A stretch of DNA of 64,000 nt from Candidatus Eiseniibacteriota bacterium (GTDB taxonomy: Bacteria; Eisenbacteria; RBG-16-71-46; JABDJR01): contig CAWANH010000029.1 of the NCBI GenBank assembly GCA_963783375.1, positions 868,981 to 932,980 on the forward strand, in the 5' to 3' direction. How positions within the stretch are numbered: position 1 is the stretch's first letter; the number at the start of each line of letters is the position of its first letter. The notes beneath the pieces were generated by a model. It made no database searches. It was not told the DNA's origin and worked only from the letters and a program-made list of their open reading frames with translations. Below are positions 1 to 64,000 of this stretch, one piece after another. The position numbers and the translations under genes are program-made.

Positions 1-290
1 TTCAGTTCCCGCACCAGATGTGCCGCCCGGTCGGAGCCCGAAGGGAGGTCGGTCGGGGTGAGTCGCGCCTCCACCCCGCATTCCCGCGCCGCCCCGGCGA
101 TCCCCTCGTGGTCGGTGGCCACCACCAGCCGATCGATCCTCCCGGCTTCCCGGGCCCGGTCGATGACGTGAGCGATCAGGGGCTTCCCGGCGATGACCGC
201 CAGCGGTTTCCCGGGAAACCGCGTGGATCCGTACCTGGCCGGAATCACCCCGAGCACGCGCACGTCGCTACCCCACTCGTCCCGGGCCAT
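1..290 (-). CDS. kdsB: 3-deoxy-manno-octulosonate cytidylyltransferase (CMP-KDO synthetase), N-terminal portion; the gene continues past the window start
   Basis: Reverse-strand translation from the ATG at 290..288 gives MARDEWGSDVRVLGVIPARYGSTRFPGKPLAVIAGKPLIAHVIDRAREAGRIDRLVVATDHEG..., matching the KdsB N-terminal IIPARYxSTRxPGKPL signature. It is absent from the ORF track because the window edge truncates it. Confidence 0.6.
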   Translation of the reverse strand, partial: MARDEWGSDVRVLGVIPARYGSTRFPGKPLAVIAGKPLIAHVIDRAREAGRIDRLVVATDHEGIAGAARECGVEARLTPTDLPSGSDRAAHLVREL

Positions 291-519
291 GGCACGCCCC
301 GGGACGACGGACGATTCGTTGGAAACAGCCGACGGGGGGATCTCCCCTGGGACCGGCGCCGGATGACGGGGCCGGATTCTCGAGCGGGCAACCGCGCTGC
401 AGGGCAAGCCGGGTTGCTAAAGCGGTGGCCCTGGTCACTCTATCCGAACCGGTCCCCTTTGCAAGCCGCTTTTTTCCCGAACTCACGAATTGGTCGGGAG
501 TTGGCCCCTTTTCCCTTGT

Positions 520-566
520 CGAAGCGGGTCCGATGGGATAATCTATCGGTCGATTCGGATATAACG
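520..566 (+). promoter_or_regulatory. AT-rich island upstream of sahR carrying an extended -10 (TGGGATAAT at 534..542) and a candidate operator TCGGATATAACG (555..566)
   Basis: This is the only AT-rich patch in an otherwise GC-rich 5' region, with a TGn + GATAAT element about 25 nt upstream of the sahR ATG. A CGGATATA element recurs in the metH leader. The -35 is weak (CTTGTC). Confidence 0.35.
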
Positions 567-1538
567 ATGAAACAACCACCCACGATCACCCGGCTCAAGG
601 CCCTGGCCGACCCGGTTCGGCTCCGGATCCTCGCTCTCCTGGAGGACGAGGAGCTCACGGTGGGCGAGCTCACCGGGATCCTCGGCATGACCCAGAGCCG
701 GGTCTCCGGGCACCTGGGGGTGCTCCGGGAAGCGGACCTGGTGCGGGACCGCCGCCAGGGGACCTCCGCCTTCTACTCCGCGCTTTCCGAAGGCGAGGCG
801 GCCGAGACCTGGAAGGCGCTCCGCTCCACCGTCCCCGAGCTGACCGAGAGCGCCGCCGACCGCCGCCGCCTGGGCGAGACCCTCGCCCGGCGGCGGGAGA
901 AGAGCCGGGAGTTCTTCGACCGGGTCGCGGGGGCGTGGGACGACGGGCGAAGCGAATCCCTGGGGTATCACGCGGGGGCGTTCACGGTGGCCGGGCTCCT
1001 CCCCCGGGGATTCACGGTGCTGGATCTGGGAACCGGGACCGGTGGGCTCCTGCCGCTCCTCGAGCGGTACGCGGACCGGGTGGTGGCGGTGGACATGAGC
1101 CGGGGGATGCTCTCCCGGGCCCGGGGGAAGACGGGGGCGCGGGACGGGGCGCGGATGCTCCGCGCGGACGTGGAGCGGCTCCCCCTCGACGAGGCCTCGG
1201 TGGACGGGGTGGTGGCCAACATGATCCTCCACCATCTCCCCCACCCCGAAACCGCGCTCCGGGAAACCGCCCGCGTGCTTCGGCCCGAGGGCCGGGGGGT
1301 GATCGTGGATTTCGAGCCCCACGACGAAACGTGGCTCTTGGAGGAGGAAGGGCATCGCTGGGCCGGGTTCGATCCCGCCCAGATCGCCGGGTGGTGTGTG
1401 GACGCCGGGCTCACCGTGCCCGAGTTCGAGCGGGTGCCCACCCCGGAAACCGGCCGCTGGCACCGGCTGGACGTGTTCGTGGCCCGGTTCGGCGCCGCCC
1501 CCCGGGCGGGGCGAAGACCGGGCGCCATCAAGCGTTGA
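567..1538 (+). CDS. sahR: ArsR-family transcriptional regulator fused to a SAM-dependent methyltransferase-like domain (SahR-type S-adenosylhomocysteine-responsive regulator)
   Basis: The N-terminal HTH (ITRLKALADPVRLRILALLEDEELTVGELTGILGMTQSRVSGHLGVLREADLV) is ArsR-like. The C-terminal Rossmann MTase motifs (VLDLGTGTGGLL...VDGVVANMILHHLPHP...LRPEGRGVI) follow. The true ATG is at 567, inside the longer track ORF 18..1538. The gene lies directly upstream of ahcY, as SahR typically does. Confidence 0.8.
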   Translation: MKQPPTITRLKALADPVRLRILALLEDEELTVGELTGILGMTQSRVSGHLGVLREADLVRDRRQGTSAFYSALSEGEAAETWKALRSTVPELTESAADRRRLGETLARRREKSREFFDRVAGAWDDGRSESLGYHAGAFTVAGLLPRGFTVLDLGTGTGGLLPLLERYADRVVAVDMSRGMLSRARGKTGARDGARMLRADVERLPLDEASVDGVVANMILHHLPHPETALRETARVLRPEGRGVIVDFEPHDETWLLEEEGHRWAGFDPAQIAGWCVDAGLTVPEFERVPTPETGRWHRLDVFVARFGAAPRAGRRPGAIKR

Positions 1539-1636
1539 TTCGAGGCCCCGGCGCCGTGATCGTCACGGCCCCGCCGGGCGACGATTTCCATGGAGCCGCC
1601 GACCGGCGGCATGACGACCCACGAAGAGGAGAGACC

Positions 1637-2941
1637 ATGTCCAAGAAGAACGGGAACGCGAAGAAGCAGGAAGGCTTCGACACCGGCGATGGCTTCAAGG
1701 TCCGCGACCTGGAGCTGGCCCCGCAGGGACGGAAGCGCATCGAGTGGGCGGAGAGCCGGATGCCGGTCCTCATGGCCCTCCGCGAGAAGTACAAGAAGAC
1801 CAAGCCGATGAAGGGGATGCGGATCGCGGGGTGCATCCACGTGACCAAGGAGACCGCGGTGCTGGTGGAGACGCTTCGGGCCGCCGGCGCCCAGGTCTCG
1901 TGGTCGGGGTGCAATCCCCTCTCCACCCAGGACGACGTGGCCGCCGCGCTCGCCGCAAAGGGAACGTCCATTCACGCCTGGCACGGGATGAACGTGAAGG
2001 ACTTCTACTGGTGCATCGAGCAGAGCCTGGCCTTCAACCCGACCCTGACCCTGGACGACGGCGCCGACCTGATCATGACCGTGCACACCAAGCGGCCGGA
2101 CAAGGCGGCGGGGATCCTGGGCGGGACCGAGGAGACCACCACCGGCGTCCACCGGCTCCGCGCCCTGGCTGCGGACGGGAAGCTCATGTACCCGATCGTG
2201 GCGGTGAACGACGCCGAGACCAAGTGGGACTTCGACAACATCTACGGGACCGGACAGTCGTCCCTGGACGGCATCCTCCGCGCCACCAGCGTCCTCCTGG
2301 CCGGAAAGAACTTCGTGGTGGCGGGCTACGGCCACTGCGGCCGCGGGGTGGCCATGCGGGCCAAGGGCATGGGGGCCAATGTGATCGTGACCGAGGTCAA
2401 GGCCACCGCGGCCTTGAAGGCCACCCTCGAGGGCTTCCGGGTCATGAAGATGGACCAGGCGGCCAAGCTCGGCGACATCTTCATCACCGCCACCGGGATG
2501 AAGGACGTGATCGTGGAGCGCCACTTCGCCCGCATGAAGGAGGGGGCGGTGATCTGCAACACCGGCCACTATGACTGCGAGCTGAACCTCGACGACCTGG
2601 AGAAGATCTCCAAGTCCAAGCGCGAGGTCCGGGCCAACAACGAGGAGTACACCCTCAAGAACGGTCGGAAGATCTTCGTCCTGGCCAAGGGACGGCTGGT
2701 GAACCTGGCCGCCGCCGAGGGCCACCCCTCCGAGGTGATGGACATGTCCTTCGCCAACCAGTTCCTCTCCTTGCTCCGGCTCTCGCGCGAGGGGAAGAAG
2801 ATGGAGAAGAAGGTCTACGACATCCCGCTGGAGCAGGACCAGGACATCGCGGGGCTGAAGCTCAAGACCATGGGCTACGCGATCGACACCCTGACCAAGG
2901 AGCAGATCGTCTACGCCACCGACTACACCGCCGGGACGTAG
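1637..2941 (+). CDS. ahcY: adenosylhomocysteinase (S-adenosyl-L-homocysteine hydrolase)
   Basis: Translation MSKKNGNAKKQEGFDTGDGFKVRDLELAPQGRKRIEWAESRMPVLMALREKYKKTKPMKGMRIAGCIHVTKETAVLVETL... gives a full-length AhcY of 434 aa with the NAD-binding region. A GAGGAG RBS lies upstream. The true start is internal to track ORF 935..2941. Confidence 0.93.
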   Translation: MSKKNGNAKKQEGFDTGDGFKVRDLELAPQGRKRIEWAESRMPVLMALREKYKKTKPMKGMRIAGCIHVTKETAVLVETLRAAGAQVSWSGCNPLSTQDDVAAALAAKGTSIHAWHGMNVKDFYWCIEQSLAFNPTLTLDDGADLIMTVHTKRPDKAAGILGGTEETTTGVHRLRALAADGKLMYPIVAVNDAETKWDFDNIYGTGQSSLDGILRATSVLLAGKNFVVAGYGHCGRGVAMRAKGMGANVIVTEVKATAALKATLEGFRVMKMDQAAKLGDIFITATGMKDVIVERHFARMKEGAVICNTGHYDCELNLDDLEKISKSKREVRANNEEYTLKNGRKIFVLAKGRLVNLAAAEGHPSEVMDMSFANQFLSLLRLSREGKKMEKKVYDIPLEQDQDIAGLKLKTMGYAIDTLTKEQIVYATDYTAGT

Positions 2942-3001
2942 GCGGGATTTCGTATCCCGGCCGGGCGGCTCTTGCCCGGTTCGCCGAAGTTGAGCGCACA
3001 T

Positions 3002-3033
3002 GGGAAGCCGGGGCCGCTGGGCCCCGGCTTCCC
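3002..3033. terminator. GC-rich 14-bp-stem hairpin between convergent ahcY (+) and the epimerase gene (-); likely a bidirectional terminator
   Basis: GGGAAGCCGGGGCC-GCTG-GGCCCCGGCTTCCC is a perfect inverted repeat 61 nt after the ahcY stop. The plus strand is followed by TCTGCC, so the T tract is weak. Confidence 0.45.
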
Positions 3034-3048
3034 TCTGCCGGCCGGAAT

Positions 3049-4041
3049 CTAGCCCCCCGACCGCGCGTCCCAGGCCGCGAGGAGCTTCGCCTCGCGATCC
3101 GCGGTGAGGCCGGACTTGAGGGTGGTGCCGGGCGGGCGGCTCATGTCCCAGGCCAGGGTCTCGCGCACGACCTGAACCGTGGAGCGGAAGGCGAGGCCGT
3201 CCCCGAGCGCCCGGTCGATGTTGACGGCCAGGATTCCCCCCTCCTCGGGCGGCGGCACCAGGGGAATCTCGCTCCAGAGCTCCGCCTTCTGATCGACCAG
3301 GAACTCCACCGGCACCCACTCCGGCTCGGCGTTGCTCCCGCTCACCTCGCGGCAGATCCGGAACAGGTCCCCCATGGCCACCGGCTCCCGGGGCCCGGTC
3401 ACGTTGAACACCCCGGTCCGCCGGCCTTCGGCCATGCGGAGGAGCCAGGCGGCCTGGTCGGAGGCGTGGATGACCTGGACCGGAGCGTCCTGCGGGGCGG
3501 GCGCGAGGTACCGTCCCCCCGTCGCGATCCGCCGCACCCAGTAGGTGAACCGGTCGGTGGGATCGTAGGGGCCGACGATCAGCCCGGAGCGGGCGATGAG
3601 CACCCGGCCCGGCATGGCGCGCTCGGCCGCGGTCTCGCAGAGGGCCTTCAGGGCGCCGTAGGTCTCGCCGGTGATCTCCTCGGTGGCCGGGTCGTCCAGG
3701 GTCGCGACCTCGGCGCTCTCGTCCATGTCGGGGGTGAACTTCCGGTACACCGAGATGCTGGAGACGAAGGTGTAGTGCTCCACCTTCTCGGCCAGGTACT
3801 CGGCCGAGGCGCGGACCAGCCGGGGCAGGTAGCCGCAGGTGTCGATCGCCGCGTCCCAGCGGCGGCCGTTCAATTTCTCCAGCCCGCCGTCCCGATCCCC
3901 GAGCACGTGCTCGGCGCCGGGGAAGAGATCCGCCCCGGTCTTCCCGCGATGGAAGAGGGTCAACTCGTGACCTTCGGCGAGGGCGATCTCCGCCAGGTGC
4001 CGTCCCAGGAAACGGGTCCCACCGATCACCAGGAGCTTCAT
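3049..4041 (-). CDS. NAD(P)-dependent epimerase/dehydratase family protein (atypical SDR)
   Basis: N-terminal MKLLVIGGTRFLGRHLAEIALAEGHELTLFHRGK is a Rossmann GxxGxxG motif; the protein is 330 aa; a GGAGGAG RBS lies upstream. Confidence 0.8.
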   Translation of the reverse strand: MKLLVIGGTRFLGRHLAEIALAEGHELTLFHRGKTGADLFPGAEHVLGDRDGGLEKLNGRRWDAAIDTCGYLPRLVRASAEYLAEKVEHYTFVSSISVYRKFTPDMDESAEVATLDDPATEEITGETYGALKALCETAAERAMPGRVLIARSGLIVGPYDPTDRFTYWVRRIATGGRYLAPAPQDAPVQVIHASDQAAWLLRMAEGRRTGVFNVTGPREPVAMGDLFRICREVSGSNAEPEWVPVEFLVDQKAELWSEIPLVPPPEEGGILAVNIDRALGDGLAFRSTVQVVRETLAWDMSRPPGTTLKSGLTADREAKLLAAWDARSGG

Positions 4042-4112
4042 GCGTGGTCTCCTCCGGCCGTCACCGGCGGCCGCTCATGGGTTCGAGCACGGGACACCGG
4101 AGCCCGCGCCGA

Positions 4113-6236
4113 TCATTGGTTCGCCGGCAATGCGCCCGCTTCCGCGCCGGCGGGCACCGGCCCCCGGTCGCAGTAGATGCCACCCCGGCGCTCGCCGAAG
4201 CCTCGGGGCGGAGCGTACCGCCCTTCCGCCAGCTTTCGCGCCAGGTCCGAGAGCCGGTCCCCCGACCCGAAGGTTCCCGAGAGGTCCACGAAGATCGCCA
4301 CCCCCGGGGCGCGGCGGCGCCAAAGGTTTCCGCCGCGGCTGTCCACGAACCCGATCGAACGGTTGAGTTCATTCTCTTCGTAGAGTCCGAAGCCGTTCTC
4401 CCCGGCCAGATCCACGAACCAACCCGCTCCCTGGCGGAGGCTCACGCCCAGGGACGACCCTCGGCCGGGGTTGTACGTGTCCGCCCCCTCGGCGTCCAGG
4501 AATATGCCCAGACCCAGATCGTCGCCGAATCCCAGGCCCCAGTTGGCCAGGTAATAGTCCGCCCCGGTAAGGTTCACGAGGATCCCCGCCCCCATCCTCT
4601 CCCCGCACCCCATCCCGCGCCCGGCGGCGATAGAGCTATCTCGCCCGGCGAGGTCCACCAGCGCCCCCAGGCCGAAGTCGCGCCCGAAACCCTGCACACC
4701 GTACCCGGCCTCGTAGGTGTCGTCGCCGGCCGCGTCCACCAGGAACCCCAGCCCCCCGGCGGGAAAGGGCCCGATCGCCGCCGCCGCCCCCTGGACCGCC
4801 ATTTCGGTTGTGTCGCCCCGGGTGCTCCAGGGGAACTCCTTCAACCTCCCAACCCAGTAGCGGTCTCTCCCCCCCAGGTCCAACAGCAACCCCAGCCCCC
4901 GCCATCCGCCGAACCCCTGGCCCATGCCGAATCCGTTGACCGGCTCGTCTCCGGTGATCTCGAAGCGGTCGTTCCCGGCCCGGTCCAGGAGGATCCCCAT
5001 GCCGTAGACCGCCGCCCCCTGGGAGAGCCACTGGCCGCGATACAAATCATCCCCCCCGTCGTCCTCGATCCAGCCCACCCCGCCGAAGCCGAATCCCGAG
5101 CCCCAGGCCGTGGCCTCGTAGACGTCGTCGCCGGCCCCGAGGTCCACCACCGCCGCGTACCCCAGGATCGCGCCTCCCGGGCCCGCCCGCCCCGAGTCCG
5201 CGGCGGCGTAGCGGTCGTTTCCGCCGAGGTCCACCACCACCGACGCCGGTTCGTCCCCCGAAGCGGACCCCGGACCCTCGTAGACATCGTCACCGCCGAG
5301 GTCCAGCACCAGGAGGTAGCTTCCGTGGTAGCGGTTGGCGCCCGCTCCCCCCACCGCGACCCGCCCGAGGGGCGAGGCCCAGTCGAACTGGAACTCGCTC
5401 TCCGCCGCGGGGAGCGCGGCCAGGGCGGCCGACGCGGTGTCCACCTCCCCCGCCAATCGCACCGCCCCGCGAGTGAGCGCGCGAAGATCCAGGCTCGAAA
5501 GCTCCCGCTCGAGTTCCCGGGTGTCATCCTCCGCGGTCTCATCCCCCTGGACCACCACCCCCCGGAGCGCCGCCGCGGTCCGTTTCCCCTTCGCCCCGAA
5601 GATCCCGCCCCGCTCCAGCTCCGAGCGGTCCACCTCGCGGTTCCGCCGCACCGCGGCCGCCCGGGAGGCCAGGATCAGCGCAGCCAGCTCCCGCGCGGTC
5701 GCCGGAGCCAGGGTCGCCTCCTCGCGGGTCACCGTCTCGCGGTCCTTTCCCTGGAACCGTTTCCCGGTCCCGGTGAAGAGCGCCTCCATGGCGGTGGTGA
5801 CCGGGGTGGATGACGACTGCACCGCCCGCTCCTCGGCCGCGAGCACGGTGTCGGGGAGCGGAGCCACCGAGACCTCGGGCTCCCCCAGGTCGGCGAGGAG
5901 CGCCATCACCCCACCCACCGACGACGCCCGCGCCAGCTCCCGGGCCGCCCCCTCCAGGGTGGCCGGGGCCCGGCCGGGCTCGTCCATCACGTACTTCTGG
6001 AAACGGAGCCGCCCCGCCGGCTCCCCCATCAGCGCCAGCGCGGCGGGGTCGACGCGGAACGCTTCGGGCGTCGTGCCGTCCAGCGCGGCCAGCGTGTCGA
6101 GCACCGCCCGAAGGCGCGGGGAGTCGCATACCAGCGTGTCGGCCGCGGTCCCCGGGGGGGAAGCCTCGGGGGCGCGGACGGCGGAGCCGAAGGCCAGCAC
6201 GAGCCCCAGGAAGACCGAAGCCGCTCCGCGACTCAA
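4113..6236 (-). CDS. secreted Gly/Asp-rich tandem-repeat protein with about 11 repeats of ~24 aa and core hhhD(L)xGxDxY; predicted beta-solenoid, function unknown
   Basis: A TTG start at 6236..6234 overlaps the plsC TGA (TTGA) and gives MSRGAASVFLGLVLAFGSAVRA|PEASP, a Sec signal peptide. An alpha-helical ~300-aa region follows. The repeats include LVLDLGGDDVYEG, VVDLGGNDRYAA, VVDLGAGDDVYEA, ILLDRAGNDRFEI, LLLDLGGRDRYWV, FLVDAAGDDTYEA, LVDLAGRDSS, LVNLTGADYY, FLDAEGADTYN and FVDLAGENGF. The upstream part of track ORF 4113..7016 lies out of frame over plsC. Confidence 0.6.
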   Translation of the reverse strand: MSRGAASVFLGLVLAFGSAVRAPEASPPGTAADTLVCDSPRLRAVLDTLAALDGTTPEAFRVDPAALALMGEPAGRLRFQKYVMDEPGRAPATLEGAARELARASSVGGVMALLADLGEPEVSVAPLPDTVLAAEERAVQSSSTPVTTAMEALFTGTGKRFQGKDRETVTREEATLAPATARELAALILASRAAAVRRNREVDRSELERGGIFGAKGKRTAAALRGVVVQGDETAEDDTRELERELSSLDLRALTRGAVRLAGEVDTASAALAALPAAESEFQFDWASPLGRVAVGGAGANRYHGSYLLVLDLGGDDVYEGPGSASGDEPASVVVDLGGNDRYAAADSGRAGPGGAILGYAAVVDLGAGDDVYEATAWGSGFGFGGVGWIEDDGGDDLYRGQWLSQGAAVYGMGILLDRAGNDRFEITGDEPVNGFGMGQGFGGWRGLGLLLDLGGRDRYWVGRLKEFPWSTRGDTTEMAVQGAAAAIGPFPAGGLGFLVDAAGDDTYEAGYGVQGFGRDFGLGALVDLAGRDSSIAAGRGMGCGERMGAGILVNLTGADYYLANWGLGFGDDLGLGIFLDAEGADTYNPGRGSSLGVSLRQGAGWFVDLAGENGFGLYEENELNRSIGFVDSRGGNLWRRRAPGVAIFVDLSGTFGSGDRLSDLARKLAEGRYAPPRGFGERRGGIYCDRGPVPAGAEAGALPANQ

Positions 6237-6979
6237 GACACCGGCTCCCGCGCCTGCGCTTCGGGAAGGCCGGAGAGGATCGCCTCGCGCACCCGGGCAG
6301 AGAGCGCGGGAATGTCCGCCCGGGTGAGCCCGGCGGTGGGAATGGGCGGGTGGATGATCACGGTGATCCGGCCCGTCCGCGGGAGAAGCTTCCGCTTCCC
6401 GAGGATCCGCCCGGTGTTCCGGATGGAGATCGGGAGGATGGGATAGCCGGTATCCACCGCCACGTAGAAGCCGCCCTTCTTGAACGGCAGGAGTCGCTGA
6501 TCGGGCGAGCGGGTTCCCTCGGGGAAGACGGCCAGGGCGATCCCCTTCCGCATGCGGCTCACCGCCTGGCGAAGCGCGGTCACCGCCTGCTCGCGGTTTC
6601 CCCGGTCCACCTTGATGTGGTGGGAGGCCCCCAGGGCCCAGCCCAGGAACGGCGCGCGCACCAGCTCCCGCTTGGCCACGAAACGGACGGAGAGGCCCTT
6701 CAGGGCCACCACCGTGGCCGGGATGTCCAGGTAGCTTCGATGGTCGGCCATCATCACGCAGGCCTGGCCGAGGGGGAGGTGCTCCCGGCCCTCGGTCCGA
6801 ACCGGGGCCAGGAAGCAGGCGAGCATGGTCCGGCTGTAGAGTTGCTGGGAGAACTCCATCCAAACCGCGTGGGGATCGAAGGGGGCGCCCACGAGATACA
6901 GGAGCCCGATGAGCATGCTCCAGATCGCCGCCCAGAAATAGGCCCACACCGCGAAGATCACCCGAGCCGCCACGTTCAT
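6233..6979 (-). CDS. plsC: 1-acyl-sn-glycerol-3-phosphate acyltransferase
   Basis: An N-terminal TM helix is present. The HxxxxD acyltransferase box (MADHRSYLDIPA) and FPEGTRS motif are typical of PlsC. The protein is 248 aa. Confidence 0.88.
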   Translation of the reverse strand: MNVAARVIFAVWAYFWAAIWSMLIGLLYLVGAPFDPHAVWMEFSQQLYSRTMLACFLAPVRTEGREHLPLGQACVMMADHRSYLDIPATVVALKGLSVRFVAKRELVRAPFLGWALGASHHIKVDRGNREQAVTALRQAVSRMRKGIALAVFPEGTRSPDQRLLPFKKGGFYVAVDTGYPILPISIRNTGRILGKRKLLPRTGRITVIIHPPIPTAGLTRADIPALSARVREAILSGLPEAQAREPVS

Positions 6980-7024
6980 GGTCGAAGACTTTCGGGGGAA
7001 CCGCCGGAGCGGTCAAGGGAGGAA

Positions 7025-7064
7025 CGGATCAAGCGAGGGGGCGGAGATGGAAATCTCCGCCCCC
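7025..7064 (-). terminator. hairpin downstream of mdh (12-bp perfect stem GGGGGCGGAGAT-GGAA-ATCTCCGCCCCC)
   Basis: A perfect palindrome lies at 7037..7064. On the minus strand it is followed by CUCGCUUGAUCC, which is moderately U-rich. Position is consistent with an intrinsic terminator for mdh. Confidence 0.4.
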
Positions 7065-7146
7065 AGCGCGAGGGACCGGCGGAGAGAGGCCGGGCCTCCC
7101 CCCGCGTCGGAACCCGGACTTCCGCGGATCGCAGGCGCCCGCGGGC

Positions 7147-8073
7147 TCAGTACCCCAGCTCGCGGATGCTCGAGAGCACCTCGGCCGCCGACTTCCGGAG
7201 GGCGTCACCCTCGGCGTCGGTGAGCGGGAGCTCCAGGATCCTCTCCACCCCGCCCGCGCCCAGGATCACCGGCACGCCGACGTAGGTGCCCTCCACCCCG
7301 TACTGCCCGGTGCAATAGGCGGCGGCGGGCAGTAGGCGCTTGTTGTCGAGCAGGATGGCCTCGACCATCTGGGCCGCGCTGGCCCCGGGGGCGTAGAAGG
7401 CGCTTCCCGTCTTGAGCAACGCCACGATCTCGCCCCCCCCCTTCCGGGTGCGCTCGACCAGGCGGTCGATGGTGGCCTGGTCCATGAGGTCCATGATGGT
7501 GACCCCGCTCACCGTGGAGTAGCGCGGGAGCGGTACCATGGAGTCGCCGTGCCCGCCCATCACCATGGCCTGCACGTCGACCGGAGCCACGTTCAGCTCG
7601 GCGGCGATGAAGGCGCGGAAGCGCGCGGAATCCAGCACCCCGGCCATCCCCATCACCCGGTTGGGCGGGAAGCCGGTGGTCTTCATCATGTGGTAGGTCA
7701 TGATGTCGAGCGGGTTGGAGACCACCACCACGAAGGCGTCGGGGGCGTTCTTCTTGATCTCGGCCCCGATGCTCCCCACGATCTCCGCGTTCTTGGTGAG
7801 GAGGTCGGTCCGGCTCATGCCGGGTTTCCGGGGGAAGCCCGCGGTCACCAGGACCACATCCGAACCCTTCAGGTCCTTGAAGTCGTTGCTGCCGGAGACC
7901 TTGGAGTTGTAGCCCCGCACCGGGCCGGCCTCGAGCAGATCGAGCCCCTTCCCCTGGGGCACGCCGTCGACGATATCCACCAGAAGGACGTCGCAGAGCC
8001 CGCGATCGGCCAGGTACAGCCCCGCCGAGGCCCCCACGTTTCCGCCACCGCCGATCACGCTCACCTTCTTCAT
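7147..8073 (-). CDS. mdh: malate dehydrogenase (LDH-like MDH family)
   Basis: Translation MKKVSVIGGGGNVGASAGLYLADRGL...VVLVTAGFPRKPGMSRTDLL...MGGHGDSMVPL gives 308 aa. A GGGAGGGGAGGAA RBS lies upstream. Confidence 0.93.
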   Translation of the reverse strand: MKKVSVIGGGGNVGASAGLYLADRGLCDVLLVDIVDGVPQGKGLDLLEAGPVRGYNSKVSGSNDFKDLKGSDVVLVTAGFPRKPGMSRTDLLTKNAEIVGSIGAEIKKNAPDAFVVVVSNPLDIMTYHMMKTTGFPPNRVMGMAGVLDSARFRAFIAAELNVAPVDVQAMVMGGHGDSMVPLPRYSTVSGVTIMDLMDQATIDRLVERTRKGGGEIVALLKTGSAFYAPGASAAQMVEAILLDNKRLLPAAAYCTGQYGVEGTYVGVPVILGAGGVERILELPLTDAEGDALRKSAAEVLSSIRELGY

Positions 8074-8175
8074 GATTCCTCCCCTCCCTTTCGAGGCTGG
8101 ATGGTTGTCGTTCCCGCCGTTGAACCGGCGGGGACGTTCAAACTGTGCTCACCGATCTGACCCGTGTCTTCCGCC

Positions 8176-8225
8176 CCCAAACGAAAAGACCATGGCCCGC
8201 GGCGTCGGCCGGGCGGGGCATGGTC
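8176..8225 (-). terminator. intrinsic terminator candidate after the rplU-rpmA operon
   Basis: An imperfect long GC hairpin (GACCATGCCCCGCCCGGCCG...CGGGCCATGGTC, 8188..8225) is followed on the minus strand by CUUUUCGUUUGG. Confidence 0.45.
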
Positions 8226-8281
8226 TCATTCGACGTTTCGGACGGCGTGCGGCGACTCCCGCCGGGGAGGTCGCCGGTGGC

Positions 8282-8539
8282 TTACTCGGAGGCCTCTATC
8301 GAGACTTCCTTCCGATCCTTGCCCTTGCGCGCAAATGTCACCCGCCCGTCCACCAGGGCGAACAGCGTGTCGTCCTTGCCCCGCCCCACATTGACCCCGG
8401 GAAGGATCCGGGTGCCGCGCTGGCGCACGATGATGCTGCCCGCGGTGACCCGCTCTCCGCCGAAGGCCTTCACGCCGAGCCGTTGACTGTTGGAATCCCG
8501 GCCGTTCCGGCTCGATCCTACACCTTTTTTGTGTGCCAT
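8282..8539 (-). CDS. rpmA: 50S ribosomal protein L27
   Basis: [62 protein letters not shown] is the canonical L27 sequence. Confidence 0.93.
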
Positions 8540-8579
8540 GAGTCAGCTCCTGAACGCTTCAAAGGGTTCTGTCGGGCGG

Positions 8580-8891
8580 TCAGCCCTCGATGCCGTCGAT
8601 ACGAATCTCGGTGTAGTCCTGGCGATGCCCCCACCGGCGGCGATACTTCCGGCGGCGCTTGAACTTGCCCGCCACGAGCTTGGGGGTGCGGGCATGCTCC
8701 ACGACCTGGGCGGAGACCGAGGCCCCCTCCACCGTCGGGGTACCCACCTTGACCGAGGTCCCGTCCTGGACCAGGAGGACCTCGTCGAGGGTCAGGGTGG
8801 CCCCTTCCTCGGCCTCGAGGAGGGGAACCCGGAGCACCTGGTCCTTTTCCACCCGGTACTGGAAACCGGCGACCTTGATGACTGCGAACAT
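8580..8891 (-). CDS. rplU: 50S ribosomal protein L21
   Basis: The true ATG is at 8891 (internal to track ORF 8580..9095). MFAVIKVAGFQYRVEKDQVLRVPLLEAEEGATLTLDEVLLVQDGTSVKVGTPTVEG... gives 103 aa. Confidence 0.9.
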   Translation of the reverse strand: MFAVIKVAGFQYRVEKDQVLRVPLLEAEEGATLTLDEVLLVQDGTSVKVGTPTVEGASVSAQVVEHARTPKLVAGKFKRRRKYRRRWGHRQDYTEIRIDGIEG

Positions 8892-9108
8892 GAAACAAGC
8901 CTCCTCAAACCCGGGTCGACCCGGGCCGATGGGCGAGACGCCCTGGGGTAAGGACAAAGCGGGGGGGATGATACCAGCCCCCCCGGGCCGGGTCAACGAT
9001 TTGGTCCGGACCGGTTCCGGCCGGGCTCCGGATCCCCGGTCCCGGTCGTAACCGACCGCCCGGCACCAGGGTCCGGCCCCCCGCCGGAACCCCACCCACG
9101 CCTCCGGC

Positions 9109-10695
9109 TCAGGGCCGGAAGCGCTCGGTCACGTCCTCGTTGGTCCGGGGGAAGATGACCTTGACCTCCCCCCGCTTCAGCCGGGGGTCGTCCCGGACGT
9201 CGATCTGGAACTTGAACTTCTGCTCCAGCCGGGCCAGCCGGTCCGCGCTTTCCGCGAACAGGTGCTGGGCCATCTCCGGCGATACCCGAAGCTCGATCAT
9301 CTTCTCCTGGGTGTTGACCCCGATCCGGTTCAGCAGGCGCTCGACCTTGAGCGCCACCGACTCCAGGCTCAGGACCTTGCCCAGCCCGGCGCAGCAGATG
9401 CAGTCGTTGGAGTAGTAGTGGAGAAGGCTCGGGCGTTCCCGCTGACGGGTCATCTCCACCAGCCCCAGATCCGACACCGCGAAGGTCTTGGTGCGGCTCC
9501 GGTCCCGCTTGAGGTTCTTCCGGAGCTCCTCCAGGACCGCCTTCTTGTTGGCCTCGGACTCCATGTCGATGAAGTCGAGGACGATGATCCCGCCGATGTC
9601 CCGGAGACGGAGCTGGCGGCCGATCTCCCGCGCCGCCTCGATGTTGGTCTTGAGGATGGTCTCTTCCTGGTTCTTCTTCCCCACGAACCGGCCGGTGTTG
9701 ACGTCGATGGCCACCAGGGCCTCGGCCTGATCGATCACGATGTAGCCGCCCCGCTTGAGCCACACCTTCCGCTCGAAGAGCTTGTCGATCTCGGATTCGA
9801 TGCGGAAGGCGTCGAAGATCGGGAGCTTCCCCCGGTACTGACGGACCCGGCTCACCAGGTCCGGAGAGACCGACTGGAGGTAGTCCCGCACCTCCTGGTA
9901 GACATCCGGCGAGTCCACCGCCACGTCGTCCACGTCCTCGGTGAGGATGTCGCGAATGAGCCCGGTGGCCAGGGAGAGTTCGCGGTGAATGAGGGCGGGA
10001 GACGGCGCCGCCGCGCACCGCCGCTCGATCTTCTTCCACTGCTTGACCAGGTACCCCACGTCCTCCCGGAACTCCTCCCGGGAGCGCCCCTCCCCCGCCG
10101 TCCGCACGATGAGGCCCGCGTTCTTGGGGCGGATGTCCTTCAGGATCTTCTTCAGGCGGTACCGCTCGTCCCGGCTGGGGATCTTGCGGGAAACCCCGAT
10201 GTGGTCGGCGCCGGGCATGAACACCACGTAGCGGCCGGGGAGGCTCACCTGCTGGCTCACCCGGGGGCCCTTGGTGGAGATGGGCTCCTTGGTGACCTGG
10301 ACCACGACCTCCTGGGATTTCTGGAGATGGTCCTCGATCTTGGGGGCGCTTTCGCGCCGGGGCTTTCGACGGGGGGATCGTCCCCCGCGGCCGCCGCGGG
10401 CCGGCGCTCCTCCTCCGCTCTCCGGCTCGTCGTCGTCGTCGAGGAGATCCACGTCGCCCCCCACCAGGGAGGCGGCGAGGTCGGAGGCGTGGAGAAACGC
10501 GGTCTTGGCCAGGCCGATCTCCACGAAGGCGGCCTGCATGCCGGGAAGGACGGCGTTCACCTTCCCCTTGTAGATGTCCCCCACGATGCGGCGGTCATCG
10601 GGCCGCTCCACCAGGAGCTCCACGAGCTGCTTGTCTTCCAGGATCGCCACCCGGGTTTCCTTCGGGTCGGCGTTGATAATGATCGACTTCTGCAT
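9109..10695 (-). CDS. rng: ribonuclease E/G family protein (Rne/Rng/CafA-like)
   Basis: The start at 10695 gives MQKSIIINADPKETRVAILEDKQLVELLVERPDDRRIVGDIYKGKVNAVLPGMQAAFVEIGLAKTAFLH (S1 domain). The catalytic DNase-I-like and RNase-H-like regions follow. The protein is 529 aa with an acidic/Arg-rich insertion. Confidence 0.85.
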   Translation of the reverse strand: MQKSIIINADPKETRVAILEDKQLVELLVERPDDRRIVGDIYKGKVNAVLPGMQAAFVEIGLAKTAFLHASDLAASLVGGDVDLLDDDDEPESGGGAPARGGRGGRSPRRKPRRESAPKIEDHLQKSQEVVVQVTKEPISTKGPRVSQQVSLPGRYVVFMPGADHIGVSRKIPSRDERYRLKKILKDIRPKNAGLIVRTAGEGRSREEFREDVGYLVKQWKKIERRCAAAPSPALIHRELSLATGLIRDILTEDVDDVAVDSPDVYQEVRDYLQSVSPDLVSRVRQYRGKLPIFDAFRIESEIDKLFERKVWLKRGGYIVIDQAEALVAIDVNTGRFVGKKNQEETILKTNIEAAREIGRQLRLRDIGGIIVLDFIDMESEANKKAVLEELRKNLKRDRSRTKTFAVSDLGLVEMTRQRERPSLLHYYSNDCICCAGLGKVLSLESVALKVERLLNRIGVNTQEKMIELRVSPEMAQHLFAESADRLARLEQKFKFQIDVRDDPRLKRGEVKVIFPRTNEDVTERFRP

Positions 10696-10702
10696 CGAAT
10701 CC

Positions 10703-13309
10703 TCATGAGACCGCGCCCCCCTTTCGGGCCGTTTGCTGCCACCACGCGAAACCGGACGCAACGACGGCGAGCGGGTCGAGAACCTGGTTCCGACCGGGAA
10801 TCATGAGACCGCTCCGGTGAACCCGCAGCAGCCGCTCGTCGAAGTCCGCCCAATTGCAGAGGACGGTGGTGAGAAGTTCGGGGCGCACGCTGTCGGGGCG
10901 GTTCAGGGCGAGGGTCAGACCCAACCGGGGGCCCCCTTCCTCTCCGCGCTCGACCACGGCCCGAATCAGGGACGGTCTGGCATTGAATGTCCGTGAATCC
11001 TCGCCCCGCACCTTGGTCACCTCGATGACCTTCGCGGCCAGTGCCCGGTCCACGCTCTCGCGCAGCCGGGTCTCCAGCTCCCCGGGGGACATGCCCCCGA
11101 ATTGGTCCCGGACCAGGGTGGCGGGGAACGAAACTTCGTAAACTGCTATCTGGATCGCGCTGTTCAGCGAATCCGGCTCGGTGCGAATGGGGGCCTGTGC
11201 CGTCACCTGGAGCCCGGCGGGAAGCGCCTGATTGAAAAGGGTGACAAAGGACTCCGGCACATCCCGGGCGAAGGCGACGTCGAAGTATTCCGCGTCGCTG
11301 GTCATGCCGAGGGGTAGGGGGGGACCGAAGGAGAGCTTCGGCCTCCGTCCCTTGCCCTGGGACACGGCCAGCGGAAGCTGGGTCCGCCTAAACGCACGCT
11401 CAAGAGAGCGGGTCACATCCAGATGGGCGGTGAACCGCGCGGGTTCGCCTTTGGAGAAGCGCAGGCGGTATCTCTCCGCCTGACGGGCTTCCCGCCCTCT
11501 GCCCGCCCGCCGGGGACGCCGGCCCGCCGTCCAGGCGGGCGCGTCGAACCCCGGGGTGGACGCGCCGGCGCCGGTGGACCCGGCCCGGGCGTCCGTCCGC
11601 TTCGAGGATTCCCCTCCCCCGTTACCGAGGGGCGGGGACTCGAGCACGACGTGAGACCAGGGAGTAGGTTGGAGGTCGTCGGGAGGAAAGCCGGCGACCC
11701 CGAGGGCGGTCATCGCCTCTTCCCACCGCGACGCCGAGAACGCGTCGGGATCGGACTGGCGGCGCGCCCCCTGGCGCGACACCTGATCCAACACCGCGGC
11801 CGCCCGTTCGTCGCTCCGGAGGAGCAACGCCTCCACCCGGGCCGCCCGGGGGGAGCGAACGGAGACCTTGACCTTCCGCCGCGCCAGGCGGCGGCGCCAT
11901 CCTTCGACGACGGCCAGGCATGCGTCCTCGTCGGTGGAAGCCTCCAACTCCCACCGGGTGTGCGGGCGGGGAACGAAGGGAACGACCTCCACGCTCAGCC
12001 GCGGGGCGCCGCCCTGCGGCGTCCGAATGGACTGAATCGCTTCCATCGTCTCCAACCATTCCTCGCGATCGTCCTCGGTCTCCCCGGGAAGGCCCAGGAG
12101 GACCTGGAGTCGGATGGCCGACCACCCGCCCCGCCACGCGGTCTGGACGGCCTCGAACAGCCGCTCCTTGGTGAGCGGCCGGCCGATCATCTCGCGGAGA
12201 CGGGCGGAGGGAGCCATGGGCTCGAACGTGAACCGGGCGCGGCGCCCCTTGCGAAGCTCGCGGGCCAGGGCGGGAGCCACCCGGGTCGGGTCCACGTCTT
12301 CCAGCCGGAACTGGACGCCGTACGGTCCAAACCTCTGGTTCATCGCTTCGAGGAGCGGCACGATCTCGGGATGGCGGCTCCCCGCCGCCGAGGCCAGAAC
12401 CACCGCTCCGTGCCCGCTCGCCGCCAGCGCGGCCTCGGTTTCGCGAAGCACGCGTTCCAACGAGCGCACGCGGAGCAAGGCGGGCGCCGAGGCCGGATCG
12501 TCCACCCCCCGGTGGCGGGCGATCTCCACCACCAGTCCCTCCGCTTCGGTTTCCGCGAAGGGGACGATGGGGGCATCGGAAATCGGGGGAAGGTGGGCGA
12601 GCCAGCGGGCGCGCACCGGGGCTCCGTCCCCGTTTCCGTTCCGGTGTTCGGCCGCCGAGGCCCCGGTCTTGATCTCCGGGACCAGGATCCCGTCCCGGCC
12701 CTCGAAGAGCGCCCGGAGTTCGCTCCGGGTGCGATCGCCGCGGCGGCGGAGTTCCCGCCCCACCTCGAGCAGATCCGCGGCGAAGGCCTCGGGATCCCCG
12801 ACCAGGAAGGCATCCACCCAGGGCGCGGCGGGCCGGGGGGTGAGCGAGAGTTCCCCCGCCATCACCACGAGGGGATCCCCGGCGGACCGGAGAGCCGAAC
12901 GGAGCTCCACCCCCGCCAGATCCAGCATGGCCGCCAGGTCGGGAAGGTCCAGCACGCCGTCGGGAAGGGCGATCAGAAGATCGTAGTCCGCCAGCGGGCG
13001 CCGGGCTCCCAATCCGAAGAGCGGCACCCCCTGGCGCCGGAGCTCCGCTTCGAAGTCCGGGGCGGGGGCGAACGCGAGGTCCACCAGCACCTGGTCGGGC
13101 TCTCCCGCACCCCGCAGCGCATCGAGCAAACCGGGCACGCGCGCCCGGCCCAGGCCGGACTCGAGGGGACCGGGATAGACCAGACAGACCCGCACGCCGG
13201 CTCGATCGAAGTCGGGAAGGCGGCCGTGGGCGAAAGGGTTTTGGTACCGGTTCGGCTTGGAGACCAGGGGGAGGACACATTCCTCCAACCGGTCCGTTAC
13301 GAGTTCCAT
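10703..13309 (-). CDS. radical-SAM-like protein (TIGR03960 family architecture) fused to a DUF2344/TIGR03936 domain; the canonical CX3CX2C Fe-S motif is absent
   Basis: The N-terminus (MELVTDRLEECVLPLVSKPNRYQNPF...VRVCLVYPGPLESGLG) matches the B12-binding-like start of TIGR03960. At the position where homologs carry ...EVFRGCTRGCRFCQAG, this protein reads ...VVEIARHRGVDDPASAP. It has only 4 Cys in total and none in a CxxxCxxC arrangement in any frame. The C-terminal third (RYRLRFSKGEPARFTAHLDVTRSLERAFRRTQLPLAVSQGKGRRPKLSFGPPLPLGMTSDAEY) matches DUF2344. Confidence 0.8.
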   Translation of the reverse strand: MELVTDRLEECVLPLVSKPNRYQNPFAHGRLPDFDRAGVRVCLVYPGPLESGLGRARVPGLLDALRGAGEPDQVLVDLAFAPAPDFEAELRRQGVPLFGLGARRPLADYDLLIALPDGVLDLPDLAAMLDLAGVELRSALRSAGDPLVVMAGELSLTPRPAAPWVDAFLVGDPEAFAADLLEVGRELRRRGDRTRSELRALFEGRDGILVPEIKTGASAAEHRNGNGDGAPVRARWLAHLPPISDAPIVPFAETEAEGLVVEIARHRGVDDPASAPALLRVRSLERVLRETEAALAASGHGAVVLASAAGSRHPEIVPLLEAMNQRFGPYGVQFRLEDVDPTRVAPALARELRKGRRARFTFEPMAPSARLREMIGRPLTKERLFEAVQTAWRGGWSAIRLQVLLGLPGETEDDREEWLETMEAIQSIRTPQGGAPRLSVEVVPFVPRPHTRWELEASTDEDACLAVVEGWRRRLARRKVKVSVRSPRAARVEALLLRSDERAAAVLDQVSRQGARRQSDPDAFSASRWEEAMTALGVAGFPPDDLQPTPWSHVVLESPPLGNGGGESSKRTDARAGSTGAGASTPGFDAPAWTAGRRPRRAGRGREARQAERYRLRFSKGEPARFTAHLDVTRSLERAFRRTQLPLAVSQGKGRRPKLSFGPPLPLGMTSDAEYFDVAFARDVPESFVTLFNQALPAGLQVTAQAPIRTEPDSLNSAIQIAVYEVSFPATLVRDQFGGMSPGELETRLRESVDRALAAKVIEVTKVRGEDSRTFNARPSLIRAVVERGEEGGPRLGLTLALNRPDSVRPELLTTVLCNWADFDERLLRVHRSGLMIPGRNQVLDPLAVVASGFAWWQQTARKGGAVS

Positions 13310-13601
13310 ATGTCTTTATGATCCAACAGGATAAGGCCGTTCGAGACCCGGGGTGCACACGGCCGCTGGTCCCGTGACGGGACCCTGCCGACGGGAACCC
13401 TCGAAGAGGGCCGATTTGCCGCAGTCGTGCAAACTATCATGAGGGTTGTAATTCCCTCAACGGCTTTCCCGCCGGGAACCCGTGGAAACACGGGACGCGG
13501 TCCGAACGGGGTTCGCGACCGGCCCGCCGGGGGGGGCGATCTTCCCACGAACGGACGCGGATGTCACCACGGGATATGAAGTTGGAGAATTTTCTCCCGC
13601 C

Positions 13602-14348
13602 TCAGGCCAGGGCCAGGGCCACCGGAACCACCCGCGTCGCCCCCGCCGCCTCCAGGGCCCGGGCCGCGGCAAGCAGGGTGGAGCCGGTAGTGGCCACGTC
13701 GTCCACCAGGACCCAGCTTCGCCCGGTGATCCAGGCCCCTTCCCGACTCGCGAAGGCGCCGGCCACGTTCCCCGCACGGCTCGATTCGGGGAGGCGGGCC
13801 TGGGCCCGGGTGGCCCGGGCGCGGCGGAGCGCTTCCGGGACCGGCGGGCACGCCCATCGAGGCGCCGCCGCCCCGGCCAGGAGCCCGGCCTGGTTGTACC
13901 CCCGGGCCCGAAGCCGGGTGCGATGAAGCGGCACCGCGGTGAGGCAGGCCCCGGCGAGGCCCGGGTCCACCCGACCGGCCAGGATCCGTCCCAGGGGCCG
14001 GGCGAGATCCCGCCGGCCGTGATACTTGAGGCCGTGCACCAGGGCGTCGAGGGGCGGCTCCATCCAGTAGGCGGCCCGGCCCCGCAGGCGGTCGTGCCCG
14101 GGACGCCGGCACGCGTACCCGGCCTCCCGGTCTCCCCCGGGACGCTCCTCGCTCCGGCAGGCGAAGCAGATCCAGCCCGGCGGCGCGGGCCGGAGGGCGC
14201 GCCGGCACCGCCCGCAGATCCAGCGCCGCGGGCCGATCTCCTCGCCGCAGCCCGGACAGAGGGGGGGAAGCAGGGTGTCGAGGAGGAGGCGCGCGGCGGC
14301 GCGGGCGGAACCGGGAAGGCGGCGTCCGGCTCGTTGCAGTGGATTCAC
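13602..14348 (-). CDS. comF: ComF family protein (double zinc ribbon + phosphoribosyltransferase domain)
   Basis: Sequence ...LLPPLCPGCGEEIGPRRWICGRCRR...GWICFACRSE...VLVDDVATTGSTLLAAARALEAAGA is ComF-like. A GTG start at 14348 is proposed; the track ORF begins further upstream with low-complexity sequence. Confidence 0.7.
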   Translation of the reverse strand: MNPLQRAGRRLPGSARAAARLLLDTLLPPLCPGCGEEIGPRRWICGRCRRALRPAPPGWICFACRSEERPGGDREAGYACRRPGHDRLRGRAAYWMEPPLDALVHGLKYHGRRDLARPLGRILAGRVDPGLAGACLTAVPLHRTRLRARGYNQAGLLAGAAAPRWACPPVPEALRRARATRAQARLPESSRAGNVAGAFASREGAWITGRSWVLVDDVATTGSTLLAAARALEAAGATRVVPVALALA

Positions 14349-14460
14349 GATGACCGCTCGATCCGGCGGGGTATTCGGCGGGGTGTTCAGTGTAGCGCAC
14401 CCCGGCGGGGGCGGCGGGGTGTCCCCATGCGAGCCCCATCTGCTCCCTCTCCGGCCGCGA

Positions 14461-16080
14461 TCATTCCTTCCGGAGGAACACCACCACGTGGAAGTTCCGT
14501 TCCCTCCCCGCCACAAGCTCCATCAGCCGCTCGTAGTGCGGGTCGTTCCGGAGCAGGGTGTCGGGCACGTCTCCCCAGAGCCGCGGCCCGTAGTGGTTCT
14601 CCCACAGCACCACGCTCCCCGGCCGGGCCCCGGCCAGATTCGCCCGGGTGAGCTTCGGGGTCCGGGTGGCATCGTAGCGGTCGCGACCGGAGAAGAAGGC
14701 GAACCAGGGATGGTTGGTGTAGACCACGGCGTTCCCCAGGCCGAGCCGGTCGATCTGCTCGGTGGCCGCCTTCACCGCCGCGCGCTCGGGATCGAGGCCG
14801 ATGGGGCGGACGGTGAGAAGCGCCAGCGCCGCCGCTCCCACCCCCGCGGCTATTGCCACCCGGCGCGGGGGAACGAGCCGCGGCCGGAACAGCACGAGCA
14901 CCCCGCCCGCGGCGAGGAGCGCGGTCACCACCCAGCGCCATTCCACCCGTCCCGGCCCGATGAAGGACTCCCCCACCAGGACGTGCGAGCCGAAGAGCGC
15001 CACCACCGCGGTCCAGGCCAGCGCGAAACCGATTCGTAGTCCCAGGGGGCGCGGCCGAAGCCCGGACCAGTCCCCGGCCCCACGGGCGGCCACCAGCGCC
15101 ACCGCCGGGGCTACCACCGCGATGTGACGGAGAAACCCGACGCTCCGCCCGAAGGGAAGCTTGTCCCAGGCCAGGAGGCTCAGGAGAACCACGTCCACCA
15201 CCACCAGGACCACGGCCAGGACCGGAAGGCGCGCCGGAGCCTCGGACGAGGCGGGCGCCCGGTTCCCGGAGCGAAGCGCCGCCGCCAGGGCCCACAGGAA
15301 GAAGAAGAGGACCACCGCCCCGATCACCACCACCCCGTTCCGAACGTACTGGAGCGGCCCCAGGCTCACCAGCGGACGCTCGTTCCCCGCCCCCAGCACA
15401 TAGAGCGGCGACCCGTGGAGCGCCCAGCCCGCCACCGCCCAGACGGCGCCCGGGAAGAAGGCCCCCAGCCGCGCCTTCCATCCCACCCGGGGCCACGCCG
15501 CGGCCAGGACCACCAGGGTGAGCACGCCGGCCTCGATCCGGGCCAGGGGAAGGAGCCCGGCCAGAAGCACCGCCCGGTCGCGCCGCCCCGCGTACCACGC
15601 CCAGAGAAGGGCCGCCATCACCAGCGCGGCCATCGGCTCCGCCAATCCCCCGTAGGAGGTTTCGAGGACCAGCGGCTGGAAGAAGAAGAACGGCACCGCG
15701 AGCCAGGGGAAGGCCACCCCCGCCGCCTCGGCGGCCAGGCCGGCCAGGGCCGCCGCCCCCGCCACCGCCACCGCGGTGGTCGCCTCCACCCCCGCATAGC
15801 CGAAGAGGCGGGCGGGAAGCGCGAACAGCGCCAGGGGGACCGGCATCCCCCAGTCGTCGGCGAGGAGCGAGGGGTCCTTCCAGACCTGGCGGGCCATGTA
15901 GTAGCGATCGATGTCGTCGTCCTGGTAGGTGCCGGGGGAACGGGCGGCGTAGACCAGGGCCACGGCCAGGCAGAGAAGGGCGAGGGCGAGGATCGCGCGC
16001 CGGGACCGCCCGGAGCCGGCCTTCCGGCGCGTTCCGCTCCCGGACCGCGGCGCGCGCCGCCCGAGGCCCCGGTTCCCCAT
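14461..16080 (-). CDS. polytopic membrane protein, putative GT-C superfamily glycosyltransferase (ArnT/PMT-like)
   Basis: The protein is 539 aa with more than 10 predicted TM helices. Its N-terminal region (DDIDRYYMARQVWKDPSLLADDWGMPVPL) resembles GT39/GT83 family starts. The stop overlaps the rodA start. Confidence 0.65.
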   Translation of the reverse strand: MGNRGLGRRAPRSGSGTRRKAGSGRSRRAILALALLCLAVALVYAARSPGTYQDDDIDRYYMARQVWKDPSLLADDWGMPVPLALFALPARLFGYAGVEATTAVAVAGAAALAGLAAEAAGVAFPWLAVPFFFFQPLVLETSYGGLAEPMAALVMAALLWAWYAGRRDRAVLLAGLLPLARIEAGVLTLVVLAAAWPRVGWKARLGAFFPGAVWAVAGWALHGSPLYVLGAGNERPLVSLGPLQYVRNGVVVIGAVVLFFFLWALAAALRSGNRAPASSEAPARLPVLAVVLVVVDVVLLSLLAWDKLPFGRSVGFLRHIAVVAPAVALVAARGAGDWSGLRPRPLGLRIGFALAWTAVVALFGSHVLVGESFIGPGRVEWRWVVTALLAAGGVLVLFRPRLVPPRRVAIAAGVGAAALALLTVRPIGLDPERAAVKAATEQIDRLGLGNAVVYTNHPWFAFFSGRDRYDATRTPKLTRANLAGARPGSVVLWENHYGPRLWGDVPDTLLRNDPHYERLMELVAGRERNFHVVVFLRKE

Positions 16081-16083
16081 CTC

Positions 16084-17307
16084 CTACACCTCGTTCCGGC
16101 GCAGGGAGACGTTCAAGATGAACCCCATGAGGGCGAGGGTGGTGACCAGGAAGGTGCCTCCGTAGGAGAGAAAGGGCAGGGGAAGGCCGGTCACCGGGGC
16201 CAGACCCAGGGTCATGCTCACGTTCACCGCCACGTGGAAGACCAGCATGCCGCAGATCCCCACCACCAGGGTGCTCCCGAACCGGCTTCGCGCCTTGAGC
16301 GCGATCCCCAGTCCCCGGTGGACCAGCACCCCGAACAGGAGGAGCACCACCCCGCAGCCGACAAATCCCCATTCCTCGCCAAGAACGGAAAAAATAAAGT
16401 CGGTATGGTTTTGAGGAAGGAAGCCCAGGCCCTTCTGGGTCCCCTTCAGGTATCCCTGCCCGGTCACCCCTCCCGATCCGATGGCGATCTTGGACTGGAT
16501 GACCTGGTAGCCCGACTGGGCCCGGTCCTGCTCGGGGTTCAGGAAGGTCACCACCCGCTGGCGCTGGTAGGGCTTGAGCGAGTTCCACAGGATCGGGGTG
16601 GCCGCGGCCACCGCCATGTTGATGGCCAGCACCGCCACCACCAGGTTCCGCCGGGCCCGGGAGAGGAGGAGGATCACCCCCACCACCAGGAGGTACAGGA
16701 GCCAGGCCCAGAGATTCAGGGAGAGGATCGCGCTCAGGAGCGGCGATCCCAATACCAGGATCACCCCGATGGGGAGCCCGGCCCAGAACAGCATGGGGAC
16801 CACCGCGGCGGGGATGCTGAGCGAGGTCCCGAGATCGGGCTCGATGAGGATGAGCACGAAGGGAACGGCGGCGGCGGCGAGAACCGGCGCCATGTGGGTG
16901 AGCCGGCGGAGGTCGAAGCGGGGCCGGCTCAGCATGCGGGCCACGAGGAGAATGGTGGCCAGCTTGGCCAGCTCCGAGGGCTGGAACTGGAATCCCGCGA
17001 GGGAGAGCCAGCGGCGCGCCCCCAGGCTCGTCACCCCCACGACCGGCACCGCCAGAAGCAACACCAGGGACACCGCGTAGAAGAAGTGGCTGTATTCCTC
17101 CCAGAACCGGAACGGGATGGCGGTGACGACAAACAGGACGAGGAGCCCCATACCGAGCCAGGTGATCTGATGGCCGAAGAGCGCCGACTTGGCCGGGCTC
17201 ATCGGCACCTGGCTGGCCGAATACACCAGGACCAGCCCGATGACCAGGAGGGTGGCCATGGTGATGACGAAGCCCCAGTCCATCTGGCGAACCGCGCGGC
17301 GGTTCAT
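16084..17307 (-). CDS. rodA: rod shape-determining protein RodA (SEDS family peptidoglycan glycosyltransferase)
   Basis: Start at 17307 gives MNRRAVRQMDWGFVITMATLLVIGLVLVYSAS.... The conserved SEDS C-terminus (GLPLPFLSYGGTFLV) is present. The gene is immediately downstream of mrdA. Confidence 0.88.
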   Translation of the reverse strand: MNRRAVRQMDWGFVITMATLLVIGLVLVYSASQVPMSPAKSALFGHQITWLGMGLLVLFVVTAIPFRFWEEYSHFFYAVSLVLLLAVPVVGVTSLGARRWLSLAGFQFQPSELAKLATILLVARMLSRPRFDLRRLTHMAPVLAAAAVPFVLILIEPDLGTSLSIPAAVVPMLFWAGLPIGVILVLGSPLLSAILSLNLWAWLLYLLVVGVILLLSRARRNLVVAVLAINMAVAAATPILWNSLKPYQRQRVVTFLNPEQDRAQSGYQVIQSKIAIGSGGVTGQGYLKGTQKGLGFLPQNHTDFIFSVLGEEWGFVGCGVVLLLFGVLVHRGLGIALKARSRFGSTLVVGICGMLVFHVAVNVSMTLGLAPVTGLPLPFLSYGGTFLVTTLALMGFILNVSLRRNEV

Positions 17308-17359
17308 CTCCGCCTCCCGCGCGCCGCCCGACCGGGGACGGCATCGAATCCGTGTCGCA

Positions 17360-19222
17360 TCAGTCGGTCTCCTGAACCCGCACCACCAGCGAGTCGTCCA
17401 CTCCGAAGTAGGCGGAAAGAATGCGCTGGGCCACCGGCGCGGCCACCGAACCTCCGTGGCCCCGGTTCTCCAGGACCACCGCCACCGCCACCTGGGGATC
17501 GTCGGCGGGAGCATAGGCGAGGAAGAGGGCATGGTCGAAACCGGGGTTCTGGGCCGTCCCCGTCTTCCCGGCCACGGTCTCCCCGGGAACGGCGGCGCTT
17601 CGCGCGGTTCCCCCCTCCACCGCCGCCCTCATCCCCTTGTGGACCTCGGCCACCGCGGCGGGGTCGAGCGGGATCTCGATGTAGCTGGGCGCCAGCGCCG
17701 GCGCGGGATAGCGGCGATCGCGGCGGTCCTCGCCCAGGGCCTTCACCAGGCGCGGCCGGGGGCGCCGCCCCCCGGTGGCCATGACCGCGATGTACTCGGC
17801 CAGCTCTATCGGCGTGGCCAGGACCTCCCCCTGCCCGATGATCAGGTTCAGGGCCACCCCGTGACTCCAGCCGCGCGTCCCGTAACGCCGGTCGAAATAC
17901 CGCGTGTCCGGGATCAGACCGGTGCGTTCGCCGGGGAGGTCGACTCCGGTGAGGTCGGCAAAGTGGAAGAGCTCCCCGTAGCGGGCGATCCCGTTCACCC
18001 CCAGACTCACCGCGAGCTGGTAGAAGTACACGTCGCAGGACTGGGCCATGGCCTCGACGTCGGTCAGGGCCCCGTGCCCCGCCCGCTTCCAGCACCGGAA
18101 GGTCCGGTTCCCGAAGCGGAACCCCCCGAAGCAGGGGCTCAGTTTCTGCCCCGGTTGGATGATCCCCTCGGCCAGGGCCGCGTACAGGGACAGGGGTTTG
18201 AACACCGAGCCCGGCGGGTACACCGACTGGACGGCGCGATTCAGGAGCGGGGCGCTGGGACGATTCAGGGCGTCCCAGGTCTCCTGGCTCAACGCTCCGG
18301 AAAACGTGTTGGGGTCGAACCCCGGGCGACTGGCCATGACCAGGACGTCCCCGTTCCGGACGTCCATGAGGACCGCCGCCCCCCGGACCTCGGGGGGATC
18401 GCCCCTCCCGTCGTAGCCCGCCCGATCCAGCGCGTTCTCGGCCACCCGCTGAATCTTGGAGTCCAGGGCGAGGGTCACGTCCCGACCGGGCTTGGGGGGG
18501 ATGGGCTGGGTGCTCAGGAACGCATCGCTCCGGCGCCCGGAGGCGTTCACCTCCACGTAGCGAATCCCGTCCTCGCCCCGGAGCTGGCTCTCGTACTCCT
18601 TCTCGATGCCGGTCTGCCCGATCAACGAGCCCGGCCGGTATTCCTGCCCCTGAAGGGTCTCCAGCTGCTTGTCCCCCACCTCGCCGGTGTATCCCAGAAC
18701 GTGGGCGGCCAGGGAGTCGGCGGGGTAGTACCGGATCGCCTCCACCTCCACCGAGACCCCGGGAAGTTCAGCCCGGTGCTCCTCGACCCGTGCCACCTGG
18801 GTCGTGTCGGCGCTTCGCACCAGCCGGACCGGGTTGTAGCTCGATACTCGCTCCCGCTTCACCACCTGCCGGTAGTGATCCGGGTCTTCCCCCACCAGAT
18901 CGGCCAGGCGGACCAGGGTGGAGTCGAGGCGGCCGGCATGATGGACGAACCCCTTGAAGTGGGGGTCGAAGGTGATGATGAACGAGGGGATCATGTCGGC
19001 CAGGACGACCCCGTTCCGATCGAGAATACGCCCTCTCGGGCCCGGCACGAACTCAGGCCGCCGCCAGTTCCGGAGCGAGAGGTCCCGGCTCTCCTGGGAT
19101 GAGAGCACCTGGAGCGAGGCGAGCCGGGCCAACAGCACCAGCATCACGGCCAGACCCACCAGGCGCAGGACCAGGGCCCGCTCCCGGCGGTCAGCCCCGC
19201 CTGACGAGTATCTTCCTCTCAT
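17360..19222 (-). CDS. mrdA: penicillin-binding protein 2 (peptidoglycan D,D-transpeptidase MrdA)
   Basis: Protein of 620 aa with an N-terminal TM anchor. The transpeptidase motifs STFK-like (SVFKP), SxN and KTG(T) are present (VAGKTGTAQ). It lies in the mreBCD-mrdA-rodA order. Confidence 0.9.
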   Translation of the reverse strand: MRGRYSSGGADRRERALVLRLVGLAVMLVLLARLASLQVLSSQESRDLSLRNWRRPEFVPGPRGRILDRNGVVLADMIPSFIITFDPHFKGFVHHAGRLDSTLVRLADLVGEDPDHYRQVVKRERVSSYNPVRLVRSADTTQVARVEEHRAELPGVSVEVEAIRYYPADSLAAHVLGYTGEVGDKQLETLQGQEYRPGSLIGQTGIEKEYESQLRGEDGIRYVEVNASGRRSDAFLSTQPIPPKPGRDVTLALDSKIQRVAENALDRAGYDGRGDPPEVRGAAVLMDVRNGDVLVMASRPGFDPNTFSGALSQETWDALNRPSAPLLNRAVQSVYPPGSVFKPLSLYAALAEGIIQPGQKLSPCFGGFRFGNRTFRCWKRAGHGALTDVEAMAQSCDVYFYQLAVSLGVNGIARYGELFHFADLTGVDLPGERTGLIPDTRYFDRRYGTRGWSHGVALNLIIGQGEVLATPIELAEYIAVMATGGRRPRPRLVKALGEDRRDRRYPAPALAPSYIEIPLDPAAVAEVHKGMRAAVEGGTARSAAVPGETVAGKTGTAQNPGFDHALFLAYAPADDPQVAVAVVLENRGHGGSVAAPVAQRILSAYFGVDDSLVVRVQETD

Positions 19223-19697
19223 GAAATTTCAATTGCCGGTGGGAAAACCGCTGCACCTCATGGAGCGCGGCGGGCACGAGCGCCGCGGTGAGCATCGAGG
19301 AGGGCAGGGTCACACGCGCCATGTAGGAGATCAGCCCGTCGATATCGCCTCCCCTCAGAAGAAGGTACACCAAAAGCCCCTGGCCGAGTCCAGCTACCAG
19401 GATCGCCAGGCCCTGGGTGAGTCCCGACTCGCGGTAGACGCTCCGTCCCAGGGAACCGACCGCCCATCCCACCAGGGCCAGGGAGAGCGCGCTCACCCCG
19501 ATCGGCGTCCCGTAGACCAGGTCGCGGAACGCGCCGAGAAGAAAGCCGGCGACCGCCCCCACCGGCGGGCGCCGGGCCAGGGCCAGGATGACCGTCATCC
19601 CGAGGAGAAAGTCGGGTTGGATGGTGAAGCGGCCGAAGAGCGCCAGCCGGAGCCCCTCCAGCGCCAGGGCCAGGGCGAGGACCACCAGGAAGGTCAA
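19191..19697 (-). CDS. mreD: rod shape-determining protein MreD
   Basis: Hydrophobic protein of 168 aa between mreC and mrdA, with typical MreD size and position. Confidence 0.8.
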   Translation of the reverse strand: MTFLVVLALALALEGLRLALFGRFTIQPDFLLGMTVILALARRPPVGAVAGFLLGAFRDLVYGTPIGVSALSLALVGWAVGSLGRSVYRESGLTQGLAILVAGLGQGLLVYLLLRGGDIDGLISYMARVTLPSSMLTAALVPAALHEVQRFSHRQLKFHERKILVRRG

Positions 19698-20587
19698 CCT
19701 CCGACCTCCGCCGAGTCCATCGGGGCCTCGCCGGGGAATTCCCCGGGCAGGAAGGGAGTCCCGGTCCCGGGTTGGGGGATGAGCACGAAGGTCTCCTCCA
19801 GGCGAAAGAACGACGCGAAGGGATCGAGCCGGATGTCCTTCAGGAGCCGCTCCGGCGAGTCCCGGACCTCGGCCACCCTTCCCACCGGAAGGCCGGCGGG
19901 GAACACCCCCCCCAGGCCGCTCGAGATTAGGGTGTCCCCCACCGCCACGTCGGACTGAAGGGGGGCCTTGGAGACGCGCAGCCTACCCTCCCCGGGGTCC
20001 CACTCCACGATTCCCAGGACCCGGCTCCGGGTGTCGCGGACCGAGACCGGGCTGTTCTCGTTCCGGAGGAGACGGATACGGGAGGTCCGGGACGACACCC
20101 TTTCGACCACCCCCACCAGTCCCTCCACCGACACCACCGCCTCGCCGGGAGCGACTCCCTGACGCGAGCCCACGTTGATCCAGGCCATCCCCCGGATCGG
20201 ATCGCGGTCGAGACCCACCACGCGGGCGGGAACCGTCCGATACCGGATGGGGGGCTCGTAGCCGAGCATGGCCCGGAGCCGGGTGTTCTCGCGCTCCGCC
20301 TCGCGGAGGCGGGCCAGTTCGAGCTCCAGCTCCATGACCCGCTTGGATGGACCGCGCGACCGGGTGAACAGGCGGCCGATCTTCAGCGGCTGGGACACCA
20401 CGGTCAGGATGCCGCCGGCGACCGCGTCCACCATCGGCACCAGGACCGGGGGACGCCGAAGCACGGAGACCGAGGTTCCGGCGACCAGGAGCGCCGCGGC
20501 CACCAGCACCACCACCAGGGCGCGGCGGCGGTCGAAGAAGGCCACCACCCGCTGGACCGCCTCGAAGATGATGCTCAGGAAAGGCAT
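19694..20587 (-). CDS. mreC: rod shape-determining protein MreC
   Basis: N-terminal TM segment; the coiled-coil (ELELELARLREAERENTRLRAML) and beta-rich C-terminus are typical of MreC. The gene is directly downstream of mreB. Confidence 0.85.
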   Translation of the reverse strand: MPFLSIIFEAVQRVVAFFDRRRALVVVLVAAALLVAGTSVSVLRRPPVLVPMVDAVAGGILTVVSQPLKIGRLFTRSRGPSKRVMELELELARLREAERENTRLRAMLGYEPPIRYRTVPARVVGLDRDPIRGMAWINVGSRQGVAPGEAVVSVEGLVGVVERVSSRTSRIRLLRNENSPVSVRDTRSRVLGIVEWDPGEGRLRVSKAPLQSDVAVGDTLISSGLGGVFPAGLPVGRVAEVRDSPERLLKDIRLDPFASFFRLEETFVLIPQPGTGTPFLPGEFPGEAPMDSAEVGG

Positions 20588-20611
20588 GGCGGGGGTCCGG
20601 GCTCGGGGGTC

Positions 20612-21646
20612 CTAATCACGGAACGACTTCATCAAGACCTTTTCGTAGAGTTCCAGGTTCTCCAGCACCTTACCGGTGCCCAGGACCACGCAGAGGAGGG
20701 CTTCATCGGCCACCGTGATCGGCAGGTTGGTGGCTTCGCGCAGGAGGACGTCGAGGCCCCGGAGGAGGCTGCCGCCCCCGGTCATGAGGATCCCCCGGTC
20801 CACGATATCCGCGGCCAGCTCCGGCGGCGTCTGCTCCAGGGACGTGCGGAGCGCCTCCACGATCTGGCTGATCGGCTCCTGGAGGGCCTCCCGGATCTCG
20901 GTGGAAGTGACCTTGATCGTCTTGGGGATGCCTCCGATCAGATCCCGCCCCTTGATCTCCATCTCCTCCTCCTGCTCCAGGGGGAAGGCGGATCCGATGC
21001 GGATCTTGATCTGCTCCGCGGTCTGGTCGCCGATCAGGAGGTTATAGGCGCGCTTGACGTACTGGACGATGGCCTCGTCCATCTTGTCCCCGCCCACCCG
21101 GACCGACGTGTCGTGGACGATGCCGTTCAGGGTCATCACCGCGATCTCGGTGGTTCCCCCCCCGATGTCGATGACCATGTTCCCGCAGGGCTTGTCCACC
21201 GGCAGACCGACCCCGATGGCCGCGGCGATGGGCTCGGCCACCAGGAGGACTTCCCGGGCCCCCGCGGCCTCGGCCGAGTCGCGCACCGCGCGCTTCTCCA
21301 CCTCGGTGATGCCGGAAGGGACGGCCACGATCACCCGCGGCCGGACCAGGAATTTCCGCTTCTGCACCCGCTGGATGAACTCCCGGATCATGTCCTCGGT
21401 CTTTTCGAAGTCGCTGATCACTCCGTTCTGGAGCGGGCGCACCGCGATGATCTCCTCGGGGGTGCGACCGAGCATGTCCTTGGCATCCTTGCCCACGGCC
21501 AGCACCTTGCCGGTGCCCCGGTCCACCGCCACCACCGAGGGCTCGTTCAGCACGATTCCCTTGCCCTTGACGTACACCAGGGTGTTGGCCGTGCCCAAAT
21601 CGATGGCCACATCGGTGGTGAAGAGGCTCATCACCCGATCGAACAT
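20612..21646 (-). CDS. mreB: rod shape-determining protein MreB (actin homolog)
   Basis: Start at 21646 gives MFDRVMSLFTTDVAIDLGTANTLVYVKGKGIVLNEPSVVAV... (344 aa). This is the canonical MreB. Track ORF 20612..22708 has a spurious N-terminal extension. Confidence 0.95.
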   Translation of the reverse strand: MFDRVMSLFTTDVAIDLGTANTLVYVKGKGIVLNEPSVVAVDRGTGKVLAVGKDAKDMLGRTPEEIIAVRPLQNGVISDFEKTEDMIREFIQRVQKRKFLVRPRVIVAVPSGITEVEKRAVRDSAEAAGAREVLLVAEPIAAAIGVGLPVDKPCGNMVIDIGGGTTEIAVMTLNGIVHDTSVRVGGDKMDEAIVQYVKRAYNLLIGDQTAEQIKIRIGSAFPLEQEEEMEIKGRDLIGGIPKTIKVTSTEIREALQEPISQIVEALRTSLEQTPPELAADIVDRGILMTGGGSLLRGLDVLLREATNLPITVADEALLCVVLGTGKVLENLELYEKVLMKSFRD

Positions 21647-21942
21647 GCCGTGTCGTGTCCTTTCAAATGACCTGGAAGGAGGGAGCCGGAGGCCTGTGGG
21701 GTGCCCTCCCCGCCTCCGGTGGCCCCCCGCGTGGAGCCGCAGGGACGCTAGCAAAGGGCTCGCCAAAGCCACAAGGGGGAAAGCGTTCCGGCGCCCGATC
21801 GGCGGAGCGAGTGAGGCCGGCGCCGCCCCCCCACCGGCGCCGGAGCCCCGGTGGGATATGAGAACGGGGGCCGCGCCTTCCGGCCCGGCCCCCGGTTCGA
21901 GGCGCCCGGGGCGGGGGATCTCCCCCCGCCTCCGGAACGGGA

Positions 21943-23130
21943 TCAGAAGTAGTAGGTCCCGGTGATCGAGGTGAGGGGATAGGCGCTCTTCCCGCTGAAG
22001 AGGTAGCCGCCGGTGAACACCGCGTCCGGGTTCACGGTGGCGTCCACGTCGAAGTGCTCGAAATGGAGTCCCATCCCGAACCCGAAGAAGTATCGGGAGG
22101 ACAGGGTGTCCCGGTCCGGAACGTTGTCGCCGGGAGCGTTCACCTTGGAGATGTCCACCGTCTTGGTGGCCCCGACCCGGCCGGTCAGCCAGGGATAGAC
22201 GTCGAACTCCAGGGCGATGAACATGGCCGGGAGGTCCCAGCGGGAGAACTCCGCGCTCATCTCGGCCCCGGTGTAGGTCTTCCGCTTCAGGTAGTTGGCC
22301 GCCAACCCCATGATGAGGAGATCGTTGCCGTTCACCTCGTGCTGGAGGGCGGCGCCCACGTTCAGACGGTTGCTGTAGGTGTCGTCCGCGTCCCCCTGGG
22401 CGGTGGCGTCGAGATGCTGGTAGATCACCACCGGGACCAGCATGTTCCCCTTGCTCATCTGGTTCATCATGCGGGCGCTCAGGCGGTAGGACAGGTTCCC
22501 CGCGTCCTCGGTGATGACGTCTCCGGCGGAGTTGGTCAGCATCCAGGTGATGGAGGTCAGGTCCACGGCCAGTTCGACGTTGTCGGTGGTGCCCACGTCG
22601 AACTTGAGCCCTCCGGTCACGGAGAGGGAGTTCGTTCCGCCCCCGGTGATCCCGCGGGTGAGCGGTTTCGACTCCGCATCGCCCTGCTTCACCGAGCTGT
22701 CCGTCCAACGCAGGGAGAGTCCGGTGGTCACCTTGCTGAAGTTCTTGGCCCAGGTGAGGTCGATGTCGCTCATCTCCGAGGGGATGGCGTTGTCCTGCTC
22801 GTCCCGGACGAAGAACCGGTCGTAGGTGGCGGCCTGGTTCAGGTAGACCGCAAAGACCCCGTAGGAGGTGTTGTCCCCGGCCCCGATCACCCCGACCGAG
22901 TGGTTCCCGAAGGTCTGTCCGCTGTTGGCGTCCGCGCTACCGAGCGATGCGGTCACCAGGTTCTGGTACCGTGCCGCCACCGTGGGGAAGACGCGGAAGT
23001 TGAAGTAGTCCTCCACGTACTCGCGCTGGATTCCCAGGGCGTCGAGACGGGCGTCGGACGCGAAGGAAACGCCGGCGGGGAGGACGAAGGCGAGAATCAG
23101 AAACGGCATGAGCCAACGGAACGATCTCAT
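21943..23130 (-). CDS. outer membrane beta-barrel protein (putative porin)
   Basis: Start at 23130 gives MRSFRWLMPFLILAFVLPAGVSFA|SD (signal peptide). The sequence is Gly/Ser/Thr-rich with an amphipathic beta pattern. The C-terminus is ...TGTYYF, the aromatic terminal residue typical of OMPs. Confidence 0.7.
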   Translation of the reverse strand: MRSFRWLMPFLILAFVLPAGVSFASDARLDALGIQREYVEDYFNFRVFPTVAARYQNLVTASLGSADANSGQTFGNHSVGVIGAGDNTSYGVFAVYLNQAATYDRFFVRDEQDNAIPSEMSDIDLTWAKNFSKVTTGLSLRWTDSSVKQGDAESKPLTRGITGGGTNSLSVTGGLKFDVGTTDNVELAVDLTSITWMLTNSAGDVITEDAGNLSYRLSARMMNQMSKGNMLVPVVIYQHLDATAQGDADDTYSNRLNVGAALQHEVNGNDLLIMGLAANYLKRKTYTGAEMSAEFSRWDLPAMFIALEFDVYPWLTGRVGATKTVDISKVNAPGDNVPDRDTLSSRYFFGFGMGLHFEHFDVDATVNPDAVFTGGYLFSGKSAYPLTSITGTYYF

Positions 23131-23290
23131 GTGTGCCCCCTTGTCAGATCCGTGACTTGCGCGGCCGTGCCGGCGGGTCGCGCGTTCCGCCGCTTCCCGA
23201 GGGAACCGGGTCTCACTGCGCTCGTGGATCACCGGGGCCGCTGATCCGGGGCAAATTACGACAGGCCAATGGGTTTGTCAATCCGCGGGA

Positions 23291-24136
23291 TCACTGGAGA
23301 AGCACCGGTCCGGCCCCCCGGAACTGGACGAACAGCGCCCGGTCGAAGTCGGGTTCCTCGGACCGGAGCGAGTTCACCCGGACCCGCCCCCGCGCGTGGA
23401 TGAACCGCCCGTCCGGCAGACCGATCCCCACATGGGAGACCTTGGGGTCCGACTCGCCGAAGAACACGAGATGGCCGAGCTGGATCTCGCGCGGATCCCG
23501 GTAGATGTAGGTCTCTCGCTTGAGCCAACGGAACTGGTCCCGGGCATCGCGGGGGAGCTGAACCCCGTGAAGTCCGAAGACGGTCTGCACGAAGCCGGAG
23601 CAATCCAGCCCCTTGGCGGTGACTCCCCCCCACTGGTACGGCACTCCCAGGAACCGGTGGGCGGTCTTCACCAGGGAGGGAATGTCCCGGGGACGCTGGC
23701 GGGGACGAAGGGTGGTCCGGTCGAGGAGAAGGTCGTTGGCGTGGAGATAGCCCTCGGTCTCGTCGGGAAGAAGAACCCGGATCCATTTCCCGGATCGGCC
23801 CAGACGCCGCATCCGGGCTCCCAACGGGGCTTCGCGGAGCGCCAGGCTCCGCCGGGTCGCTTGCTCCCGCACCCGGGCGATCATCGAATCGACTTCCACC
23901 AGGGGACCGTTCCGATACGCGGCGAGTTCCTCCCGGCTCACCGGCTGGGCCGACCAGGATCGCATCCATCCCCGGTAGCCGTCCGGAGTCATCACCTTCA
24001 GCCAGAGCCCCCCGTTCCGGCGGGCCACGACCTCGAGCGGGGTGCCCAGAACCGCCTGGGAGATCTGCTCGGAGGCATGGTCGGGCGTGCGGCGCATCTC
24101 CCCCAACCCCTCGTTCACGATGACGTAGCCTTTCAT
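23291..24136 (-). CDS. NlpC/P60 family peptidoglycan endopeptidase with N-terminal SH3-like domains
   Basis: The C-terminal catalytic region GVPYQWGGVTAKGLDCSGFVQTVFGLHG...SHVGIGL has the Cys-His core of C40 peptidases. A GAGGAG RBS lies upstream. Confidence 0.85.
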   Translation of the reverse strand: MKGYVIVNEGLGEMRRTPDHASEQISQAVLGTPLEVVARRNGGLWLKVMTPDGYRGWMRSWSAQPVSREELAAYRNGPLVEVDSMIARVREQATRRSLALREAPLGARMRRLGRSGKWIRVLLPDETEGYLHANDLLLDRTTLRPRQRPRDIPSLVKTAHRFLGVPYQWGGVTAKGLDCSGFVQTVFGLHGVQLPRDARDQFRWLKRETYIYRDPREIQLGHLVFFGESDPKVSHVGIGLPDGRFIHARGRVRVNSLRSEEPDFDRALFVQFRGAGPVLLQ

Positions 24137-24149
24137 CGAAGCTCCTCGC

Positions 24150-25423
24150 TCAGTTCCGGCCCGATCCCACCATCCGGTATCGGCCGAACCCGTCCGGGTC
24201 CTGGAAGACGTAGGTGGCGCTCCGTGAGTAGTAATACCAGATTTCAGTCGGCGGCCCCGATATTCCGTTGACCGTGCGCTCGATCCGATCGGGGGCCCCG
24301 AACCTGATGTAGGTCCGGCCCATGTCGGAGCGCCACCCCGGCTCCAGGACCCCGAAGTGCTGTTCGGCGTACTCCACCCGGTTCATGAACTTCACCAGGG
24401 CCTCGTTCGCGGCAGTCCGGGGGGCGGGATCGCGCCGGTTCCAGAACCGGGTCCAGAGCACGGCCAGCGAGTCATCGGGGGCGTCCTCCAACTCGCGAAG
24501 CTCGGCGTTGGTGGCCACGTAGCCGAGGACGGTGCGGAGCATTCGGGGGTCCTCGAGAGCGATCCGGGTCTCGTCCACCTGGAACGTGCCCTCGGAGCGG
24601 GCGCGCTCCCCCCCAGGCTCGCCTCGACCTCGAGCCGGTAGCTTCCCCGGTCGAGTCCGGCCAGGGACGGCTCCACCAGGATGAACCCGCGTCCGTTCCG
24701 CCGCGGGGCGGAACCGGTCGAGTCGGCGCGCGTCCGCCCCATCCCGTCCCGGACCGACCAGCGGACGGCGTAGGCGCTGTCGGCCACGCCGGGAATCCCG
24801 TCCCGGACCCAGGCCCCTACACAGAGGCCGGCGGTGTCGTCCCCATAGCGGGCGAACGGTCGCGGGAGAACCGGCCCCACCGAGCCCGCCCGGCGGCCGC
24901 CGCCGGTGTCGCCGGCGCACTCGCCGAAGATCAGATCGGAGACGGCAAGCGGCGTCCCCCGGTAGTCCGGAACGCGGATGGGGAGATCGGCTTCCCCCCG
25001 GCGGTCGCTTCCCGGTTGATCCACCTCGACATGAAGATCGGCCCGCCCCGGCGGAAGCCTCAACTCCAGATGATCCAGGTAGGCGCCGCCCCCACCGGCC
25101 GCCCGCACCGCGGCGTCGCGAGCGTAGCTCCTCGTCCACTTCCGGGTGATCGTGCTTCCCCCCTCAGCGGCGGTGGCGATGACCAGGACGTGGAGAGTGG
25201 ACGAATCGGCCTCCACGGAACCGGAGGTCGACGCCAGCCCGGCGAGGGGAAAGGCAAGCTCGAGGCGGGTCACCGGGCTCCCCGCGGAGTCGGGATAGGA
25301 AATCGTCCGGGTGAGGAAAGGGAGATTTCCCCGGACCTTGGCTTCGGCGGCGGGAGCGGTCGAAGCCCAACCCAGGATCCCGAGCAGGATCATCGAGGCT
25401 CCGGCCGCCGGGATCCGACTCAT
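24150..25423 (-). pseudogene. GWxTD domain-containing secreted protein, disrupted by a 1-nt frameshift at a C7/G7 homopolymer (24608..24614); probably an assembly error rather than a true pseudogene
   Basis: The N-terminal part (frame of track ORF 24392..26380, starting ATG 25423) is MSRIPAAGASMILLGILGWASTAPAAEA..., with a signal peptide and an ATGA overlap with the moaA stop. The C-terminal part (frame of track ORF 24150..25139) is ...EGTFQVDETRIALEDPRMLRTVLGYVATNAELRELEDAPDDSLAVLWTRFWNRRDP...EPGWRSDMGRTYIRFGAPD (GWxTD motif). The two frames join exactly at the run CTGGGGGGGAGC. Adding one G restores a single ORF of about 425 aa. Confidence 0.75.
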
Positions 25424-26442
25424 CCCCCGATGCGGTACATGCCGCGGCCATCGACCGGGCCGACCGCGCTCCCCTCCCGGATCTGGCCATGGTAGGGGTG
25501 CTCTTCCGGTTTCTCGCGCACCGCCCGCCGGAACATGGCGGCCAGGTCGGCATCGTCGGCCCCCGCCCGCAGGGCTTCGCGGAAGTCCATCTCGTTCTCG
25601 TTCAGGAGACACCCGCGGAGCTTGCCTTCGGAAGTGAGCCGCACCCGATTGCACCGGGCGCAGAAGTCGCGGTCGGAGATCGGGGAGATGAAGGAGATCC
25701 GTCCCCGCCAACCGTCCCCGGTGAAGGTGCGGGCCGGCCCGCCGTTCGGTGGGGGATCCAGCCCGACGAGCGGATAGCGCGCCTCGATTCGTCCCTTGAG
25801 CTCCGCGGTGGGGAGCACCCGGTCGAGGCTCCACCCGTTCTCCGCGAAGGGCATGAACTCGATGAACCGGATGTCCACCTCCCGGGTCCGGGCCATCTCC
25901 ACGAAGTCGAAGGCCTCGTCCTCGGTGGATCCCTTGATGAGGACGGTGTTGATCTTGACCGGGCGGAGGCCGGCCTCGATCGCCGCTTCGATCCCCTCCC
26001 GCACCTGAACCAGCCGGTCGTAGCCGGTGATCGCGGTGAAGCGCTCGCGGACCAGGGTGTCGAGGCTCACGTTCACCCGGTCGAGCCCGGCCGCGGCCAG
26101 GTCGCGGGCGTGCCGGGCGAGGAGGACGGCATTGGTGGTCATGACCAGCTCGTGAAGCCTCGGGCCGCCGTTGTCGACCCGCTTCCGCCGACCCAGGAGC
26201 GTAACCAGATCGAGGAGATCCTTCCGCACCATGGGCTCCCCGCCGGTGAGCCGCACCTTCCGCCAACCCAGGGAGACCGCCGCTCCCACCAGCCGGTCGA
26301 TCTCCTCGAAGCTCAACACGTCCTCCCGCTCCACGTGGACGGGGTGTTCGGGCATGCAGTAGGAGCACTTGAGATTGCACCGGTCGGTGACCGAGATGCG
26401 GAGATACGTGATCTCCCGACCGAAGGGGTCAACCAGGGGCAT
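25420..26442 (-). CDS. moaA: GTP 3',8-cyclase (molybdenum cofactor biosynthesis protein A, radical SAM)
   Basis: Start at 26442 gives MPLVDPFGREITYLRISVTDRCNLKCSYCMP... (CxxxCxxC), 340 aa. The C-terminal MoaA-specific Cys cluster (CARCNRVRLTSEGKLRGC) is present. Confidence 0.9.
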   Translation of the reverse strand: MPLVDPFGREITYLRISVTDRCNLKCSYCMPEHPVHVEREDVLSFEEIDRLVGAAVSLGWRKVRLTGGEPMVRKDLLDLVTLLGRRKRVDNGGPRLHELVMTTNAVLLARHARDLAAAGLDRVNVSLDTLVRERFTAITGYDRLVQVREGIEAAIEAGLRPVKINTVLIKGSTEDEAFDFVEMARTREVDIRFIEFMPFAENGWSLDRVLPTAELKGRIEARYPLVGLDPPPNGGPARTFTGDGWRGRISFISPISDRDFCARCNRVRLTSEGKLRGCLLNENEMDFREALRAGADDADLAAMFRRAVREKPEEHPYHGQIREGSAVGPVDGRGMYRIGG

Positions 26443-26506
26443 CGCACTCTCCTTGCGCCCCGCAGGGCACCCGGCGGGCAAAGAAGGCGGGCGTTTCAGG
26501 AAGAGC

Positions 26507-27247
26507 TTACCGGCTCCGGGTCCGGAGGAGCAACACAAGCCCGATCGCCACCACCCCGACCGATATCCACTGGGCCATGGTGAGACCGAGGGCCACCGGC
26601 ACGTTCGTCCGCAGGTACTCCACCCCGAACCGCTCGGTCCCGGCCAGGAGCAGGTAGACCGCCATGGTGAAGCCGGGGCGGTCCTGCCACGCCTTGCGCC
26701 GGGACCACAGGAAGAAGAAGAACCCCAGAGAGAGGACCGCCTCGTAGACCTGGGTGGGATGGACCGGAATCGTGGTGGGCGGGGTGCCCTTGGGAAAGGT
26801 CATGCCCCAGGGAAGGTCGGTGGCGTGGCCGTAGTCGTCTCCGTTCAGGAAGCAGCCGATCCGACCCACCCCGTAGCCCAGGGCGATCAGGGGGGCGCCC
26901 ATGTCGGCCAGGGTGATGAGGGGAACCCCGTAGCGGCGGGCCACCAGGATGACCCCCAGCGCCCCGCCGGCGAGGCCGCCGTAGTAGGTGAGCCCCGCCC
27001 CCGAGAAGATCGATCCCAGGGGATCGGCCATGGTGGCCGAGAAGTGATCCACCAGGTAGTAGATCTTCGCTCCCGCCACCCCTCCGATCATCGCGGCCAG
27101 GACCGCGGAACCGGCGGCGTCCGGAGAGAACCCGCGGCGGGTGAACTCCTTGGTGGCCAGCCAGGCGATCAGGAGGAACGCCACCGCCAGCATGAAGCCG
27201 AAGGAATGGATGGTGACCGGCCCGATTCGGAAGAGTTGCGGCAACAT
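26507..27247 (-). CDS. lgt: prolipoprotein diacylglyceryl transferase
   Basis: Start at 27247 gives MLPQLFRIGPVTIHSFGFMLAVAFLLIAWLA.... The Lgt signature region GAPLIALGYGVGRIGCFLNGDDYG is present. The protein is 246 aa. Confidence 0.88.
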   Translation of the reverse strand: MLPQLFRIGPVTIHSFGFMLAVAFLLIAWLATKEFTRRGFSPDAAGSAVLAAMIGGVAGAKIYYLVDHFSATMADPLGSIFSGAGLTYYGGLAGGALGVILVARRYGVPLITLADMGAPLIALGYGVGRIGCFLNGDDYGHATDLPWGMTFPKGTPPTTIPVHPTQVYEAVLSLGFFFFLWSRRKAWQDRPGFTMAVYLLLAGTERFGVEYLRTNVPVALGLTMAQWISVGVVAIGLVLLLRTRSR

Positions 27248-27320
27248 GCGAAAGACGGTAGGCGGGGACGGGGGGAGTGTCAATCAGGAACCGCACTGCG
27301 GCGCGCGGGCTCCTCTCGCT

Positions 27321-27335
27321 TGGTACAATCGAGCC
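27321..27335 (+). promoter_or_regulatory. extended -10 promoter (TGGTACAAT) ending 6 nt before the ATG; leaderless transcript predicted
   Basis: TGG-TACAAT at 27321..27329 with the ATG at 27336 and no RBS between them. The same TGnTA(C/T)AAT architecture recurs at 534..542, 51980..51988 (-) and 61256..61264 (-). Confidence 0.35.
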
Positions 27336-28706
27336 ATGAGGCCCCAACCCCTCCTCATCGTGGCCGCCCTCCTACTCGCCCCGGCACCGGGGACGGCGGC
27401 GGTGGTCCGGGTGGAGTCCGACGGGAGCGGCGATTTCACCGCCATCCAGGCCGCCGTCGACGCCGCGGTCTCCGGAGACACCGTGATGGTGGGGCCGGGC
27501 ACCTGGTCCGAACACGTCGCGGTCGAGGGGAAGTGGTTCATCCTGATCGGGCGGGAAGGGGCCGAGTCCACGGTGCTGGAGGGGGGCTACGCGGGCCGTC
27601 CGTTGACCATCGTCGATTCCGGCCTCCGCTGCACGATCACCGGGTTCACCTTCACCCACGGCATCAAGAACGGTCTCTTCCCGGACAATTCCGGAGGCGC
27701 CCTGGCCGCCTTCCACGCCAACCTCACCGTGAAGGAATGCGTGTTTCGGGAGAACGTGACCTCGGCGGGGGGGACGGGGGGCGCGATCTACGCCACCGCC
27801 CGCGTGGTGCCCGGGGTCTCCCACACCGGTCCCCAACCCGCTCTCTCCCCCGAGATCCAGATCGCCGATTGCCTCTTCGAGGACAACTGGGCCAGCGACG
27901 AGGGGGCGGGAACCTTCATCGACGACTCGGAGGCGGTGATCACCGGCTCCACCTTCCGCCGGGGGCAGGCCGTCCAGGGCGGGGCGATCTCCCAGGTCGG
28001 CCGCCCCCTCACCGTCATCGACTGCCGCTTCGAGGGGAACCATTCCCGGAAGGACGGGGGGGCGTTGATCCACACCGCGACCCTCATCACTCCGGTGACC
28101 CTCGAGGGATGCGTGTTCCTCGACAACCGCTCGACCGACATGGGGGAGGGAGGCGCGGTGAAGGTGAAGGGGCGGGAGAACCTGGTCATCCAGGATTGCG
28201 CCTTCCTGCGGGGATCGGCCTGGCAGGGAGCTGGAGCCCACCTCCAGACCGCCTCGCTCCTCATTCGCCGCACCCTATGGCTCGACAACCATGCCGACGA
28301 CCGGGGCGGAGCGCTCTACCTGCTCTCCCCCGCCGGCGCGGTGATGGAGCGAACCACCTGGTTCGCCAACGGCGCCGCCGTCGCGGCCTCGATCTACGCC
28401 AACGGGGGTTCGTTCGAAGTGCGAGCCTCCATCATCGCCGACCCGGGCCCGAACACGGTCCTCTGCCACGTGTCGGAGGGGACCGGGTCGTGCCTGGTGG
28501 GAGGACCGGCCACCGGGGGCTGCCTCCCCTTCGAGCAGATCCAGGCGGTGGCGGTCTGCCCCTCGGACTCCCTGAGCCTCTGCTCGGCGCCGGCGCTCCC
28601 CGGTTGCGGGCCGGTGGGCCACGTGGATGCGCCGTGCCCCGACGGCGCCTGCGACACCCCGGTCCGGGCGGTGAGCTGGGGCGTCCTGAAGCGGCGCTAT
28701 CGCTAA
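27336..28706 (+). CDS. secreted right-handed parallel beta-helix (pectin-lyase-fold) repeat protein with a Cys-rich C-terminal tail
   Basis: Start at 27336 gives MRPQPLLIVAALLLAPAPGTAAVVRVESDGSGDFTAIQAAVDAAVSGDTVMVGPGTWSEHV. The signal peptide and GDFxTIQxAVDAAxxGDT...GTY motif are characteristic of DUF1565/pectin-lyase-like beta-helix proteins. Repeated beta-helix coils follow. The C-terminal tail carries 8 Cys (SCLVGGPATGGCLPF...CPSDSLSLCSAPALPGCGPVGHVDAPCPDGAC). Confidence 0.75.
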   Translation: MRPQPLLIVAALLLAPAPGTAAVVRVESDGSGDFTAIQAAVDAAVSGDTVMVGPGTWSEHVAVEGKWFILIGREGAESTVLEGGYAGRPLTIVDSGLRCTITGFTFTHGIKNGLFPDNSGGALAAFHANLTVKECVFRENVTSAGGTGGAIYATARVVPGVSHTGPQPALSPEIQIADCLFEDNWASDEGAGTFIDDSEAVITGSTFRRGQAVQGGAISQVGRPLTVIDCRFEGNHSRKDGGALIHTATLITPVTLEGCVFLDNRSTDMGEGGAVKVKGRENLVIQDCAFLRGSAWQGAGAHLQTASLLIRRTLWLDNHADDRGGALYLLSPAGAVMERTTWFANGAAVAASIYANGGSFEVRASIIADPGPNTVLCHVSEGTGSCLVGGPATGGCLPFEQIQAVAVCPSDSLSLCSAPALPGCGPVGHVDAPCPDGACDTPVRAVSWGVLKRRYR

Positions 28707-30010
28707 CCCGAGGGGATCATGCGGTCGTCGGCCGGCGGGGAGGCCTCGGGGGCGCCGGGGCCGGGGAAGGGCTCGGCGGCGACGGCGATCCACAGGAGCG
28801 GCTCCACCGGGAAGAAATAGCGGGCCCCGCCGAGGAACGGCAGGTGGCCCAGGGTCCAGGCCCCGATCCCCGCCGCGCCCACGCGGGCCGCAGCGGTTTG
28901 TTCGGGATCGAGCCGCCGGCGCTTCCACCGGCGCCACCCCGCCCGAAGGGCCAGGAGCCAGGCCGCGACCTGCGCCGCCTGGGCGAGCGCCAGAACCATG
29001 AGCGCGGGGAGCCTCCCCCACTTGCTCGCGAGCTCGGACCGGTAGGTGGCGGCGGGGGCGGGAAGCAGGAGGCGCGCGGCCTTGACCGGCATCAGCGCCA
29101 CGAAGCGGGCCGGATGGTCTCCGATGTAGTCGAGGGCCCGGTGGAGCGCCAACCGCTGGTTCTCGATTTCATTTCCGGTCGCCGGAATTCCATCGGGGGG
29201 ATCGGCGCGGCCGCCGCGGGCGTTGGGGTTGTTCCCCAGGAGAAGATTCAGGGATCCGTTGGTGGCGATGAGGACCGGGCTCCCCAGAACACGCTGGTTT
29301 CGCGCTCCCCAGAGACTCACCCCGGCGAGATCGAAAACCAGGAGGACGGCGAGAACCGCGGCCAGTCGGCGGCCGCCGAACCGCCGCCACCCCCAGAGCG
29401 CGGCCACCGCCGCGGGAACCACCAGGAACGCGTGCCCGCGGGTCATTCCCGCCGCGACCCCGGCCGCGCCCGCCCCCATGAGCCAGAGAGCGCCTCCCCG
29501 GCGAGCGAAGCGGACCACGGCGGCCAGAGCCAGGAGGAGCGCGGCCCCGCACACCACCTCGGACATGAGAAACGCCGGCATCACGATCTGGCTGGGGTCC
29601 AGGGCCAGGAACAGCGCCGCGCGCTTCGCGGCCCGGCGACCGGCCAGCTCCGCGGCCAGCCAGGCTCCGGCGGCGGCCAGCGCCAGCGAGGCGATCACGT
29701 TCATCGCCTGGCCGGCGCGGGGGGAGGCCCCGGCGATCCGATAGGCGACGGAGAGCGCCAGGGGGTATCCGGGCGGATAGAGAGCGGTCGGCGCGCCCTG
29801 ATAGCTGAAACCGTTCCCGGCGGCCAGGGCGGCGGCGGTTTCATGGTAGAAGTGGCTGTCCCAGGTATTGGCCACGGTGGGAAAGACCGGGGTGGCCAGA
29901 ACCGCGGCGAGCCGGAGCGCGACCCCCAGTCCAACCGCCCAGAACCACCCGCGCGGGACATCGCGCGGCGACCGGGCGGCGAGGGGTTTCGGCGACATGG
30001 GCCCGATCAT
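28703..30010 (-). CDS. polytopic membrane protein, GT-C superfamily glycosyltransferase (ArnT/GT39/GT83-like)
   Basis: Start is at 30010 (MIGPM...) or 29998 (MSPKPL...). The protein has multiple TM helices. The segment WDSHFYHETAAALAAGNGFSYQGAPTALYPPGYPL resembles the ArnT/PMT loop. It is the second GT-C gene in the window. Confidence 0.7.
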   Translation of the reverse strand: MIGPMSPKPLAARSPRDVPRGWFWAVGLGVALRLAAVLATPVFPTVANTWDSHFYHETAAALAAGNGFSYQGAPTALYPPGYPLALSVAYRIAGASPRAGQAMNVIASLALAAAGAWLAAELAGRRAAKRAALFLALDPSQIVMPAFLMSEVVCGAALLLALAAVVRFARRGGALWLMGAGAAGVAAGMTRGHAFLVVPAAVAALWGWRRFGGRRLAAVLAVLLVFDLAGVSLWGARNQRVLGSPVLIATNGSLNLLLGNNPNARGGRADPPDGIPATGNEIENQRLALHRALDYIGDHPARFVALMPVKAARLLLPAPAATYRSELASKWGRLPALMVLALAQAAQVAAWLLALRAGWRRWKRRRLDPEQTAAARVGAAGIGAWTLGHLPFLGGARYFFPVEPLLWIAVAAEPFPGPGAPEASPPADDRMIPSG

Positions 30011-30163
30011 ACCCAAAGCCGGATTCCATGGCAGGATTGAAAACCGCGGCCGGGCAGGCGTGGGAAAGCGCCGCACCCCGCCTGTCTCATGTCCGCGTTG
30101 CGGAACATGTCCCCCGTCCACCTCATGGCCGTCCTGCGCCCGCTCCGACGCCTCCTCCCCCGC

Positions 30164-30670
30164 TCAGTCCCGGGGCTCCCCCCGGGCCAGCGCGGCGAGA
30201 ACCTCACCGTCGGTGGGGAACGCCAGGGGCTCGGGGGGGCGGGCCGGATCGAACCACCCGGTCTCCGAGGCGTCCCCGCCGGGACGCTCGCTCCCTCCCG
30301 CGATCCGCCCCAGGAACCAGATCCCCACCGAGTGCGCCTCGGGATCGTGGAAGTTGGAGAGCACGGTGAAGACCGGACCCAGCTCGACCCGGTAGCCGGT
30401 CTCCTCCTCCATCTCGCGGCGGGCCGCGGTCCGCACGTCCTCGTCCCACTCGATGTTCCCGCAGGGGATGCACCAGGCCCCCGCCGGCGGGCTGGTGCGC
30501 CGAACCAGGAGCACCCGCCCGATGCCGTCGCGGAGGATGACCGCCACCGCCGCCTTGGGATTCCGCCACAGGACCCGGCCGCACCGGGGACAGGCGTCGC
30601 GTTCCCGCCCACCGCGCATGACGGTCGTGAGTTCCGAACCGCAGGCGGGGCAATACCGGTCGCGGGCCAC
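30164..30670 (-). CDS. NUDIX hydrolase with an N-terminal zinc ribbon
   Basis: The zinc ribbon is CPACGSE...CPRCGRV. The Nudix box GNIEWDEDVRTAARREMEEETG matches GX5EX7REUXEEXGU. A GTG start at 30670 sits 8 nt after the upstream gene's stop. The longer track ORF's upstream extension is low-complexity. Confidence 0.75.
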   Translation of the reverse strand: MARDRYCPACGSELTTVMRGGRERDACPRCGRVLWRNPKAAVAVILRDGIGRVLLVRRTSPPAGAWCIPCGNIEWDEDVRTAARREMEEETGYRVELGPVFTVLSNFHDPEAHSVGIWFLGRIAGGSERPGGDASETGWFDPARPPEPLAFPTDGEVLAALARGEPRD

Positions 30671-30677
30671 GGCCGGT

Positions 30678-31355
30678 TCAGGGCGCGGCGGGGGCTTCGG
30701 AGGGAAGCCGGGTCGAGGCGAACGCGGGAAGCCCGAATCCGCCGCCGCCCGGGAGGTCCGCCGTCGCCTCGGACGGGGAGTCGAGAAGCCGGTCCAGGGT
30801 CCGGCCGCTGGCCCGGCAGGCATCGACGAACCGCCAGGCCTCGCTCAAGGTGGTGACCGGAGCGCGCCCCACCCGTAGTCCCGGGGGAATCCCCTCGCCG
30901 CGGGGGCAGGGAACCGCGATCAGGTTCGGGCGCTGGATCGGTTCCCCGACCCGTGGAGGCCGGGTGACGTGGGCCGTCCGGCCGGGGAGGAACGGCACCA
31001 GATTCTCGTCGCCTCCCAGCAGCAGCCCCGAGGTTCCGCGAAGGGCGCAGAAGGAACCCAACCAGGCCACCGCGTCGCCCGCTTCCCGGCCTCCCGTGGT
31101 GTCGGCCAGGCTCACCACGTGCGTGGGGCACCCCCGGCTCCGGTTCCATCCGTCAAGCGCGCGGAAGGCGGGGCTCAGGTTCTCGGTGGTGATGATGAGG
31201 AAGGTGGATGCCCGGGGAACCGGGGCCGAAGTGGGAACGACGGGGCGGGTCATGAGCCCGAGCACCGCCGCGGCCACTCCGAAAAACGGAATGGTCACCC
31301 CGAGACGACGAAGAACCGGGCCCACTTGCATCGAAAGGACACCCTCCAGGTCCAT
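30678..31355 (-). CDS. hypothetical membrane-anchored protein; residues ~50-100 resemble the N-terminal region of peptidase C25 (gingipain-like) catalytic domains, but the protein is too short (225 aa) to be a complete protease
   Basis: MDLEGVLSMQVGPVLRRLGVTIPFFGVAAAVLGLMTRPVV is a signal/anchor. TFLIITTENLSPAFRALDGWNRSRGCPTHVVSLAD resembles the C25 start motif (YLIIT...WK..KG..V.VV). The downstream His/Cys catalytic positions are not recognisable. Confidence 0.45.
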   Translation of the reverse strand: MDLEGVLSMQVGPVLRRLGVTIPFFGVAAAVLGLMTRPVVPTSAPVPRASTFLIITTENLSPAFRALDGWNRSRGCPTHVVSLADTTGGREAGDAVAWLGSFCALRGTSGLLLGGDENLVPFLPGRTAHVTRPPRVGEPIQRPNLIAVPCPRGEGIPPGLRVGRAPVTTLSEAWRFVDACRASGRTLDRLLDSPSEATADLPGGGGFGLPAFASTRLPSEAPAAP

Positions 31356-31460
31356 GCGACGGTGGCTTCATGGGAAGCGTTTGATCGATGCCGGATGGTA
31401 GGATCGGGCTTTTCCGGGTGTCAATAGGCTGCCGAGAGCGTCGGCCGGGGAGCGGAGATC

Positions 31461-32146
31461 GTGAATCGTTTCGGCCTGAATCCCAAGGCGATGAGCCCCG
31501 AGGTCCCGATCACCTTCTCCGGACCGGCGGGGACGCTGGAAGGCCTCTGGCGGCCGCCGCGCCCGGGCGCCGCGCTCCGGGGCCTGGTGGTGGTGGCCCA
31601 CCCGCATCCTGCCTTCGGCGGCACCATGATGAACAAGGTGGTGTTCCACACCGCCCGGGTCCTGAATCACGACCTCGATCTGGCCGCCCTCCGGTTCAAC
31701 TTCCGCGGGGTGGGAAAGAGCGCGGGGCGCTACGACGAGGGGCGGGGGGAGGTCGATGACGTTCTCGCCGCGTGGGCCGAGGCCCGGCGACGGGAACCGG
31801 GCAGCCTGCCGCTGGTCGCGGCGGGGTTCTCCTTCGGGTCGGGGATGACCCTGGCCGCCACCGCTCGTCCGGCCGAGGCCGGCGCCCCCCAGCCCGCCGT
31901 CCTGGTCCTCATCGGGCTCCCGGTGCGGCTCTTCTCCCCCCCGAACGCATCCCCGCCTCGATCCCGGTGGCCGCGGTTCACGGGGAACTCGACCAGTACA
32001 CCCCGCCGGAAGCGGTGGGCGAATACCTGGAGGGATGGCCGGGTCCCCACGCCTTCCACGTCATCCCCGGGGCGGACCACTTCCTGGAGGGACACCTTCC
32101 CGAGGCCACGACATTCCTGAGCCGGAGCTTGAAGGAGTGGCTCTAA
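31461..32146 (+). pseudogene. alpha/beta hydrolase family protein, disrupted by a 1-nt frameshift in a C7 homopolymer (31936..31942); probably an assembly error
   Basis: A GTG start at 31461 gives ...LRGLVVVAHPHPAFGGTMMNKVVFHTARVLNHDLDLAALRFNFRGVGKSAGRYDEGRGEVDD...LVAAGFSFGSGMTLAA (GxSxG nucleophile elbow), then degenerates after ...LVLIGLPVRLFSPP. The +1 frame (track ORF 31772..32146) continues ERIPASIPVAAVHGELDQYTPPEAVGEYLEGWPGPHAFHVIPGADHFLEGHLPEA. The junction is exactly at CTCCCCCCCGAA. Inserting one C gives one ORF of about 228 aa. Confidence 0.7.
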
Positions 32147-32152
32147 CCCCTT

Positions 32153-33058
32153 CTATATCTTGCCGTTCAGCATGTTCCGCATGATGTGGCCCGCCACCTG
32201 CGGATTCTCCTTCAGGCGCCGGAGCGAATACGCGTACCAGTGGCTGCCGAAGGGGACGTACACCCGGAGCCGGTGGCCTCGGGCCAGCACCCGCCCCCGC
32301 AGGTTCTCGGTCACCCCCAGGAGCATCTGGAACTCGTAGCGGTCCGGGGAGAGATCCAGATCCCCGATGATGCCGTAGGCCGCCTCCACCAGATCCTCAT
32401 CATGGGTGGCGATCCCGACGTAGCACCCCCCGGCCAGAAGCTCCCGCAGGAGAAGCGCGTAGTTCCGGTTGATGGCGTCGTGTCCCTTGTAGGCGATCTC
32501 CGCCGGCTCGATGTAGATGCCCTTGCAGAGACGGACGTTGGCCCCCACGGAGATCAACGAGCGGACGTCGTCGAGGCTTCGTTTGAGGTAGGCCTGGATC
32601 GCGCAGCCGACGTGGCCGGGAAACTCCCGCCGCAGCCGCTCGTACACCGCCAGGGTGGCGTCGGTGCAGTTCGAGTCCTCCATGTCGATGCGCACGAAGT
32701 TGCTGAGCCGGATCGCCTCCTCCACCACCCCGCGGCACACTTCGTAGCAGAGTTCGGGGTCGATGGTGAGACCCATCTGGGTGAGCTTCAGGGAGACGTT
32801 GCCGTCGACCTTCCGTTCGTCGATGGCCCGCAGCACCCGGAGGTACTGCTCACCCGCCCGCCGCGCCTCCTCGGCCGAGGACACGAACTCCCCCAGGACG
32901 TCCTGGGTGGTCATCATCCCCTCCCGGTTCAGCCGGGCCACGGTGTCGAGCGCTTCGTCGAGGGTTTCCCCGGCGATGTATCGCGAGCTCACCCGCCTCA
33001 CGATCGGCTTGGGGACCACGGGCAGGGTGCGGGCGACCACCTTGTTGAACCAGCTCAT
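32153..33058 (-). CDS. proline dehydrogenase (PutA-type PRODH domain)
   Basis: Start at 33058 gives MSWFNKVVARTLPVVPKPIVRRVSSRYIAGETLDEAL... (301 aa). It has the PRODH TIM-barrel motifs (VSLKLTQMGL, RIDMEDS, LLGVTENL). Confidence 0.85.
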   Translation of the reverse strand: MSWFNKVVARTLPVVPKPIVRRVSSRYIAGETLDEALDTVARLNREGMMTTQDVLGEFVSSAEEARRAGEQYLRVLRAIDERKVDGNVSLKLTQMGLTIDPELCYEVCRGVVEEAIRLSNFVRIDMEDSNCTDATLAVYERLRREFPGHVGCAIQAYLKRSLDDVRSLISVGANVRLCKGIYIEPAEIAYKGHDAINRNYALLLRELLAGGCYVGIATHDEDLVEAAYGIIGDLDLSPDRYEFQMLLGVTENLRGRVLARGHRLRVYVPFGSHWYAYSLRRLKENPQVAGHIMRNMLNGKI

Positions 33059-33179
33059 CCTCCTCGTCCTCCTCCAGTGGCGACTCGTACGCCGGCCCGA
33101 GGGTCCGCGGCGGCCGGCGGCGCGGGTGAGTGTAGCATGCACTCCGACGCCCCGGAGACGTCGCTCGACACCTCCGGAG

Positions 33180-34448
33180 CTACAGAAAGTAGATGATGGG
33201 GAGAGTGGCCAGCCCGCTCACAAACACGATCCCCAGCGCGGTGAGGAGCGGCCGGCGGATCTTGCGGTGGCCGACGGTGATGCCGATCAGGGCCTTGCTG
33301 GCGGTGTTCGAGAGGGCGGCGATGAGGATCGCCCCCACCGCCAGGTTCGCCGGAAGCGATGGACCGGTGAGCTTGGCCACGCTCAGGGTGATGGCGTCCA
33401 CCTGGGTGAGGCCGGAGATCGCCGCCACCATGGGGGTTCCGGTGACCGGGAGGAACCGCCCGGCGGCCTTGACCAGGAAGAGGACCAGGGCGAAGGCCAC
33501 TCCGAATCCGATCACCGTGGTGAGGCGGAACGGGTTCTGGATCTCGAGCCCCCCCTCGATCGCGGTGTCGTGCCGGGACCCGCGCCAGAGCCAGTACGAG
33601 GTGGCGACTCCCGAAACCCCCAGGGCGGCCAGGGGGATCCACAGGAAACGGAAGAGCGCGGGTTGGACCACCGCCACCAGCACCGCGATCCGCGCCACCA
33701 TCACCGTGGAGGCCATGGTGATGGCCATGGCGCAGCTCTTGGCCAGGGCGGGATTCTCCTTGCTCCGGCGGCCGAAGGACATGGACACCGCGGTGGAGGA
33801 CGCGAGCCCGCCCAGGATCCCGGAGAGCGCGATCCCCCGCTCCGGACCGTAGAGCTTGAAAGCCACGTAGCCCAGGAAGGAAACCCCGGAGATGAGCACC
33901 ACCATGATCCAGACTTCATGAGGGTTGAAGGCCGCGAGGGGACCGTAGTGGCGGTTGGGGAGGATGGGGAGCACCACGAAGGTGATGACCGCGAACTTCA
34001 GGGTGGTGTAGATGTCCTCGGTGGTGATGCGCTCCACCCAGCGAAGGAGCGCTGGCTTGACCGAGAGCAGCACGGCCACGATCACCCCGCAGGCCACCGC
34101 GGCCTCGGTCCGACCGGCGGCCACCAGGGCGCCGAGCAGGAAGGTGACGAGCGCGGCCACCTCGGTGGTCATCCCCCGGTCCGTCCACTCCATCATGGAG
34201 CCCCGGAGATAGGTGACCCCGACCAGGATCGCCAGCGCGGCGAAGGCCAGGGGCAGCATGGGGGGGCTCAGGGTCTTGGTGAGCCAGGCCGAGAGGTTTC
34301 CGAGAAGGGCGTAGAACATGAAGGTGCGCAGCCCGGCGAACCCCTTCTCCCCCTTGAGCTGGTGGGTGTACTCGCGTTCCAGGCCGATCAAGGCGCCGAT
34401 CAGGGTGGCCACCCCCATCGAGCGCAGGATCTCGATCTGATCGGTCAT
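33180..34448 (-). CDS. MgtC/SapB family membrane protein with a C-terminal DUF4010 domain
   Basis: The N-terminus TLIGALIGLEREYTHQLKGEKGFAGLRTFMFYALLG is MgtC-like. The protein is 422 aa with multiple TM helices. Confidence 0.8.
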   Translation of the reverse strand: MTDQIEILRSMGVATLIGALIGLEREYTHQLKGEKGFAGLRTFMFYALLGNLSAWLTKTLSPPMLPLAFAALAILVGVTYLRGSMMEWTDRGMTTEVAALVTFLLGALVAAGRTEAAVACGVIVAVLLSVKPALLRWVERITTEDIYTTLKFAVITFVVLPILPNRHYGPLAAFNPHEVWIMVVLISGVSFLGYVAFKLYGPERGIALSGILGGLASSTAVSMSFGRRSKENPALAKSCAMAITMASTVMVARIAVLVAVVQPALFRFLWIPLAALGVSGVATSYWLWRGSRHDTAIEGGLEIQNPFRLTTVIGFGVAFALVLFLVKAAGRFLPVTGTPMVAAISGLTQVDAITLSVAKLTGPSLPANLAVGAILIAALSNTASKALIGITVGHRKIRRPLLTALGIVFVSGLATLPIIYFL

Positions 34449-35638
34449 GCGCGGGTCCCCGCATAGGTCGCCGTGAGCCGCCGGCAGGCCTCGGACAGGT
34501 CGTCATCGGTCTTGGCGAAACAGAAGCGCACCAGGTGTTCTCCCCCGCCGTCGCGGTAGAAGGCGGATCCGGGGATGGTGGCCACCCCCGCGTCCCGGAG
34601 GATCGCGTCCGAGGCCTCGCGGGCGGTGCGCGCACCCACGCCCGCCGGCTCGGCCATCAGGTAGTAGGCTCCCGCCGGGACCCGCGGTCTCCATCCCAGC
34701 CGCTCGCAGGTTCCGGCCAGGAGATCGCGCTTCCGCTGGTAGTCGCGGGCGAGGTCCCGATAATAGCTCGGGGGGACGGCGGCCAGGGCGTGGGCGACCG
34801 CGTGCTGGAGCGGGGTCGGCGCGCAGACGTAATAGAGGTCGTTCAGGACCCCCAGGGCGCCGGCCAGTTCCCGGGGCGCGGCGGCGAACCCGATCCGCCA
34901 GCCGGTGATGGAGAAGGTCTTGGAGAAGCCGCTCACCGTCACCGCGCGTTCGCGCCCGCCCGGACGGGCGGCCAGGCTCAGATGTTCGCGGCCGTCGTAG
35001 AGGATGTCCTCGTAGATCTCGTCGGTGATCCCCCAGAGGTCATGGCGGTGGAGGAGGGCGACCAGGCCGTCCAGCTCCGGCGCGGTCCAGACCTTTCCGG
35101 TGGGGTTGGCCGGCGAACAGACCACCACCGCGCGGGTGCGCCCGGTCACCGCGCGCTCCAGGGCCTCGAGGTCCACCGCGAAATCGGGCTCGGCCAGGGG
35201 CACCGGCCGCGGCACGCCTCCCGCGGCCAGCACGGTGTTCCAGTGATATCCGTAGAAGGGTTCGGGGAGGATCACCTCGTCCCCGGGATCGAGAAGCGCG
35301 GTCATGGCCACGGCGAACGCGCCGGTGGAGCCCACGGTGACCACGATCTCGCCGTCCGGATCGTAGGTCGCGCGGTTCTTGGCCGCCAGCCTCGCGGCGA
35401 TCGCCTCTCGAAGTTCGGCCACCCCGTCGTAGCGGCTGTAGGTGGAACGGTTCGCCTCCACCGCGGCGGCCAGCCCCTCCTTGAGTTCCACGATGGTGGG
35501 GAGATCGCAGATGCCCTGGCCGAGGTTGATCCCACCGACCCGCGCGCACTCCAGGGTCATGCGGCGGATGTCGGACTGGCTCAGGTCGCGCATGCGGGAC
35601 GATAGGTGGATGGAATTCATGGACGGCATCATACGCAT
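34445..35638 (-). CDS. pyridoxal phosphate-dependent aminotransferase (class I; aspartate/methionine aminotransferase-like)
   Basis: The SxSKTFSITGWRIG motif has the PLP-lysine context (SGFSKTF). An NPTG box (CSPANPTGKVW) is present. Start is taken at 35638 (MRMMPSMNSIHL...); alternative ATGs lie at 35629 and 35620. Confidence 0.85.
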   Translation of the reverse strand: MRMMPSMNSIHLSSRMRDLSQSDIRRMTLECARVGGINLGQGICDLPTIVELKEGLAAAVEANRSTYSRYDGVAELREAIAARLAAKNRATYDPDGEIVVTVGSTGAFAVAMTALLDPGDEVILPEPFYGYHWNTVLAAGGVPRPVPLAEPDFAVDLEALERAVTGRTRAVVVCSPANPTGKVWTAPELDGLVALLHRHDLWGITDEIYEDILYDGREHLSLAARPGGRERAVTVSGFSKTFSITGWRIGFAAAPRELAGALGVLNDLYYVCAPTPLQHAVAHALAAVPPSYYRDLARDYQRKRDLLAGTCERLGWRPRVPAGAYYLMAEPAGVGARTAREASDAILRDAGVATIPGSAFYRDGGGEHLVRFCFAKTDDDLSEACRRLTATYAGTRA

Positions 35639-35690
35639 TCCGCCCCGGGCGCGCGAGGCCTCACCCCCCGGACTCCGGCGCCCGGAGGGA

Positions 35691-37658
35691 TCAGGGGAGC
35701 CGGACGACCTTGAACGCCGCCTGCGCCCCGCCCCCGACCGCGCGGACGAAGTAGAGTCCGGCCGGGGCCGGAGACCCGTCCCCGTCGCGTCCGTCCCACC
35801 GCAGATCCACCGTCTCACCTTCCGCCTCTCCGTCGTAGAGCCGTCGCACCTCCCGTCCCCGCGCGTCCCATACCGTGACCCGGGCCGGACCGGCGGGCAG
35901 GGTCACCCGGAAGCTCAGCGCCTCGCGGAAGGGGTTCCGCTCGGGAAGCCCCAGGGTCAGGCGCGGAATGGAACCGGCGACCGACGCGCGGGCCAGCACC
36001 GTCGTCCTGCCCCCACGGTCCAGGCCCACCAGCCGGTACTCCGCCCGTCCCGCCGATGGTCCGGCGTCCAGGATCTTCCCACTCGCCGGAGGGAGCCATC
36101 CCTCGTTGACCGCGGCCGTCAGCCCATCGCGCTCCCGCTCCACGCGCACCCCGGACAGCTCGTCGCTCTCCGCCAGTTCCCAGCCGATCTCCACCCCGCC
36201 CGCCGCCTCGGTGGCGGTGAAGCTCACCACCCGGACCGGAACGTAGGTCGCGGCATCGACAATGAAGTCGACGTAGCCCGACGCCACCCCCAGGGCGGCG
36301 TTCCCTTCGGGGGCCCCGGCCAATAGCTCCGCCCGGGCGTCGAGGTCCGAGGCGCGGCCGTTGAAGGACCCGGCGAAGCGCACCGAAGCCCCGAAGCGAT
36401 CGAACGCCTCGAAGCTCGGCACCGGCGGCGCCGGCCCGAGCCGGAGATCGGCGGAGATGTTGGGACTCGACCCACCGTAGTAGATCCGCACCTGGCCGGC
36501 GCGGGAACCGGGGTCGTCCACCCCCGGGGCTCCGGCCGCGAAGTCGGGAACACCGTCCCCGTTCATGTCGAAGCCGCCGTCCACCGCCACCCCCAGGCTG
36601 TCCCCCCCCGTGGTCCCGTTGGCCCACCAGGTGGAGAGGCTGTTCACGGTGAAGCCGCCGCGGAACAGGTAGATCGTCCCGGAGCCGAGGCCGGCGCTGT
36701 CCCGTCCCGGCGCCCCCACCAGGACGTCGTCGTAGCCGTCGCCGTTCTGGTCGCCGGCCCCGCTCACGTCCGCGCCGAAGCGGTCGGCTCCGGTTTGACC
36801 GGTGAGGGTCACCCGGGTCGGGGCGACAACGGTCGAGGCCTGGCCGAGCCAGATCACCGCGTGGCCGGGGTTCAGGTCCTCGAGCTGCGGCGCGCCGGCG
36901 ATGAGGTCGTCGTAGCCGTCCTTGTTGACGTCGCCCGCGGGGTCCAGGGAGTATCCGAGGTCCCATTTGGCCTGATCCCCGTAGAAGGTAAAGCTGGAAA
37001 CCAGGCCGGAGACGTTCCCCTTCCCGAGGAAGACCTTCACCTGGCCGGCCCGGAGCCCCGCGCCGTCCGGCCGGGTGTCGGTGATGGTGGGCGCGCCCAC
37101 CGCGAAGTCGGCGTACCCGTCCTTGTTGAAGTTGAAGCCGCCGGCCAGCGAAGCCCCGAAGCGCGCCCCGGGCAGGTCGCCGGTCCAGGACTTGTCCGGT
37201 CCCGAGGGAAGGGAACTCGCCCCGAAGAAGAGATACACCTTCCCCGCCCCGACCCCGGCCTGATCGTTCCCCGGCGCTCCCACCAGAAAATCGTCGTAGC
37301 CGTCGCCGTCGACGTCTCCCGCGGTGGACACCGCGAACCCGAACTCGTCGCCGCTCACCGCGCCGTAGTAGACCGCGTCCGGCGTTTCCGGGAAGACACC
37401 GTAGCGACCGAGGAAGAGCTGGACCAAGCCGGCGTGGCCGGCGGGACCGTTGGCGTCGGGCGCTCCCACCAGAAAATCGTCGTAGCCGTCGTGGTTCACG
37501 TCCCCCGCCCAGGCCACCGCCCGGCCGTAGCGGTCCCCGTCCTGGTCCCCGCTCAGGACCTGGGCCCCGGCCGGAACCCAGCTCCCAAGAAGCAGCCCCA
37601 GGACCCCCAGGACGGCCCAGCGGACGCACGACCTCGCGGAGCTATTCATCTGGAACAT
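35691..37658 (-). CDS. FG-GAP repeat (integrin-alpha-like beta-propeller) protein with a C-terminal Por/T9SS-type sorting domain (CTD, FlgD-Ig-like)
   Basis: MFQMNSSARSCVRWAVLGVLGLLLGSWVPAGAQV is a signal peptide. Seven or more repeats of GDVNxDGYDDFLVGAP follow. The terminal ~80 aa (NPFREALSFRVTLPAGPARVTVWDARGREVRRLYDGEAEGETVDLRWDGRDGDGSPAPAGLYFVRAVGGGAQAAFKVVRLP) match the TIGR04183-type CTD pattern. A GGAGAGGA RBS lies upstream. Confidence 0.8.
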   Translation of the reverse strand: MFQMNSSARSCVRWAVLGVLGLLLGSWVPAGAQVLSGDQDGDRYGRAVAWAGDVNHDGYDDFLVGAPDANGPAGHAGLVQLFLGRYGVFPETPDAVYYGAVSGDEFGFAVSTAGDVDGDGYDDFLVGAPGNDQAGVGAGKVYLFFGASSLPSGPDKSWTGDLPGARFGASLAGGFNFNKDGYADFAVGAPTITDTRPDGAGLRAGQVKVFLGKGNVSGLVSSFTFYGDQAKWDLGYSLDPAGDVNKDGYDDLIAGAPQLEDLNPGHAVIWLGQASTVVAPTRVTLTGQTGADRFGADVSGAGDQNGDGYDDVLVGAPGRDSAGLGSGTIYLFRGGFTVNSLSTWWANGTTGGDSLGVAVDGGFDMNGDGVPDFAAGAPGVDDPGSRAGQVRIYYGGSSPNISADLRLGPAPPVPSFEAFDRFGASVRFAGSFNGRASDLDARAELLAGAPEGNAALGVASGYVDFIVDAATYVPVRVVSFTATEAAGGVEIGWELAESDELSGVRVERERDGLTAAVNEGWLPPASGKILDAGPSAGRAEYRLVGLDRGGRTTVLARASVAGSIPRLTLGLPERNPFREALSFRVTLPAGPARVTVWDARGREVRRLYDGEAEGETVDLRWDGRDGDGSPAPAGLYFVRAVGGGAQAAFKVVRLP

Positions 37659-37756
37659 GAGATCCTCTCCATAATCCTTTACGGGTGTGTTGACTATGCC
37701 GAATGTGAATCCGGGAGTCCCACACGCCCTCTCCTCGGGTGGACGCCACCCGTTGG

Positions 37757-39862
37757 TTATCGGTCCCCGGGCCCGGGGTCTGAGCCCCCGGGCTCACCGG
37801 CTTCCGGCCCGGTCTCCTTTTCCCCCAGGCTCCCGGCGAGGGCCTCCAGGCTCTCGAGCGGCCGTCCACAGGCCCGCTCGCGGCAGACGTAGGCCCGCGC
37901 TCCGCGCTCCGGCGGGGTCATCTCCGCCGTGAAGGGGAGGAGCGCGACCAGGGGATCCCGGCCCGGCCGGCGACGGGCGGAGACCACCCGGGGAAGATAG
38001 CGCCGGGCCAGGTGCTCGACCATGTCCCGGGTCACCGGATCCTCGTCCGCCCCCGCCACCACGACCTCGTGCGGGGCGCCGAGCAGGAAGTCCAGGGCGG
38101 CCAGGGACTCGGGGTAGGCGGTGGGCATGGCGCGAAGCGCCCCTCCGAAGGCGGTGAGCGCGCGCTCCCCCGCCCGCCGGAGTTCCCCGTCTCCGGCCAG
38201 GTTCCCGAGCCTGAGGCACACCCCCGCGGCCACCCCGTTTCCGGAGGGATGGGCGCCGTCGTAGAGGGGCTTGTCCCGGGTGAGGAGCGCCTCGTGCTCC
38301 GGCGAGGTGAAGAAGAACCCGCCGCGCTCGCCGTCCTCGAACCGGCGCACCATCTCCCGGGCGATCTCCAGGGCGGCCCGGAGGCGCGCCGGATCGAACC
38401 CGGCCTGATACAGGTCGAAGAGGCCCCGGGCCAGGAACGCGTAATCGTCCAGGAAGCCGGGGATGTCGGCCGAGCCGTCGCGATAGCGGTGAAGGAGCCC
38501 GCGCTCGTCCCGGAGCGCGGTGAGGGCGAAGTCCGAGGCCTCGGAGGCGGCGCGAAGGAGGTCGGGAGCGTCGAGGACGCGAGCCCCCCGAGCGAGGGCC
38601 GAGATCATGAGGCCGTTCCAGTCGGTGAGCACCTTGTCGTCCAGCCCGGGGCGCACCCGATCGGCCCGCGCGCGGAAGAGCCGCTCCCGGGCCGCGGCGA
38701 GCCGCATCGCCACCGCGCCCGCGTCCGCGGAGAACCGCGCGGCCAGCGCGTCGTCCCCGGCCACCCGGGAGAGCACGGTGGCCCCGCCCTCGAAGTTCCC
38801 CCGCAGGGTGACCCCGTAGGCCGCGGAGAAGAGCGCGGCCTCCTCCGCCCCCAGCGTGTCCAGGATCTGGTCCGGAGTCCAGACGTAGAACCGTCCCTCC
38901 TCCCCCTCGCTGTCCGCATCCTCGGCGGAGTGGAACCCGCCCCGCGGGTCCCGGAGGTCCCGGAGCGCATAGTCGAAGATCTCCCGGGCCACCCCGGCGT
39001 GGCGCTCATGCCCGGTGGCCTGGTAGGCCTCCAGATAGGCCCCGGCCAGAAGGGCCTGGTCGTAGAGCATCTTCTCGAAATGGGGAACCAGCCAGGTGCG
39101 GTCGGTGGAGTAGCGCGCGAACCCGCCCCCCAGGTGGTCGCGAATTCCCCCCGAGGCCATCGCGTCCAGGGTGCCCTCGACCATCTCCAGGAGGTCGCGC
39201 TCCCCGGTCCGGTCGGAGCGGCGAAGCAGGAACGTCAAAACGTGGGGGCGCGGGAACTTGGGGGCGGCGCCGAATCCTCCTTCGAGGGAATCGTACTCCC
39301 GCCGGTAGCCGTCGGCGGCGGCCCGGAGCGCCTCCTCCCCCGGCTCCGCGGGCTCCCCCTCCCGGCGCTCGCGGACGAAGGCGGCCACCGTTTCCGCCGA
39401 GGCGTCCACCTGGTCCCGGGCGGTGGTCCAGGCTTGGTGGAGCTGTTCGAGGAGCCGCGCGAGCCCCGGCCGCCCGAAGCGATCCTCGGGGGGGAAGTAG
39501 GTCCCCCCGAAGAACGGCTTTCCCTCCGGGGTGAGGATCGCGGTCAGGGGCCATCCCCCGCTTCCGGTGAGCCCCTGCACCGCGGTCATGTACTGGGCGT
39601 CGACGTCGGGGCGCTCCTCGCGGTCCACCTTGACCGGCACGAAGTGGGCGTTCAGGTACGCCGCGATGGCCTTGTTCTCGAAGGACTCGTGGGCCATGAC
39701 GTGGCACCAGTGACAGGTGCTGTAGCCGATGGAGAGAAACACCGGCTTCCCCTCGCGGCGGGCCGTCTCGAAGGCCTCCGGGCCCCAGGGACGCCAGTCC
39801 ACCGGGTTCTCCGCGTGCTGGAGGAGATAGGGGCTCTTCTCGCCGGCCAGATGGTTGGGCAT
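37757..39862 (-). CDS. yyaL: thioredoxin-domain protein YyaL (DUF255 N-terminal thioredoxin-like domain + six-hairpin glycosidase-like domain)
   Basis: [61 protein letters not shown] is the DUF255 CxxC start. The protein is 701 aa. Confidence 0.88.
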
Positions 39863-39978
39863 GGGATCTCCTTCTGCGGACGTTCGCGGGCACGCGGAAT
39901 CGAGGGTACAGGATGGCGCGAAGCGCGACGAGGTCCCCGGCTGGCCGGGGGGCGCGCGGTGGGGTACTGTTTCGGGCC

Positions 39979-40722
39979 GTGATCCATCTCGACCCGGTTC
40001 GCTTCGTGCTCGTCCGCCCCGAGGAAGCCGGCAACGTCGGCGCGGCGGCGCGGGTGCTCAAGAACTTCGGTCTCGGCCACCTGGTCCTGGTCTCCCCGCG
40101 CCTGGCCCGCCGGGCCGAGGCGGTGAAGTGGGCGCGCGGGGCGGAGGACGTGCTGGAGGGGGCGGACGTGGTGGACGATCTCGCCCAGGCGATCGAGCCC
40201 TGCGTTCGGGCCTGGGCGACCACCCGCCGGCGCGGAAGGCTCCGCGGCAGCTACCTGGGGGCGCGTGACGCGGCGGGGGAAGCGGCGGCCCTGGCCCGCT
40301 CGGCCCAGCCGTCGGCCTGGGTCTTCGGTCCGGAATCCCGAGGCCTCACCACCGGCGAAGTGGCCCTCTGCTCGGGGCGGGTCACCATCCCCACCTCCCC
40401 CGCCCAGCCTTCGCTCAACCTGGCCCAGGCGGTGGCGGTCTGCGCCTACGAGACCTGGATGGCCGCGCGCGAGGACGCTCCGGCGGCGCCTCGACGGGAG
40501 GTCCCCCTGGCCGATCGGGAGGCGCTCTACCGGCACCTGGAATCCGCGCTTCTTTCGGTGGGCTTTCTCCAACCTCACACCGCGGCCAGTCGGATGGCCG
40601 TGCTCCGCCGGCTCCTGGAACGGGCATCGCTCGCCCCCGCCGAGGTTCGATTCCTCCGGGGACTGGCGCGACAGGTCGGCTGGGCCGGAGCGCGCGCAGG
40701 CGAGGACCCGGAGGGGCGCTGA
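39979..40722 (+). CDS. trmJ: tRNA (cytidine/uridine-2'-O)-methyltransferase TrmJ (SpoU/TrmH family)
   Basis: [34 protein letters not shown]...[44 protein letters not shown] is collinear with E. coli TrmJ, including the C-terminal extension. The GTG at 39979 is preferred over the ATG at 39913 (track) because the latter sits only 50 nt from the divergent yyaL start and adds an Arg/Gly-rich tail. Confidence 0.7.
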
Positions 40723-40742
40723 TCGGGGCGGCGAGGCCTCGA

Positions 40743-41612
40743 TCAGGCGGCGCGGCGGGAGTCGTCGGCGGGCGACGGGGGCGCCGAGCGCAGGCGCCGC
40801 CGGATCCGCCCCACCAGGCGCAGGACCCGTTCCCCATCCCGTGCCTTGGCGGCCACGATGCCGGCGTGCTCCGCGAAGAGGCACAGCACCCGGAGTTCGT
40901 CTTCGACGAAGGTCACCGCGGGGTTTCCGGTGCTGACGCTCAGAACCCCGACCACCCGCTCCCGCACGACCACCGGAGCCACCATGGACGAGTGGATGCG
41001 GCGGCGCTTGGGCTGGAAGGCGGGGAATCTCCGGGTATCCACCTCATCCCCGAGGATGAGCGGGGTGCGGTTCATGGCCACCGTACCGGCCACGCTCTCT
41101 CCCAGGCGCACCCGGGCGTTCCGGATCAGGGCCACGTCCTGGTGTCCCGAGAACGCGGTCACCACCAGTTCGCCGCTGGCCCGGTCCAGCATCATGAGGC
41201 TGGCCTCTTCGCAGTCGAAACAGTCGAGGCAGGAATCGACGATCACCTGCCCCAGTTCGGCAACCGAGGTCTTGGAACTCACGGCCCGGGTCACGTTGAG
41301 GAGCGAGACCAGGTAATCCAGCGGGGGGCGGACCGGACGCTCGACCAACCCGGGGCGTCGATGAGGGCCTTCCGCCCGGCGACGACGCCAGACGAGGAGC
41401 TCCAGCCCCTTGAGCCCCAGAGCGGCCGATCCCACTCCCAGAACCCAGGACCCGGACCCCACGCCCCAGGTGAGCATGCCCAGGAGAACGACCAGGGAGA
41501 GTCCGGACCCCCATTCAAGGGCCATCAGGCTCCGATCCCCCGAGCGGGAGTACCGCCGGGAGACGGCTTCTGGGTTGGCGGGCTTTGTTGCGGCCATGGT
41601 GTCTGGTCCCAT
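40743..41612 (-). CDS. GAF domain-containing membrane protein
   Basis: Two N-terminal TM segments are followed by a GAF-like fold (SVAELGQVIVDSCLDCFDCEEASLMMLDRASGELVVTAFSG...ESVAGTVAMNRTPLILGDEVDT). The protein is 289 aa. Confidence 0.6.
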   Translation of the reverse strand: MGPDTMAATKPANPEAVSRRYSRSGDRSLMALEWGSGLSLVVLLGMLTWGVGSGSWVLGVGSAALGLKGLELLVWRRRRAEGPHRRPGLVERPVRPPLDYLVSLLNVTRAVSSKTSVAELGQVIVDSCLDCFDCEEASLMMLDRASGELVVTAFSGHQDVALIRNARVRLGESVAGTVAMNRTPLILGDEVDTRRFPAFQPKRRRIHSSMVAPVVVRERVVGVLSVSTGNPAVTFVEDELRVLCLFAEHAGIVAAKARDGERVLRLVGRIRRRLRSAPPSPADDSRRAA

Positions 41613-41811
41613 TTATCGGCTCCGGGGGCCCCGGATTGAGCCCATTCCCCCTCGATCACGCCTTTTGCCCCCCACGCGAACCATGTATCATCTCGCGGCC
41701 CAATTTCGCGGAGGGATGCCGGCTCCGCCGCCCGGCGTCCGGCCCCTCCACCCAGGAAGGAGTCCTCCGCCCGTGCCCATCCGCGCCCTCGATTCCCGGT
41801 CCCGCCGGTTC

Positions 41812-42549
41812 ATGGCCGAGGTCCAGGAGTTCGCGCGGCTCCTGGGCGCGGGATGGGTCGGGAGCCGGGACGCCTGGCACTATCGCCGGCAGATCATGGA
41901 ATCCATCATGGCCTTCGGGGTGTCGGCGATTCCCCTGGTGGTCCTGGCCGCGCTCTTCATCGGGTTGGTGCTGGCCCTGGAGTGGGGCACCAAGCTCGAG
42001 CCCTTCGGGGCCAAGTTCCTGATGGGCCGCATCGTTTCGGTGGGAGTGATCCGGGAGATCGGCCCGGTGGTGACCGGGCTCATGGTGGCGGGACGGACCG
42101 GGGCCAAGATGGCCGCGGAGATCGGCTCCATGCAGGTCACCGAGCAGATCAACGCGCTCCGCGCCCTGGGGGTGGAGCCGGTGCCCCGGCTGGTCATGCC
42201 CCGCCAGATCGCCAGCATGATCACCATGCTCCCCCTCACCATGATCGGCGACGTGGTGGCGATCCTGGGGGGGTACTACGTGGCCGTGACCTGGCTCAAC
42301 ATCTCGGCGCATTCCTTCTGGGAGGGGGCGCTCAAGAGCCTGACCTTCAAGGATCTCGCGGTGGGATTCCTGAAGCCGGTCTTCTTCGGGTACATCATCG
42401 CCTCCGTCAGCGCCTACTACGGGATGGCCACCCGGGGCGGGGCGAGCGGGGTGGGCGAAAACGCCACCCGCGCGGTGATGTACAGTTCCCTGAGCGTACT
42501 GGTCACCGACTTCATCCTGGGCAAGCTCATTCTGGCCATCTTCGGGTAG
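41812..42549 (+). CDS. mlaE: ABC transporter permease MlaE (phospholipid/toluene-tolerance Ttg2B family)
   Basis: Start at 41812 gives MAEVQEFARLLGAGWV...GPVVTGLMVAGRTGAKMAAEIGSMQVTEQINALRALGVEPVPRLVMPRQIAS, which is collinear with E. coli MlaE. An alternative upstream ATG lies at 41683. Confidence 0.8.
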   Translation: MAEVQEFARLLGAGWVGSRDAWHYRRQIMESIMAFGVSAIPLVVLAALFIGLVLALEWGTKLEPFGAKFLMGRIVSVGVIREIGPVVTGLMVAGRTGAKMAAEIGSMQVTEQINALRALGVEPVPRLVMPRQIASMITMLPLTMIGDVVAILGGYYVAVTWLNISAHSFWEGALKSLTFKDLAVGFLKPVFFGYIIASVSAYYGMATRGGASGVGENATRAVMYSSLSVLVTDFILGKLILAIFG

Positions 42550-42554
42550 GAAAC

Positions 42555-43346
42555 ATGCACGTGCGGACGGAAGGACAATGCGAGGCGCCGAAATCGACCG
42601 GGGCGCCCCCCCAGGTGATTCTGGAACTGGACGGCGTCAGCCTGCAGTTCGACGACGAGCCGGTGCTGACGGATTTGAGCCTCCGCATCCGTCGCGGGGA
42701 GACCCGGGTGATCCTGGGCCCGAGCGGGGCCGGTAAGAGCACGATCCTGAAGTTGGCCCTGGGCCTCATCCGCCCCGACCAGGGCCGGGTACGGGCGTTC
42801 GGCACCGACATCACCGACCTCCCCGACCGCGATCTCCGGACCCTGCGCCACCGCATGGGTATGGTCTTCCAGGGAGGCGCGCTCTTCGACTCCCTGAGCG
42901 TGGCCGAGAACGTCGGGTTCTGCATGATGGAGAACCACAACCTGTCCCTGGAAGAGACCGCGCCGGTGGTCCGGGAGCGGCTCGCCTACGTGGGGCTGGA
43001 GGACGCCTTCGATCTCATGCCGTCCGAGCTCTCGGGAGGAATGACCAAGCGGGTGGCGGTGGCACGCGCCACGGTCTGCCACCCGGAGCTCATGCTCTAC
43101 GACGAGCCGACCTCGGGCCTGGACCCGATCTCCACCCGGCGGCTCAACAACCTCATCAATCGTCTCCGCGACGATCTTCACGTGACGTCGGTGGTCGTGA
43201 CCCATATCCTGAGGGACGCCCGGGCGGTGGGCGACAGCATCACCATGATCCACGAGGGGCGGGTCATCTTCGACGGCGGCGTCGACGAGATCGACCGGTG
43301 CCCCGATCCCCTCGTCCAGGACTTCATTTCCGAGAGAGGACTCTGA
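42555..43346 (+). CDS. mlaF: ABC transporter ATP-binding protein MlaF
   Basis: Walker A GPSGAGKST, the signature LSGGMTKRVAVARA and Walker B LMLYDEPTSGLD are present. The protein is 263 aa and the gene is 5 nt after mlaE. Confidence 0.88.
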   Translation: MHVRTEGQCEAPKSTGAPPQVILELDGVSLQFDDEPVLTDLSLRIRRGETRVILGPSGAGKSTILKLALGLIRPDQGRVRAFGTDITDLPDRDLRTLRHRMGMVFQGGALFDSLSVAENVGFCMMENHNLSLEETAPVVRERLAYVGLEDAFDLMPSELSGGMTKRVAVARATVCHPELMLYDEPTSGLDPISTRRLNNLINRLRDDLHVTSVVVTHILRDARAVGDSITMIHEGRVIFDGGVDEIDRCPDPLVQDFISERGL

Positions 43347-43352
43347 CCGGCC

Positions 43353-44315
43353 ATGAACCAACGCCAGCCGCCGGGGTGGCGCACCCTCCGGGTGGGGATC
43401 TTCTTCCTTCTCTCCACCGTCATCCTCCTCGGGTTTCTCTTCGTGGTGGGCACCAACCAGCACCTGTTCACCCGGCATTACGATCTGGTGCTCGAGCTCA
43501 GCAACACCCAGGGCCTGGCCAAGGGGGCCCGGGTGGCGCTGTCCGGCCTGGAGGTGGGGCGGGTCAGCGACATCCGTTTCGTGGACCTCGACACCACGAG
43601 GGCGCTCCAGGTGACCATGGCCATCGAACGCTCCCAGCGGAATCGCATCAACGCCACCTCGGTGGCCACCATCCGCACGGTGGGGATCCTGGGGGACAAG
43701 TTCATCGACATCAGCCTGGGGGACCCGGACTTGCCGCCGCTCCCCGATGGCTCGCCCCTGCCCGTGCGGGGCGAAATCGACTGGACCGAGACCTTCACGC
43801 GGGCCACCGACGCCATCGACGACTTCACCGCCTTCCTCCGGAAAGCCGGCACCGCCCTGGACTCGGTGAACGCGGGCCGGGGGAGCCTGGGGCTGCTCGT
43901 GAACGACCAGCCCACCGCCGAACGGTTGCGTCAGGCCACCGCCGATCTCGCCGCGGTGACCCGCTCCCTGCGATCCGGGGACGGCACCGCGGCCCACCTC
44001 CTCGCCGATCCCGGAACCTTCCGGAAGCTCGACGGGATCCTCACCCGGCTGGATCGGCTCACCGCCGAGGCCGACTCCGGGAACGGGGCCCTGGCCCGCG
44101 TCCTCTCCGATGAGGACCTCGGAGACCGGCTGGCCGGCCTGATTGCCGGCTCGGACAGCCTGATCACCGCCATCCGCAGCCGGGGGACGACGGGACGGCT
44201 GATCGAGGACGCCGAGCTCTATGAGGAGATGACCGGGACCCTGACCGAGCTTCGGACCCTTCTCGAAGACATGAAGAAGAACCCCCGGAAGTACCTCAAA
44301 GTCTCTGTATTCTAA
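43353..44315 (+). CDS. mlaD: MCE-family substrate-binding protein MlaD
   Basis: An N-terminal TM anchor (RVGIFFLLSTVILLGFLFVV) is followed by an MCE domain (LSNTQGLAKGARVALSGLEVGRVSDI). The protein is 320 aa with a long C-terminal helical region. Confidence 0.85.
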   Translation: MNQRQPPGWRTLRVGIFFLLSTVILLGFLFVVGTNQHLFTRHYDLVLELSNTQGLAKGARVALSGLEVGRVSDIRFVDLDTTRALQVTMAIERSQRNRINATSVATIRTVGILGDKFIDISLGDPDLPPLPDGSPLPVRGEIDWTETFTRATDAIDDFTAFLRKAGTALDSVNAGRGSLGLLVNDQPTAERLRQATADLAAVTRSLRSGDGTAAHLLADPGTFRKLDGILTRLDRLTAEADSGNGALARVLSDEDLGDRLAGLIAGSDSLITAIRSRGTTGRLIEDAELYEEMTGTLTELRTLLEDMKKNPRKYLKVSVF

Positions 44316-44459
44316 TCAGTTCCAGCCTGCACTTCGCCTCGATCCTCAATAGCTTTTCGTTCGGCCTGCCCGGTTCCGTCTCAAGGCGGCTCCACGCCTC
44401 ATCGATAACAGGGCAACCGGCGGGACTCCCTCGCCGGCGGGAGCACCGAAAGGAAGGCC

Positions 44460-44882
44460 ATGCAGAACCGAGCCCGCCGCCGCCAGGCCGCCGTCCAGTC
44501 TCCCGGATCCGGGACGGCCTGGACCGTGCTCGGTCCGGGCTGCCTGATCCAGGGGGACCTCATCCTCTCCGGGGACGTGATCATCCACGGGCGGGTGGAA
44601 GGCGCCGTCTTCACCGACGGCGAGGTGCGGGTCGCCGCCCTCGGTTCGGTGGAGGGCGGGGTACACGCTCCCCGGGTGGTGGTCGAAGGAACCTGCCGCG
44701 GTCGGGTGGAGGGAAGCGAGGAGGTGATCCTTGCCGCCGGCTCCATGGTCCACGCGGACGTCGAGGCGGCGGTTCTCACCATCGAGGAGGGGGCCCGGTT
44801 CTTCGGACTCCATCGGGTAGGGGGTCCCCCGGAGGGGCCCCGGATCCTTCCCTACGAGAACCGCGACCCCGGCCACGCCTGA
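44460..44882 (+). CDS. bactofilin family cytoskeletal protein (DUF583)
   Basis: GDVIIHGRVEGAVFTDGEVRVAALGSVEGGVHAPRVVVEGTCRGRVEGSEEVILAAGSMVHADVEAAVLTIEEGARFFG shows the characteristic bactofilin beta-helix repeats. A GAAAGGAAGG RBS lies upstream. Confidence 0.85.
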   Translation: MQNRARRRQAAVQSPGSGTAWTVLGPGCLIQGDLILSGDVIIHGRVEGAVFTDGEVRVAALGSVEGGVHAPRVVVEGTCRGRVEGSEEVILAAGSMVHADVEAAVLTIEEGARFFGLHRVGGPPEGPRILPYENRDPGHA

Positions 44883-45011
44883 TCCCCCCGCGATAACCTC
44901 AATCCGTTTCAGTGCGCTTGGAGAACCCGGTGGTTCCCTGTATCCTCTGCGCGGCCGTCGCCGGTGGAAAACCGTTCCTCCGGAGGGAGGCGGCCCACCC
45001 GGAGGAAAGCG

Positions 45012-45347
45012 GTGGCATTGAAGCGCGTTCCCATCCCCACGGGGCTCGATATCGACGACGACGGCGCGACGGTGGCCGTGATCTGGCCGGGCAACCGCAT
45101 CGACCGGCTGGCCGCCTTCGAACTCCGCGCGGTCTGCCCCTGCGCCCGATGTGTGGACGAGATCACCGGAAAGCGGACGCTCAAATTGGTGGACGTCGAT
45201 CCCGACGTCCGGGCGGTGGCGGTGGGGCGGGTCGGTCGTTACGCCCTGCAGATCCGCTGGAGCGATGGGCACGACACCGGGATCTACACCTACGAGGACC
45301 TCTTCGAGGGGAAGCTCCGCCGGGACGAGGCGGGGAGCGACGGGTAG
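45012..45347 (+). CDS. DUF971 family protein (gamma-butyrobetaine hydroxylase-like N-terminal zinc-ribbon domain)
   Basis: The CPCARCVDEITGKR...IRWSDGHDTGIYTYEDL pattern is typical of DUF971. A GTG start at 45012 is preceded by GGAGGAAAG. Track ORF 44964 has a junk-like Arg-rich extension. Confidence 0.6.
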   Translation: MALKRVPIPTGLDIDDDGATVAVIWPGNRIDRLAAFELRAVCPCARCVDEITGKRTLKLVDVDPDVRAVAVGRVGRYALQIRWSDGHDTGIYTYEDLFEGKLRRDEAGSDG

Positions 45348-45414
45348 GCCATCCGCCGGACGGATCCGGCGCGCGGACGGCGGCGGACCGCCGGTGCGGG
45401 AACACTTCTGAGGC

Positions 45415-46047
45415 TTGGGAAAGGACGTGGAGGGGACCATGACGGGAATCGCTTCACCGAAGACTGAGATGCGGGAAGGCGCTTCGGGAACCGGGGAGCA
45501 TCCGGACTGGAGCGGCCGGGCAGCGGCGACGTGGCTCAGCGAACTGGCGAACGGCGGGGTACTCCCCGGCGGCCGGGCGCTGGTGCCGTCGGCGGAGATG
45601 ATCGATGAGGCGGTGGCCCTGGCCCGTGCCGGCTACCGGGTCCAGATGGTCGATCCCTCCGGTGACGCCCTGAGCCGGGCCAAGCAGACGGCCCGGGCCG
45701 CGAAGGTCGGCATCGACACCATCCAGGGGAATTTCTTCCGGGTCAGCACGCCGCTCTACGGCACCGTGAACCTGGTGGCCGACCGCACGCTCTTCCCCAC
45801 CCTGGGGCCGATCAGCCGCCCGGACTGGGTCTTCCTCCTGGCTCGCCTCCTTCCCCGGGACGGGAAGCTCGCCGCGCTTTTCCGCGTGGCCCAGGGAGGG
45901 CCGGGTCCGGCTTCTCCCTACCTCATCACCGAGAAGGAGATCCGAGGGCTTCTGGAGCGCAATTTCTTCGTCGAGCAGCTCCAGCCGTCCGGGCCCTCGG
46001 CTCCGGGAGCGGTGCAGATCTGGCGGGGCATCTTCCGCCGGAAGTAG
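45415..46047 (+). CDS. SAM-dependent methyltransferase, thiopurine S-methyltransferase (TPMT)-like
   Basis: WSGRAAATWLSELANGGVLPGGRALVPSAEMIDEAVALARAGYRVQMVDPSGDAL resembles TPMT family motif I. Confidence 0.55.
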   Translation: MGKDVEGTMTGIASPKTEMREGASGTGEHPDWSGRAAATWLSELANGGVLPGGRALVPSAEMIDEAVALARAGYRVQMVDPSGDALSRAKQTARAAKVGIDTIQGNFFRVSTPLYGTVNLVADRTLFPTLGPISRPDWVFLLARLLPRDGKLAALFRVAQGGPGPASPYLITEKEIRGLLERNFFVEQLQPSGPSAPGAVQIWRGIFRRK

Positions 46048-46114
46048 CTCCGCGCGGCCGTCACGCGCCCGGTCGCCTCGATTCCCCCCGGACGGGGCGG
46101 ATTCGGCCCATCCC

Positions 46115-47269
46115 CTACTCCAGCCAGGAGGTGGGATAAGCGGGATCGTCCACCGCCATCACCGCCTTGGACACGGTGAGGGGGCGGAAGGTGTCCATCA
46201 TCACCGCGATCTCGTTGGTCTCCTTGGCCCCGATCGAGGCCTCGGCCTTTCCGGGCTGGGGACCGTGGGGCAACCCGTCGGGGTGGTACGTTGCCGAGGC
46301 GAACTCCATCCCCTTCCGGCTCATGAACTCCCCTCCCGCGTAGAACAGGACCTCCTCGCTCTGCACGTTGGAGTGGTTGTAGGGGGCGGGAACGGCATCG
46401 GGGTCGAAATCGAAGGGCCGGGGGACGAAGGAACACACCACGAACCCGGTGCCCTCGAAGGTCTGATGGACCGGGGGCGGCTGGTGGATCCGGCCCACGA
46501 TCGGCTCGAAGTCGCGGATGTTGAAGGCGAAGGGAAAATAGGTGCCGTCCCACCCCACCACGTCGAAGGGATGGGCACGCACCACGTGGCGGGTCACCGT
46601 ATCCCGTTGCTTGGTGAGGATGGAGTACTCCCCGGTCTCGTCCACGGTGCGGAGCCGGCCGGGGACCCGGATGTCGCGCTCGGTGAAGGGCGCCCCCTCC
46701 TTCATCTGGCCGTTCTCGTTCCGATAGCGGGCGGGAATCCGGATCGGGGTGGCGGACTCGATCACCAGGAACCGGTGCCCGCCCCCCTCCAGTTCATAGC
46801 GGTGAACGACCCCGCGCGGAACCTGAAGATAGTCCCCCTCGCCGAAGGGGAGGTCTCCGAAGGGGGACTCAAGCACCCCGCGGCCCTCGACCACGTAGAG
46901 GAGTTCGTCCGCCTGGCCGTTCCGGTAGAAGCCGTCGTGGGCGCCGGTGGGCCGGACGAAGAGCAAGGCCACGTCGCGGTTGTAGACCACCGGAGTCCGG
47001 TCCAGGAAAATGTCCCCGCTCGGGGGGAGTTGGCCGAGGCGGAAGTGGTAGGGGCGGAGTGCGCGCTCCGCCGCCGGTTCCCAGCGAAGGTCCTTCACGA
47101 CCTCGTAACGCAGGAGCTGGGTGGGCCGGTGGATGCGGTAGAGGAGGGACGAGGCCCCGGCGAAGCCCTTGTTTCCCATCAACTCCTCGTAGTAGATCCC
47201 CTCCCCGGGCTTCCGAAACGCGGTGTGGCGCTTGGGAGGGATCGTTCCCCGCTGCTGGTAGATGGGCAT
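46115..47269 (-). CDS. hmgA: homogentisate 1,2-dioxygenase
   Basis: Start at 47269 gives [32 protein letters not shown]... (384 aa) with the cupin His/Glu region (FLVIESATPIRIP). It overlaps the hppD stop by 1 nt (TAATG). Confidence 0.92.
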   Translation of the reverse strand: MPIYQQRGTIPPKRHTAFRKPGEGIYYEELMGNKGFAGASSLLYRIHRPTQLLRYEVVKDLRWEPAAERALRPYHFRLGQLPPSGDIFLDRTPVVYNRDVALLFVRPTGAHDGFYRNGQADELLYVVEGRGVLESPFGDLPFGEGDYLQVPRGVVHRYELEGGGHRFLVIESATPIRIPARYRNENGQMKEGAPFTERDIRVPGRLRTVDETGEYSILTKQRDTVTRHVVRAHPFDVVGWDGTYFPFAFNIRDFEPIVGRIHQPPPVHQTFEGTGFVVCSFVPRPFDFDPDAVPAPYNHSNVQSEEVLFYAGGEFMSRKGMEFASATYHPDGLPHGPQPGKAEASIGAKETNEIAVMMDTFRPLTVSKAVMAVDDPAYPTSWLE

Positions 47270-48363
47270 TACAGGTTTCCCCGGCGGGCCTGCTCCCGTT
47301 CGATAGCCTCGAACAGCGCCTTGAAATTCCCCTTCCCGAACCCCTGACAACCCCGGCGCTGGATGATCTCGTAGAACAGGGTGGGCCGGTCCTCCACCGG
47401 CTTGGAAAAGAGCTGGAGAAGGTACCCCTCGTCGTCCCGGTCGATCAGGATGCCCAAATCCTGGACCGCCTTCCGCGACTCCTTGATCTCCCCCACCCGA
47501 TCCCAGATCAGTCGGTAGTAGCTGTCGGGGACGGTGAGGAACTCCACCCCCCGCTCACGGAGCCGGGACACGGTTTGGATGATATCTCCGGTCAGAAGCG
47601 CCACGTGCTGCACCCCGGGTCCCAGGTAGAAATCGAGGTACTCATCGATCTGGCTCTTCTTCCGGCCGGGGGCGGGCTCGTTCAAAGGGAACTTGATCCG
47701 CCCGCTCCCGTTCGACATCACCTTGGACATGAGCGCCGAGTACTCGGTCGAGATGTCCTTGTCGTCGAAGCTCATGAACCGGCGGAAGCCGAAGACCTCC
47801 TCGTAGTAGCCGGCCCAGACGTCCATCTTCCCCAGCTCCACGTTCCCCACCATGTGATCGATGGCCAGGAGCCCCACGTCGGCGCTCGGAACCTCGTCGG
47901 CCGCGTATCCGGGGAGAAACGGCCCGTCGTAGTCGTTCAATTGGATGAGGCTGTGGATGGTGTCGCCGTAGGTGGCGATCCCCGCCCGCTCGACCGAGCC
48001 GTGCTCGTCGCTGTCGGTGCGCGGTTTGTAGTCGGCCTTCCCTCCCCGAGCCACCGAGGCGCGGAAGCTCTGCCCCACGTCCTCCACCTCGAAGGCGATG
48101 TCCTTCACCCCGTCCCCGTGAAGCTTCAGGTGTTCCACCATCGGCCCCTCGGGCTGGAGCGGCGTGGTGAAGACGAAGACGATCTTCCCCTGGCGGAGCG
48201 CGTAGGAGGCGCGGTCCCGGACTCCGGTCTCGGGACCCGCGTAGGCGAAGCGGCTGAATCCGAAGGCGTTCCGGTAGTAGTACTCGGCCTGTTTGGCGTT
48301 TCCCACCCAGAACTCCACGTGATGAATCGACTTGAGAGGCAGTTCGTCGTCATGCTTGGGCAT
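47269..48363 (-). CDS. hppD: 4-hydroxyphenylpyruvate dioxygenase
   Basis: Start at 48363 gives [36 protein letters not shown]... (364 aa). The VOC-fold repeats and C-terminal [21 protein letters not shown] match HppD. Track ORF 47269..51732 fuses it to metH antisense. Confidence 0.92.
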
Positions 48364-48404
48364 GGGTCGCGATTCCTTTTCTGTAGACGTCCCGGACCCG
48401 CCGG

Positions 48405-51400
48405 TCAGACCTCGGCCATCGCCTCGCGCACCGAAAAGTACCGGGCGTCGGGATGGTGGAGGACGAGGGCGGAGACCGAAGCCTCGGGCTCCATCATGTA
48501 CCCGTCGGTGAGTTCGACCCCGATCCTTCGCTGGGGCTCGAGGAGACGCCAGAGCGCCGCCTGGTCCTCGAGGTCGGGGCAGGCCGGATAGCCGAAGGAG
48601 ACCCGAAGGCCGCGGTAACGGGCCTGAAAAATGTCCTTGGGGGAAAGCTCCGGCGGATCCGGGAAGCCCCACATCGCGCGGATCTTCCGGTGGAGGAACT
48701 CCGCGAACCCTTCCGCGCTCTCGATGGCCAGGGCCTGGAGCGCGTAGGATTTCAGGTACTCCCCCGCCTCCTTCCAGGCCTCGGCGCGGTCCCTCACCCC
48801 GCTCCCGCAGGTCACCACGAAAGCGGCGAGATAGTCGGTGCGCCCGGAGGACTTCGGCGCGAACCAGTCGGCCAGGCACAGACGATCCCGGTCGCTCTGG
48901 CGGGGGAAATCGAAGCGGGCGATCTCGGGACCGCCGGGACGCTCGACCAGGACCACGCTGTCCCCGTCCGCCTGCGCCGCGTAGAACCGGTAGACCGCCC
49001 GGGGGGTCATGAGCCCGAGGCTCAGCACCTCGTCCTTGAGCGCCTCCACCGCCTCCTCGAGCTTGGCCGTCTTGACGTCGCCCTGCTCGCGGAGCCGCTC
49101 GATCGACCCTCGGAGCCCCAGGTGCTTCACGTAGAGCATCTGGGGGTTCACGAAGGGGAAGATCTCCTCGAGCCCGACGTTCTCCACCACGTGGAGCTTC
49201 AGGTCCGGCGGCTCGGGGATCTCCACCTCGCGCCACCCCGCCACCGGCGCCGCCGGGGCGGTCGCGCTTTCCGGAACCGCCACCGGAGCGGCCTCGCGCC
49301 GACCCGCCCGCTCGGCGAAGAGCGCGTCCCGGCGGGACGGGTCCACCAACCGTTGGGCCACGCCGAGCCCGTCCATGGCGTCCCGGCAGTAGATCACCGG
49401 CCCCGGGTACCCGGCGGCGATCCGGGTCTCGGTGAACTTCCGGGTGAGCGCCGCCCCCCCCACGAGAATCGGGGCGGACACGCCGGCCTCGGCCAGATCC
49501 TGGGCGGTCACCACCATCTGTTGGGCGGACTTCACCAGGAGCCCGGAGAGGCCGATCATGTCCGGCCGGTGCTTCTTGGCCGCATCGATCAGGTCCTGGG
49601 GCGGGACCTTGATGCCCAGATTCACCACCTCGAATCCGTTGTTGGCGAGCACGATCTCCACCAGGTTCTTCCCGATGTCGTGCACGTCGCCCTTCACCGT
49701 GGCCAGCATCACCTTGCCCCGGCTCCGGCTGTCCGCCTTCTCCATGTAGGGCTCGAGGTGCGACACCGCCGCCTTCATGGCTTCGGCGCTCTGGAGCACT
49801 TCGGCCACGATGAGCTCGTTCCGGTTGAAGAGGCGCCCCACCTCGTCCATCCCCTTCATGAGCGGACCGTTGATGATCTGGAGCGGCGGAGTCCCGGCCC
49901 GCGCCCGCTCCAGGTCCTCGATCAGCCCGTCCCGGGATCCCTCGATGATGTAGTCGGCGAGCCGCTCCTCGAGGCTCCGGTTCTCCTTCTTCGGCTTCGT
50001 GCGGGTGGCGGAACGGTTCCGGTAGAACGCGGCGAACGCGGCGATCGGGTCCTCTCCCCGGTCCATGAGCAGGTCCTCGGCCAGGCGCCGCTCCTCCTCG
50101 GGAATGGACGCGTAGCGCTCCAGCTTCTCGCTGTTCACGATGGCCAGATCCAGTCCGGCCTCGATGCAGTGGTGGAGGAAGACCGAGTTCAGGACCTCGC
50201 GTCCCGCAGGGGGAAGGCCGAAGGAGACGTTGGAGATCCCCAGGATGGTCTTCGATCGCGGAAACGCCTCCTTGATGAGGCGGACCCCCTCGATGGTCTC
50301 CACCGCACTCCCCACGTAGGCCCGGTCCCCGGTGGCGCAGGGAAAGACCAGGGGGTCGAAGATCAGGTCCTCCTCGGGAACGCCGTAGTCGCGGGTAAGG
50401 AGTTCGTGGGAGCGCCGGGCGATCTCGAGCTTCCGCGCCCGGGTCACCGCCATCCCCTGCTGGGGATCCTCGTCGATGGTGCCGACCACCAGGGCCGCGC
50501 CGAACTTCCGGGCCAGGGGGACCACGGCCCGGAACCGTTCCTCCCCGTCCTCCAGGTTCACCGAGTTGATGATCGACTTCCCCTGGCAGCGCCGGAGCGA
50601 GCGATCGATCACCGCGGCGTCGGTGCTGTCGATCATGAGGGGGAGTTTCACCTTGCGGGCCACGCGCTCCAGAAACCGGTCCATGTCCGCCGTCTCGTCC
50701 CGGTCGGGGTCGGCCAGGCAGACGTCCAGCACGTGCGCCCCTCCCCGCATCTGCCGGCGTCCGATCTCCGCGGCCTCCTCGAACTGCCCGGCCTGGATCA
50801 GGGACTTGAACTTGCGGCTCCCGATGACGTTGGTGCGCTCTCCCACGATGATCGGGCGGTTTTCTTCCTCGAGGGAGAGAAAGTCGATGCCGGATACCCG
50901 CGAGAAGCGACCGTGGACCGGGGTCCGAGGCGCCTTCCCCGACACGGCGGCGGCGATGGCCCGGATGTACTCCGGCGTGGTGCCGCAGCAGCCTCCCACC
51001 AGGTTCACCCACCCGTGCTCGGCGAAGCGCCCGAGCACCGAGGCCAGCTTCTCCGGGGACTCGTTGTAGCGCCCGTCCTCGTCGGGGAGCCCGGCGTTGG
51101 GAACGCAGGAAACCGCGCACTCGGCGATCGCGGCCAGGGAGCGCACGTGGTCGGTCATGAAGGAGGGGCCGGTGGCGCAGTTGAGCCCGATGGCCAGGAG
51201 GTCCAGGTGCTCCAGGCTGGCATAGAGCGCCTCCACTCCCTGTCCGGCCAGCATGGCGCCCATCGGCTCGATGGTCCCGGAGATCGCCATCGGCACCCGG
51301 CGCCCGACGATCTCCGCGGCCTCGGCAATCCCCAGGGTGGCCGCCTTCACGTTCAGGGTATCCTGGGAGGTCTCCACCATCAGGAAATCGGCTCCCCCCT

Positions 51401-51866
51401 CGATCAGACCCGCCGCCTGCTCGCGGTAGTGGGCAACCATTTCGTCGAAGGTGACCCCCCCGGTGACCGAGATGGTCTTGGTGGTCGGGCCCATGCTGCC
51501 GGCCACGAAACGGGGCTTGTCGGGGGTCGCGAACTCCGCCGCCGCTCGAACGGCGATCTCCGCCGCGGCGCGGTTCAGTTCCCGGGCCCGTTCGGCCAGA
51601 CCGTACTCGGCCAGGACCAGGGGCGTCCCCCCGAAGGTGTCGGTCTCGATGATGTCGGCGCCGGCGGCGAGGAAGCTCCGATGGATGTCGAGGATCGCCC
51701 CGGGATTCACCACGCTCAGGTACTCGTTGCACCCGTCGAACTCCGCCCCCCCGAACGCCTCCGGATCCAGGTCGAGGTTCTGGATGGAGGTCCCCATCGC
51801 CCCGTCCAGGACGAGGATGCGGCGGGTCATGAGGTCCTTGAGCAGGACGATTCGGTCATCGGGCAC
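48405..51866 (-). CDS. metH: methionine synthase, cobalamin-dependent (Hcy-binding, pterin-binding, cap, B12-binding and AdoMet-activation domains)
   Basis: ...[14 protein letters not shown] is the MetH N-terminus, followed by GLNCATGP, the B12 DxHxxG region ([10 protein letters not shown]) and the C-terminal reactivation domain. A GTG start at 51866 (RBS GAGGA 7 nt upstream) makes the N-terminus collinear with E. coli MetH. The ATG alternative is at 51830. Confidence 0.9.
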
Positions 51867-51979
51867 GTCGGTGTCCTCGGGTCGGAGAAGGAAGCGGGCG
51901 GCGGGGCGCGGGCGGGCCCGCCGGCCGGATATACGCCGGCCGCGGAGCGCGCTCGTCGCCCTCCCACGGTCGAACATGC

Positions 51980-51988
51980 ATTGTAGCA
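51980..51988 (-). promoter_or_regulatory. extended -10 promoter TGCTACAAT for metH, with a TCGACC -35-like hexamer 17 nt upstream
   Basis: The minus-strand sequence is TCGACC-N17-TGC-TACAAT. The resulting ~110-nt leader contains the near-palindrome CGGATATACG (51926..51935) related to the sahR upstream element. Confidence 0.35.
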
Positions 51989-52077
51989 AACACGGTTACG
52001 GGGTCGAGGGGCGGGGACGGTCCCTCCCTCCCGGGGACCGGTCCGAGGCCTCGGCGGGCGCGCGCCGGGGCCCTTGG

Positions 52078-52114
52078 GCACGAAGAGAGCCGGGGATCGG
52101 TGCCGATCCCCGGC
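52078..52114 (-). terminator. intrinsic terminator after the RRM-protein gene (13-bp perfect GC stem)
   Basis: GCCGGGGATCGG-TG-CCGATCCCCGGC at 52089..52114 is followed on the minus strand by UCUCUUCG. Confidence 0.5.
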
Positions 52115-52166
52115 TCGTGACGGTCATGACGGTTGCGGGCGGGCGGCCGCCCTTCCCACCGGGCGG

Positions 52167-52433
52167 CTAGGGGCGCCTCCCGCCGGGCTGTTCCCGGGCG
52201 AGGTCCACCCGGATGGCCCGTCCGTCGAGCATCTGTCCGTCCATCTCCTTGGCCGCCGCTTCCGCCGACTCCTCGGAGGTGAAGGTTACGAACCCGAATC
52301 CCCGGGAACGACCGGTGTCCCGGTCCTGAACGACCCGCGCCTCCATGATCTCTCCGAAGGCGGAGAACGCCTCCTGCAGGCTGGTGTCATCCGTCTTCCA
52401 CGCCAAACCACCGATAAAGAGCTTCTTGGCCAT
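52167..52433 (-). CDS. RNA-binding protein, single RRM domain (RNP-2 LFIGGL, RNP-1 RGFGFVTF)
   Basis: Start at 52433 gives [79 protein letters not shown] (88 aa). Confidence 0.85.
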
Positions 52434-52914
52434 ATCGCGACTCGCACTCCACTTGGTGCGCGCCGTCGGGATCGAGGTTCCCTCGGGACGCGCGTCTACA
52501 GGCATCCGCGGAAACGTGTGGAGAAGGACCGGTAGGAACCGAAGCCGGGTTAGCGCTTGGAGGCCCCGAGGTCTTCTTGCAGCATCGTAAGCGCGGCGAT
52601 CTCGATCCGGCCGCCGGGGCCGGCGTTCCGGCCGAGACGAGACAACCGGAACGATCCTAAACTATGTCGCCCGGTTGCCAGAATCAAGCGAAAAGCTTCT
52701 AACCTGTCTCGATCCAGCAGTTTCCGGACGTACGCCCGCGAGAGACGCCCGACGCGGCGGGCGCGCGGGGATCCGGGGGGCGACCCGGCTCGCCGACACC
52801 CGGTTAACCTTTTTAGTATTAAGTGATTACATCTGTTGTTTCAAGAAACTTCTCTGGACCCGGAACCCGGCCGGTCCGCCCTGTGAACCGGGGCGTGGAG
52901 CTCCGCCGATCGGC

Positions 52915-54171
52915 TCAGGGCTCCGGCGGAAAGAGGTATTCGAGGATGGTGCCCAGACGCGCGGACCACGCCGCCTCGTTGTGGAGCGCGCCGGGATACT
53001 CGGCGTAGACCAGATCCCCGCCCAGGGTCCAACCCCGGGCCATGAGCGCGTCCCGGAGTCGCCGGGCGCCGGCCACGGTCTGCGCCGCGTCCTGGGCGTT
53101 GGCGCCCTCGGCGGTCCCGGTGTCGAGCCAGATGCGGGTGTCGGTCTTGGGGGCGGCGCTCACCCGGCTCACGATGTCCTCGTCCGCCCACCACACCGAC
53201 GGCGACACCACCCCGATCCGCGAGTACACCTCGGGATGGCGGAGCGCGAGGTACATGGAGACCAGACCCCCCAGGGACGAACCGGCCACCCCGGTGTGCC
53301 CGCGATCCGGCAACGTGCGGTAGGCGGCGTCGATCGTCGGCTTCAGCTCCTCCACCAGGAAGCGACCGTAGTTCTCGGCGTCGCCCCCCCGCTGCTGCGC
53401 GTCGACCGCCGGAGTGTACTCGGCGATCCGGTCGGAGGTGTTGTAGACCCCCACCACGATGAGCGGGGCGATCCTGCCCTCGCCGATCAGCCGTTCCGCG
53501 GTCTCGTCCACGTTCCATTCCTGGCCCAGGAACCCGGTGGCGCGGTCGAAGAGATTCTGTCCGTCGTGCATGTAGAGGACCGGATAGCGACGGGAAGGAT
53601 GGTCGTCGTAACCGGGAGGAAGGTAGACCGCCACGTCCCGGGCCGGCTCGAGGAAGCGGCTGGTCACGTTCCGGAGATAGCGAACGTCGCCGGTCACGGT
53701 GTGGGGAACCGCGCCTTCGACCCAGTCCCGCCAGGTGGCCACCTCCACCCGGACGGTATCGTCCGCCACCACGAGGTGCCGGCGGTTGGGCAGCTCGGAG
53801 CCGTCGGCCGCTTTCTCCACCGAATCCCATCCTCCCCGCGTCACCTTGAACTCGAGGGAGGTGCTCTCGGGAAAGGACGCCGTGGCCTCGTAGAGGCGGT
53901 CGCCCACGCGCCGGGCGGCCAGTCCCGTCCCACTCCAGTTTCCGAGGGACCCCTGGTTCCCCGAGATCCAGAGGACGGAGTCTTCGGGGGTCTTCTCGGG
54001 CACGGTGATCCGGAAAACGACGATGGGGTCGCCGGGCGGGCCGGCCTCGGGCGCGGCCGGACTCGAGGCGCTCCCGCTGCATCCCAACGCCATGGCCAAC
54101 CCCCACATCAAGAAGCCCCGTCGGAGCGCAAGGGCCCCGATTCCTCGCCGCCTTGCGTGTGTTCCCGACAC
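52915..54171 (-). CDS. esterase-family lipoprotein (putative esterase/enterochelin-esterase-like fold with an N-terminal Ig/CBM-like domain)
   Basis: The lipobox is LAMALGC|SGS. The C-terminal domain YPVLYMHDGQNLFD...GHTGVAGSSLGGLVSMYLALRHPEVYSRIGVVSPSVWW is a PF00756-type esterase with a GxSxG nucleophile. Confidence 0.75.
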   Translation of the reverse strand: MSGTHARRRGIGALALRRGFLMWGLAMALGCSGSASSPAAPEAGPPGDPIVVFRITVPEKTPEDSVLWISGNQGSLGNWSGTGLAARRVGDRLYEATASFPESTSLEFKVTRGGWDSVEKAADGSELPNRRHLVVADDTVRVEVATWRDWVEGAVPHTVTGDVRYLRNVTSRFLEPARDVAVYLPPGYDDHPSRRYPVLYMHDGQNLFDRATGFLGQEWNVDETAERLIGEGRIAPLIVVGVYNTSDRIAEYTPAVDAQQRGGDAENYGRFLVEELKPTIDAAYRTLPDRGHTGVAGSSLGGLVSMYLALRHPEVYSRIGVVSPSVWWADEDIVSRVSAAPKTDTRIWLDTGTAEGANAQDAAQTVAGARRLRDALMARGWTLGGDLVYAEYPGALHNEAAWSARLGTILEYLFPPEP

Positions 54172-54313
54172 CGATCCTCCCTTCCCGGCCGCGATTCCCG
54201 CTCCGCGGCGAGACCGGAGAGTCTACACCATGGAAAAGCAGTGGACTCGGGGGCGATTTTCCGGTAGCTCTATACGATTGGTAGGTTACCGCCGGGGCCT
54301 TACAGGGGGGGCC

Positions 54314-55339
54314 ATGCTCGATCGTAGGCAGGAAGAGAGCGATGCCGCCCGGCGGGCCTACTGCCGGGACATCCTTCCCCATGTCTCCCGTACCTTTGCT
54401 CTCTCCATCCCGGTCCTGGAGGAACCCCTGCGCTTCCAGGTGGGAATCTCATACCTCCTCTGCCGGATCGTGGATACGGTGGAGGACCGCGACGACCTGG
54501 CTCCGGAGACCCGCCGCGCACTCTTCGAGGAACTGACCCGCCTGGTCCGGGCTCCAGGCGACCAGGCGGCCCGGCGCCGCTTCCAGGAACTCCTCCCTCC
54601 CTACGGGGACGTTCACCACGAGAGCCTCCTCCGTCACGCCGGAGACGTATTCGACTGCTACGCGGCGATCGAACCCGGCGCGCGCCGGGATGTGAGCGAG
54701 TGCTTGGACGAGATGATCGGCGGCATGGCTTCCTACCCCGGCCCCGCGCGGGGGCCGGCTCCGGTGGAGGCCTGCCGGAACCTGGACGAGCTGGAGCGCT
54801 ACTGTCACGTGGTGGCAGGGACGGTGGGCATCCTCCTCTCCCGGTTCTTCGGGCGGGCGTTGGGCGATGCGGGCTGGCTCACTCCGGGGCGCGCCGAGTC
54901 GGGGCGGCGATTCGGGCTCGGACTCCAGCTCACCAACGTCATCAAGGATCACGATCGCGACGGACGGCGCGGGATCACCTACCTTCCCCGGGGGTGGTTC
55001 CAGCAGCTCGACGGCCGCACGCTCCTCCGGCCGGAGGCCGCGCGCCGGGTGATCGTCCGCGCGCTGGAACACATGGACGCCGCCGAGGACTACATCCTCT
55101 CCCTCCCGCCGCGCCGGACGGACATGCGCCGCTTCTGCCTGTATGCCGCCCACCTGGCCCTGGCCACCCTGTACCTGGCCGCGCGACCCGATCCCCCTGG
55201 CGCGCCGGCCAAGGTGAGCCGCGAGGACGTGGCGGTGATCCTGGGACGCGTCGACCGCCACGCCGACGACGACGACGGTCTGCATTCGCTCTACCAGGGC
55301 TATCGCGACGCGGTGGCGGCGGCGGTCGACACGCTCTGA
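54314..55339 (+). CDS. squalene/phytoene synthase family protein (trans-isoprenyl diphosphate synthase, head-to-head)
   Basis: Start at 54314 gives MLDRRQEESDAARRAYCRDILPHVSRTFALSIPVL...YLLCRIVDTVEDRDD (first Asp-rich motif) ...GLQLTNVIKDHDRDGRRG (second motif). The protein is 341 aa. Confidence 0.8.
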   Translation: MLDRRQEESDAARRAYCRDILPHVSRTFALSIPVLEEPLRFQVGISYLLCRIVDTVEDRDDLAPETRRALFEELTRLVRAPGDQAARRRFQELLPPYGDVHHESLLRHAGDVFDCYAAIEPGARRDVSECLDEMIGGMASYPGPARGPAPVEACRNLDELERYCHVVAGTVGILLSRFFGRALGDAGWLTPGRAESGRRFGLGLQLTNVIKDHDRDGRRGITYLPRGWFQQLDGRTLLRPEAARRVIVRALEHMDAAEDYILSLPPRRTDMRRFCLYAAHLALATLYLAARPDPPGAPAKVSREDVAVILGRVDRHADDDDGLHSLYQGYRDAVAAAVDTL

Positions 55340-55515
55340 TTCCGCTCCGGCGCTCCCGTCCGTCCCGGGGCGCAACCCGAACGGCCGCGACGCCCGCGGA
55401 ACGTCCCCGGCTGGCCCGGACCAAGCAGAACCGGGGGCCCCGCTCGGGACCCCCGGTGCAATCGAATCGGAAACGCTCCGCGCTTCCCGGCCGGCTAGCC
55501 GCATCCCCCCGTGCC

Positions 55516-55704
55516 TCAGGTGGGCACGAAACGGGTCGGCGCGCCACCGCCACCGCCCCCGATGTGGGGGGCGCTGACCCTTCGGCTCGCCCCATCGTGG
55601 CCGCAGTCGGGGCAGGCCACGTCGTCCCGGTCGCGCTCGGCGATCAGGAGATTCTCTTCGAACACCCGCCCGCAGGCCGGGCACTGGAAATCGTAGTTCG
55701 GCAT
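55516..55704 (-). CDS. FmdB-family zinc-ribbon protein
   Basis: Start at 55704 gives MPNYDFQCPACGRVFEENLLIAERDRDDVACPDCGHDGASRRV... (62 aa). The CxxC...CxxC and the MPxYxYxC start are typical of the FmdB family. Confidence 0.7.
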   Translation of the reverse strand: MPNYDFQCPACGRVFEENLLIAERDRDDVACPDCGHDGASRRVSAPHIGGGGGGAPTRFVPT

Positions 55705-55857
55705 GATCGCTTCCTCGTTCGCTGCGGCCGCCCACGGCCTCCCATCCCTCTCGGCGCTACACACACCGGGTCCACCGGGTCGGACGCGATTCCCGCCGAT
55801 CGGTCACACCCGAAACGGGGACATCGCCGGGTGGCGATGCCTCGCCTCGGGTTCCGG

Positions 55858-57150
55858 TCAGATCCCCGAGGCCGCGGCGGTCCCGGCCACGAATCCGCTC
55901 GCCCAGGCCCACTGGAAGTTGTACCCCCCGATCCGTCCATCCACATCCAGGATCTCCCCGCAGAGGTGGAGCCCGGGGGCGAGCCGGGACTCCAGGGTCT
56001 CGAGCCGGAGTTCGGCCAGGGGCACGCCGCCGGCCGTCACCTCGGCGAAATTGTAGCCGCGGTGGCCGGTGACCGGGAGCGGATAGTCGATCACCGAGGC
56101 CACCAACGCGCGCCGTTCTTCCCGGGTGAGGGCGTGTCCGGGCCGGCCGGGATCCACCCCCGCGGCCTCGCAGAGGGCGCGGCCCAGGCGTTCGGGGAGC
56201 CGGTCCCCCAGGTATCGCCCCACGGTCCGCGCCCGAAGCCCCCGGAGCGCGGCATCCAGACTCGCGCCGGTCTCCTCGGGAAGCCAGTTCACCGCCAGGT
56301 GGGCACCGGGCTCGGCGGCCACCGCGCTCAGGTAGTAGCGGCTCATGTCCATCACGTTGGGCCCCGAGACACCGAAGTGCGTGCAGAGGATCGATCCGGT
56401 GAGGCGCTCCTGACGCCTTCCGGTGGCGCCTCGAAGCTCGAGGGTGGCTTGGGCGGAAACCCCGGAGAGCGCGCGGAGCGGGTGGCCGTCGGGGAGAGTG
56501 AGCGGCACCAGCCCCGGCAGGATCCGCGGGGTGAGGGTGTGCCCGAGGAACCGCGCCAGCGCGTACCCGTGTCCGTCCGATCCCGAGCGGGGAAGGCTCC
56601 GGCCGCCGGTGGCCAGGATCACGCGCCGGGCGTGGAGGCGCGCGGGGTTCGCCCCCGCACCGGTGTCCGCCCCCTCCGAGGCCTCGGCGCGCGCGAGCAC
56701 GAACCCGTCCTCGGAGCGGCGCACCGACTCGACCCGCCAGGGATTACGAACCTCCACATCGGCTTCCCGGACCGCCCCCAGGAGGGCGTCGAGCACGCTG
56801 CGGGCGCGGTCGCTCACCGGGAAGAGCTTTCCCGTTTCCTCCCGCTTGAGTTCGACCCCGAGTTCGGCAAAGAAGGCCACGGTGCGGGGAACGTCGTAGC
56901 GGAGGAGCACCTTCCGGATCGCCCGGCGCGAGGAACCGGCGAAGGCGGACTCGTCCACGCGATCGTGGGTGACGTTGCAGCGCCCGCCGCCGGACACCAG
57001 GATCTTGGCCCCGAGCTTCTTCGCCCGGTCCAGGACGACGATGCGGAGCGCCCCCGGGCCGCGGGCTCTGCCGGCCTGAACCGCGGCCATGAGACCGGCG
57101 GCTCCCGCCCCCACCACCGCGATGTCCACCCGCTCCTCGGTCGACGACAA
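55858..57150 (-). CDS. NAD(P)/FAD-dependent oxidoreductase, HI0933/YhiN (aminoacetone-oxidase-like) family
   Basis: N-terminal VDIAVVGAGAAGLMAA is a FAD GxGxxG motif. The protein is 430 aa. The C-terminal GEILDVDGRIGGYNFQWAWASG is typical of the HI0933 family. Confidence 0.85.
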   Translation of the reverse strand: MSSTEERVDIAVVGAGAAGLMAAVQAGRARGPGALRIVVLDRAKKLGAKILVSGGGRCNVTHDRVDESAFAGSSRRAIRKVLLRYDVPRTVAFFAELGVELKREETGKLFPVSDRARSVLDALLGAVREADVEVRNPWRVESVRRSEDGFVLARAEASEGADTGAGANPARLHARRVILATGGRSLPRSGSDGHGYALARFLGHTLTPRILPGLVPLTLPDGHPLRALSGVSAQATLELRGATGRRQERLTGSILCTHFGVSGPNVMDMSRYYLSAVAAEPGAHLAVNWLPEETGASLDAALRGLRARTVGRYLGDRLPERLGRALCEAAGVDPGRPGHALTREERRALVASVIDYPLPVTGHRGYNFAEVTAGGVPLAELRLETLESRLAPGLHLCGEILDVDGRIGGYNFQWAWASGFVAGTAAASGI

Positions 57151-57198
57151 CGTCTCGCTCTCCCCTCGCCCGACCCCGTGCGGTCCTCCGGCGGGACG

Positions 57199-59805
57199 CT
57201 AGTCGAGCACGATCTCCGAGGCCGGCTCCCGCAGATTGTAGCGGGAACTCATGACCGCGCCGTAGGCCCCGGCGTTCTCGATCAGGAGAACGTCGCCGGG
57301 TTCCGGATCGGGGAGCGATCGGTCGCGGCCGAGGACGTCCCCCGATTCGCAGATCGGACCCACGATCTGCCAGTAGCGCCGGCACGGCTCGTCCAGCCGG
57401 CTCAGGTTGTGAATGGTGTGCCAGGCGCCGTAGAGGGCGGGGCGAAGGAGGGAGTTCATCCCGGTGGTGAGCCCCGCGTAGTGGACGCCTTCCTTGGTCC
57501 GGACCTGGGTGACCGGGGCGATCAGCACCCCCCCTTCGCTGACCAGGAACCGGCCCGGCTCCAGGCGAAGATCGAGCCCGGGAACCCGCGCGCGAAGCTC
57601 GGCCAGACGCGCTTCGAGCAGGGCGAGGTCGAGGGGAGCCTGCCCTGGGCGCTCGGGGACCCCCAACCCGCCGCCCAGATCGAGCCAGCGCGCCTCGGGA
57701 AATAGCTCGCGGATCCCGGCCAGGGCTTCCCCGGTTCTGAGCCAGACGTCGGGATCGAAGATCCCGCTCCCGACGTGGGCGTGAAGGCCGGTGACCCTCG
57801 CCCCCGCCCGCGACGCGGCCTCGACCAGCGCGTCCAGATCCCCGAGGGGCTGCCCGAACTTGGCCCGCGCGCCCGCGGTCCGCACCGTGGGATGGTGGCC
57901 GAAGCCGCGACCCGGATCGAGCCGGACCGCCACATCGCGGCCACGGAAGAGCTCGGGGTTGGCTTCGAATGCACCGGGACCGTCCACCGTGATCTCGGCG
58001 CCGACGGCCGCCGCCGCCGTGTACTCCTCCGGGGGGCAGAAATTCGGAGTGAAGAGCACCGGACACCCGGATCCCGCGACGGCCCGCGCCCGCTCCACCT
58101 CGGCCGCGGACACGCACTCCAGCCCGTAGCCCGCCCCGGCGAGAACGGCGAGAACGTCGGGGTGGGAGTTGGCCTTCATCGCATAGTAGAACCGGTTGAT
58201 CGAGGGGAGGTCGCGCCGGAGCGCTTCGGCTCGGGCCCGGATCGCGCCGAGGTCGTAGACGTAGTGCGCGCGGCCGTCCGCCGCAATCTTCAGGAGTTCC
58301 TCCCGCCGGCCCCGCCACCACGCCGGGGCGACCTGCTCGCCCGGGCGGCCGCCCCGGAGCATCTCCCAGCTGGGACCGAGACGCGGATCCTCGTCGTGGG
58401 CGGAAAAGAGGCGCGCGTGGAGCCGGGCGACCAGGGGCTGGGCGTCCGCCTCGTCCACCACGAAAGAGACGTTCAGATCCTCGGCGGAGACGCTCACCAG
58501 GTGCACCGGGTGCTCCTGGAATGCCTCGAAGGCGGGGCCGAGCTCGTGGAGGACGGCGCGAATCCGCCGGCCGACGATCGACACCACCGCCGCGGGATGG
58601 ACGATCCGGACCGTCCCCAGCTCCTCGAGGCGCCGCACCAGCTCCCGGAACGCCCGTCCCTCCATCCCCCCCGGAACCGTGTCCAGGGTGACGCTCACCG
58701 CGAACTCCGAGGTGGTCACGAGGTCGACCGAGATCCCCAGATCCCGGAACGGCTCGAAGACCCGCGCCAGATAGCCGGGGGTTCCCCACATGGCCAGGGC
58801 GGAGAGATTCACCAGGGTCACCGAGGTGCGGCAGGTCACCGCGGTCACCGCAGGATGGGCGCCGTCGTCGGCCTCGATCCGGGTGCCTTCGATCTCCGGA
58901 GACTGGACCCGGGCCACCCGCACCGGGATCCGGTGGCGCGCCGCCGGAACCAGGCAGCGGGGATGAAGGACCTTCGCCCCCAGGCTGGCCAGTTCCTGGG
59001 CTTCCCGGTAGCCGATCCGGCGGATCAACCGCGCGGCGGGAACGCGGCTCGGGTCGGCGGTGAACATGCCGTGGACATCGGTCCAGATCTCGAGGAACTC
59101 GGCCCCCAGACGCGCGGCGAAGAGGGCGGCCGAGGTGTCGCTTCCCCCCCGACCCAGTAGGCACGTCTCCCCCTGATCGGTGCGCGCGAGAAACCCCTGG
59201 GTGATGACCACCCGCGCACCGCCGGCCACGCGCTCCATCGGGCCGGGGTCGCGCTCGGCGGGCACGTCGGCATCCAGGTAGCGCGCCTCGTCGGATTCCA
59301 TGGACCGGGGCGCGCTCACCATGATCTCGGTGGCGTCGAGCCAGGCCGCGTTCACCCCCCGGGCGGCCAGAAGCGCCGCCCCCAACCGGCTCGACGCCCG
59401 CTCCCCCATGGCCATCACGCGGGCGGTGAGACGCGGGGGCGTCTCCCCGGTCAAACGAATCCCGTCCAGGAGCCGGGCAAGCTCATCCCACAGAGCCGCC
59501 AGTTCGGGAACGTCGGATTCGAGGCCGCCTGCCGACCCCAACGCCCGGTGAAGCTCGCGAAGCTCATCAGGCGCGGTGACAGTCTTTCCCTGCCGGGCCT
59601 CGGCCACCGCGCGCTCCAGACGGTCGGTGACGGTGGCCAGAGCCGACACCACCGCGCAGACCCGGTGTTCGGGGGTGAGTGCCCGAACCCGTTCGGCGAT
59701 CCGGTCCCATCCGGTCGCCGTAGCCACCGAGGTGCCGCCGTACTTGAGCACGACCCAGGTGGAACCCTTGGACAGGTTGTCGGACATGGCGCTGTGATCC
59801 GTCAT
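57199..59805 (-). CDS. bifunctional aspartate kinase / diaminopimelate decarboxylase (LysC-LysA fusion)
   Basis: Residues 1-~450 are aspartokinase (VVLKYGGTSVATATGWDRIAERV... ACT domains). Residues ~455-868 are a PLP-dependent Orn/DAP decarboxylase (RAHYVYDLGAIRARAEALRRDLPSINRFYYAMKANSHPDVL...GGGLGVPE...ESGDVLG). The reading frame is continuous across 868 aa. Confidence 0.88.
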   Translation of the reverse strand: MTDHSAMSDNLSKGSTWVVLKYGGTSVATATGWDRIAERVRALTPEHRVCAVVSALATVTDRLERAVAEARQGKTVTAPDELRELHRALGSAGGLESDVPELAALWDELARLLDGIRLTGETPPRLTARVMAMGERASSRLGAALLAARGVNAAWLDATEIMVSAPRSMESDEARYLDADVPAERDPGPMERVAGGARVVITQGFLARTDQGETCLLGRGGSDTSAALFAARLGAEFLEIWTDVHGMFTADPSRVPAARLIRRIGYREAQELASLGAKVLHPRCLVPAARHRIPVRVARVQSPEIEGTRIEADDGAHPAVTAVTCRTSVTLVNLSALAMWGTPGYLARVFEPFRDLGISVDLVTTSEFAVSVTLDTVPGGMEGRAFRELVRRLEELGTVRIVHPAAVVSIVGRRIRAVLHELGPAFEAFQEHPVHLVSVSAEDLNVSFVVDEADAQPLVARLHARLFSAHDEDPRLGPSWEMLRGGRPGEQVAPAWWRGRREELLKIAADGRAHYVYDLGAIRARAEALRRDLPSINRFYYAMKANSHPDVLAVLAGAGYGLECVSAAEVERARAVAGSGCPVLFTPNFCPPEEYTAAAAVGAEITVDGPGAFEANPELFRGRDVAVRLDPGRGFGHHPTVRTAGARAKFGQPLGDLDALVEAASRAGARVTGLHAHVGSGIFDPDVWLRTGEALAGIRELFPEARWLDLGGGLGVPERPGQAPLDLALLEARLAELRARVPGLDLRLEPGRFLVSEGGVLIAPVTQVRTKEGVHYAGLTTGMNSLLRPALYGAWHTIHNLSRLDEPCRRYWQIVGPICESGDVLGRDRSLPDPEPGDVLLIENAGAYGAVMSSRYNLREPASEIVLD

Positions 59806-59987
59806 GCAGGGGATGCCTCCTCGAACCGCTGACTATAACCCAGGAGCCTGCGGCGTCGAGGGGACGGCGTGGTTTCGATCGGGGGCGCGGCGCGAGGGCG
59901 CGGAAGATGCGCGGGGGCGGCGGGAAACGACAGGCGGAACCGCCCGGTGAGCGGTCCCGCCCGTTCATGCGGATCGGCACGGAGAGA

Positions 59988-60422
59988 TCAGATGCCGGTG
60001 ATGACCGGCGCGTCCGCGCTCGCGTACATGTCGGGAACGGTCATCACCAGGGTGATCCCGGAAAGCTTGCCCTTCCCGGTTGCGGTGATCACCAGTGGGT
60101 TCGAGTCGGCGGGTTGGCCGCCGCCCGAGGAGATCTGATAGGTGAAGTTCTCGGAATCGGCCATGTCCATCAGGCCGAACTCCCCGGCCACCGGCGGCCA
60201 GGTGGGGGTTCCATTCAATGCCGCGTGTTCCTGGGAGAACGCCTTCGCCGCGGTGATCATCTCCCCCATGCGGGACTGGGCCTCGGTGACCCGGGTCCGC
60301 CGTACGTAGCTCCCGTAGATCGGAACCGCGATACCGGCCAGAACCCCCACCACGACGGTCACCACCATGAGCTCGATGATGGTGAAGCCAGCCTTGGAGC
60401 GGAGCGGATGGTGTCGTTGCAT
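59988..60422 (-). CDS. type IV pilin / prepilin-type N-terminal cleavage-methylation domain protein
   Basis: ...KAGFTIIELMVVTVVVGVLAGIAVPIY has the G|FTxxE prepilin peptidase site. The protein is 144 aa. An AAGGAGG RBS lies 7 nt upstream. Confidence 0.8.
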   Translation of the reverse strand: MQRHHPLRSKAGFTIIELMVVTVVVGVLAGIAVPIYGSYVRRTRVTEAQSRMGEMITAAKAFSQEHAALNGTPTWPPVAGEFGLMDMADSENFTYQISSGGGQPADSNPLVITATGKGKLSGITLVMTVPDMYASADAPVITGI

Positions 60423-60669
60423 CGAAAGCCTCCTTGAAGAGGACCGTTCCCATCGCCTGGTGGACCGACCTTCGGCGGCGCTTCGCCCGGGAACCTGGGC
60501 GATCTCTCACACTCAGGGGGGATTCGCCCCAGAACATCCGAGGACCGTGGTGCCGCCCCGCAGCGGACACTCCCGCCGAATTGGCTGTCGCTTGGCCCGT
60601 TGGCGTCGGGTGGACCCCCACGGGCCCCGCCGCCCGCACCCCGGACCGGCACCGATGGACTCCAGAAGA

Positions 60670-60685
60670 TGCAAAGCCCGGACCA
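60670..60685 (-). promoter_or_regulatory. candidate sigma-54 (-24/-12) promoter upstream of the pilin gene: TGGTCC-N5-TTGCA
   Basis: On the minus strand, TGGTCCGGGCTTTGCA has GG and GC at the consensus spacing of TGGCAC-N5-TTGCA. It is about 250 nt upstream of the pilin ATG. Pilin genes are sigma-54-dependent in several lineages. Confidence 0.25.
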
Positions 60686-60770
60686 ACCGGGTCGGATTCG
60701 GACTCCAAGGCGGCGGGCCGGGCCACATCGGAGTCGGGCCGCGCCAGAGGAGGAGATAGGGAGGAAAGAA

Positions 60771-60848
60771 TGGTGTCCCCAACGGGATTTGAACCCGTGT
60801 CGCCAGCGTGAAAGGCTGGTGTCCTAGACCAGACTAGACGATGGGGAC
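60771..60848 (-). tRNA. tRNA-Glu (anticodon UUC), CCA encoded
   Basis: The reverse complement GTCCCCATCGTCTAGTCTGGTCTAGGACACCAGCCTTTCACGCTGGCGACACGGGTTCAAATCCCGTTGGGGACACCA folds with a 7-bp acceptor stem, a D stem GUCU/GGAC, an anticodon stem CCAGC/GCUGG with loop CUUUCAC, and a T arm ACGGG-UUCAAAU-CCCGU. Confidence 0.85.
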
Positions 60849-60910
60849 CCGAATCGAGGCCGCTCCGACGTCCAAGCCGCGTCGGAGGCGCAGGCAAAAA
60901 CCGGTCGCAG

Positions 60911-60940
60911 AAGGTACCAGGATACAAAGTCGAGGGTCAA
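60911..60940 (-). promoter_or_regulatory. candidate promoter for tRNA-Glu: TTGACC-N18-TGG-TACCTT
   Basis: The -35 TTGACC (60940..60935) and TGG+TACCTT (60919..60911) lie about 62 nt upstream of the mature tRNA 5' end. Confidence 0.3.
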
Positions 60941-61043
60941 CCGGCGCCCACGACCCGCGGGCGCCTCCGCGTCCCTGCCGTCCCCGCATCACAATATCCA
61001 ACAGGCTTGCGCTGTGTGCGAGAAACGCCGGGGAGAACCGCTG

Positions 61044-61074
61044 AAAAAAAAAGGCCGGGGGGTGATCCCCGGCC
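61044..61074 (-). terminator. canonical rho-independent terminator (8-bp GC stem GGCCGGGG/CCCCGGCC + U9)
   Basis: The minus-strand sequence is GGCCGGGGAUCACCCCCCGGCC followed by UUUUUUUUU. The plus strand has A9 at 61044..61052 preceding the hairpin at 61053..61074. Confidence 0.65.
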
Positions 61075-61250
61075 CCGCCTCAAGCTGGAGCCGGGCGTAG
61101 GCACCCGGCTGGAGGGCAACCAGCCTGAAGACTGATTCGTGCTCTAGGGCACGACCTCTTGACAAGGGTAACCGGCCAGTCCCACGAGGGATGAGCAAGG
61201 GCCGCGTCTGAGCGCAGCCAGCTTACACAGGGACACAGCCAAGCCACCGA
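61044..61250 (-). ncRNA. candidate small RNA (~200 nt) with its own extended -10 promoter and intrinsic terminator; identity unknown
   Basis: The unit is bounded by promoter TGGTATAAT (61264..61256) and the terminator at 61074..61044. It has lower GC than flanking DNA. The only ATG-initiated ORF is 34 codons with no RBS. No SRP RNA, RNase P, tmRNA or tRNA signatures were recognised. Confidence 0.35.
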
Positions 61251-61255
61251 GCATC

Positions 61256-61264
61256 ATTATACCA
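61256..61264 (-). promoter_or_regulatory. extended -10 promoter TGGTATAAT (perfect -10 hexamer with TGn)
   Basis: The minus strand reads ...TTTTGGGTGACGGCGGGGGGGGGCTGG-TATAAT-GATGCTCGG. The -35 is weak (GGGTGA). A G9 homopolymer lies in the spacer. Confidence 0.4.
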
Positions 61265-61296
61265 GCCCCCCCCCCGCCGTCACCCAAAATTTCCGC

Positions 61297-61908
61297 TTAC
61301 TGGAGACGCCGGACAAGCCCAACCACTTTTCCAACAATTTTCAGATCTTTCGGATTCCTCACCACGATGGGGTCCATGGTCTGGTTGGCCGGAAGAAGCC
61401 GAACCCTATCTGCTTTCTTTTCAAAGCGTTTGACGGTCGCCTCGTCCTCGATCATCGCGACCACGATGTCCCCGTTGACTGCCTGCTCCTGGGGCCGGAC
61501 CACGATGTAGTCTCCGGGGCAGATGTGTTCCTCGATCATGCTCTCACCCTGGACCTCCAGCAGGAAGTTCCCGTCTCCGCGGAGGAGGGAGGCGTCCAGG
61601 GTGAGCCGCTCGGCGATGTTCTCCACCGCGAGAAGGGGCGCCCCGGCGGCAATCCTCCCCACCAGGGGGACGCTCTGGCCGGAGGCGCTGGGCCGACTTC
61701 CGATGATCTCGATTCCCCTGGACCGGTCGCGGGTCCGGGCGATGAACCCCTTCCGCTCGAGGGCCAGGAGATGGTCCGAGGCGGCCCGGGTGCTCCTCAT
61801 CCCAAACTCGGAGCAGATCTCGCGGAGGGTGGGGGGGTACCCGTGCTCCTCCAGATGGCGGGCCAGGTAGTCGAAAATCTCCTGCTGTCGGGCGGTCAGG
61901 CGTTGCAT
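61297..61908 (-). CDS. lexA: LexA repressor (SOS response)
   Basis: Start at 61908 gives MQRLTARQQEIFDYLARHLEEHGYPPTLREICSEFGMRSTRAASDHLLALERKGFI... (wHTH). The C-terminal S24 peptidase has Ser (GESM) and Lys (VKRFEK). The protein is 203 aa with a GGAGG RBS. Confidence 0.93.
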   Translation of the reverse strand: MQRLTARQQEIFDYLARHLEEHGYPPTLREICSEFGMRSTRAASDHLLALERKGFIARTRDRSRGIEIIGSRPSASGQSVPLVGRIAAGAPLLAVENIAERLTLDASLLRGDGNFLLEVQGESMIEEHICPGDYIVVRPQEQAVNGDIVVAMIEDEATVKRFEKKADRVRLLPANQTMDPIVVRNPKDLKIVGKVVGLVRRLQ

Positions 61909-62414
61909 GGGGTGCCTCCCAGAAGGGTCCGGGTCACGAGGTCGGGGGAGAACAGGTCCCCTTGGCGATCCCGCCACCTCGCCCTCTCCTCGACCGAATC
62001 TAATGCACGACCGGCCGCGGGGCCAGCATTCTTGCTCGCTTTGGCCATTGATCCCCGCACCGCGTCCTTCACGTCCGTCTGGGCCGACACGCCCGGGGAG
62101 GCGGCCGCCGGTGGAGCGGGAGCGGCTTTCGGGACCCGCCCGACGGCCAGGGCCAGGAGAAAGCTCCTGGGCCAGAGATCTCCGGCCTCGGTGGCCACCG
62201 CGGGTCCCAGGGCGACCGCCCGGCGAAGAAGTCCGAGCCGTCGCTCCTGAACGAACTCGCTCCACTCGTCGGCGAACCGCCGCAGACGCTCCGCGCGAAT
62301 CCGGCGGGGCACGCTGCGACATGCCTTCTGGAGCTCCCCCACCAGGACCCGCCGTAGCGCGTACGCCTCCTGACGGGATCGGACTTCAGACCATTCCCTG
62401 TTCACCGCGATCAT
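61896..62414 (-). CDS. hypothetical protein encoded immediately upstream of lexA, overlapping its start by 13 nt
   Basis: Start at 62414 gives MIAVNREWSEVRSRQEAYALRRVLVGELQKACRSVPRRIRAERLRRFADEWSEFVQERRLGLLRRAVALGPAVATEAGDLWPRSFLLALAVGRV.... The protein-like N-terminal ~100 aa is followed by an Ala/Pro-rich tail. No recognisable domain was found. The overlapping plus-strand ORF 61907..62608 looks like compositional junk. Confidence 0.45.
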   Translation of the reverse strand: MIAVNREWSEVRSRQEAYALRRVLVGELQKACRSVPRRIRAERLRRFADEWSEFVQERRLGLLRRAVALGPAVATEAGDLWPRSFLLALAVGRVPKAAPAPPAAASPGVSAQTDVKDAVRGSMAKASKNAGPAAGRALDSVEERARWRDRQGDLFSPDLVTRTLLGGTPCNA

Positions 62415-62734
62415 GGTCGCCCCCTTTGACGGCGGGCCGCTCGCCCGCCCATCCGCGTTGGTTGACGGGTTGTCCGGGCCGCGCCCCGCCGCTGCGGCGC
62501 CGGCCCGGAACCCCGTCGTTTGCCTGCCGCGCCCCGTGGGCGCGGTCTCAAGAACAGCCCGGTCAAGGTCGGCTTCGCCCGCCTCACCCGACTTTCCCCG
62601 TCTTTTAGAGAGGACAGACACCTTGCCGGGCTCAATCCGTTTGCTGTGCATATGTATACTACTCGCATGAAGCCTCGGCAAGCAAAAAAGGGAGGGGACG
62701 GCAAAAAGTTTCGAACTCCCGGTCAAACAACCGT

Positions 62735-64000
62735 TTAAGGGGCGTCGAGGAAGGCTTCCAGACGCATGGAGAGCCGCTCCCATTCGGAAATCGCCCCCCC
62801 GATCTCCGCCTCCAGCTCCTTCAGCCGCCGGTGGAGCCGGCCCAGCTTCTCGGGATCGACCGCGGTCTCGGGTTCGGCCATGGCCAGGATGAGGTCCTCC
62901 TTCTCCGCCTCGAGTTCCTCGATCCGGGTCTCGGCGTCGGCCACCCGCCGGCGGAGCTTCTCCTCATCCCGCTTCCGCCGCCGCTGCTCCTCGTAGCTCC
63001 TCCGCCGCGCCTGCTTCCCGCCTGCCACGCCTTCGGCGCCGTCTCCACTCCGTTCGGCCGGGGGGGAGGGCTCCGGCGCCGGCCCCGGAGCGCCCCGCGA
63101 CTTCTCCGAGGCCTCGGCGCCGGTCACGCCGCGCCGCGAGTGAGCGTAGGCCGAGTACCCACCTTCCCAGAGCCGGCTCCCCACCGCGCGAAGCTCCAGC
63201 ACGTGGTCCACCACCCGATCCAGGAAGTAACGGTCGTGGCTCACCACCAGCACGGTGCCGGCATAGATTTCCAGCGCGGCTTCGAACACCTCCCGGGATT
63301 CGATGTCCAGGTGATTGGTGGGCTCATCGAGGACCAGGAAGTTGGCGCCGTGGCGCACCAGCTTGGCCAGGGCCACCCGGCTCTTCTCGCCGCCCGAAAG
63401 CTGGTTCAACGCCTTGAAGACATCGTCGCCCCGGAAGAGGAAGCCCCCCAGAAACGACCGGATCTCGTTCTCGGTGACCTGGGGGGTGACCGACCAGACC
63501 TCATCGAGAACGGATTGGGGGCCGCGGATCCTGGTCTGCTCCTGCTCGTAGTAGCCGATCTCCACCCCCGGCCCGATCCGGAGCGTCCCCTCGGTCTGGC
63601 CCTCCTCCCCCACCAGGATCCGCACCAGGGTGCTCTTCCCCACCCCGTTGGGACCGATGAGGCCGATCTTCTGGCCGCGGATGACCGAGAACGACACGTC
63701 GGAGAAGATGCGGGCATCGCCGTAGCGCTTGGAGAGCTTCTTGGCCTCGGCCACGATCTTGGCGCTCCGCGACGGCTCGGGGAGCTTCATGTGGATGCTC
63801 GAGGCCGGCCATTCCGGGGCATCGATGCGTTCCAGCTTCTCCAGCGCCTTCCGCCGGGACTGGGCCTGCTTGGTCTTCTGGCCGGCTAGGTTCCGGCGGA
63901 TGAAGTCCTCCTGGCGGAGGATCTCGACCCGCTGGAGCTCGTAGCGCTTGGCCTGCTCCTCGAGGCGCCGTTCGCGCTCGACCAGGAAGTCGTCGTAGTT
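62735..64000 (-). CDS. ABC-F family ATPase (EttA/Uup/YheS-like), C-terminal ~420 aa; the N-terminal ABC domain lies beyond the window end
   Basis: The second ABC domain is present (GLIGPNGVGKSTL, LSGGEKSRVALAKL, LVLDEPTNHLD) plus a C-terminal coiled coil. Reading upstream of track ORF 62735..63790 in the same frame continues without a stop to the window edge. That sequence is the inter-domain linker (...YDDFLVERERRLEEQAKRYELQRVEILRQEDFIRRNLAGQKTKQAQSRRKALEKLERIDAPE). Confidence 0.85.
   Translation of the reverse strand, partial: NYDDFLVERERRLEEQAKRYELQRVEILRQEDFIRRNLAGQKTKQAQSRRKALEKLERIDAPEWPASSIHMKLPEPSRSAKIVAEAKKLSKRYGDARIFSDVSFSVIRGQKIGLIGPNGVGKSTLVRILVGEEGQTEGTLRIGPGVEIGYYEQEQTRIRGPQSVLDEVWSVTPQVTENEIRSFLGGFLFRGDDVFKALNQLSGGEKSRVALAKLVRHGANFLVLDEPTNHLDIESREVFEAALEIYAGTVLVVSHDRYFLDRVVDHVLELRAVGSRLWEGGYSAYAHSRRGVTGAEASEKSRGAPGPAPEPSPPAERSGDGAEGVAGGKQARRRSYEEQRRRKRDEEKLRRRVADAETRIEELEAEKEDLILAMAEPETAVDPEKLGRLHRRLKELEAEIGGAISEWERLSMRLEAFLDAP

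Follow-up and report, generated by a model that had tools for sequence, protein, structure and literature searches.

A SahR-family regulator and a predicted SAH-responsive sahR-ahcY operon in Candidatus Eisenbacteria

A gene for a presumptive transcriptional regulator lies directly upstream of ahcY in an uncultured Candidatus Eisenbacteria (Eiseniibacteriota) genome, raising the questions of whether its product is SahR, the repressor that senses S-adenosylhomocysteine (SAH), which genes it controls, and whether the structured spacer between the two genes adds a control of its own. SahR regulons have been reconstructed in alpha-, delta- and some gamma-Proteobacteria, with sahR and ahcY as core members (Leyn et al., 2014; PMC4239095), and the regulator is described in published work as "often encoded with" AHCY. 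We analysed a 64,000-nt stretch of DNA containing the locus, referred to below as the window. An earlier sequence-only reading had placed a SahR-like reading frame 98 nt upstream of ahcY, and all of its coordinates for the two genes were confirmed (Table 1).

Table 1. Positions of genes and sequence features in the 64,000-nt window.
Feature	Position	Strand	Details
kdsB-like cytidylyltransferase gene, 5' part	1..290	-	minus-strand ATG 290..288; divergent; assigned by synteny
sahR-ahcY operon (predicted)	516..3034	+	promoter to operon-end hairpin
sahR-ahcY promoter	516..544	+	-35 TTGTCG 516..521, 17-nt spacer, -10 TAATCT 539..544
SahR operator, predicted	544..561	.	imperfect palindrome TATCGGTCGATTCGGATA, core ATC-N10-GAT
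Extra conserved GAT	566..568	.	8 nt downstream of right half-site, overlaps sahR ATG
sahR	567..1538	+	323 aa; Pfam and NCBIfam; start codon common to orthologues
sahR-ahcY spacer	1539..1636	+	98 nt
Hairpin 1	1545..1579	+	inner stem 1553..1569; includes CCGTGA-TCG-TCACGG 1554..1568
Hairpin 2, GCCGCC-GACC-GGCGGC	1595..1610	+	from folding
ahcY Shine-Dalgarno GAGGAGAG	1626..1633	+	strong; read from sequence
ahcY, S-adenosylhomocysteine hydrolase	1637..2941	+	TIGR00936 610 bits; NF004005 634 bits; Pfam AdoHcyase and AdoHcyase_NAD
Operon-end hairpin GGGAAGCCGGGGCC-GCTG-GGCCCCGGCTTCCC	3003..3034	.	between convergent ahcY and epimerase genes
hmgA-like gene	46115..47350	-	after hppD-like gene, same strand
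hppD-like gene	47269..48363	-	downstream of metH, same strand
metH	48405..51866	-	all five MetH domains
Second CGGATATA copy, metH leader	51926..51933	+	half-site in loop of CGGCCGG-ATATACG-CCGGCCG hairpin

When the product of the upstream gene was compared with Pfam and NCBIfam models, it matched HTH_5 at residues 15-60 (E = 4.5e-14), Methyltransf_11/25 at residues 151-245 (Methyltransf_11 at 152-245, E = 8e-24), and the ArsR/SmtB subfamily model NF033788 with 83 bits against a cut-off of 55, confirming the combination of an ArsR-type HTH and a SAM-methyltransferase-like domain proposed earlier. The protein thus begins with an ArsR-type winged HTH (residues ∼8-90), followed by a linker, a class-I SAM-methyltransferase-like domain (∼145-255) and a C-terminal subdomain. 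Its recognition helix, M-x-QSR-V/I-S-x-HL, is conserved with proteobacterial SahR. The SAM/SAH pocket is marked by motif I (DLGTGTG), D176 and H222, which are conserved across the family; the GxGxG at residues 155-159 (G155, G157, G159), D176 and H222 show no variation between the window protein and the proteobacterial homologues.

The same architecture is carried by 399 homologues. The best named relatives are from Candidatus Eisenbacteria, at 75% identity, and are followed by a delta-proteobacterial MAG, Binatia, Leptospiraceae, Desulfuromonadales, Planctomycetota, Desulfovibrionales (an uncultured member, locus L012, with the same sahR-ahcY layout) and Geobacter, whose genes in the sahR position encode proteins of 34-41% identity over about 280-300 residues, with Desulfovibrionales, Desulfuromonadales, Geobacter and others at 35-41% along the full length of the protein; loci from Maricaulis and Spongiibacter also have 34-41% identity, over about 270-300 residues, and some metH-linked gammaproteobacterial homologues are at 28-32%. 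In a crude neighbor-joining tree, the Eisenbacteria clade nests among the ahcY/metH-linked homologues, and the assignment of the product as a SahR orthologue is based on this tree together with homologues defined by synteny. The experimentally characterised SahR proteins are that of Desulfovibrio alaskensis G20, reportedly the subject of work by Novichkov and colleagues (2014, Environ Microbiol 16:1), and DVU0606. Each of the 9 clade loci reaching beyond sahR has the order sahR-ahcY, which recurs in Leptospiraceae, Planctomycetota, Desulfo- lineages and Geobacter. In most of the homologue loci either ahcY or metH lies directly 3' of sahR on the same strand, and linkage to ahcY or metH is conserved across at least six phylum-level groups. 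The identification of the product as a SahR-family regulator forming an operon with ahcY is therefore well supported by sequence comparison, and homology, synteny and the operator described below all bear out the original assignment. Because the host lineage lies outside the Proteobacteria, the sole group treated in the SahR literature that we found, the known range of SahR is extended to another phylum, Candidatus Eisenbacteria/Eiseniibacteriota, a possibility that the sequence-only reading had raised.

The promoter upstream of sahR is too weak to be detected by a scan with the E. coli consensus. However, the TTG of its -35 element is invariant among 11 clade loci, with a TAnnnT hexamer 17-18 nt downstream, and a search of 128 kb for the corresponding loose pattern (TTGnnn-N16-18-TAnnnT) gave only 14 matches, one of them at the sahR promoter. 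No such pattern is present in positions 1200..1640, and thus none between sahR and ahcY. Transcription is predicted to start near position 551, giving sahR a leader of only ∼16 nt, which contains no Shine-Dalgarno sequence.

The predicted operator spans the edge of the -10 element and the predicted start site, and ends 5 nt before the sahR ATG. The published SahR motif is a 20-bp palindrome in which ATC and GAT are separated by 10 nt (Leyn et al., 2014; PMC4239095), and the pattern TATC-N10-GATA has its single occurrence in the window at this site. The site also ranks first in the 64 kb with a position weight matrix (PWM) built from other phyla only (9.3 versus 1.9 bits) and with a leave-one-out clade PWM (20.1 versus 9.8). 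Its ATCG-T--A--CGGAT positions are invariant in the 11 clade loci, and Geobacter, Desulfuromonadales, Leptospiraceae, Spongiibacter and others carry the same motif in the same position before sahR. The layout, with one box ahead of sahR and a spacer free of boxes, is likewise that of the Desulfovibrionales, Geobacter and Leptospiraceae loci. Symmetry is limited to 5 of 10 mirrored positions (left ATCGG versus right CGGAT), making this a weaker palindrome than in Proteobacteria. The 8-mer CGGATATA, which the sequence-only reading had singled out in the sahR leader, acquires a meaning here, since it appears to be a functional element, the right half-site of the TATC-N10-GATA box. The extra GAT that follows is a possible extension of the operator: in alignment A3 its first two letters (G80 and A81) never vary and T82 hardly does, even in the two loci with the start codon elsewhere (L086 and L002), and a second, overlapping PWM match lies on the minus strand at 549..572 (17.7 bits), with matches shifted by 8 nt also in L004, L005, L010, L020, L024 and L046.

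The sequence-only reading had further proposed that metH belongs to the same regulon, and correctly placed metH in the window with hmgA and hppD co-directional to it. The 8-mer CGGATATA does occur in both leaders, and exactly twice in the window (556..563 and 51926..51933), although between two leaders of ∼100-130 nt the estimated number of arbitrary 8-mers shared is already ∼0.4. A shared operator was not found. The metH copy lies 60 nt upstream of the start codon and ∼45 nt downstream of a conserved extended -10 promoter, and is a half-site only, with PWM scores of -13.3 and -2.7, where the sahR box reaches 9.3 and 23.2. The metH upstream regions of six related genomes, comprising three clade genomes with a known sahR box and three further relatives (L172-L174, L092-L094), contain neither the box nor the 8-mer. 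Queries with approximate E. coli sequences found no metK or metF in the window, and neither the 64-kb window nor the metH genes of the six related genomes yielded a second regulon member besides sahR-ahcY, so the expectation of operator copies at other SAM-cycle genes failed at metH. While the core SahR targets of Alphaproteobacteria include metH (PMC4239095), its conservation is 0 in the SahR regulons of Desulfovibrionales and Desulfuromonadales (Table S2, PMC4239095), and further operator copies are therefore not universal in the SahR family. From the sequence, we judge the metH-leader copy to be a chance half-site outside the sahR-ahcY system, and consider control of metH through it highly improbable.

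We propose that positions 516..3034 are probably a self-regulated two-gene operon that would place sahR and ahcY under SAH-responsive negative feedback. The observations behind this proposal are the domain architecture, homology, synteny, conserved promoter and operator, and a metH without a box; the binding of a dimer, the position of the transcription start, the role of SAH as effector, derepression and the ratio set by translation are inferred from sequence. A SahR dimer would bind the imperfect palindrome TATCGG-N6-TCGGATA, and since the operator covers the edge of the -10 element, the transcription start and the whole of the short leader, bound SahR should block RNA polymerase. Rising SAH would fill the methyltransferase-like pocket and release SahR from the DNA, allowing transcription of both genes, and hydrolysis of SAH by AhcY would then restore repression, so that the loop would act as a negative feedback on an inhibitory by-product of methylation. 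Co-transcription of sahR and ahcY appears to be the rule, given spacers of only 1-6 nt in two relatives (L087 and L002). The GAGAGGAGAGACC part of the strong Shine-Dalgarno block of ahcY is invariant in the four closest loci, and where clade spacers reach 50 nt or more, ahcY is mostly preceded by an AGGAG-type site; the contrast between this strong ahcY site and a sahR without one probably results in little regulator and much enzyme from one transcript. In the window, metH has its own extended -10 promoter and no SahR box. The hairpin at the end of the operon, the most stable 40-nt window in the 64 kb (-35.7 kcal/mol), is likely a bidirectional terminator.

A possible alternative source of regulation is the spacer, for which the sequence-only reading had suggested an attenuator or processing site. 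The inverted repeat that it described, without a T tract, was confirmed and is part of a longer hairpin (1543..1582 folds with -23.9 kcal/mol), and a second hairpin follows. If they acted as a cis-regulatory RNA for ahcY, they might attenuate transcription, serve in RNase processing or mRNA stability, or attenuate translation through pairing of the conserved UUUCC (1584..1588) with GGAGA of the ahcY Shine-Dalgarno sequence. Consistent with such a role, the minimum-free-energy fold of the window spacer contains this pairing, and ATTTCC is invariant along with the Shine-Dalgarno block in the four closest loci; in L081, however, the Shine-Dalgarno sequence is unpaired in the corresponding fold. 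Both hairpins persist in those four loci despite insertions and deletions: the base stem of hairpin 1 is kept in L090, L091 and L081, with an apex that varies, and 98% of cells are paired, versus 31-53% when the partners are slid. Hairpin 2 shows one compensatory change (C-G to G-C, at the loop-closing pair), but its covariation falls short of significance (a score as high is obtained in 68 of 500 shuffles) and represents two effectively independent lineages. The folding energy of the 98-nt spacer is borderline relative to dinucleotide shuffles (z = -2.1 to -2.6), and in this GC-rich sequence equal or greater stability is reached by 33% of all 98-nt windows and by 38% of those matched for GC content; among 40-nt windows, hairpin 1 ranks in the top 0.7%, with 58 distinct places in the 64 kb folding as strongly. 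Although most clade spacers have a stem-loop right after the sahR stop codon, hairpin 1 is missing elsewhere in the clade, and the spacer hairpins are confined to the four nearest relatives (SahR identity at least 88%); the other clade spacers are 1-93 nt long and unalignable (z from +0.6 to -1.9), and those of other phyla are 5-75 nt and mostly unstructured. The spacer has no Rfam match, either at the gathering threshold or at E up to 10, and a terminator scan of it was empty, the only T-rich sequence being ATTTCC/UUU 7 nt after hairpin 1; since the operon-end hairpin also has a poor U tract, a U-tract test for terminators is weak in this lineage. The SAH riboswitch (RF01057) of Beta- and Gammaproteobacteria, which likewise lies upstream of ahcY and lets SAH induce AhcY, has no match anywhere in the window under the same two thresholds, and the spacer hairpins differ from it in being simple GC stems without conserved loops. 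An RNA element of any of these kinds is accordingly unlikely, and it is distinctly unlikely that a module of hairpin 1, UUUCC and hairpin 2 forms a second layer uncoupling AhcY from the output of SahR, through either occlusion of the ahcY Shine-Dalgarno sequence or production of a processed ahcY mRNA protected by a 5' hairpin, with sahR translated from an almost leaderless message whose leader is the operator. The spacer hairpins are lineage-specific stem-loops that would at most have a modulating effect on how the bicistronic mRNA is processed or on its stability.

Other readings concern the regulator itself. Its pocket motifs would bind SAM and SAH alike, and Leyn et al. propose a SAM-responsive homologue, SamR, in Xanthomonadales, which shares the ArsR and methyltransferase-like domains, an ATC-N10-GAT palindrome and control of methionine-related genes (PMC4239095); some metH-linked gammaproteobacterial homologues, moreover, are at 28-32% identity. 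If the protein were such a SAM-dependent co-repressor, the loop would report the supply of methyl donor rather than SAH toxicity. However, SamR, which is linked to metH1/metH2, regulates biosynthesis genes and metK; Leyn et al. argue that its regulons leave out the other SAM-cycle genes and that SAH-responsive regulons co-evolve with ahcY (PMC4239095). The sole visible target here is ahcY, encoding the enzyme that removes SAH. The box resembles the 20-bp SahR type and not the 24-bp SamR motif (PMC4239095), and the protein is more similar to the products of delta-proteobacterial sahR-ahcY loci (35-41%) than to the metH-linked homologues of Gammaproteobacteria, which makes SAM sensing very unlikely. 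Fully intact SAM-binding motifs and weak NCBIfam similarity to methyltransferases could also indicate an ArsR-methyltransferase fusion of the ArsR-ArsM type, catalytic or metal(loid)-sensing, that is next to ahcY by coincidence. The sequence-only reading had taken an intact pocket as a sign against SahR; the pocket is indeed intact, yet this is expected in a SAH sensor, and the test was mis-specified. All methyltransferase scores are far below their cut-offs (DVU_1556 family, 69.5 versus 155; UbiE, 61 versus 158; ArsM, 54 versus 263; BioC, 48 versus 185). Despite the winged-HTH fold and NF033788 match shared with classical ArsR/SmtB sensors, residues 1-100 contain no cysteine, with EELTVGEL at the position of the CVC motif, and there is thus no ArsR As(III) or SmtB-type site, a C-terminal ligand domain taking the place of the metal site. 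Together with the conserved operator and the recurrent linkage to ahcY or metH, this leaves a coincidental ArsM-like fusion extremely improbable.

The favored SAH-responsive operon is of an ordinary type, a SAH sensor paired with a SAH-destroying enzyme, now seen in an uncultured Eisenbacteria genome. It resembles the proteobacterial SahR systems in the two domains of the regulator, in having sahR immediately before a co-directional ahcY, in the single autoregulatory ATC-N10-GAT box just before the sahR start codon, and in the recognition helix and pocket motifs. It differs in its host, in an identity of only 34-41%, in a GC-richer and less symmetric operator (tATCGcTnnATnCGGATa versus the proteobacterial ATATCAAnnnnnnTTGATAT), in a boxless metH, and, in this sub-lineage, in a long spacer rich in hairpins. 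On the other side of the promoter, the gene syntenic to the divergent kdsB-like gene carries PF02348 (CTP_transf_3) in relatives, where it opens a kdsB-pyrG-kdsA...lptB-rpoN-hpf-hprK cluster.

The protein encoded directly upstream of ahcY carries an ArsR-type helix-turn-helix at residues 15-60 (Pfam HTH_5) and a class-I SAM-methyltransferase domain at residues 151-245 (Pfam Methyltransf_11/25). In NCBIfam, its N-terminus was placed in the ArsR/SmtB subfamily (83 bits, cut-off 55), and the product fell far under the curated cut-offs of the DVU_1556 family, UbiE, ArsM and BioC. Since there is no cysteine among residues 1-100, the product is not a metal(loid)-sensing ArsR protein. The best full-length matches outside the Eisenbacteria clade were 34-41% identical over ∼270-300 residues, and came from a delta-proteobacterial metagenome-assembled genome (MAG), Binatia, Leptospiraceae, Desulfuromonadales, Planctomycetota, Desulfovibrionales, Desulfobacteraceae, Geobacter, Maricaulis/Hyphomonadaceae, Spongiibacter and Rhizobiales, among which are the orders where SahR was defined (Leyn et al., 2014; PMC4239095). 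Most of these loci have ahcY or metH directly 3' of the sahR homologue on the same strand, and SahR is described in the literature as "often encoded with" AHCY. The recognition-helix residues Q43 and S47 and the ligand-pocket residues G155, G157, G159, D176, H222 and H252 are invariant between the window and homologues in six groups (Desulfovibrionales, Geobacter, Spongiibacter, Leptospiraceae, Planctomycetota and Rhizobiales). In a crude neighbor-joining tree without support values, to which we give low weight, the Eisenbacteria clade nests among ahcY/metH-linked homologues. Architecture, homology, ahcY linkage, a putative autoregulatory ATC-N10-GAT box and a one-box operon layout all fit the SahR type suggested by the sequence-only reading, and by every criterion testable on sequence, the product belongs to the SahR family. 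The proposal that an intact SAM pocket would speak against this assignment does not discriminate, because an SAH sensor must keep the pocket. Compared with SahR of Proteobacteria, the host phylum differs, protein identity is low (34-41%), the window's box is GC-richer and less symmetric, and the long spacer before ahcY is lineage-specific.

Among named genomes, a Candidatus Eisenbacteria MAG (L002) comes closest (SahR 75% and AhcY 89% identical), and the relatives of the window's MetH are likewise named Candidatus Eisenbacteria, a group that NCBI calls candidate phylum Eiseniibacteriota. We gathered eleven related loci (L001, L002, L081-L091), nine of which are distinct and have a recognisable SahR box. 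The long clade loci have a common gene order, kdsB(-) followed by sahR(+) and ahcY(+), and in most of them a convergent epimerase gene adjoins ahcY.

[quoted passage not shown] We rebuilt the motif de novo from the sahR-upstream regions of other phyla. Loci from Geobacter, Desulfuromonadales, Leptospiraceae, Planctomycetota, Rickettsiales and Spongiibacter have, 10-30 nt 5' of the sahR start codon, a palindrome of the form (T)ATATCAA-N6-TTGATAT(A). When a cross-phylum matrix made from these sites and two Eisenbacteria-clade relatives, with the window left out, was run over the 64 kb, positions 541..564 (ATCTATCGGTCGATTCGGATATAA) scored 9.3 bits and the next independent site 1.9. TATC-N10-GATA occurs once in the window, at the sahR box, and 11 clade loci show no variation in the columns ATCG-T--A--CGGAT. 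With leave-one-out matrices, the sahR-upstream box was the best or best-overlapping site in every locus of 7-64 kb, scoring 18-25 bits versus 6-13 for the runner-up. Since the matrix scores, the unique TATC-N10-GATA and the clade invariance match the SahR motif, the 8-mer CGGATATA at 556..563 is the right half-site of a putative SahR box. An extra GAT at 566..568, 8 nt downstream of this half-site, overlaps the sahR ATG and is conserved in the clade, including two loci whose start codon sits elsewhere. Overlapping box matches offset by 8 nt are found at 544..572 in the window and upstream of sahR in six other collected loci (L004, L005, L010, L020, L024 and L046), and such pairs recur in other phyla. 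The extra GAT could be an extension of the operator or a third half-site.

In every clade locus, TTGnCn and, 17-18 nt further on, TAnnnT stand directly 5' of the box. This loose pattern has only 14 occurrences in 128 kb of window sequence; the predicted sahR promoter is too weak for a scan based on the E. coli consensus. The box starts on the final base of the -10 hexamer and stops 5 nt short of the sahR ATG, so that the predicted start (∼551) and the whole ∼16-nt leader are covered. SahR bound at this classical position would repress transcription sterically, and SAH would release it from the DNA, as the literature on SahR describes. No Shine-Dalgarno sequence precedes sahR (545..566), and the predicted leader is entirely operator, a layout found in 7 of the 9 distinct clade loci. 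This suggests that translation of the regulator is nearly leaderless or does not use a Shine-Dalgarno sequence. The ahcY gene has GAGGAGAG at 1626..1633 as its Shine-Dalgarno sequence.

The sahR-ahcY spacer is just 1-6 nt in two clade loci (L087 and L002), and proteobacterial, Leptospiraceae and Planctomycetota loci have one box 5' of sahR, with a box-free spacer. In the window, the hairpin just after ahcY is the most stable 40-nt window in all 64 kb (-35.7 kcal/mol). Together these observations point to a single bicistronic sahR-ahcY transcript. The loose promoter pattern was absent from the sahR 3' end and spacer (1200..1640), where an internal ahcY promoter was sought. The hairpin after ahcY is likely a bidirectional terminator with a poor U tract, which suggests that canonical U tracts are dispensable in the terminators of this lineage.

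Features of the sahR-ahcY and metH regions, in window coordinates
Feature	Position	Strand	Remarks
Second conserved block, kdsB/sahR intergenic	388..478	-	common to most clade loci
Predicted sahR promoter	-35 TTGTCG 516..521; -10 TAATCT 539..544	+	clade conservation
Putative SahR box	544..561		
sahR ORF	567..1538	+	323 aa; ATG start; start position common to orthologues
Spacer hairpin 1	1545..1579		folding; -23.9 kcal/mol for 1543..1582
Spacer hairpin 2	1595..1610		folding
ahcY, adenosylhomocysteinase	1637..2941	+	TIGR00936, 610 bits
Operon-end hairpin	3003..3034		GGGAAGCCGGGGCC-GCTG-GGCCCCGGCTTCCC; between convergent ahcY and epimerase genes
hmgA-like gene	46115..47350	-	3' of hppD-like gene, same strand
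hppD-like gene	47269..48363	-	3' of metH, same strand
metH	48405..51866	-	all five MetH domains present
metH extended -10 promoter	51988..51980	-	TGCTACAAT; conserved in relatives' metH leaders

The sequence-only reading was accurate on the sahR and metH coordinates, the 98-nt distance to ahcY, the inverted repeat at 1554..1568, the common strand of metH and hmgA-hppD, and the presence of the 8-mer in both leaders. That reading took CGGATATA as an element common to the sahR and metH leaders, and the 8-mer does occur twice in the window, at 556..563 and at 51926..51933. A GC hairpin (CGGCCGG-ATATACG-CCGGCCG) carries the second copy in its loop, 60 nt 5' of the metH start. This copy lacks a left half-site, and its scores were -13.3 (cross-phylum matrix) and -2.7 (clade matrix). 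We compared the metH leaders of three clade genomes with a known sahR box (L172-L174; MetH 75-82% identical) and three further relatives (L092-L094), and the box was absent from all six, the best scores being 1.6 and 4.9 bits, respectively; CGGATATA itself was also absent from these leaders. We estimate that two leaders of this size should share ∼0.4 arbitrary 8-mers, and chance is the best reading of the one seen here. A common sahR and metH operator was rejected, since the metH copy is a half-site only, its scores are low, and the 8-mer is not conserved in the relatives. The missing metH box is no argument against SahR membership, since SahR does not target metH in Desulfovibrionales or Desulfuromonadales either (Leyn et al., 2014; PMC4239095, supplement). 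No tblastn match to metK or metF was found in the window with approximate E. coli queries.

The inverted repeat CCGTGA-TCG-TCACGG (1554..1568), in the 98-nt spacer (1539..1636), had been proposed as an attenuator or processing site. Against dinucleotide shuffles, the spacer gave z = -2.1 to -2.6, but 33% of all 98-nt windows in the sequence, and 38% of GC-matched ones, fold at least as well, and this genome-background control strips most of the shuffle-based significance. Hairpin 1 is in the top 0.7% of 40-nt windows, with 58 equally strong places in the 64 kb, from which we estimate a ∼5% chance of a hairpin this strong in a given 98-nt spacer. The four closest loci (window, L090, L091 and L081; SahR at least 88% identical) keep both hairpins; hairpin 1 has a constant base stem and apex insertions and deletions that preserve pairing, hairpin 2 has one compensatory C-G to G-C change, and 98% of cells overall are paired; the covariation is not significant, its score being reached by 68 of 500 shuffles. 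Other clade spacers are 1-93 nt and unalignable (z from +0.6 to -1.9), and those of other phyla are 5-75 nt and mostly unstructured, with the hairpins mostly absent. Neither an SAH riboswitch nor any other known RNA was matched by Rfam in the leader or the spacer, at the gathering threshold or at E up to 10, and the spacer has no U tract. In the minimum-free-energy fold of the window, pairing is possible between a conserved UUUCC and the Shine-Dalgarno sequence of ahcY; this pairing is not found in L081. With no Rfam match, no U tract, genome-typical stability and no conservation beyond close relatives, a real regulatory role for the hairpins is improbable; they are more likely GC stem-loops that are neutral or mildly stabilising.

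These results suggest that SahR-type SAH sensing, with its ATC-N10-GAT operator and sahR-ahcY layout, is not confined to Proteobacteria, since the layout is also seen in Eisenbacteria, an uncultured candidate phylum, and in Planctomycetota, Leptospirales and Binatia loci. The range of SahR is thus extended, which the sequence-only reading had anticipated for the case of an FCB-group or Gemmatimonadota-like organism. The extension is real but incremental, because public assemblies of Planctomycetota, Leptospirales and Binatia already contain homologues arranged in the same way. No new mechanism is revealed, and the parts that could have been novel (an RNA attenuator and a common metH operator) are unsupported. 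The wider range helps regulon annotation of MAGs and studies of how methyl-cycle control evolved, and the analysis provides a concrete predicted operator and promoter in a lineage without genetics.

On the divergent side, the minus strand of the 388..478 block contains an A-run, a -35 TTGCAA (463..458) and a -10 TAGAGT (441..436), and is a candidate sigma70-like promoter of the kdsB-pyrG-kdsA...lptB-rpoN-hpf-hprK cluster. The block had no Rfam match, and the kdsB-side 5'-UTR has a conserved long-range helix (GGGCCACCGC / GCGGTTGCCC). The gene order metH-hppD-hmgA is kept in the clade, and the extended -10 of metH reads TGCTACAAT, TGATACAAT or TGCTACACT in the window and L172-L174. In two of these three relatives (L172 and L173), a gene for an 88-aa RRM_1 RNA-binding protein lies 5' of metH on the same strand, and the window ORF at 52167..52505 (-) may be its counterpart. 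A strong hairpin, GAGCCGGGGATCGG-CA-CCGATCCCCGGCTC (52085..52120), lies 5' of the metH promoter and probably serves as terminator for the small gene before it. A protein with 100% identity to the window's MetH, P0121, is encoded on a 1.70-Mb NCBI/ENA contig. At the gathering threshold, Rfam matched a single feature of the window, a tRNA gene (60774..60848, minus strand). A large ORF at 4113..7016 (-), of up to 967 aa, has many G-x-D-x-Y/F-type repeats, including GGNDRY, GAGDDVYEA, AGNDRFE, GGRDRYW and AGDDTYEA, and its syntenic counterparts in most relatives are 671-739 aa, with no Pfam match on record.

Follow-up and report, generated by a model that had tools for sequence, protein, structure and literature searches.

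The 868-aa product of an open reading frame (ORF) of Candidatus Eisenbacteria is a variant of a known, unstudied protein family related to radical SAM enzymes, in which the Cys motif that would hold the iron-sulphur cluster is missing. We consider that there is about an even chance that selection maintains it as a pseudoenzyme. The part that does the work would be an RNA-binding, pseudouridine-synthase-like domain, which would act together with RNase G in the maturation of RNA or ribosomes; both the binding of RNA and the action with RNase G we infer from the fold of the protein and its gene neighbourhood. What defines radical SAM enzymes is their cluster motif and, to our knowledge, deep and selectively maintained lineages without it have rarely been documented.

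Domain architecture, family membership and operon

The ORF (10703..13309, minus strand) lies in a window of 64,000 nucleotides, being the whole stretch of DNA that was analysed, and comprises 868 codons and a stop that encode a cluster-less TIGR03960-like module fused to DUF2344/TIGR03936. An identical protein is found in public data (P0001). The earlier note had described both this fusion and the gene order downstream of it; NCBIfam and Pfam matches bear out the former, and the order of fusion, rng, rplU and rpmA is correct. TIGR03960 matches residues 12–538 at 192.8 bits, far under its cut-off of 462.3, while TIGR03936 matches residues 613–835 at 133.7 bits, above its cut-off of 71.9, and PF10105 (DUF2344) scores 122 against a cut-off of 23.8, so that both curated cut-offs for the C-terminal domain are passed. 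Pfam also detects Radical_SAM_N2 and Radical_SAM, the latter match beginning at model position 25, which is already past the Cys motif.

Four segments can be distinguished, all on the minus strand. The N-terminal Rossmann-like domain (aa 1–240; 12590..13309) is the counterpart of the cobalamin-binding domain in class-B radical SAM enzymes and carries the Radical_SAM_N2 match on aa 72–211; Pfam gave no match to the B12-binding PF02310 anywhere in the 868-aa protein. It is followed by a radical-SAM-like partial (beta/alpha)6 TIM barrel (aa 241–545; 11675..12589) that has lost roughly half of its family signature residues, a disordered linker with a pI of 11.7 (aa 546–610; 11480..11674), and the DUF2344/TIGR03936 domain, which has a TruA/Pus1-like pseudouridine-synthase fold and a pI of 9.9 (aa 611–868; 10706..11479). 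The fusion was modelled by AlphaFold2 with a pLDDT of 87 and a pTM of 0.88, and pLDDT exceeded 90 across both ex-catalytic domains. Fusion of TIGR03960 to DUF2344 is in itself common in the family, a point absent from the earlier note. Relatives are named by NCBI simply as 'TIGR03936 family' or 'DUF2344 domain-containing', and such labels, which recognize the C-terminal domain only, are misleading, as are radical SAM labels based on Pfam.

The RNase G/E-family gene (rng; 9109..10695, minus strand) encodes 528 aa with S1, RNase_E_G and thioredoxin-like domains, and is followed on the same strand by the genes for ribosomal proteins L21 (rplU; 8580..8891) and L27 (rpmA; 8282..8539). The TGA of the fusion overlaps a Shine-Dalgarno sequence, GAGGA, and the ATG of rng is 7 nt further on. 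An Rfam scan of the window returned a single tRNA, with neither a leader nor a riboswitch in the vicinity of the operon. In nearly all related loci rng is directly downstream, and the intact TIGR03960-DUF2344 family is widespread, occurring in a highly conserved ribosome-related neighbourhood, rng-rplU-rpmA-obg. The family has roughly 15,000 members, and cultivable species with an intact copy include Collinsella.

Descent from the TIGR03960 family is indicated by position in the family tree, by the fusion to TIGR03936 and by the rng gene downstream; in neighbour-joining trees, in which deep resolution is weak, the protein nests inside the family beside motif-bearing members from Eisenbacteria. 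It resembles the family in its domain order, fold, DUF2344 fusion and place directly upstream of rng, often with rplU-rpmA beyond, and differs from it in having no CX3CX2C, APEAGS, SLSxxD or C-terminal CxxCGxC motif. Several characterized proteins offer a more distant comparison. The cobalamin-dependent radical SAM methylases MgmA (PDB 9ccb), TsrM, CysS and TokK, and the methylthiotransferases RimO and MiaB, all bind a [4Fe-4S] cluster through CX3CX2C, which the ORF product cannot do, and its identity to them is just 10–18%. Our literature searches found no experiment or paper in which a function is established for the intact TIGR03960/TIGR03936 family, a circumstance that the earlier note did not mention, and no paper on cluster-less members, including under radical SAM pseudoenzymes and under radical SAM with rplU or RNase.

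Loss of the cluster motif and its distribution

Only four Cys are present in the protein (positions 11, 42, 464 and 818), none in a CxxxCxxC arrangement, as had been reported from the sequence, and none in the motif column. The segment corresponding to the Cys triad (aa 262–277; 12479..12526, minus strand; EIARHRGVDDPASAPA) is matched in intact relatives by E(I)xRGCxRGCRFCQAG, and the family column 'VEIxRGCxRGCRFCQAG' is replaced by 'VEIARH-RGVD-DPASAP' in the alignment.

Three further motifs are assigned a role in SAM contacts, for which radical SAM cores have a GGE-like strand-2 motif, a ribose motif and a GxIxGxxE-like motif, by analogy with characterized enzymes. SLSxxD has become ASAAGSRH and APEAGS has become EPMAPS; the degenerate form of 'APEAGSxRLR' (aa 361–372; 12194..12229, minus strand; TFEPMAPSARLR) has lost its Glu and Gly and retains RLR. 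GLPGET (aa 406–411; 12077..12094, minus strand) is unchanged, its G406 and E410 being invariant across cluster-less and intact forms. The disordered linker stands where most intact relatives have a second Cys motif, CxxCGxC, and terminates in a conserved GRRPRRxGRGR stretch. The triad has no substitute, since the cluster-less clade does not share three conserved Cys; only C42 (15 of 16 members) and C818 (12 of 16) are common. With the triad, APEAGS, SLSxxD and the C-terminal Cys motif all lost, the protein would, as far as sequence can show, be unable to make a 5'-deoxyadenosyl radical, and the suggestion that it is catalytically dead appears sound across the clade.

The motif is absent from all 16 homologues at 37–100% identity, which come from Candidatus Eisenbacteria metagenome-assembled genomes and metagenomes; this is the survey of orthologues that had been called for. 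At identities of 31% or less, C..GCRFC is kept in 40 of 41 homologues, the exception being a singleton. The cluster-less proteins form a monophyletic clade, whose sister group consists of motif-bearing Eisenbacteria genes, likewise followed by rng, such that both states occur within the phylum. There are further cluster-less forms, one of them in Zixibacteria, and the loss therefore looks recurrent; their neighbours are either rng-rplU-rpmA-obg or rsmB. Neither these forms nor the clade-wide extent of the loss had been noticed in the earlier note. A Coriobacteriales protein (P0041), which reads CGRRRRTC, was rejected as an independent loss in a cultivable group, the motif being kept in all 119 of its nearest relatives; it is a singleton and perhaps an error.

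Selection and fold across the fusion

Every domain evolves with dN/dS well below 1. For the N-domain and core, dN/dS is 0.17–0.41 in most cluster-less pairs, compared to 0.10–0.19 in unsaturated motif-bearing pairs; values of 0.2–0.4 represent purifying selection, though they are fairly high. When rng identity was used as a clock, at rng identities of 0.7–0.8, cluster-less pairs had a core identity of 0.30 and intact pairs one of 0.63, whereas DUF2344 identity was 0.57 and 0.50 respectively. By this measure the ex-catalytic domains consequently change at about double the rate seen in intact relatives. The N-domain is the fastest-evolving part of cluster-less proteins; DUF2344 is the most conserved part within the clade, and more conserved there than among intact relatives.

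Signature positions, defined as those at least 85% conserved among intact representatives, reveal the same division. All 13 of the DUF2344 signature residues are kept in the ORF product; in residues 1–566, 45 positions are kept and 60 lost (the loss is also stated as 60 of 126), a retention of approximately 36–49% against a mean of 93% in intact members. Every other cluster-less lineage retains 36–66% of the N-domain and core signature against 77–100% of the DUF2344 signature. The claim that the flanking domains are retained hence holds for the folds and fails for the residues, about half of those diagnostic of the N-domain and barrel having gone. These comparisons show that the ex-catalytic domains persist as a folded scaffold on which purifying selection is relaxed but still real, and that DUF2344 and the arginine-rich linker ahead of it are under full constraint.

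DUF2344 has the pseudouridine-synthase fold, and is placed by Pfam in the pseudouridine synthase clan (PMC7955657). Its structural relatives include non-catalytic TruA-like proteins of mitoribosome assembly complexes (9hny_FB, 6sga_FB). It has no detectable sequence similarity to these or to TruA, Pus1 and Pus3: Pfam found no PF01416 match in the ORF product, and the likeness to pseudouridine synthases is structural only, since a profile comparison with E. coli TruA gave no signal (hhalign probability 0.05). Model secondary structure and alignment place a loop, GPPLPLGM (aa 662–669; 11303..11326, minus strand), between strands 2 and 3, in the topological position of the TruA catalytic-Asp loop, a register inferred from the order of secondary structure elements. 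Whereas the loop that follows strand 2 in the TruA family (GRTDxGVH) supplies the catalytic Asp, the DUF2344 loop contains neither Asp nor Glu. Conserved Arg, Lys and His residues of the domain are R615, K620, R625, H629, R638 and R641. In the cluster-less clade the domain also has a conserved C-terminal extension, …FDERLLRVHRSGLxIPG…GFAWW.

Competing explanations and significance

A sequencing artefact or a decaying gene could account for a missing motif: either a frameshift in the G6 homopolymer of the coding strand (C6 on the plus strand, approximately 12506–12511) hides the Cys triad, or an N-terminal remnant rides with a functional DUF2344. The homopolymer sits exactly within the former motif, and the N-domain and core do evolve faster than in intact relatives. 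However, the earlier note had found no rescue of the motif at this run and no alternative frame that encodes it, and both observations stand: C...C..C occurs in none of the six frames of 10401–13600, an independent assembly (L001) encodes the identical protein, and homologues whose identity is 95%, 86% or as low as 37% stay in that frame across the segment and have conserved flanks, all 16 having a single open frame of approximately 800–870 aa and no motif. These results rule out an error at the G6 run, as dN/dS and the confident AlphaFold2 fold of the ex-catalytic domains rule out pseudogene decay, and this account is effectively refuted, with a negligible probability of being correct.

Alternatively, the chemistry could be done by an intact TIGR03960-type partner encoded elsewhere in the genome, with the cluster-less protein as its regulatory or scaffolding RNA-binding subunit. 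Among RNA-modifying enzymes it is common for an enzyme to be paired with a pseudoenzyme, the phylum contains both states, and folded ex-catalytic domains under purifying selection would be expected of a dimer interface. We consider such a heteromer unlikely, given that the cluster-less gene retains the ancestral position beside rng and is therefore an orthologue rather than an extra copy, that the rate of evolution of the N-domain and core is roughly double that in intact proteins, and that a scan of the genome collection found no genome with two loci, using DUF2344-targeted patterns that would miss an unfused paralogue. There is also a small chance that the protein is a non-radical enzyme, its barrel and Rossmann domain binding SAM and/or cobalamin for polar methyl transfer or another RNA reaction that needs no cluster. 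E262, R265, R372, the G406 and E410 of GLPGET, and D414 are invariant or nearly so; the first five are pocket residues, and their invariance could mean that a ligand is still bound and that some non-radical chemistry persists. TsrM, which methylates without radical initiation, is among the nearest structural relatives, but TsrM still requires its cluster. Set against this explanation too are the loss of the SLSxxD motif and the APEAGS Glu and Gly, which contact SAM in relatives, the 60 signature positions lost from residues 1–566, the rapid evolution of the N-domain and the lack of a PF02310 match.

For the maintained pseudoenzyme that we favour, the history is as follows. A Candidatus Eisenbacteria ancestor possessed the fusion usual in the family, of a TIGR03960 cobalamin-type radical-SAM module to DUF2344/TIGR03936, directly upstream of rng-rplU-rpmA, and one sublineage then lost the CX3CX2C triad, APEAGS, SLSxxD and the C-terminal Cys motif, a step demonstrated so far as sequence allows. 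The protein was nonetheless retained, with its ex-catalytic domains as a scaffold and with DUF2344 and the arginine-rich linker fully constrained. Its basic, pseudouridine-synthase-like domain may bind structured RNA, such as an rRNA precursor or tRNA, and its role would be non-catalytic, that of an RNA chaperone or of an adaptor which presents substrate to the co-translated RNase G, in the setting of ribosome or RNA maturation. The cluster-independent role so preserved would probably be one that the intact family has also. A repurposing of this kind, as an RNA-binding protein or RNase E/G partner, had been raised in the earlier note, and is plausible in the light of the fold, the DUF2344 signature, the basic linker and the operon.

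The cluster-less proteins are natural 'cysteine-less mutants', and they indicate that the pseudouridine-synthase-like domain is the indispensable part of the intact family and that some family function outlives radical chemistry. It is possible, if rather doubtful, that the argument extends further: a second, radical-independent function of TIGR03960-DUF2344 proteins, namely to chaperone RNA or to present substrates to RNase G in ribosome biogenesis, may suffice to keep the gene, with radical chemistry repeatedly discarded in Eisenbacteria, in Zixibacteria and in other lineages that are uncultured. If this is true, the cluster-less proteins would represent a class of radical-SAM-derived, non-enzymatic factors of ribosome or RNA maturation, centred on a pseudouridine-synthase fold that is catalytically silent.

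The fusion gene and its setting

The fusion gene (10703-13309, minus strand), in a window of approximately 70% G+C, is translated into a protein of 868 aa with four cysteines, at residues 11, 42, 464 and 818. That it joins a TIGR03960-like radical-SAM module to DUF2344, as an earlier note on this DNA had proposed, is borne out by NCBIfam and Pfam models covering both parts: TIGR03960 is matched at residues 12-538, with just 192.8 bits against a cut-off of 462.3, TIGR03936 at 613-835 (133.7 bits, cut-off 71.9), and Pfam places Radical_SAM_N2 at 72-211, Radical_SAM at 279-420 and DUF2344 at 613-809. The Radical_SAM match begins at model position 25, past the CX3CX2C motif that binds the [4Fe-4S] cluster. 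Where intact relatives read VEIxRGCxRGCRFCQAG, the aligned column of the window protein is VEIARH-RGVD-DPASAP, and C...C..C is absent from all six frames of 10401-13600, so that the reported loss of the motif stands. Read on the coding strand, the homopolymer noted at this locus is G6; it is located within the former motif and rescues it in no frame.

Three genes follow on the same strand, in the order originally described: rng (9109-10695, minus), an RNase E/G-family gene encoding S1, RNase_E_G and thioredoxin-like domains, rplU (8580-8891, minus) and rpmA (8282-8539, minus). The rng ATG lies 7 nt past the TGA of the fusion, which overlaps GAGGA. Upstream are a ComF-like gene, a gene for a 539-aa membrane protein and rodA-pbp2-mreD-mreC-mreB. 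Both the fusion and its neighbourhood are ordinary for the TIGR03960/DUF2344 family. The mreB-mreC-mreD-pbp2-rodA cell-shape cluster (approximately 16084-21650, minus), directly upstream of the fusion-rng-rplU-rpmA block, is also linked to it in the retrieved loci L061 and L064, an arrangement reminiscent of mreBCD-maf-rng in E. coli. Three proteins encoded here have no Pfam match: the 539-aa multi-pass membrane protein between rodA and the ComF-like gene (14461-16080, minus), at whose position L061 and L062 have a 540-aa Pfam-less gene; a 429-aa protein upstream of mreB (21943-23232, minus); and a protein of approximately 740 aa (4113 to about 6236, minus) with many repeats resembling (V/L)(V/L)DLGGxDxY, encoded downstream of a PlsC-type acyltransferase (6233-6979), where L061 has a 739-aa Pfam-less gene. 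Rfam matches nothing in the window apart from a single tRNA gene (60774-60848, minus), and it detected no ribosomal-protein leader upstream of rplU.

Inheritance and apparent recurrence of the motif loss

Loss of the motif is ancient and inherited. An independent assembly (L001) encodes a protein identical to that of the window, and among 57 relatives found in a search of approximately 5.8 billion proteins, all 16 at 37-100% identity lack the motif, including a Candidatus Eisenbacteria MAG protein; of the 41 relatives whose identity does not exceed 31%, 40 carry C..GC(R/K)(F/Y)C. When one genome per species was scanned, the cluster-less form turned up in seven more loci (L003-L009), of which all that bear a taxonomic label are Eisenbacteria/Eiseniibacteriota MAGs, and also in L012, which represents a more divergent lineage. 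These loci form one clade in a neighbour-joining tree, and its sister comprises the Eisenbacteria genes of L020, L026, L034 and L058, which retain CP(R/V)(R/G/S)CRFC. Since rng directly follows these sister genes, as it does almost every family member retrieved, the cluster-less gene is the orthologue in its ancestral place rather than an additional copy. Genes of the sister group keep CX3CX2C, have lost the family's second, C-terminal CxxCGxC and have GGLMP in place of SLSxxD, changes that suggest stepwise decay and have the look of an intermediate stage.

Searching 1.84 billion representative proteins with a profile yielded 14,933 family members at E ≤1e-3. The motif is absent from 32 of the best 150, comprising 26 full-length proteins (two differing by a single cysteine) and six fragments, the majority of which do not cover the motif region. 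Cluster-less forms also occupy several tree positions outside the L012-like lineage and the Eisenbacteria clade; of three that were taken further, one is a cluster annotated as candidate division Zixibacteria. The other two, likewise outside the Eisenbacteria clade, are P0160 (L063, 6001-8472) and P0105 (L064, 6001-8454); one of their genes directly precedes rsmB (encoding a 16S rRNA methyltransferase) and not rng, and the other lies within mreBCD-pbp2-rodA-[gene]-rng-rplU-rpmA-obg-proB-proA. Given the bias of the best-150 list toward the query profile and the poor resolution of the deep tree, the figure of at least three independent losses should be read as a cautious estimate and not as a count. 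The exception among the distant relatives, P0041 (Coriobacteriales MAG, unfused, 646 aa), in which the triad reads CGRRRRTC, with the middle cysteine replaced, and APEAGS reads APMAGS, was discounted as a further loss; as the motif is intact in all 119 of its nearest relatives, P0041 stands alone or reflects an error of assembly.

Constraint on the former catalytic domains and DUF2344

Positions with conservation of 85% or more across 120 motif-bearing representatives served as a signature, against which the cluster-less core clade was compared. Across residues 1-566, 60 are lost, including the cysteine triad, G266, SLSxxD, PSxR, the Glu and Gly of APEAGS, NK, KLYFM and PKPHTPFQW, and 45 are kept; E262, R265, R372, G406, E410 and D414 are still conserved, and all 13 DUF2344 positions remain. 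All cluster-less forms elsewhere retain 36-66% of the signature in the Rossmann-like N-domain (aa 1-240) and barrel core (241-545), and 77-100% in DUF2344, against means of 93% and 92% in intact proteins. Of the cysteines, only C42 (15/16) and C818 (12/16) recur commonly across the clade, leaving no evident substitute cluster site. With the triad absent clade-wide, the protein is predicted to be unable to bind the canonical cluster, in keeping with its description as catalytically dead.

Nei-Gojobori comparison of the window gene with its relatives at 95% and 86% gives dN/dS of 0.17-0.27 over the N-domain and core, and of 0.25-0.47 over DUF2344, for which counts are small; core values in unsaturated motif-bearing pairs are 0.10-0.19. 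With identity of the adjacent rng as a clock, pairs in the 0.7-0.8 bin have identities of 0.34 (N-domain), 0.30 (core) and 0.57 (DUF2344) when cluster-less, against 0.58, 0.63 and 0.50 when intact. The other bins compared, some with just one or two intact pairs, agree in direction for N-domain and core; DUF2344 identity in cluster-less pairs is not consistently above intact. Mean identity within the cluster-less clade is 0.65 for DUF2344 and 0.40 for the core, an order reversed among intact representatives (0.28 and 0.42). Constraint on the former catalytic domains is relaxed about two-fold, not abolished, and DUF2344 is fully constrained. Selection maintains the gene at its ancestral position, and the weight of constraint has moved onto the pseudouridine-synthase-like domain. 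N-domain and core identity in the sister group is below that of other intact pairs at equal rng identity. Along the window gene dS drops 3-5-fold from 5' to 3' (N-domain, core and DUF2344: 0.48, 0.34 and 0.18 against L061; 0.24, 0.10 and 0.04 against L003), possibly from recombination or mRNA constraint near the rng start.

Fold, proposed role and alternatives

An AlphaFold2 model built on a 54-sequence alignment (mean pLDDT 87, pTM 0.88) has disordered segments at 215-228, 558-608 and 858-868; Foldseek agrees with the fold assignment, and a profile search of PDB sequences matches MgmA, RimO and MiaB. DUF2344 is grouped with pseudouridine synthases by Pfam (PMC7955657). No sequence similarity between TruA and DUF2344 was found; in the model, DUF2344 has the TruA element order beta1-alpha1-beta2-loop-beta3. 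The loop at the catalytic-Asp position, in a register taken from secondary-structure order, is GPPLPLGM, which makes an active pseudouridine synthase unlikely. Both the linker, which terminates in a conserved GRRPRRxGRGR stretch, and the DUF2344 domain are basic, with pI 11.7 and 9.9, respectively. Structural matches include non-catalytic TruA-like proteins of mitoribosome assembly complexes, so a role of such a silent pseudouridine-synthase fold in ribosome biogenesis has precedent.

We provisionally favour a non-catalytic RNA-binding factor that would probably act in the maturation of rRNA or ribosomes, alongside the RNase G to which it is translationally coupled; functional statements are provisional because our literature search found no paper characterising the intact TIGR03960/TIGR03936 family. 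Artefact or decay was rejected, given the identical protein in an independent assembly, the motif-less clade and the maintained selection. A heteromer with an intact paralogue is less probable, as the cluster-less gene is the ancestral orthologue beside rng and no extra copy; residual non-radical chemistry, for which the conserved pocket speaks, is likewise less probable than a non-catalytic RNA-binding role.

Pseudoenzymes in general are a familiar phenomenon, and the mechanism here is one that we infer. What is new is a deep, selectively maintained cluster-less lineage, evidence that the loss recurs in other lineages and a clear shift of constraint onto DUF2344. Radical-SAM specialists would consider this lineage notable, and it gives a concrete way into a ribosome-neighbourhood family that is widespread and uncharacterised.

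Follow-up and report, generated by a model that had tools for sequence, protein, structure and literature searches.

[quoted passage not shown] These domains of about 80 residues lie at the extreme C-terminus of Sec-exported proteins, fold into a seven-strand Ig-like sandwich and are modular, being carried by hydrolases, by adhesins and by the PorU sortase itself. Two motifs matter for their function (PMC11285876), the hairpin L-beta3-beta4, which contains a glycine, and the terminal strand beta7 with its basic residue, and CTDs cannot be swapped freely between species (PMC11285876). PorU and PorV work together with the T9SS translocon in every system studied. TXSScan found T9SS in Bacteroidetes only, and our literature search returned no paper linking Eisenbacteria with T9SS or 'type IX secretion'. 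Here, we describe a 655-aa protein of an uncultured soil bacterium of the candidate phylum Candidatus Eisenbacteria, which we take, with a probability of about 0.7, to be an exported cargo of a type-IX-like secretion/sorting pathway.

The protein is encoded on the minus strand of the window, i.e., the whole 64-kb stretch of DNA that was analysed, by a complete gene of 655 codons followed by a TGA stop at 35691-35693 (35691..37658 in the ORF listing). Its GC3 of 0.89 matches that of real genes of this window of about 70% GC, and an identical called protein is carried by ENA contig_30162 and by an NCBI contig, which bears out the gene and its exact length as given in the first-pass annotation. 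The motifs quoted in that annotation (GDVNHDGYDDFLVGAP, NPF, VTVWDARGREVRRLYDG, LRWDGRDGDG, GLYFVRAV and a C-terminal KVVRLP) are all found in the protein. The upstream sequence contains GGAGAGG (37664..37670, minus strand), a putative Shine-Dalgarno-like element, 5 nt 5' of the ATG. Orthologues at 44-80% identity share the length and architecture of the protein, and the neighbouring genes are housekeeping genes with no flagellar context. The GWxTD protein mentioned in the same annotation lies at 24150-25139 on the minus strand and scores 94.6 bits with TIGR04514 (cut-off 28). The assignment of the organism to the FCB group agrees with the phylogenomic literature, from which the FCB affiliation of Eiseniibacteriota comes, but not with the NCBI taxonomy, which leaves the phylum outside that group.

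The N-terminus reads as a Sec-type signal peptide (aa 1-32, MFQMNSSARSCVRWAVLGVLGLLLGSWVPAGA/Q; 37563..37658, minus strand), judging from its positively charged n-region, hydrophobic core and AGA/Q site, and has no lipobox. In the AlphaFold model, this region is a lone low-confidence helix (residues 9-24), and the hydrophobic N-terminus is kept in the orthologues. The signal peptide claimed at first reading is thus upheld by sequence features and by the model only. It is followed by an integrin-alpha-like FG-GAP beta-propeller (aa 33-468; 36255..37562, minus strand), which matches PF01839 far above chance (E = 1.7e-39) and is predicted with 28 strands arranged in seven blades of four (pLDDT mostly 85-97). 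There are exactly seven FG...GAP units; the earlier count of 'seven or more' was therefore right about the type of repeat but too open about the number. Ca2+-loop motifs of the form D-x-N/D-x-D-G-x-x-D occur in blades 1-6 and are degenerate in blade 7. The top Foldseek matches of the propeller are integrins alpha5, alphaV and alphaIIb (E of about 1e-25). With the integrin alpha ectodomain and bacterial FG-GAP proteins, the protein shares the seven blades, the Ca2+-loop motifs and the Ig-like 'leg' domains that follow them; unlike integrin alpha, it has no transmembrane anchor, beta-subunit partner or inserted I-domain, and the identity is only 13-18%. The label of 'adhesin' is a putative one, which we infer from the integrin-like fold of the model.

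Downstream of the propeller, the model of aa 470-655 (pLDDT 90.7) predicts an Ig/FnIII-like 'stalk' beta-sandwich (aa 474-562; 35973..36239, minus strand) that matches FnIII-like folds and no Pfam family. The stalk recurs directly N-terminal of the tail on other passengers, clearly in locus L013 (E = 4e-14) and more weakly in L046, L061 and L074. Between the stalk and the tail lies a flexible linker (aa 563-574, GSIPRLTLGLPE; 35937..35972, minus strand), with pLDDT below 50 at residues 563-565 and poor conservation among orthologues. By analogy, it is a candidate for the site where a PorU-type sortase removes the tail.

The C-terminal tail (aa 575-655; 35694..35936, minus strand) ends at the stop codon and is a T9SS type-A-like beta-sandwich sorting domain of an FlgD-Ig-like subtype. 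Its standing with the curated profiles is split. FlgD_ig (PF13860) is the sole C-terminal model above its cut-off, scoring 35.7 against 27 on the last 81 or so residues. With TIGR04183, the whole protein yields 16.3 bits and the isolated tail 21.5, both below the cut-off of 23, even if the latter match covers model positions 4-70 of 72, and PF18962 does not match the tail at E <= 1. The proposed check with TIGR04183 and PF18962 thus fails at the curated cut-offs. Among 15 orthologue tails, 12 match TIGR04183, 10 the PorU model and 7 the PorZ model. Another tail, that of locus L013, passes TIGR04183 with 35.7 bits, and L013 lies in the same MAG as the orthologue L003. When the 15 orthologue tails were compared with five PF18962-annotated tails using hhalign, the two families matched with a probability of 97% (E = 9e-11, 73 columns, 30% identity). 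The earlier reading of the C-terminus as a T9SS CTD/FlgD-Ig pattern hence stands for FlgD_ig and for the homology with PF18962 tails, but not for the scores of the two T9SS models themselves.

The motifs and the predicted structure of the tail resemble those of type A CTDs. It has an NPF-type first strand, a W-D-A-R-G-R hairpin (motif Lb3b4) between strands 3 and 4, a GLYFVR strand and a terminal F-K-V-V-R-L-P. The tail positions D37, G40 and R41 are invariant in the 15 orthologue tails and align with F-D-M-N-G-R-R of RgpB, and the last strand, which closes the protein, keeps a Lys or Arg. Both functional CTD motifs (PMC11285876) are therefore present, as the D-x-x-G-R hairpin and as a Lys in the terminal strand. 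The tail also shares with type A CTDs its size of about 80 residues, its location at the very end of a Sec-exported protein, and its presence on hydrolases, adhesins and a PorU-like sortase; it may also have their Ig-like sandwich of seven strands in a 3+4 arrangement. The top structural match of the tail model is PorU. The differences are that the Eisenbacteria tail falls below both curated cut-offs, that its strand 5 is followed by an insertion of five residues of the WDGRD type (the site of the WDGRDGDG loop), that its terminal basic residue is often Arg, with an end in R-L-P instead of K-x-x-x-K, and that its host phylum has no described T9SS. The insertion explains the resemblance to FlgD_ig. 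By sequence, the core of the tail scores best with the Ig-like domain of the flagellar hook-capping protein FlgD, and D-x-x-G-R-x-V-R and W-D-G-x-D-x-x-G...G-x-Y are common to both; unlike FlgD, the protein has neither the FlgD N-terminal domain nor a flagellar neighbourhood. FlgD equivalog models score 13-26 bits on it, against cut-offs of 230-383, and an identity as flagellar FlgD was rejected, the Ig-like part (PF13860) being the only one that matches and the neighbours being housekeeping genes. These comparisons show that the tail is homologous to type A CTDs but represents a subtype that comes out as FlgD_ig with the models of Pfam and NCBIfam.

A related architecture is found in FG-GAP proteins of Calditrichaceae and metagenomes (e.g., P0056, P0057 and P0061), which also join an FG-GAP passenger with a T9SS-type tail. 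Those proteins have about 1,000-1,150 aa, apparently two propeller units and canonical PF18962 tails, whereas the family described here is compact (about 640 aa), with a single propeller and the FlgD-Ig-like tail subtype.

If the tail is a sorting tag, it should be found at the end of proteins that are otherwise unrelated. We scanned related genomes with an alignment of five tails, a choice biased to close relatives (pattern PAGLYFVR), the alignment of 15 tails being too diverse for this use. The tail lies at the end of an ORF in 79 of the 80 related loci, and the 75 tail-bearing ORFs fall into 35 clusters of unrelated passengers, i.e., at least 35 passengers. These include peptidases of the S8, M1 and M6 families, alpha-amylase, cohesin, beta-helix and choice-of-anchor domains and adhesin-type repeats, and several of the loci belong to one MAG. 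The description of the protein as a lineage marker was probed by this same scan, whose reach is biased toward close relatives. Tail-bearing ORFs also include a PorU-like member in locus L079, which was set aside as a candidate for the sortase of this lineage: it lies in an unrelated MAG of 32% GC and has no adjacent porV. A database search seeded with it gave eight matches, none of them from Eisenbacteria. P0278, a C25 protein of marine origin, carries an FlgD_ig tail but is not flanked by T9SS genes.

The first-pass annotation called for porU, porV and sprA homologues elsewhere in the genome. None of the T9SS core genes occurs in the 64-kb window, but a porU-porV-like pair was found on related contigs of the Eisenbacteria type. 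Locus L068, with 72% GC, encodes a PorU-like ORF, and the cargo adjoining it is 92.6% identical to one in a MAG labelled as Eisenbacteria. Full-length relatives of this ORF on contigs of about 70% GC carry the same tail at their C-terminus and match PorU (6za2, E = 6e-59), and in the high-GC members the gene directly downstream matches PorV (6h3i_F, E = 6e-24). These contigs were assigned to Eisenbacteria indirectly, by their GC content, by 60% identity and by the synteny shared with L068, and the PorU-like ORFs do not reach the NCBIfam equivalog cut-offs. The data show that a PorU-like C25 sortase carrying the same tail is encoded beside a PorV-like barrel on these Eisenbacteria-type contigs. 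Among some 2 Mb of related loci, all genome fragments, we found no candidate of the size of SprA and observed no PorKLMN. The porU-porV cluster has a third gene, which was considered as a PorZ and rejected; it encodes an HExxH metalloprotease with FG-GAP-like repeats and a CTD, i.e., a cargo.

Could the C-terminal domain instead be a purely structural FlgD-type Ig-like module, a spacer or binding domain of a periplasmic or otherwise exported protein that does no sorting? Such a module would account for FlgD_ig being the only model to pass its cut-off and for the sequence matches in the PDB, where FlgD (E = 2e-5) precedes PorZ (E = 1.3). It would also fit the abundance of the core fold: an exhaustive HMMER search with the tail profile matches about 215,000 representatives, and giant proteins contain as many as 30 tandem copies of the fold internally. 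The best 150 matches are mostly such multi-repeat giants, which carry little information on C-terminal modularity. The first-pass annotation would have given up its reading if the domain scored better as a generic Ig fold and the genome had no T9SS components. The tail does score better as FlgD_ig; the genome part was looked at in the 64-kb window, whose lack of T9SS core genes speaks for the structural module as well. The comparison of internal and terminal copies goes against this. Terminal copies span profile positions 6-93 and internal ones only 28-82, and position 90 or beyond is reached by 96 of 100 terminal copies versus 33 of 963 internal ones, so that both the N-terminal NPF strand and the basic strand at the end are essentially confined to terminal copies. 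Together with the strictly C-terminal position on 35 unrelated passengers, the homology with PF18962 tails, the PorU-like sortase with the same tail and a PorV-like neighbour, and the absence of both the FlgD N-terminal domain and a flagellar context, this makes a module without a sorting role unlikely.

Slightly less probable still, in our view, is that the tail does sort proteins, but for another, undescribed outer-membrane export or attachment system of Eisenbacteria, one that recruited PorU- and PorV-like parts without the canonical SprA or PorKLMN. Only these two components were found, with scores below the equivalog cut-offs; the insertion after strand 5 sets the tail apart as a subtype; the CTDs of known systems are not interchangeable between species (PMC11285876); and TXSScan saw T9SS in Bacteroidetes only. 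Yet the lack of SprA and PorKLMN pertains to about 2 Mb of fragments, not to whole genomes, and wherever PorU and PorV have been studied they act with the T9SS translocon. Sorting by PEP-CTERM/exosortase or a similar C-terminal anchor is very improbable. In its favour are positions 1200-3458 of the Eisenbacteria-type locus L068, which match the model of an XrtA/PEP-CTERM-associated ATPase (E = 2e-75, below the cut-off), and some passengers with 'choice-of-anchor' domains, a companion of various sorting signals. However, the tail is a folded beta-sandwich of about 81 aa, with no PEP motif, no hydrophobic transmembrane helix and no terminal Arg cluster behind such a helix, and the NCBIfam search of the 655-aa protein lists no PEP-CTERM model; sequence and model effectively refute such a substrate.

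We thus favour the reading as a surface or secreted FG-GAP cargo with a T9SS-type CTD, which was proposed at first reading. The support for it comes from sequence homology and motifs, from the predicted structure and modular use of the tail, and from the porU/porV-like genes of the lineage, even if the curated HMM cut-offs are missed. As a type-IX-like cargo, the protein would be exported by Sec and would fold in the periplasm, where its CTD may be recognised via the D-x-x-G-R hairpin and the basic terminal strand. A PorV-like shuttle would pass the CTD-bearing protein to an outer-membrane translocon, and a PorU-like sortase would cut off the CTD within the linker (aa ~563-574), leaving the propeller and stalk attached to the cell surface or released. 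The Ca2+-loaded propeller might then bind a ligand outside the cell, in adhesion or in substrate capture.

At the level of the phylum, Eisenbacteria probably have type-IX-like surface sorting. We give even odds to a broader proposal, namely that they have a working type-IX-like secretion/attachment system with its own CTD subtype, intermediate between FlgD_ig and Por_Secre_tail and sharing with PorU and PorZ an insertion that follows strand 5. This system would be partly encoded by a conserved dnaE-accA-porU-porV-cargo cluster and would serve many hydrolases and adhesins, and its CTD subtype would be an evolutionary link between the FlgD Ig-like family and T9SS sorting domains. Eisenbacteria are common in soil and sediment and are not among the lineages listed as bearing T9SS. 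Should the tail family and the porU-porV pair work together as a system, T9SS-type sorting would reach further than is now known, and the tails would provide a natural divergent CTD variant with which to probe what the translocon and the sortase recognise.

Taken alone, the 655-aa protein is an unexceptional member of its large cargo family; FG-GAP surface proteins number in the thousands. Since the standard T9SS-CTD models miss or barely detect the Eisenbacteria tail subtype and label it 'FlgD Ig-like', the secretome of this phylum is probably under-annotated. Some homologues are already automatically named 'T9SS type A sorting domain-containing protein'.

The 655-aa product that the first-pass annotation had placed at 35691-37658 (minus strand) was borne out: it is present in the ORF listing, its third-position GC (0.89) is comparable to that of the other real genes of the window (overall GC ~70%), the ATG is preceded by a GGAGAGG motif at a distance of 5 nt, and the identical protein is called on two public contigs, ENA ERZ25039549 contig_30162 (970 kb) and one of 1.70 Mb at NCBI. 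All the peptide strings quoted by that annotation are found in the protein. In the AlphaFold model (mean pLDDT 84.4), the Sec-like signal (aa 1-32; n-region with Arg, hydrophobic core, AGA|Q, no lipobox Cys) is an isolated helix. It is followed by an FG-GAP propeller (aa 33-468; PF01839, E 1.7e-39), for which seven or more repeats had been claimed; the repeats are there but number exactly seven, modelled as 28 strands in seven four-stranded blades. Integrin-type D-x-N/D-x-D-G-x-x-D loops occur in blades 1-6, blade 7 being degenerate. An Ig/FnIII-like sandwich (the stalk, aa 474-562), confident in the model and without a family in the Pfam search, is joined by a short linker of low model confidence (aa 563-574) to a C-terminal sandwich (the tail, aa 575-655). 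The closest structures to the whole model are the integrin alpha5, alphaV and alphaIIb ectodomains (Foldseek, E ~1e-25), with an alignment that extends past the propeller into their Ig-like 'legs'.

The tail had been described as a T9SS-type sorting domain, and it did not pass the HMM check on TIGR04183 and PF18962. TIGR04183 gave 16.3 bits on the full protein and 21.5 on the tail alone (cut-off 23), with a match covering model positions 4-70 of 72, and no PF18962 match was reported at E <= 1, whereas FlgD_ig (PF13860, the Ig-like domain of FlgD) was above its cut-off (35.7 vs 27). Among PDB sequences, the tail matched FlgD at E 2e-5 and the PorZ CTD only at E 1.3. A better score as a generic Ig fold was among the findings that the annotation had named as speaking against its own reading, and by these HMM and PDB numbers alone this is how the tail scores. 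The numbers favour the alternative that it is a purely structural Ig domain, which we regard as unlikely. Judged from its sequence relationships, the tail is a T9SS-type sorting domain despite the sub-threshold scores. TIGR04183 matched 12 of 15 orthologue tails at E <= 0.01, and the PorU and PorZ models matched 10 and 7; PorU (the T9SS sortase) and PorZ are themselves proteins with a terminal CTD. The orthologue-tail profile aligned with Pfam-annotated PF18962 tails (probability 97%, E 9e-11, 30% identity) from the NPF strand through the final strand's Lys, with five residues inserted in the WDGRD loop as the sole indel; PorU and PorZ have an insertion after strand 5, at the same place as the extra loop of the target tail. 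Two elements are functionally required in Porphyromonas gingivalis CTDs (PMC11285876): the strand 3-4 hairpin, F-D-M-N-G-R-R in RgpB with an essential Gly, and a conserved Lys in the terminal strand. Their counterparts in the target are W-D-A-R-G-R-E, whose D, G and R are invariant in its family, and the C-terminal F-K-V-V-R-L-P.

The position of the domain bears on the same question. An exhaustive HMMER search with the tail profile found the fold in ~215,000 representative proteins. Among those analysed, copies at the C-terminus cover the profile from end to end (median positions 6-93; 96/100 reach >= 90) and internal ones are limited to its core (median 28-82; 33/963 reach position 90), so that only terminal copies characteristically have the first and last strands. 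In giant proteins (up to 7,779 aa; P0123-P0271), the FlgD-Ig-like core is also repeated internally, in tandem, up to 30 times; many of these proteins end in an OmpA-like ...NRRVEFILIK terminus, and they make up a large class of repeat proteins that seems little characterised.

The five closest tails were used to scan species-representative genomes, which yielded 80 loci, 58 of them labelled Candidatus Eisenbacteria or Eiseniibacteriota (several from the same MAG), an enrichment partly built in because the search patterns favour close relatives. The tail is the end of the ORF in 79 loci, and the 75 usable ORFs form 35 passenger clusters that share no detectable similarity beyond the tail itself. 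The passengers include enzymes (subtilases, M1 and M6 metallopeptidases, alpha-amylase) and beta-helix, cohesin, Big, sortilin-like and choice-of-anchor domains; T9SS cargo has been described as having a repertoire of this kind (PMC11205867). TIGR04183 matched 13 of 33 representatives at E <= 1e-5. The tail of L013, a locus in the same MAG as the orthologue L003, exceeds the curated cut-off (35.7 bits). The stalk is found again, directly upstream of the tail, on at least one clearly different passenger, that of L013 (E 4e-14; weaker on others). The same tail subtype occurs in one locus labelled Phaeodactylibacter (Bacteroidota; 56% GC). Eisenbacteria-type tails also lie on contigs of 64-74% GC (L019, L020, L027, L031, L038 and L053) in bins labelled Phycisphaerales, Udaeobacter, Limnocylindria, Acidiferrales and Saccharimonadaceae, public MAGs to which these contigs were probably assigned in error. 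In L005, each of two neighbouring ORFs (2306-7531 and 7565-10270, both +) has a CTD-like tail at its end; taken stop-to-stop, the upstream ORF is 1,742 aa long.

No T9SS genes were found in the 64-kb window. A PorU-like C25 protein among the tail-bearing ORFs was on an unrelated 32%-GC MAG, and a profile of it and its few homologues picked up a PorU-like ORF on the 72%-GC contig L068. This ORF matches the first 462 of the 1,095 PorU model positions (E 3.9e-34) before stopping at the locus end, and it adjoins a subtilase cargo 92.6% identical to one in an Eisenbacteria-labelled MAG. A metagenome scan with it recovered relatives on ~70%-GC contigs, three with uninterrupted ORFs, of about 1,300-1,450 aa. 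A profile of these relatives aligns with P. gingivalis PorU (E 6e-59, residues 407-1150 of 1,156), gingipains match it through their pro-domains only, and the relatives have a C-terminal domain that the target-tail profile recognises (E 1e-8 to 7e-11). The N-terminal ~225 residues of the ORFs in L085, L088, L089 and L090 match gingipain pro-domains (Kgp 5mun, E 7e-11; RgpB 4ief, E 5e-9), which hints that these sortases may be made as zymogens. The gene order is conserved on these Eisenbacteria-type contigs (L085 5604-14733; L086, L088, L089; L068 10572-17826, with dnaE upstream): dnaE, accA-like, PorU-like with its own CTD, a 317-aa protein with a signal peptide and a C-terminal ...GYRF, and an M6/FG-GAP cargo with a canonical CTD. 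In 36/80 loci, the strand with the PorU-like gene also encodes homologues of the 317-aa protein, and a profile of only the four high-GC members matched Flavobacterium johnsoniae PorV (6h3i_F, E 6e-24), with no other significant hit. PorU- and PorV-like proteins are thus encoded as a pair in the lineage, and such a pair beside dnaE could be a handy marker to find the system in Eisenbacteria. L068 also carries an XrtA/PEP-CTERM-system-associated ATPase-like gene (1200-3458, minus strand; E 2e-75, under the curated cut-off), and sorting of the exosortase type may exist in the lineage as well.

We predict, with a probability of about 0.7, that the target is a type IX-like exported and sorted cargo, an explanation for which the domain anatomy, the homology and motifs of the tail, its terminal-only position, its modularity and the PorU/PorV-like genes of the lineage are established. 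The protein would be exported by Sec, its CTD recognised by a PorV-like shuttle and a translocon, and its linker (aa 563-574) cut by a PorU-like sortase; propeller and stalk would then be shown on the surface or set free, and the propeller may bind a ligand in a Ca2+-dependent manner. Neither SprA/Sov (the translocon) nor PorK/L/M/N (the motor part) was seen in the genome fragments examined, and sorting by a non-canonical system that reuses the PorU/PorV-like parts seems quite improbable to us. A PEP-CTERM reading of the tail and a flagellar (FlgD) reading of the target were rejected.

FG-GAP cargo with a T9SS-type tail is already known, and automated annotation flags some homologues: P0025 (49% identity, Candidatus Eisenbacteria, as are the close homologues with names) is a 'T9SS type A sorting domain-containing protein' in UniRef. 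More interesting, as a by-product, is the evidence at the level of the phylum for T9SS-type sorting in Eisenbacteria, with a tail subtype to which standard models wrongly give an FlgD-like label. According to the literature, T9SS is found in Bacteroidota and 'may' be present in some further FCB phyla, Eisenbacteria not being named among them, and no paper pairing Eisenbacteria with T9SS or 'type IX secretion' was found in the literature searched. The proposed FCB affiliation is supported by a 2026 paper in which Eisenbacteria share a recent ancestor with Joyebacterota, themselves put in the FCB superphylum, but in NCBI taxonomy the phylum is listed among the 'Bacteria candidate phyla'.

The window genes are of the housekeeping type (aminotransferase, MgtC, PutA-like, DUF255, Mla, MetH, MreB/PBP2/RodA, RNase G, LexA and others). 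The GWxTD protein invoked beside the target is genuine (24150-25139, minus strand, 329 aa; TIGR04514, 94.6 bits vs cut-off 28), its motif reading GWRSD. Directly downstream of the mreB-mreCD-PBP2-rodA cluster, a 539-aa ORF (14461-16080, minus strand) has gene-like codon bias (GC3 0.91) and no match in Pfam or NCBIfam. A Chlam_PMP/right-handed beta-helix protein without a CTD tail (27335-28705, plus strand, 456 aa) is probably another surface or secreted protein; a PMT_2-type glycosyltransferase gene (~28703-30121, minus strand) adjoins it.
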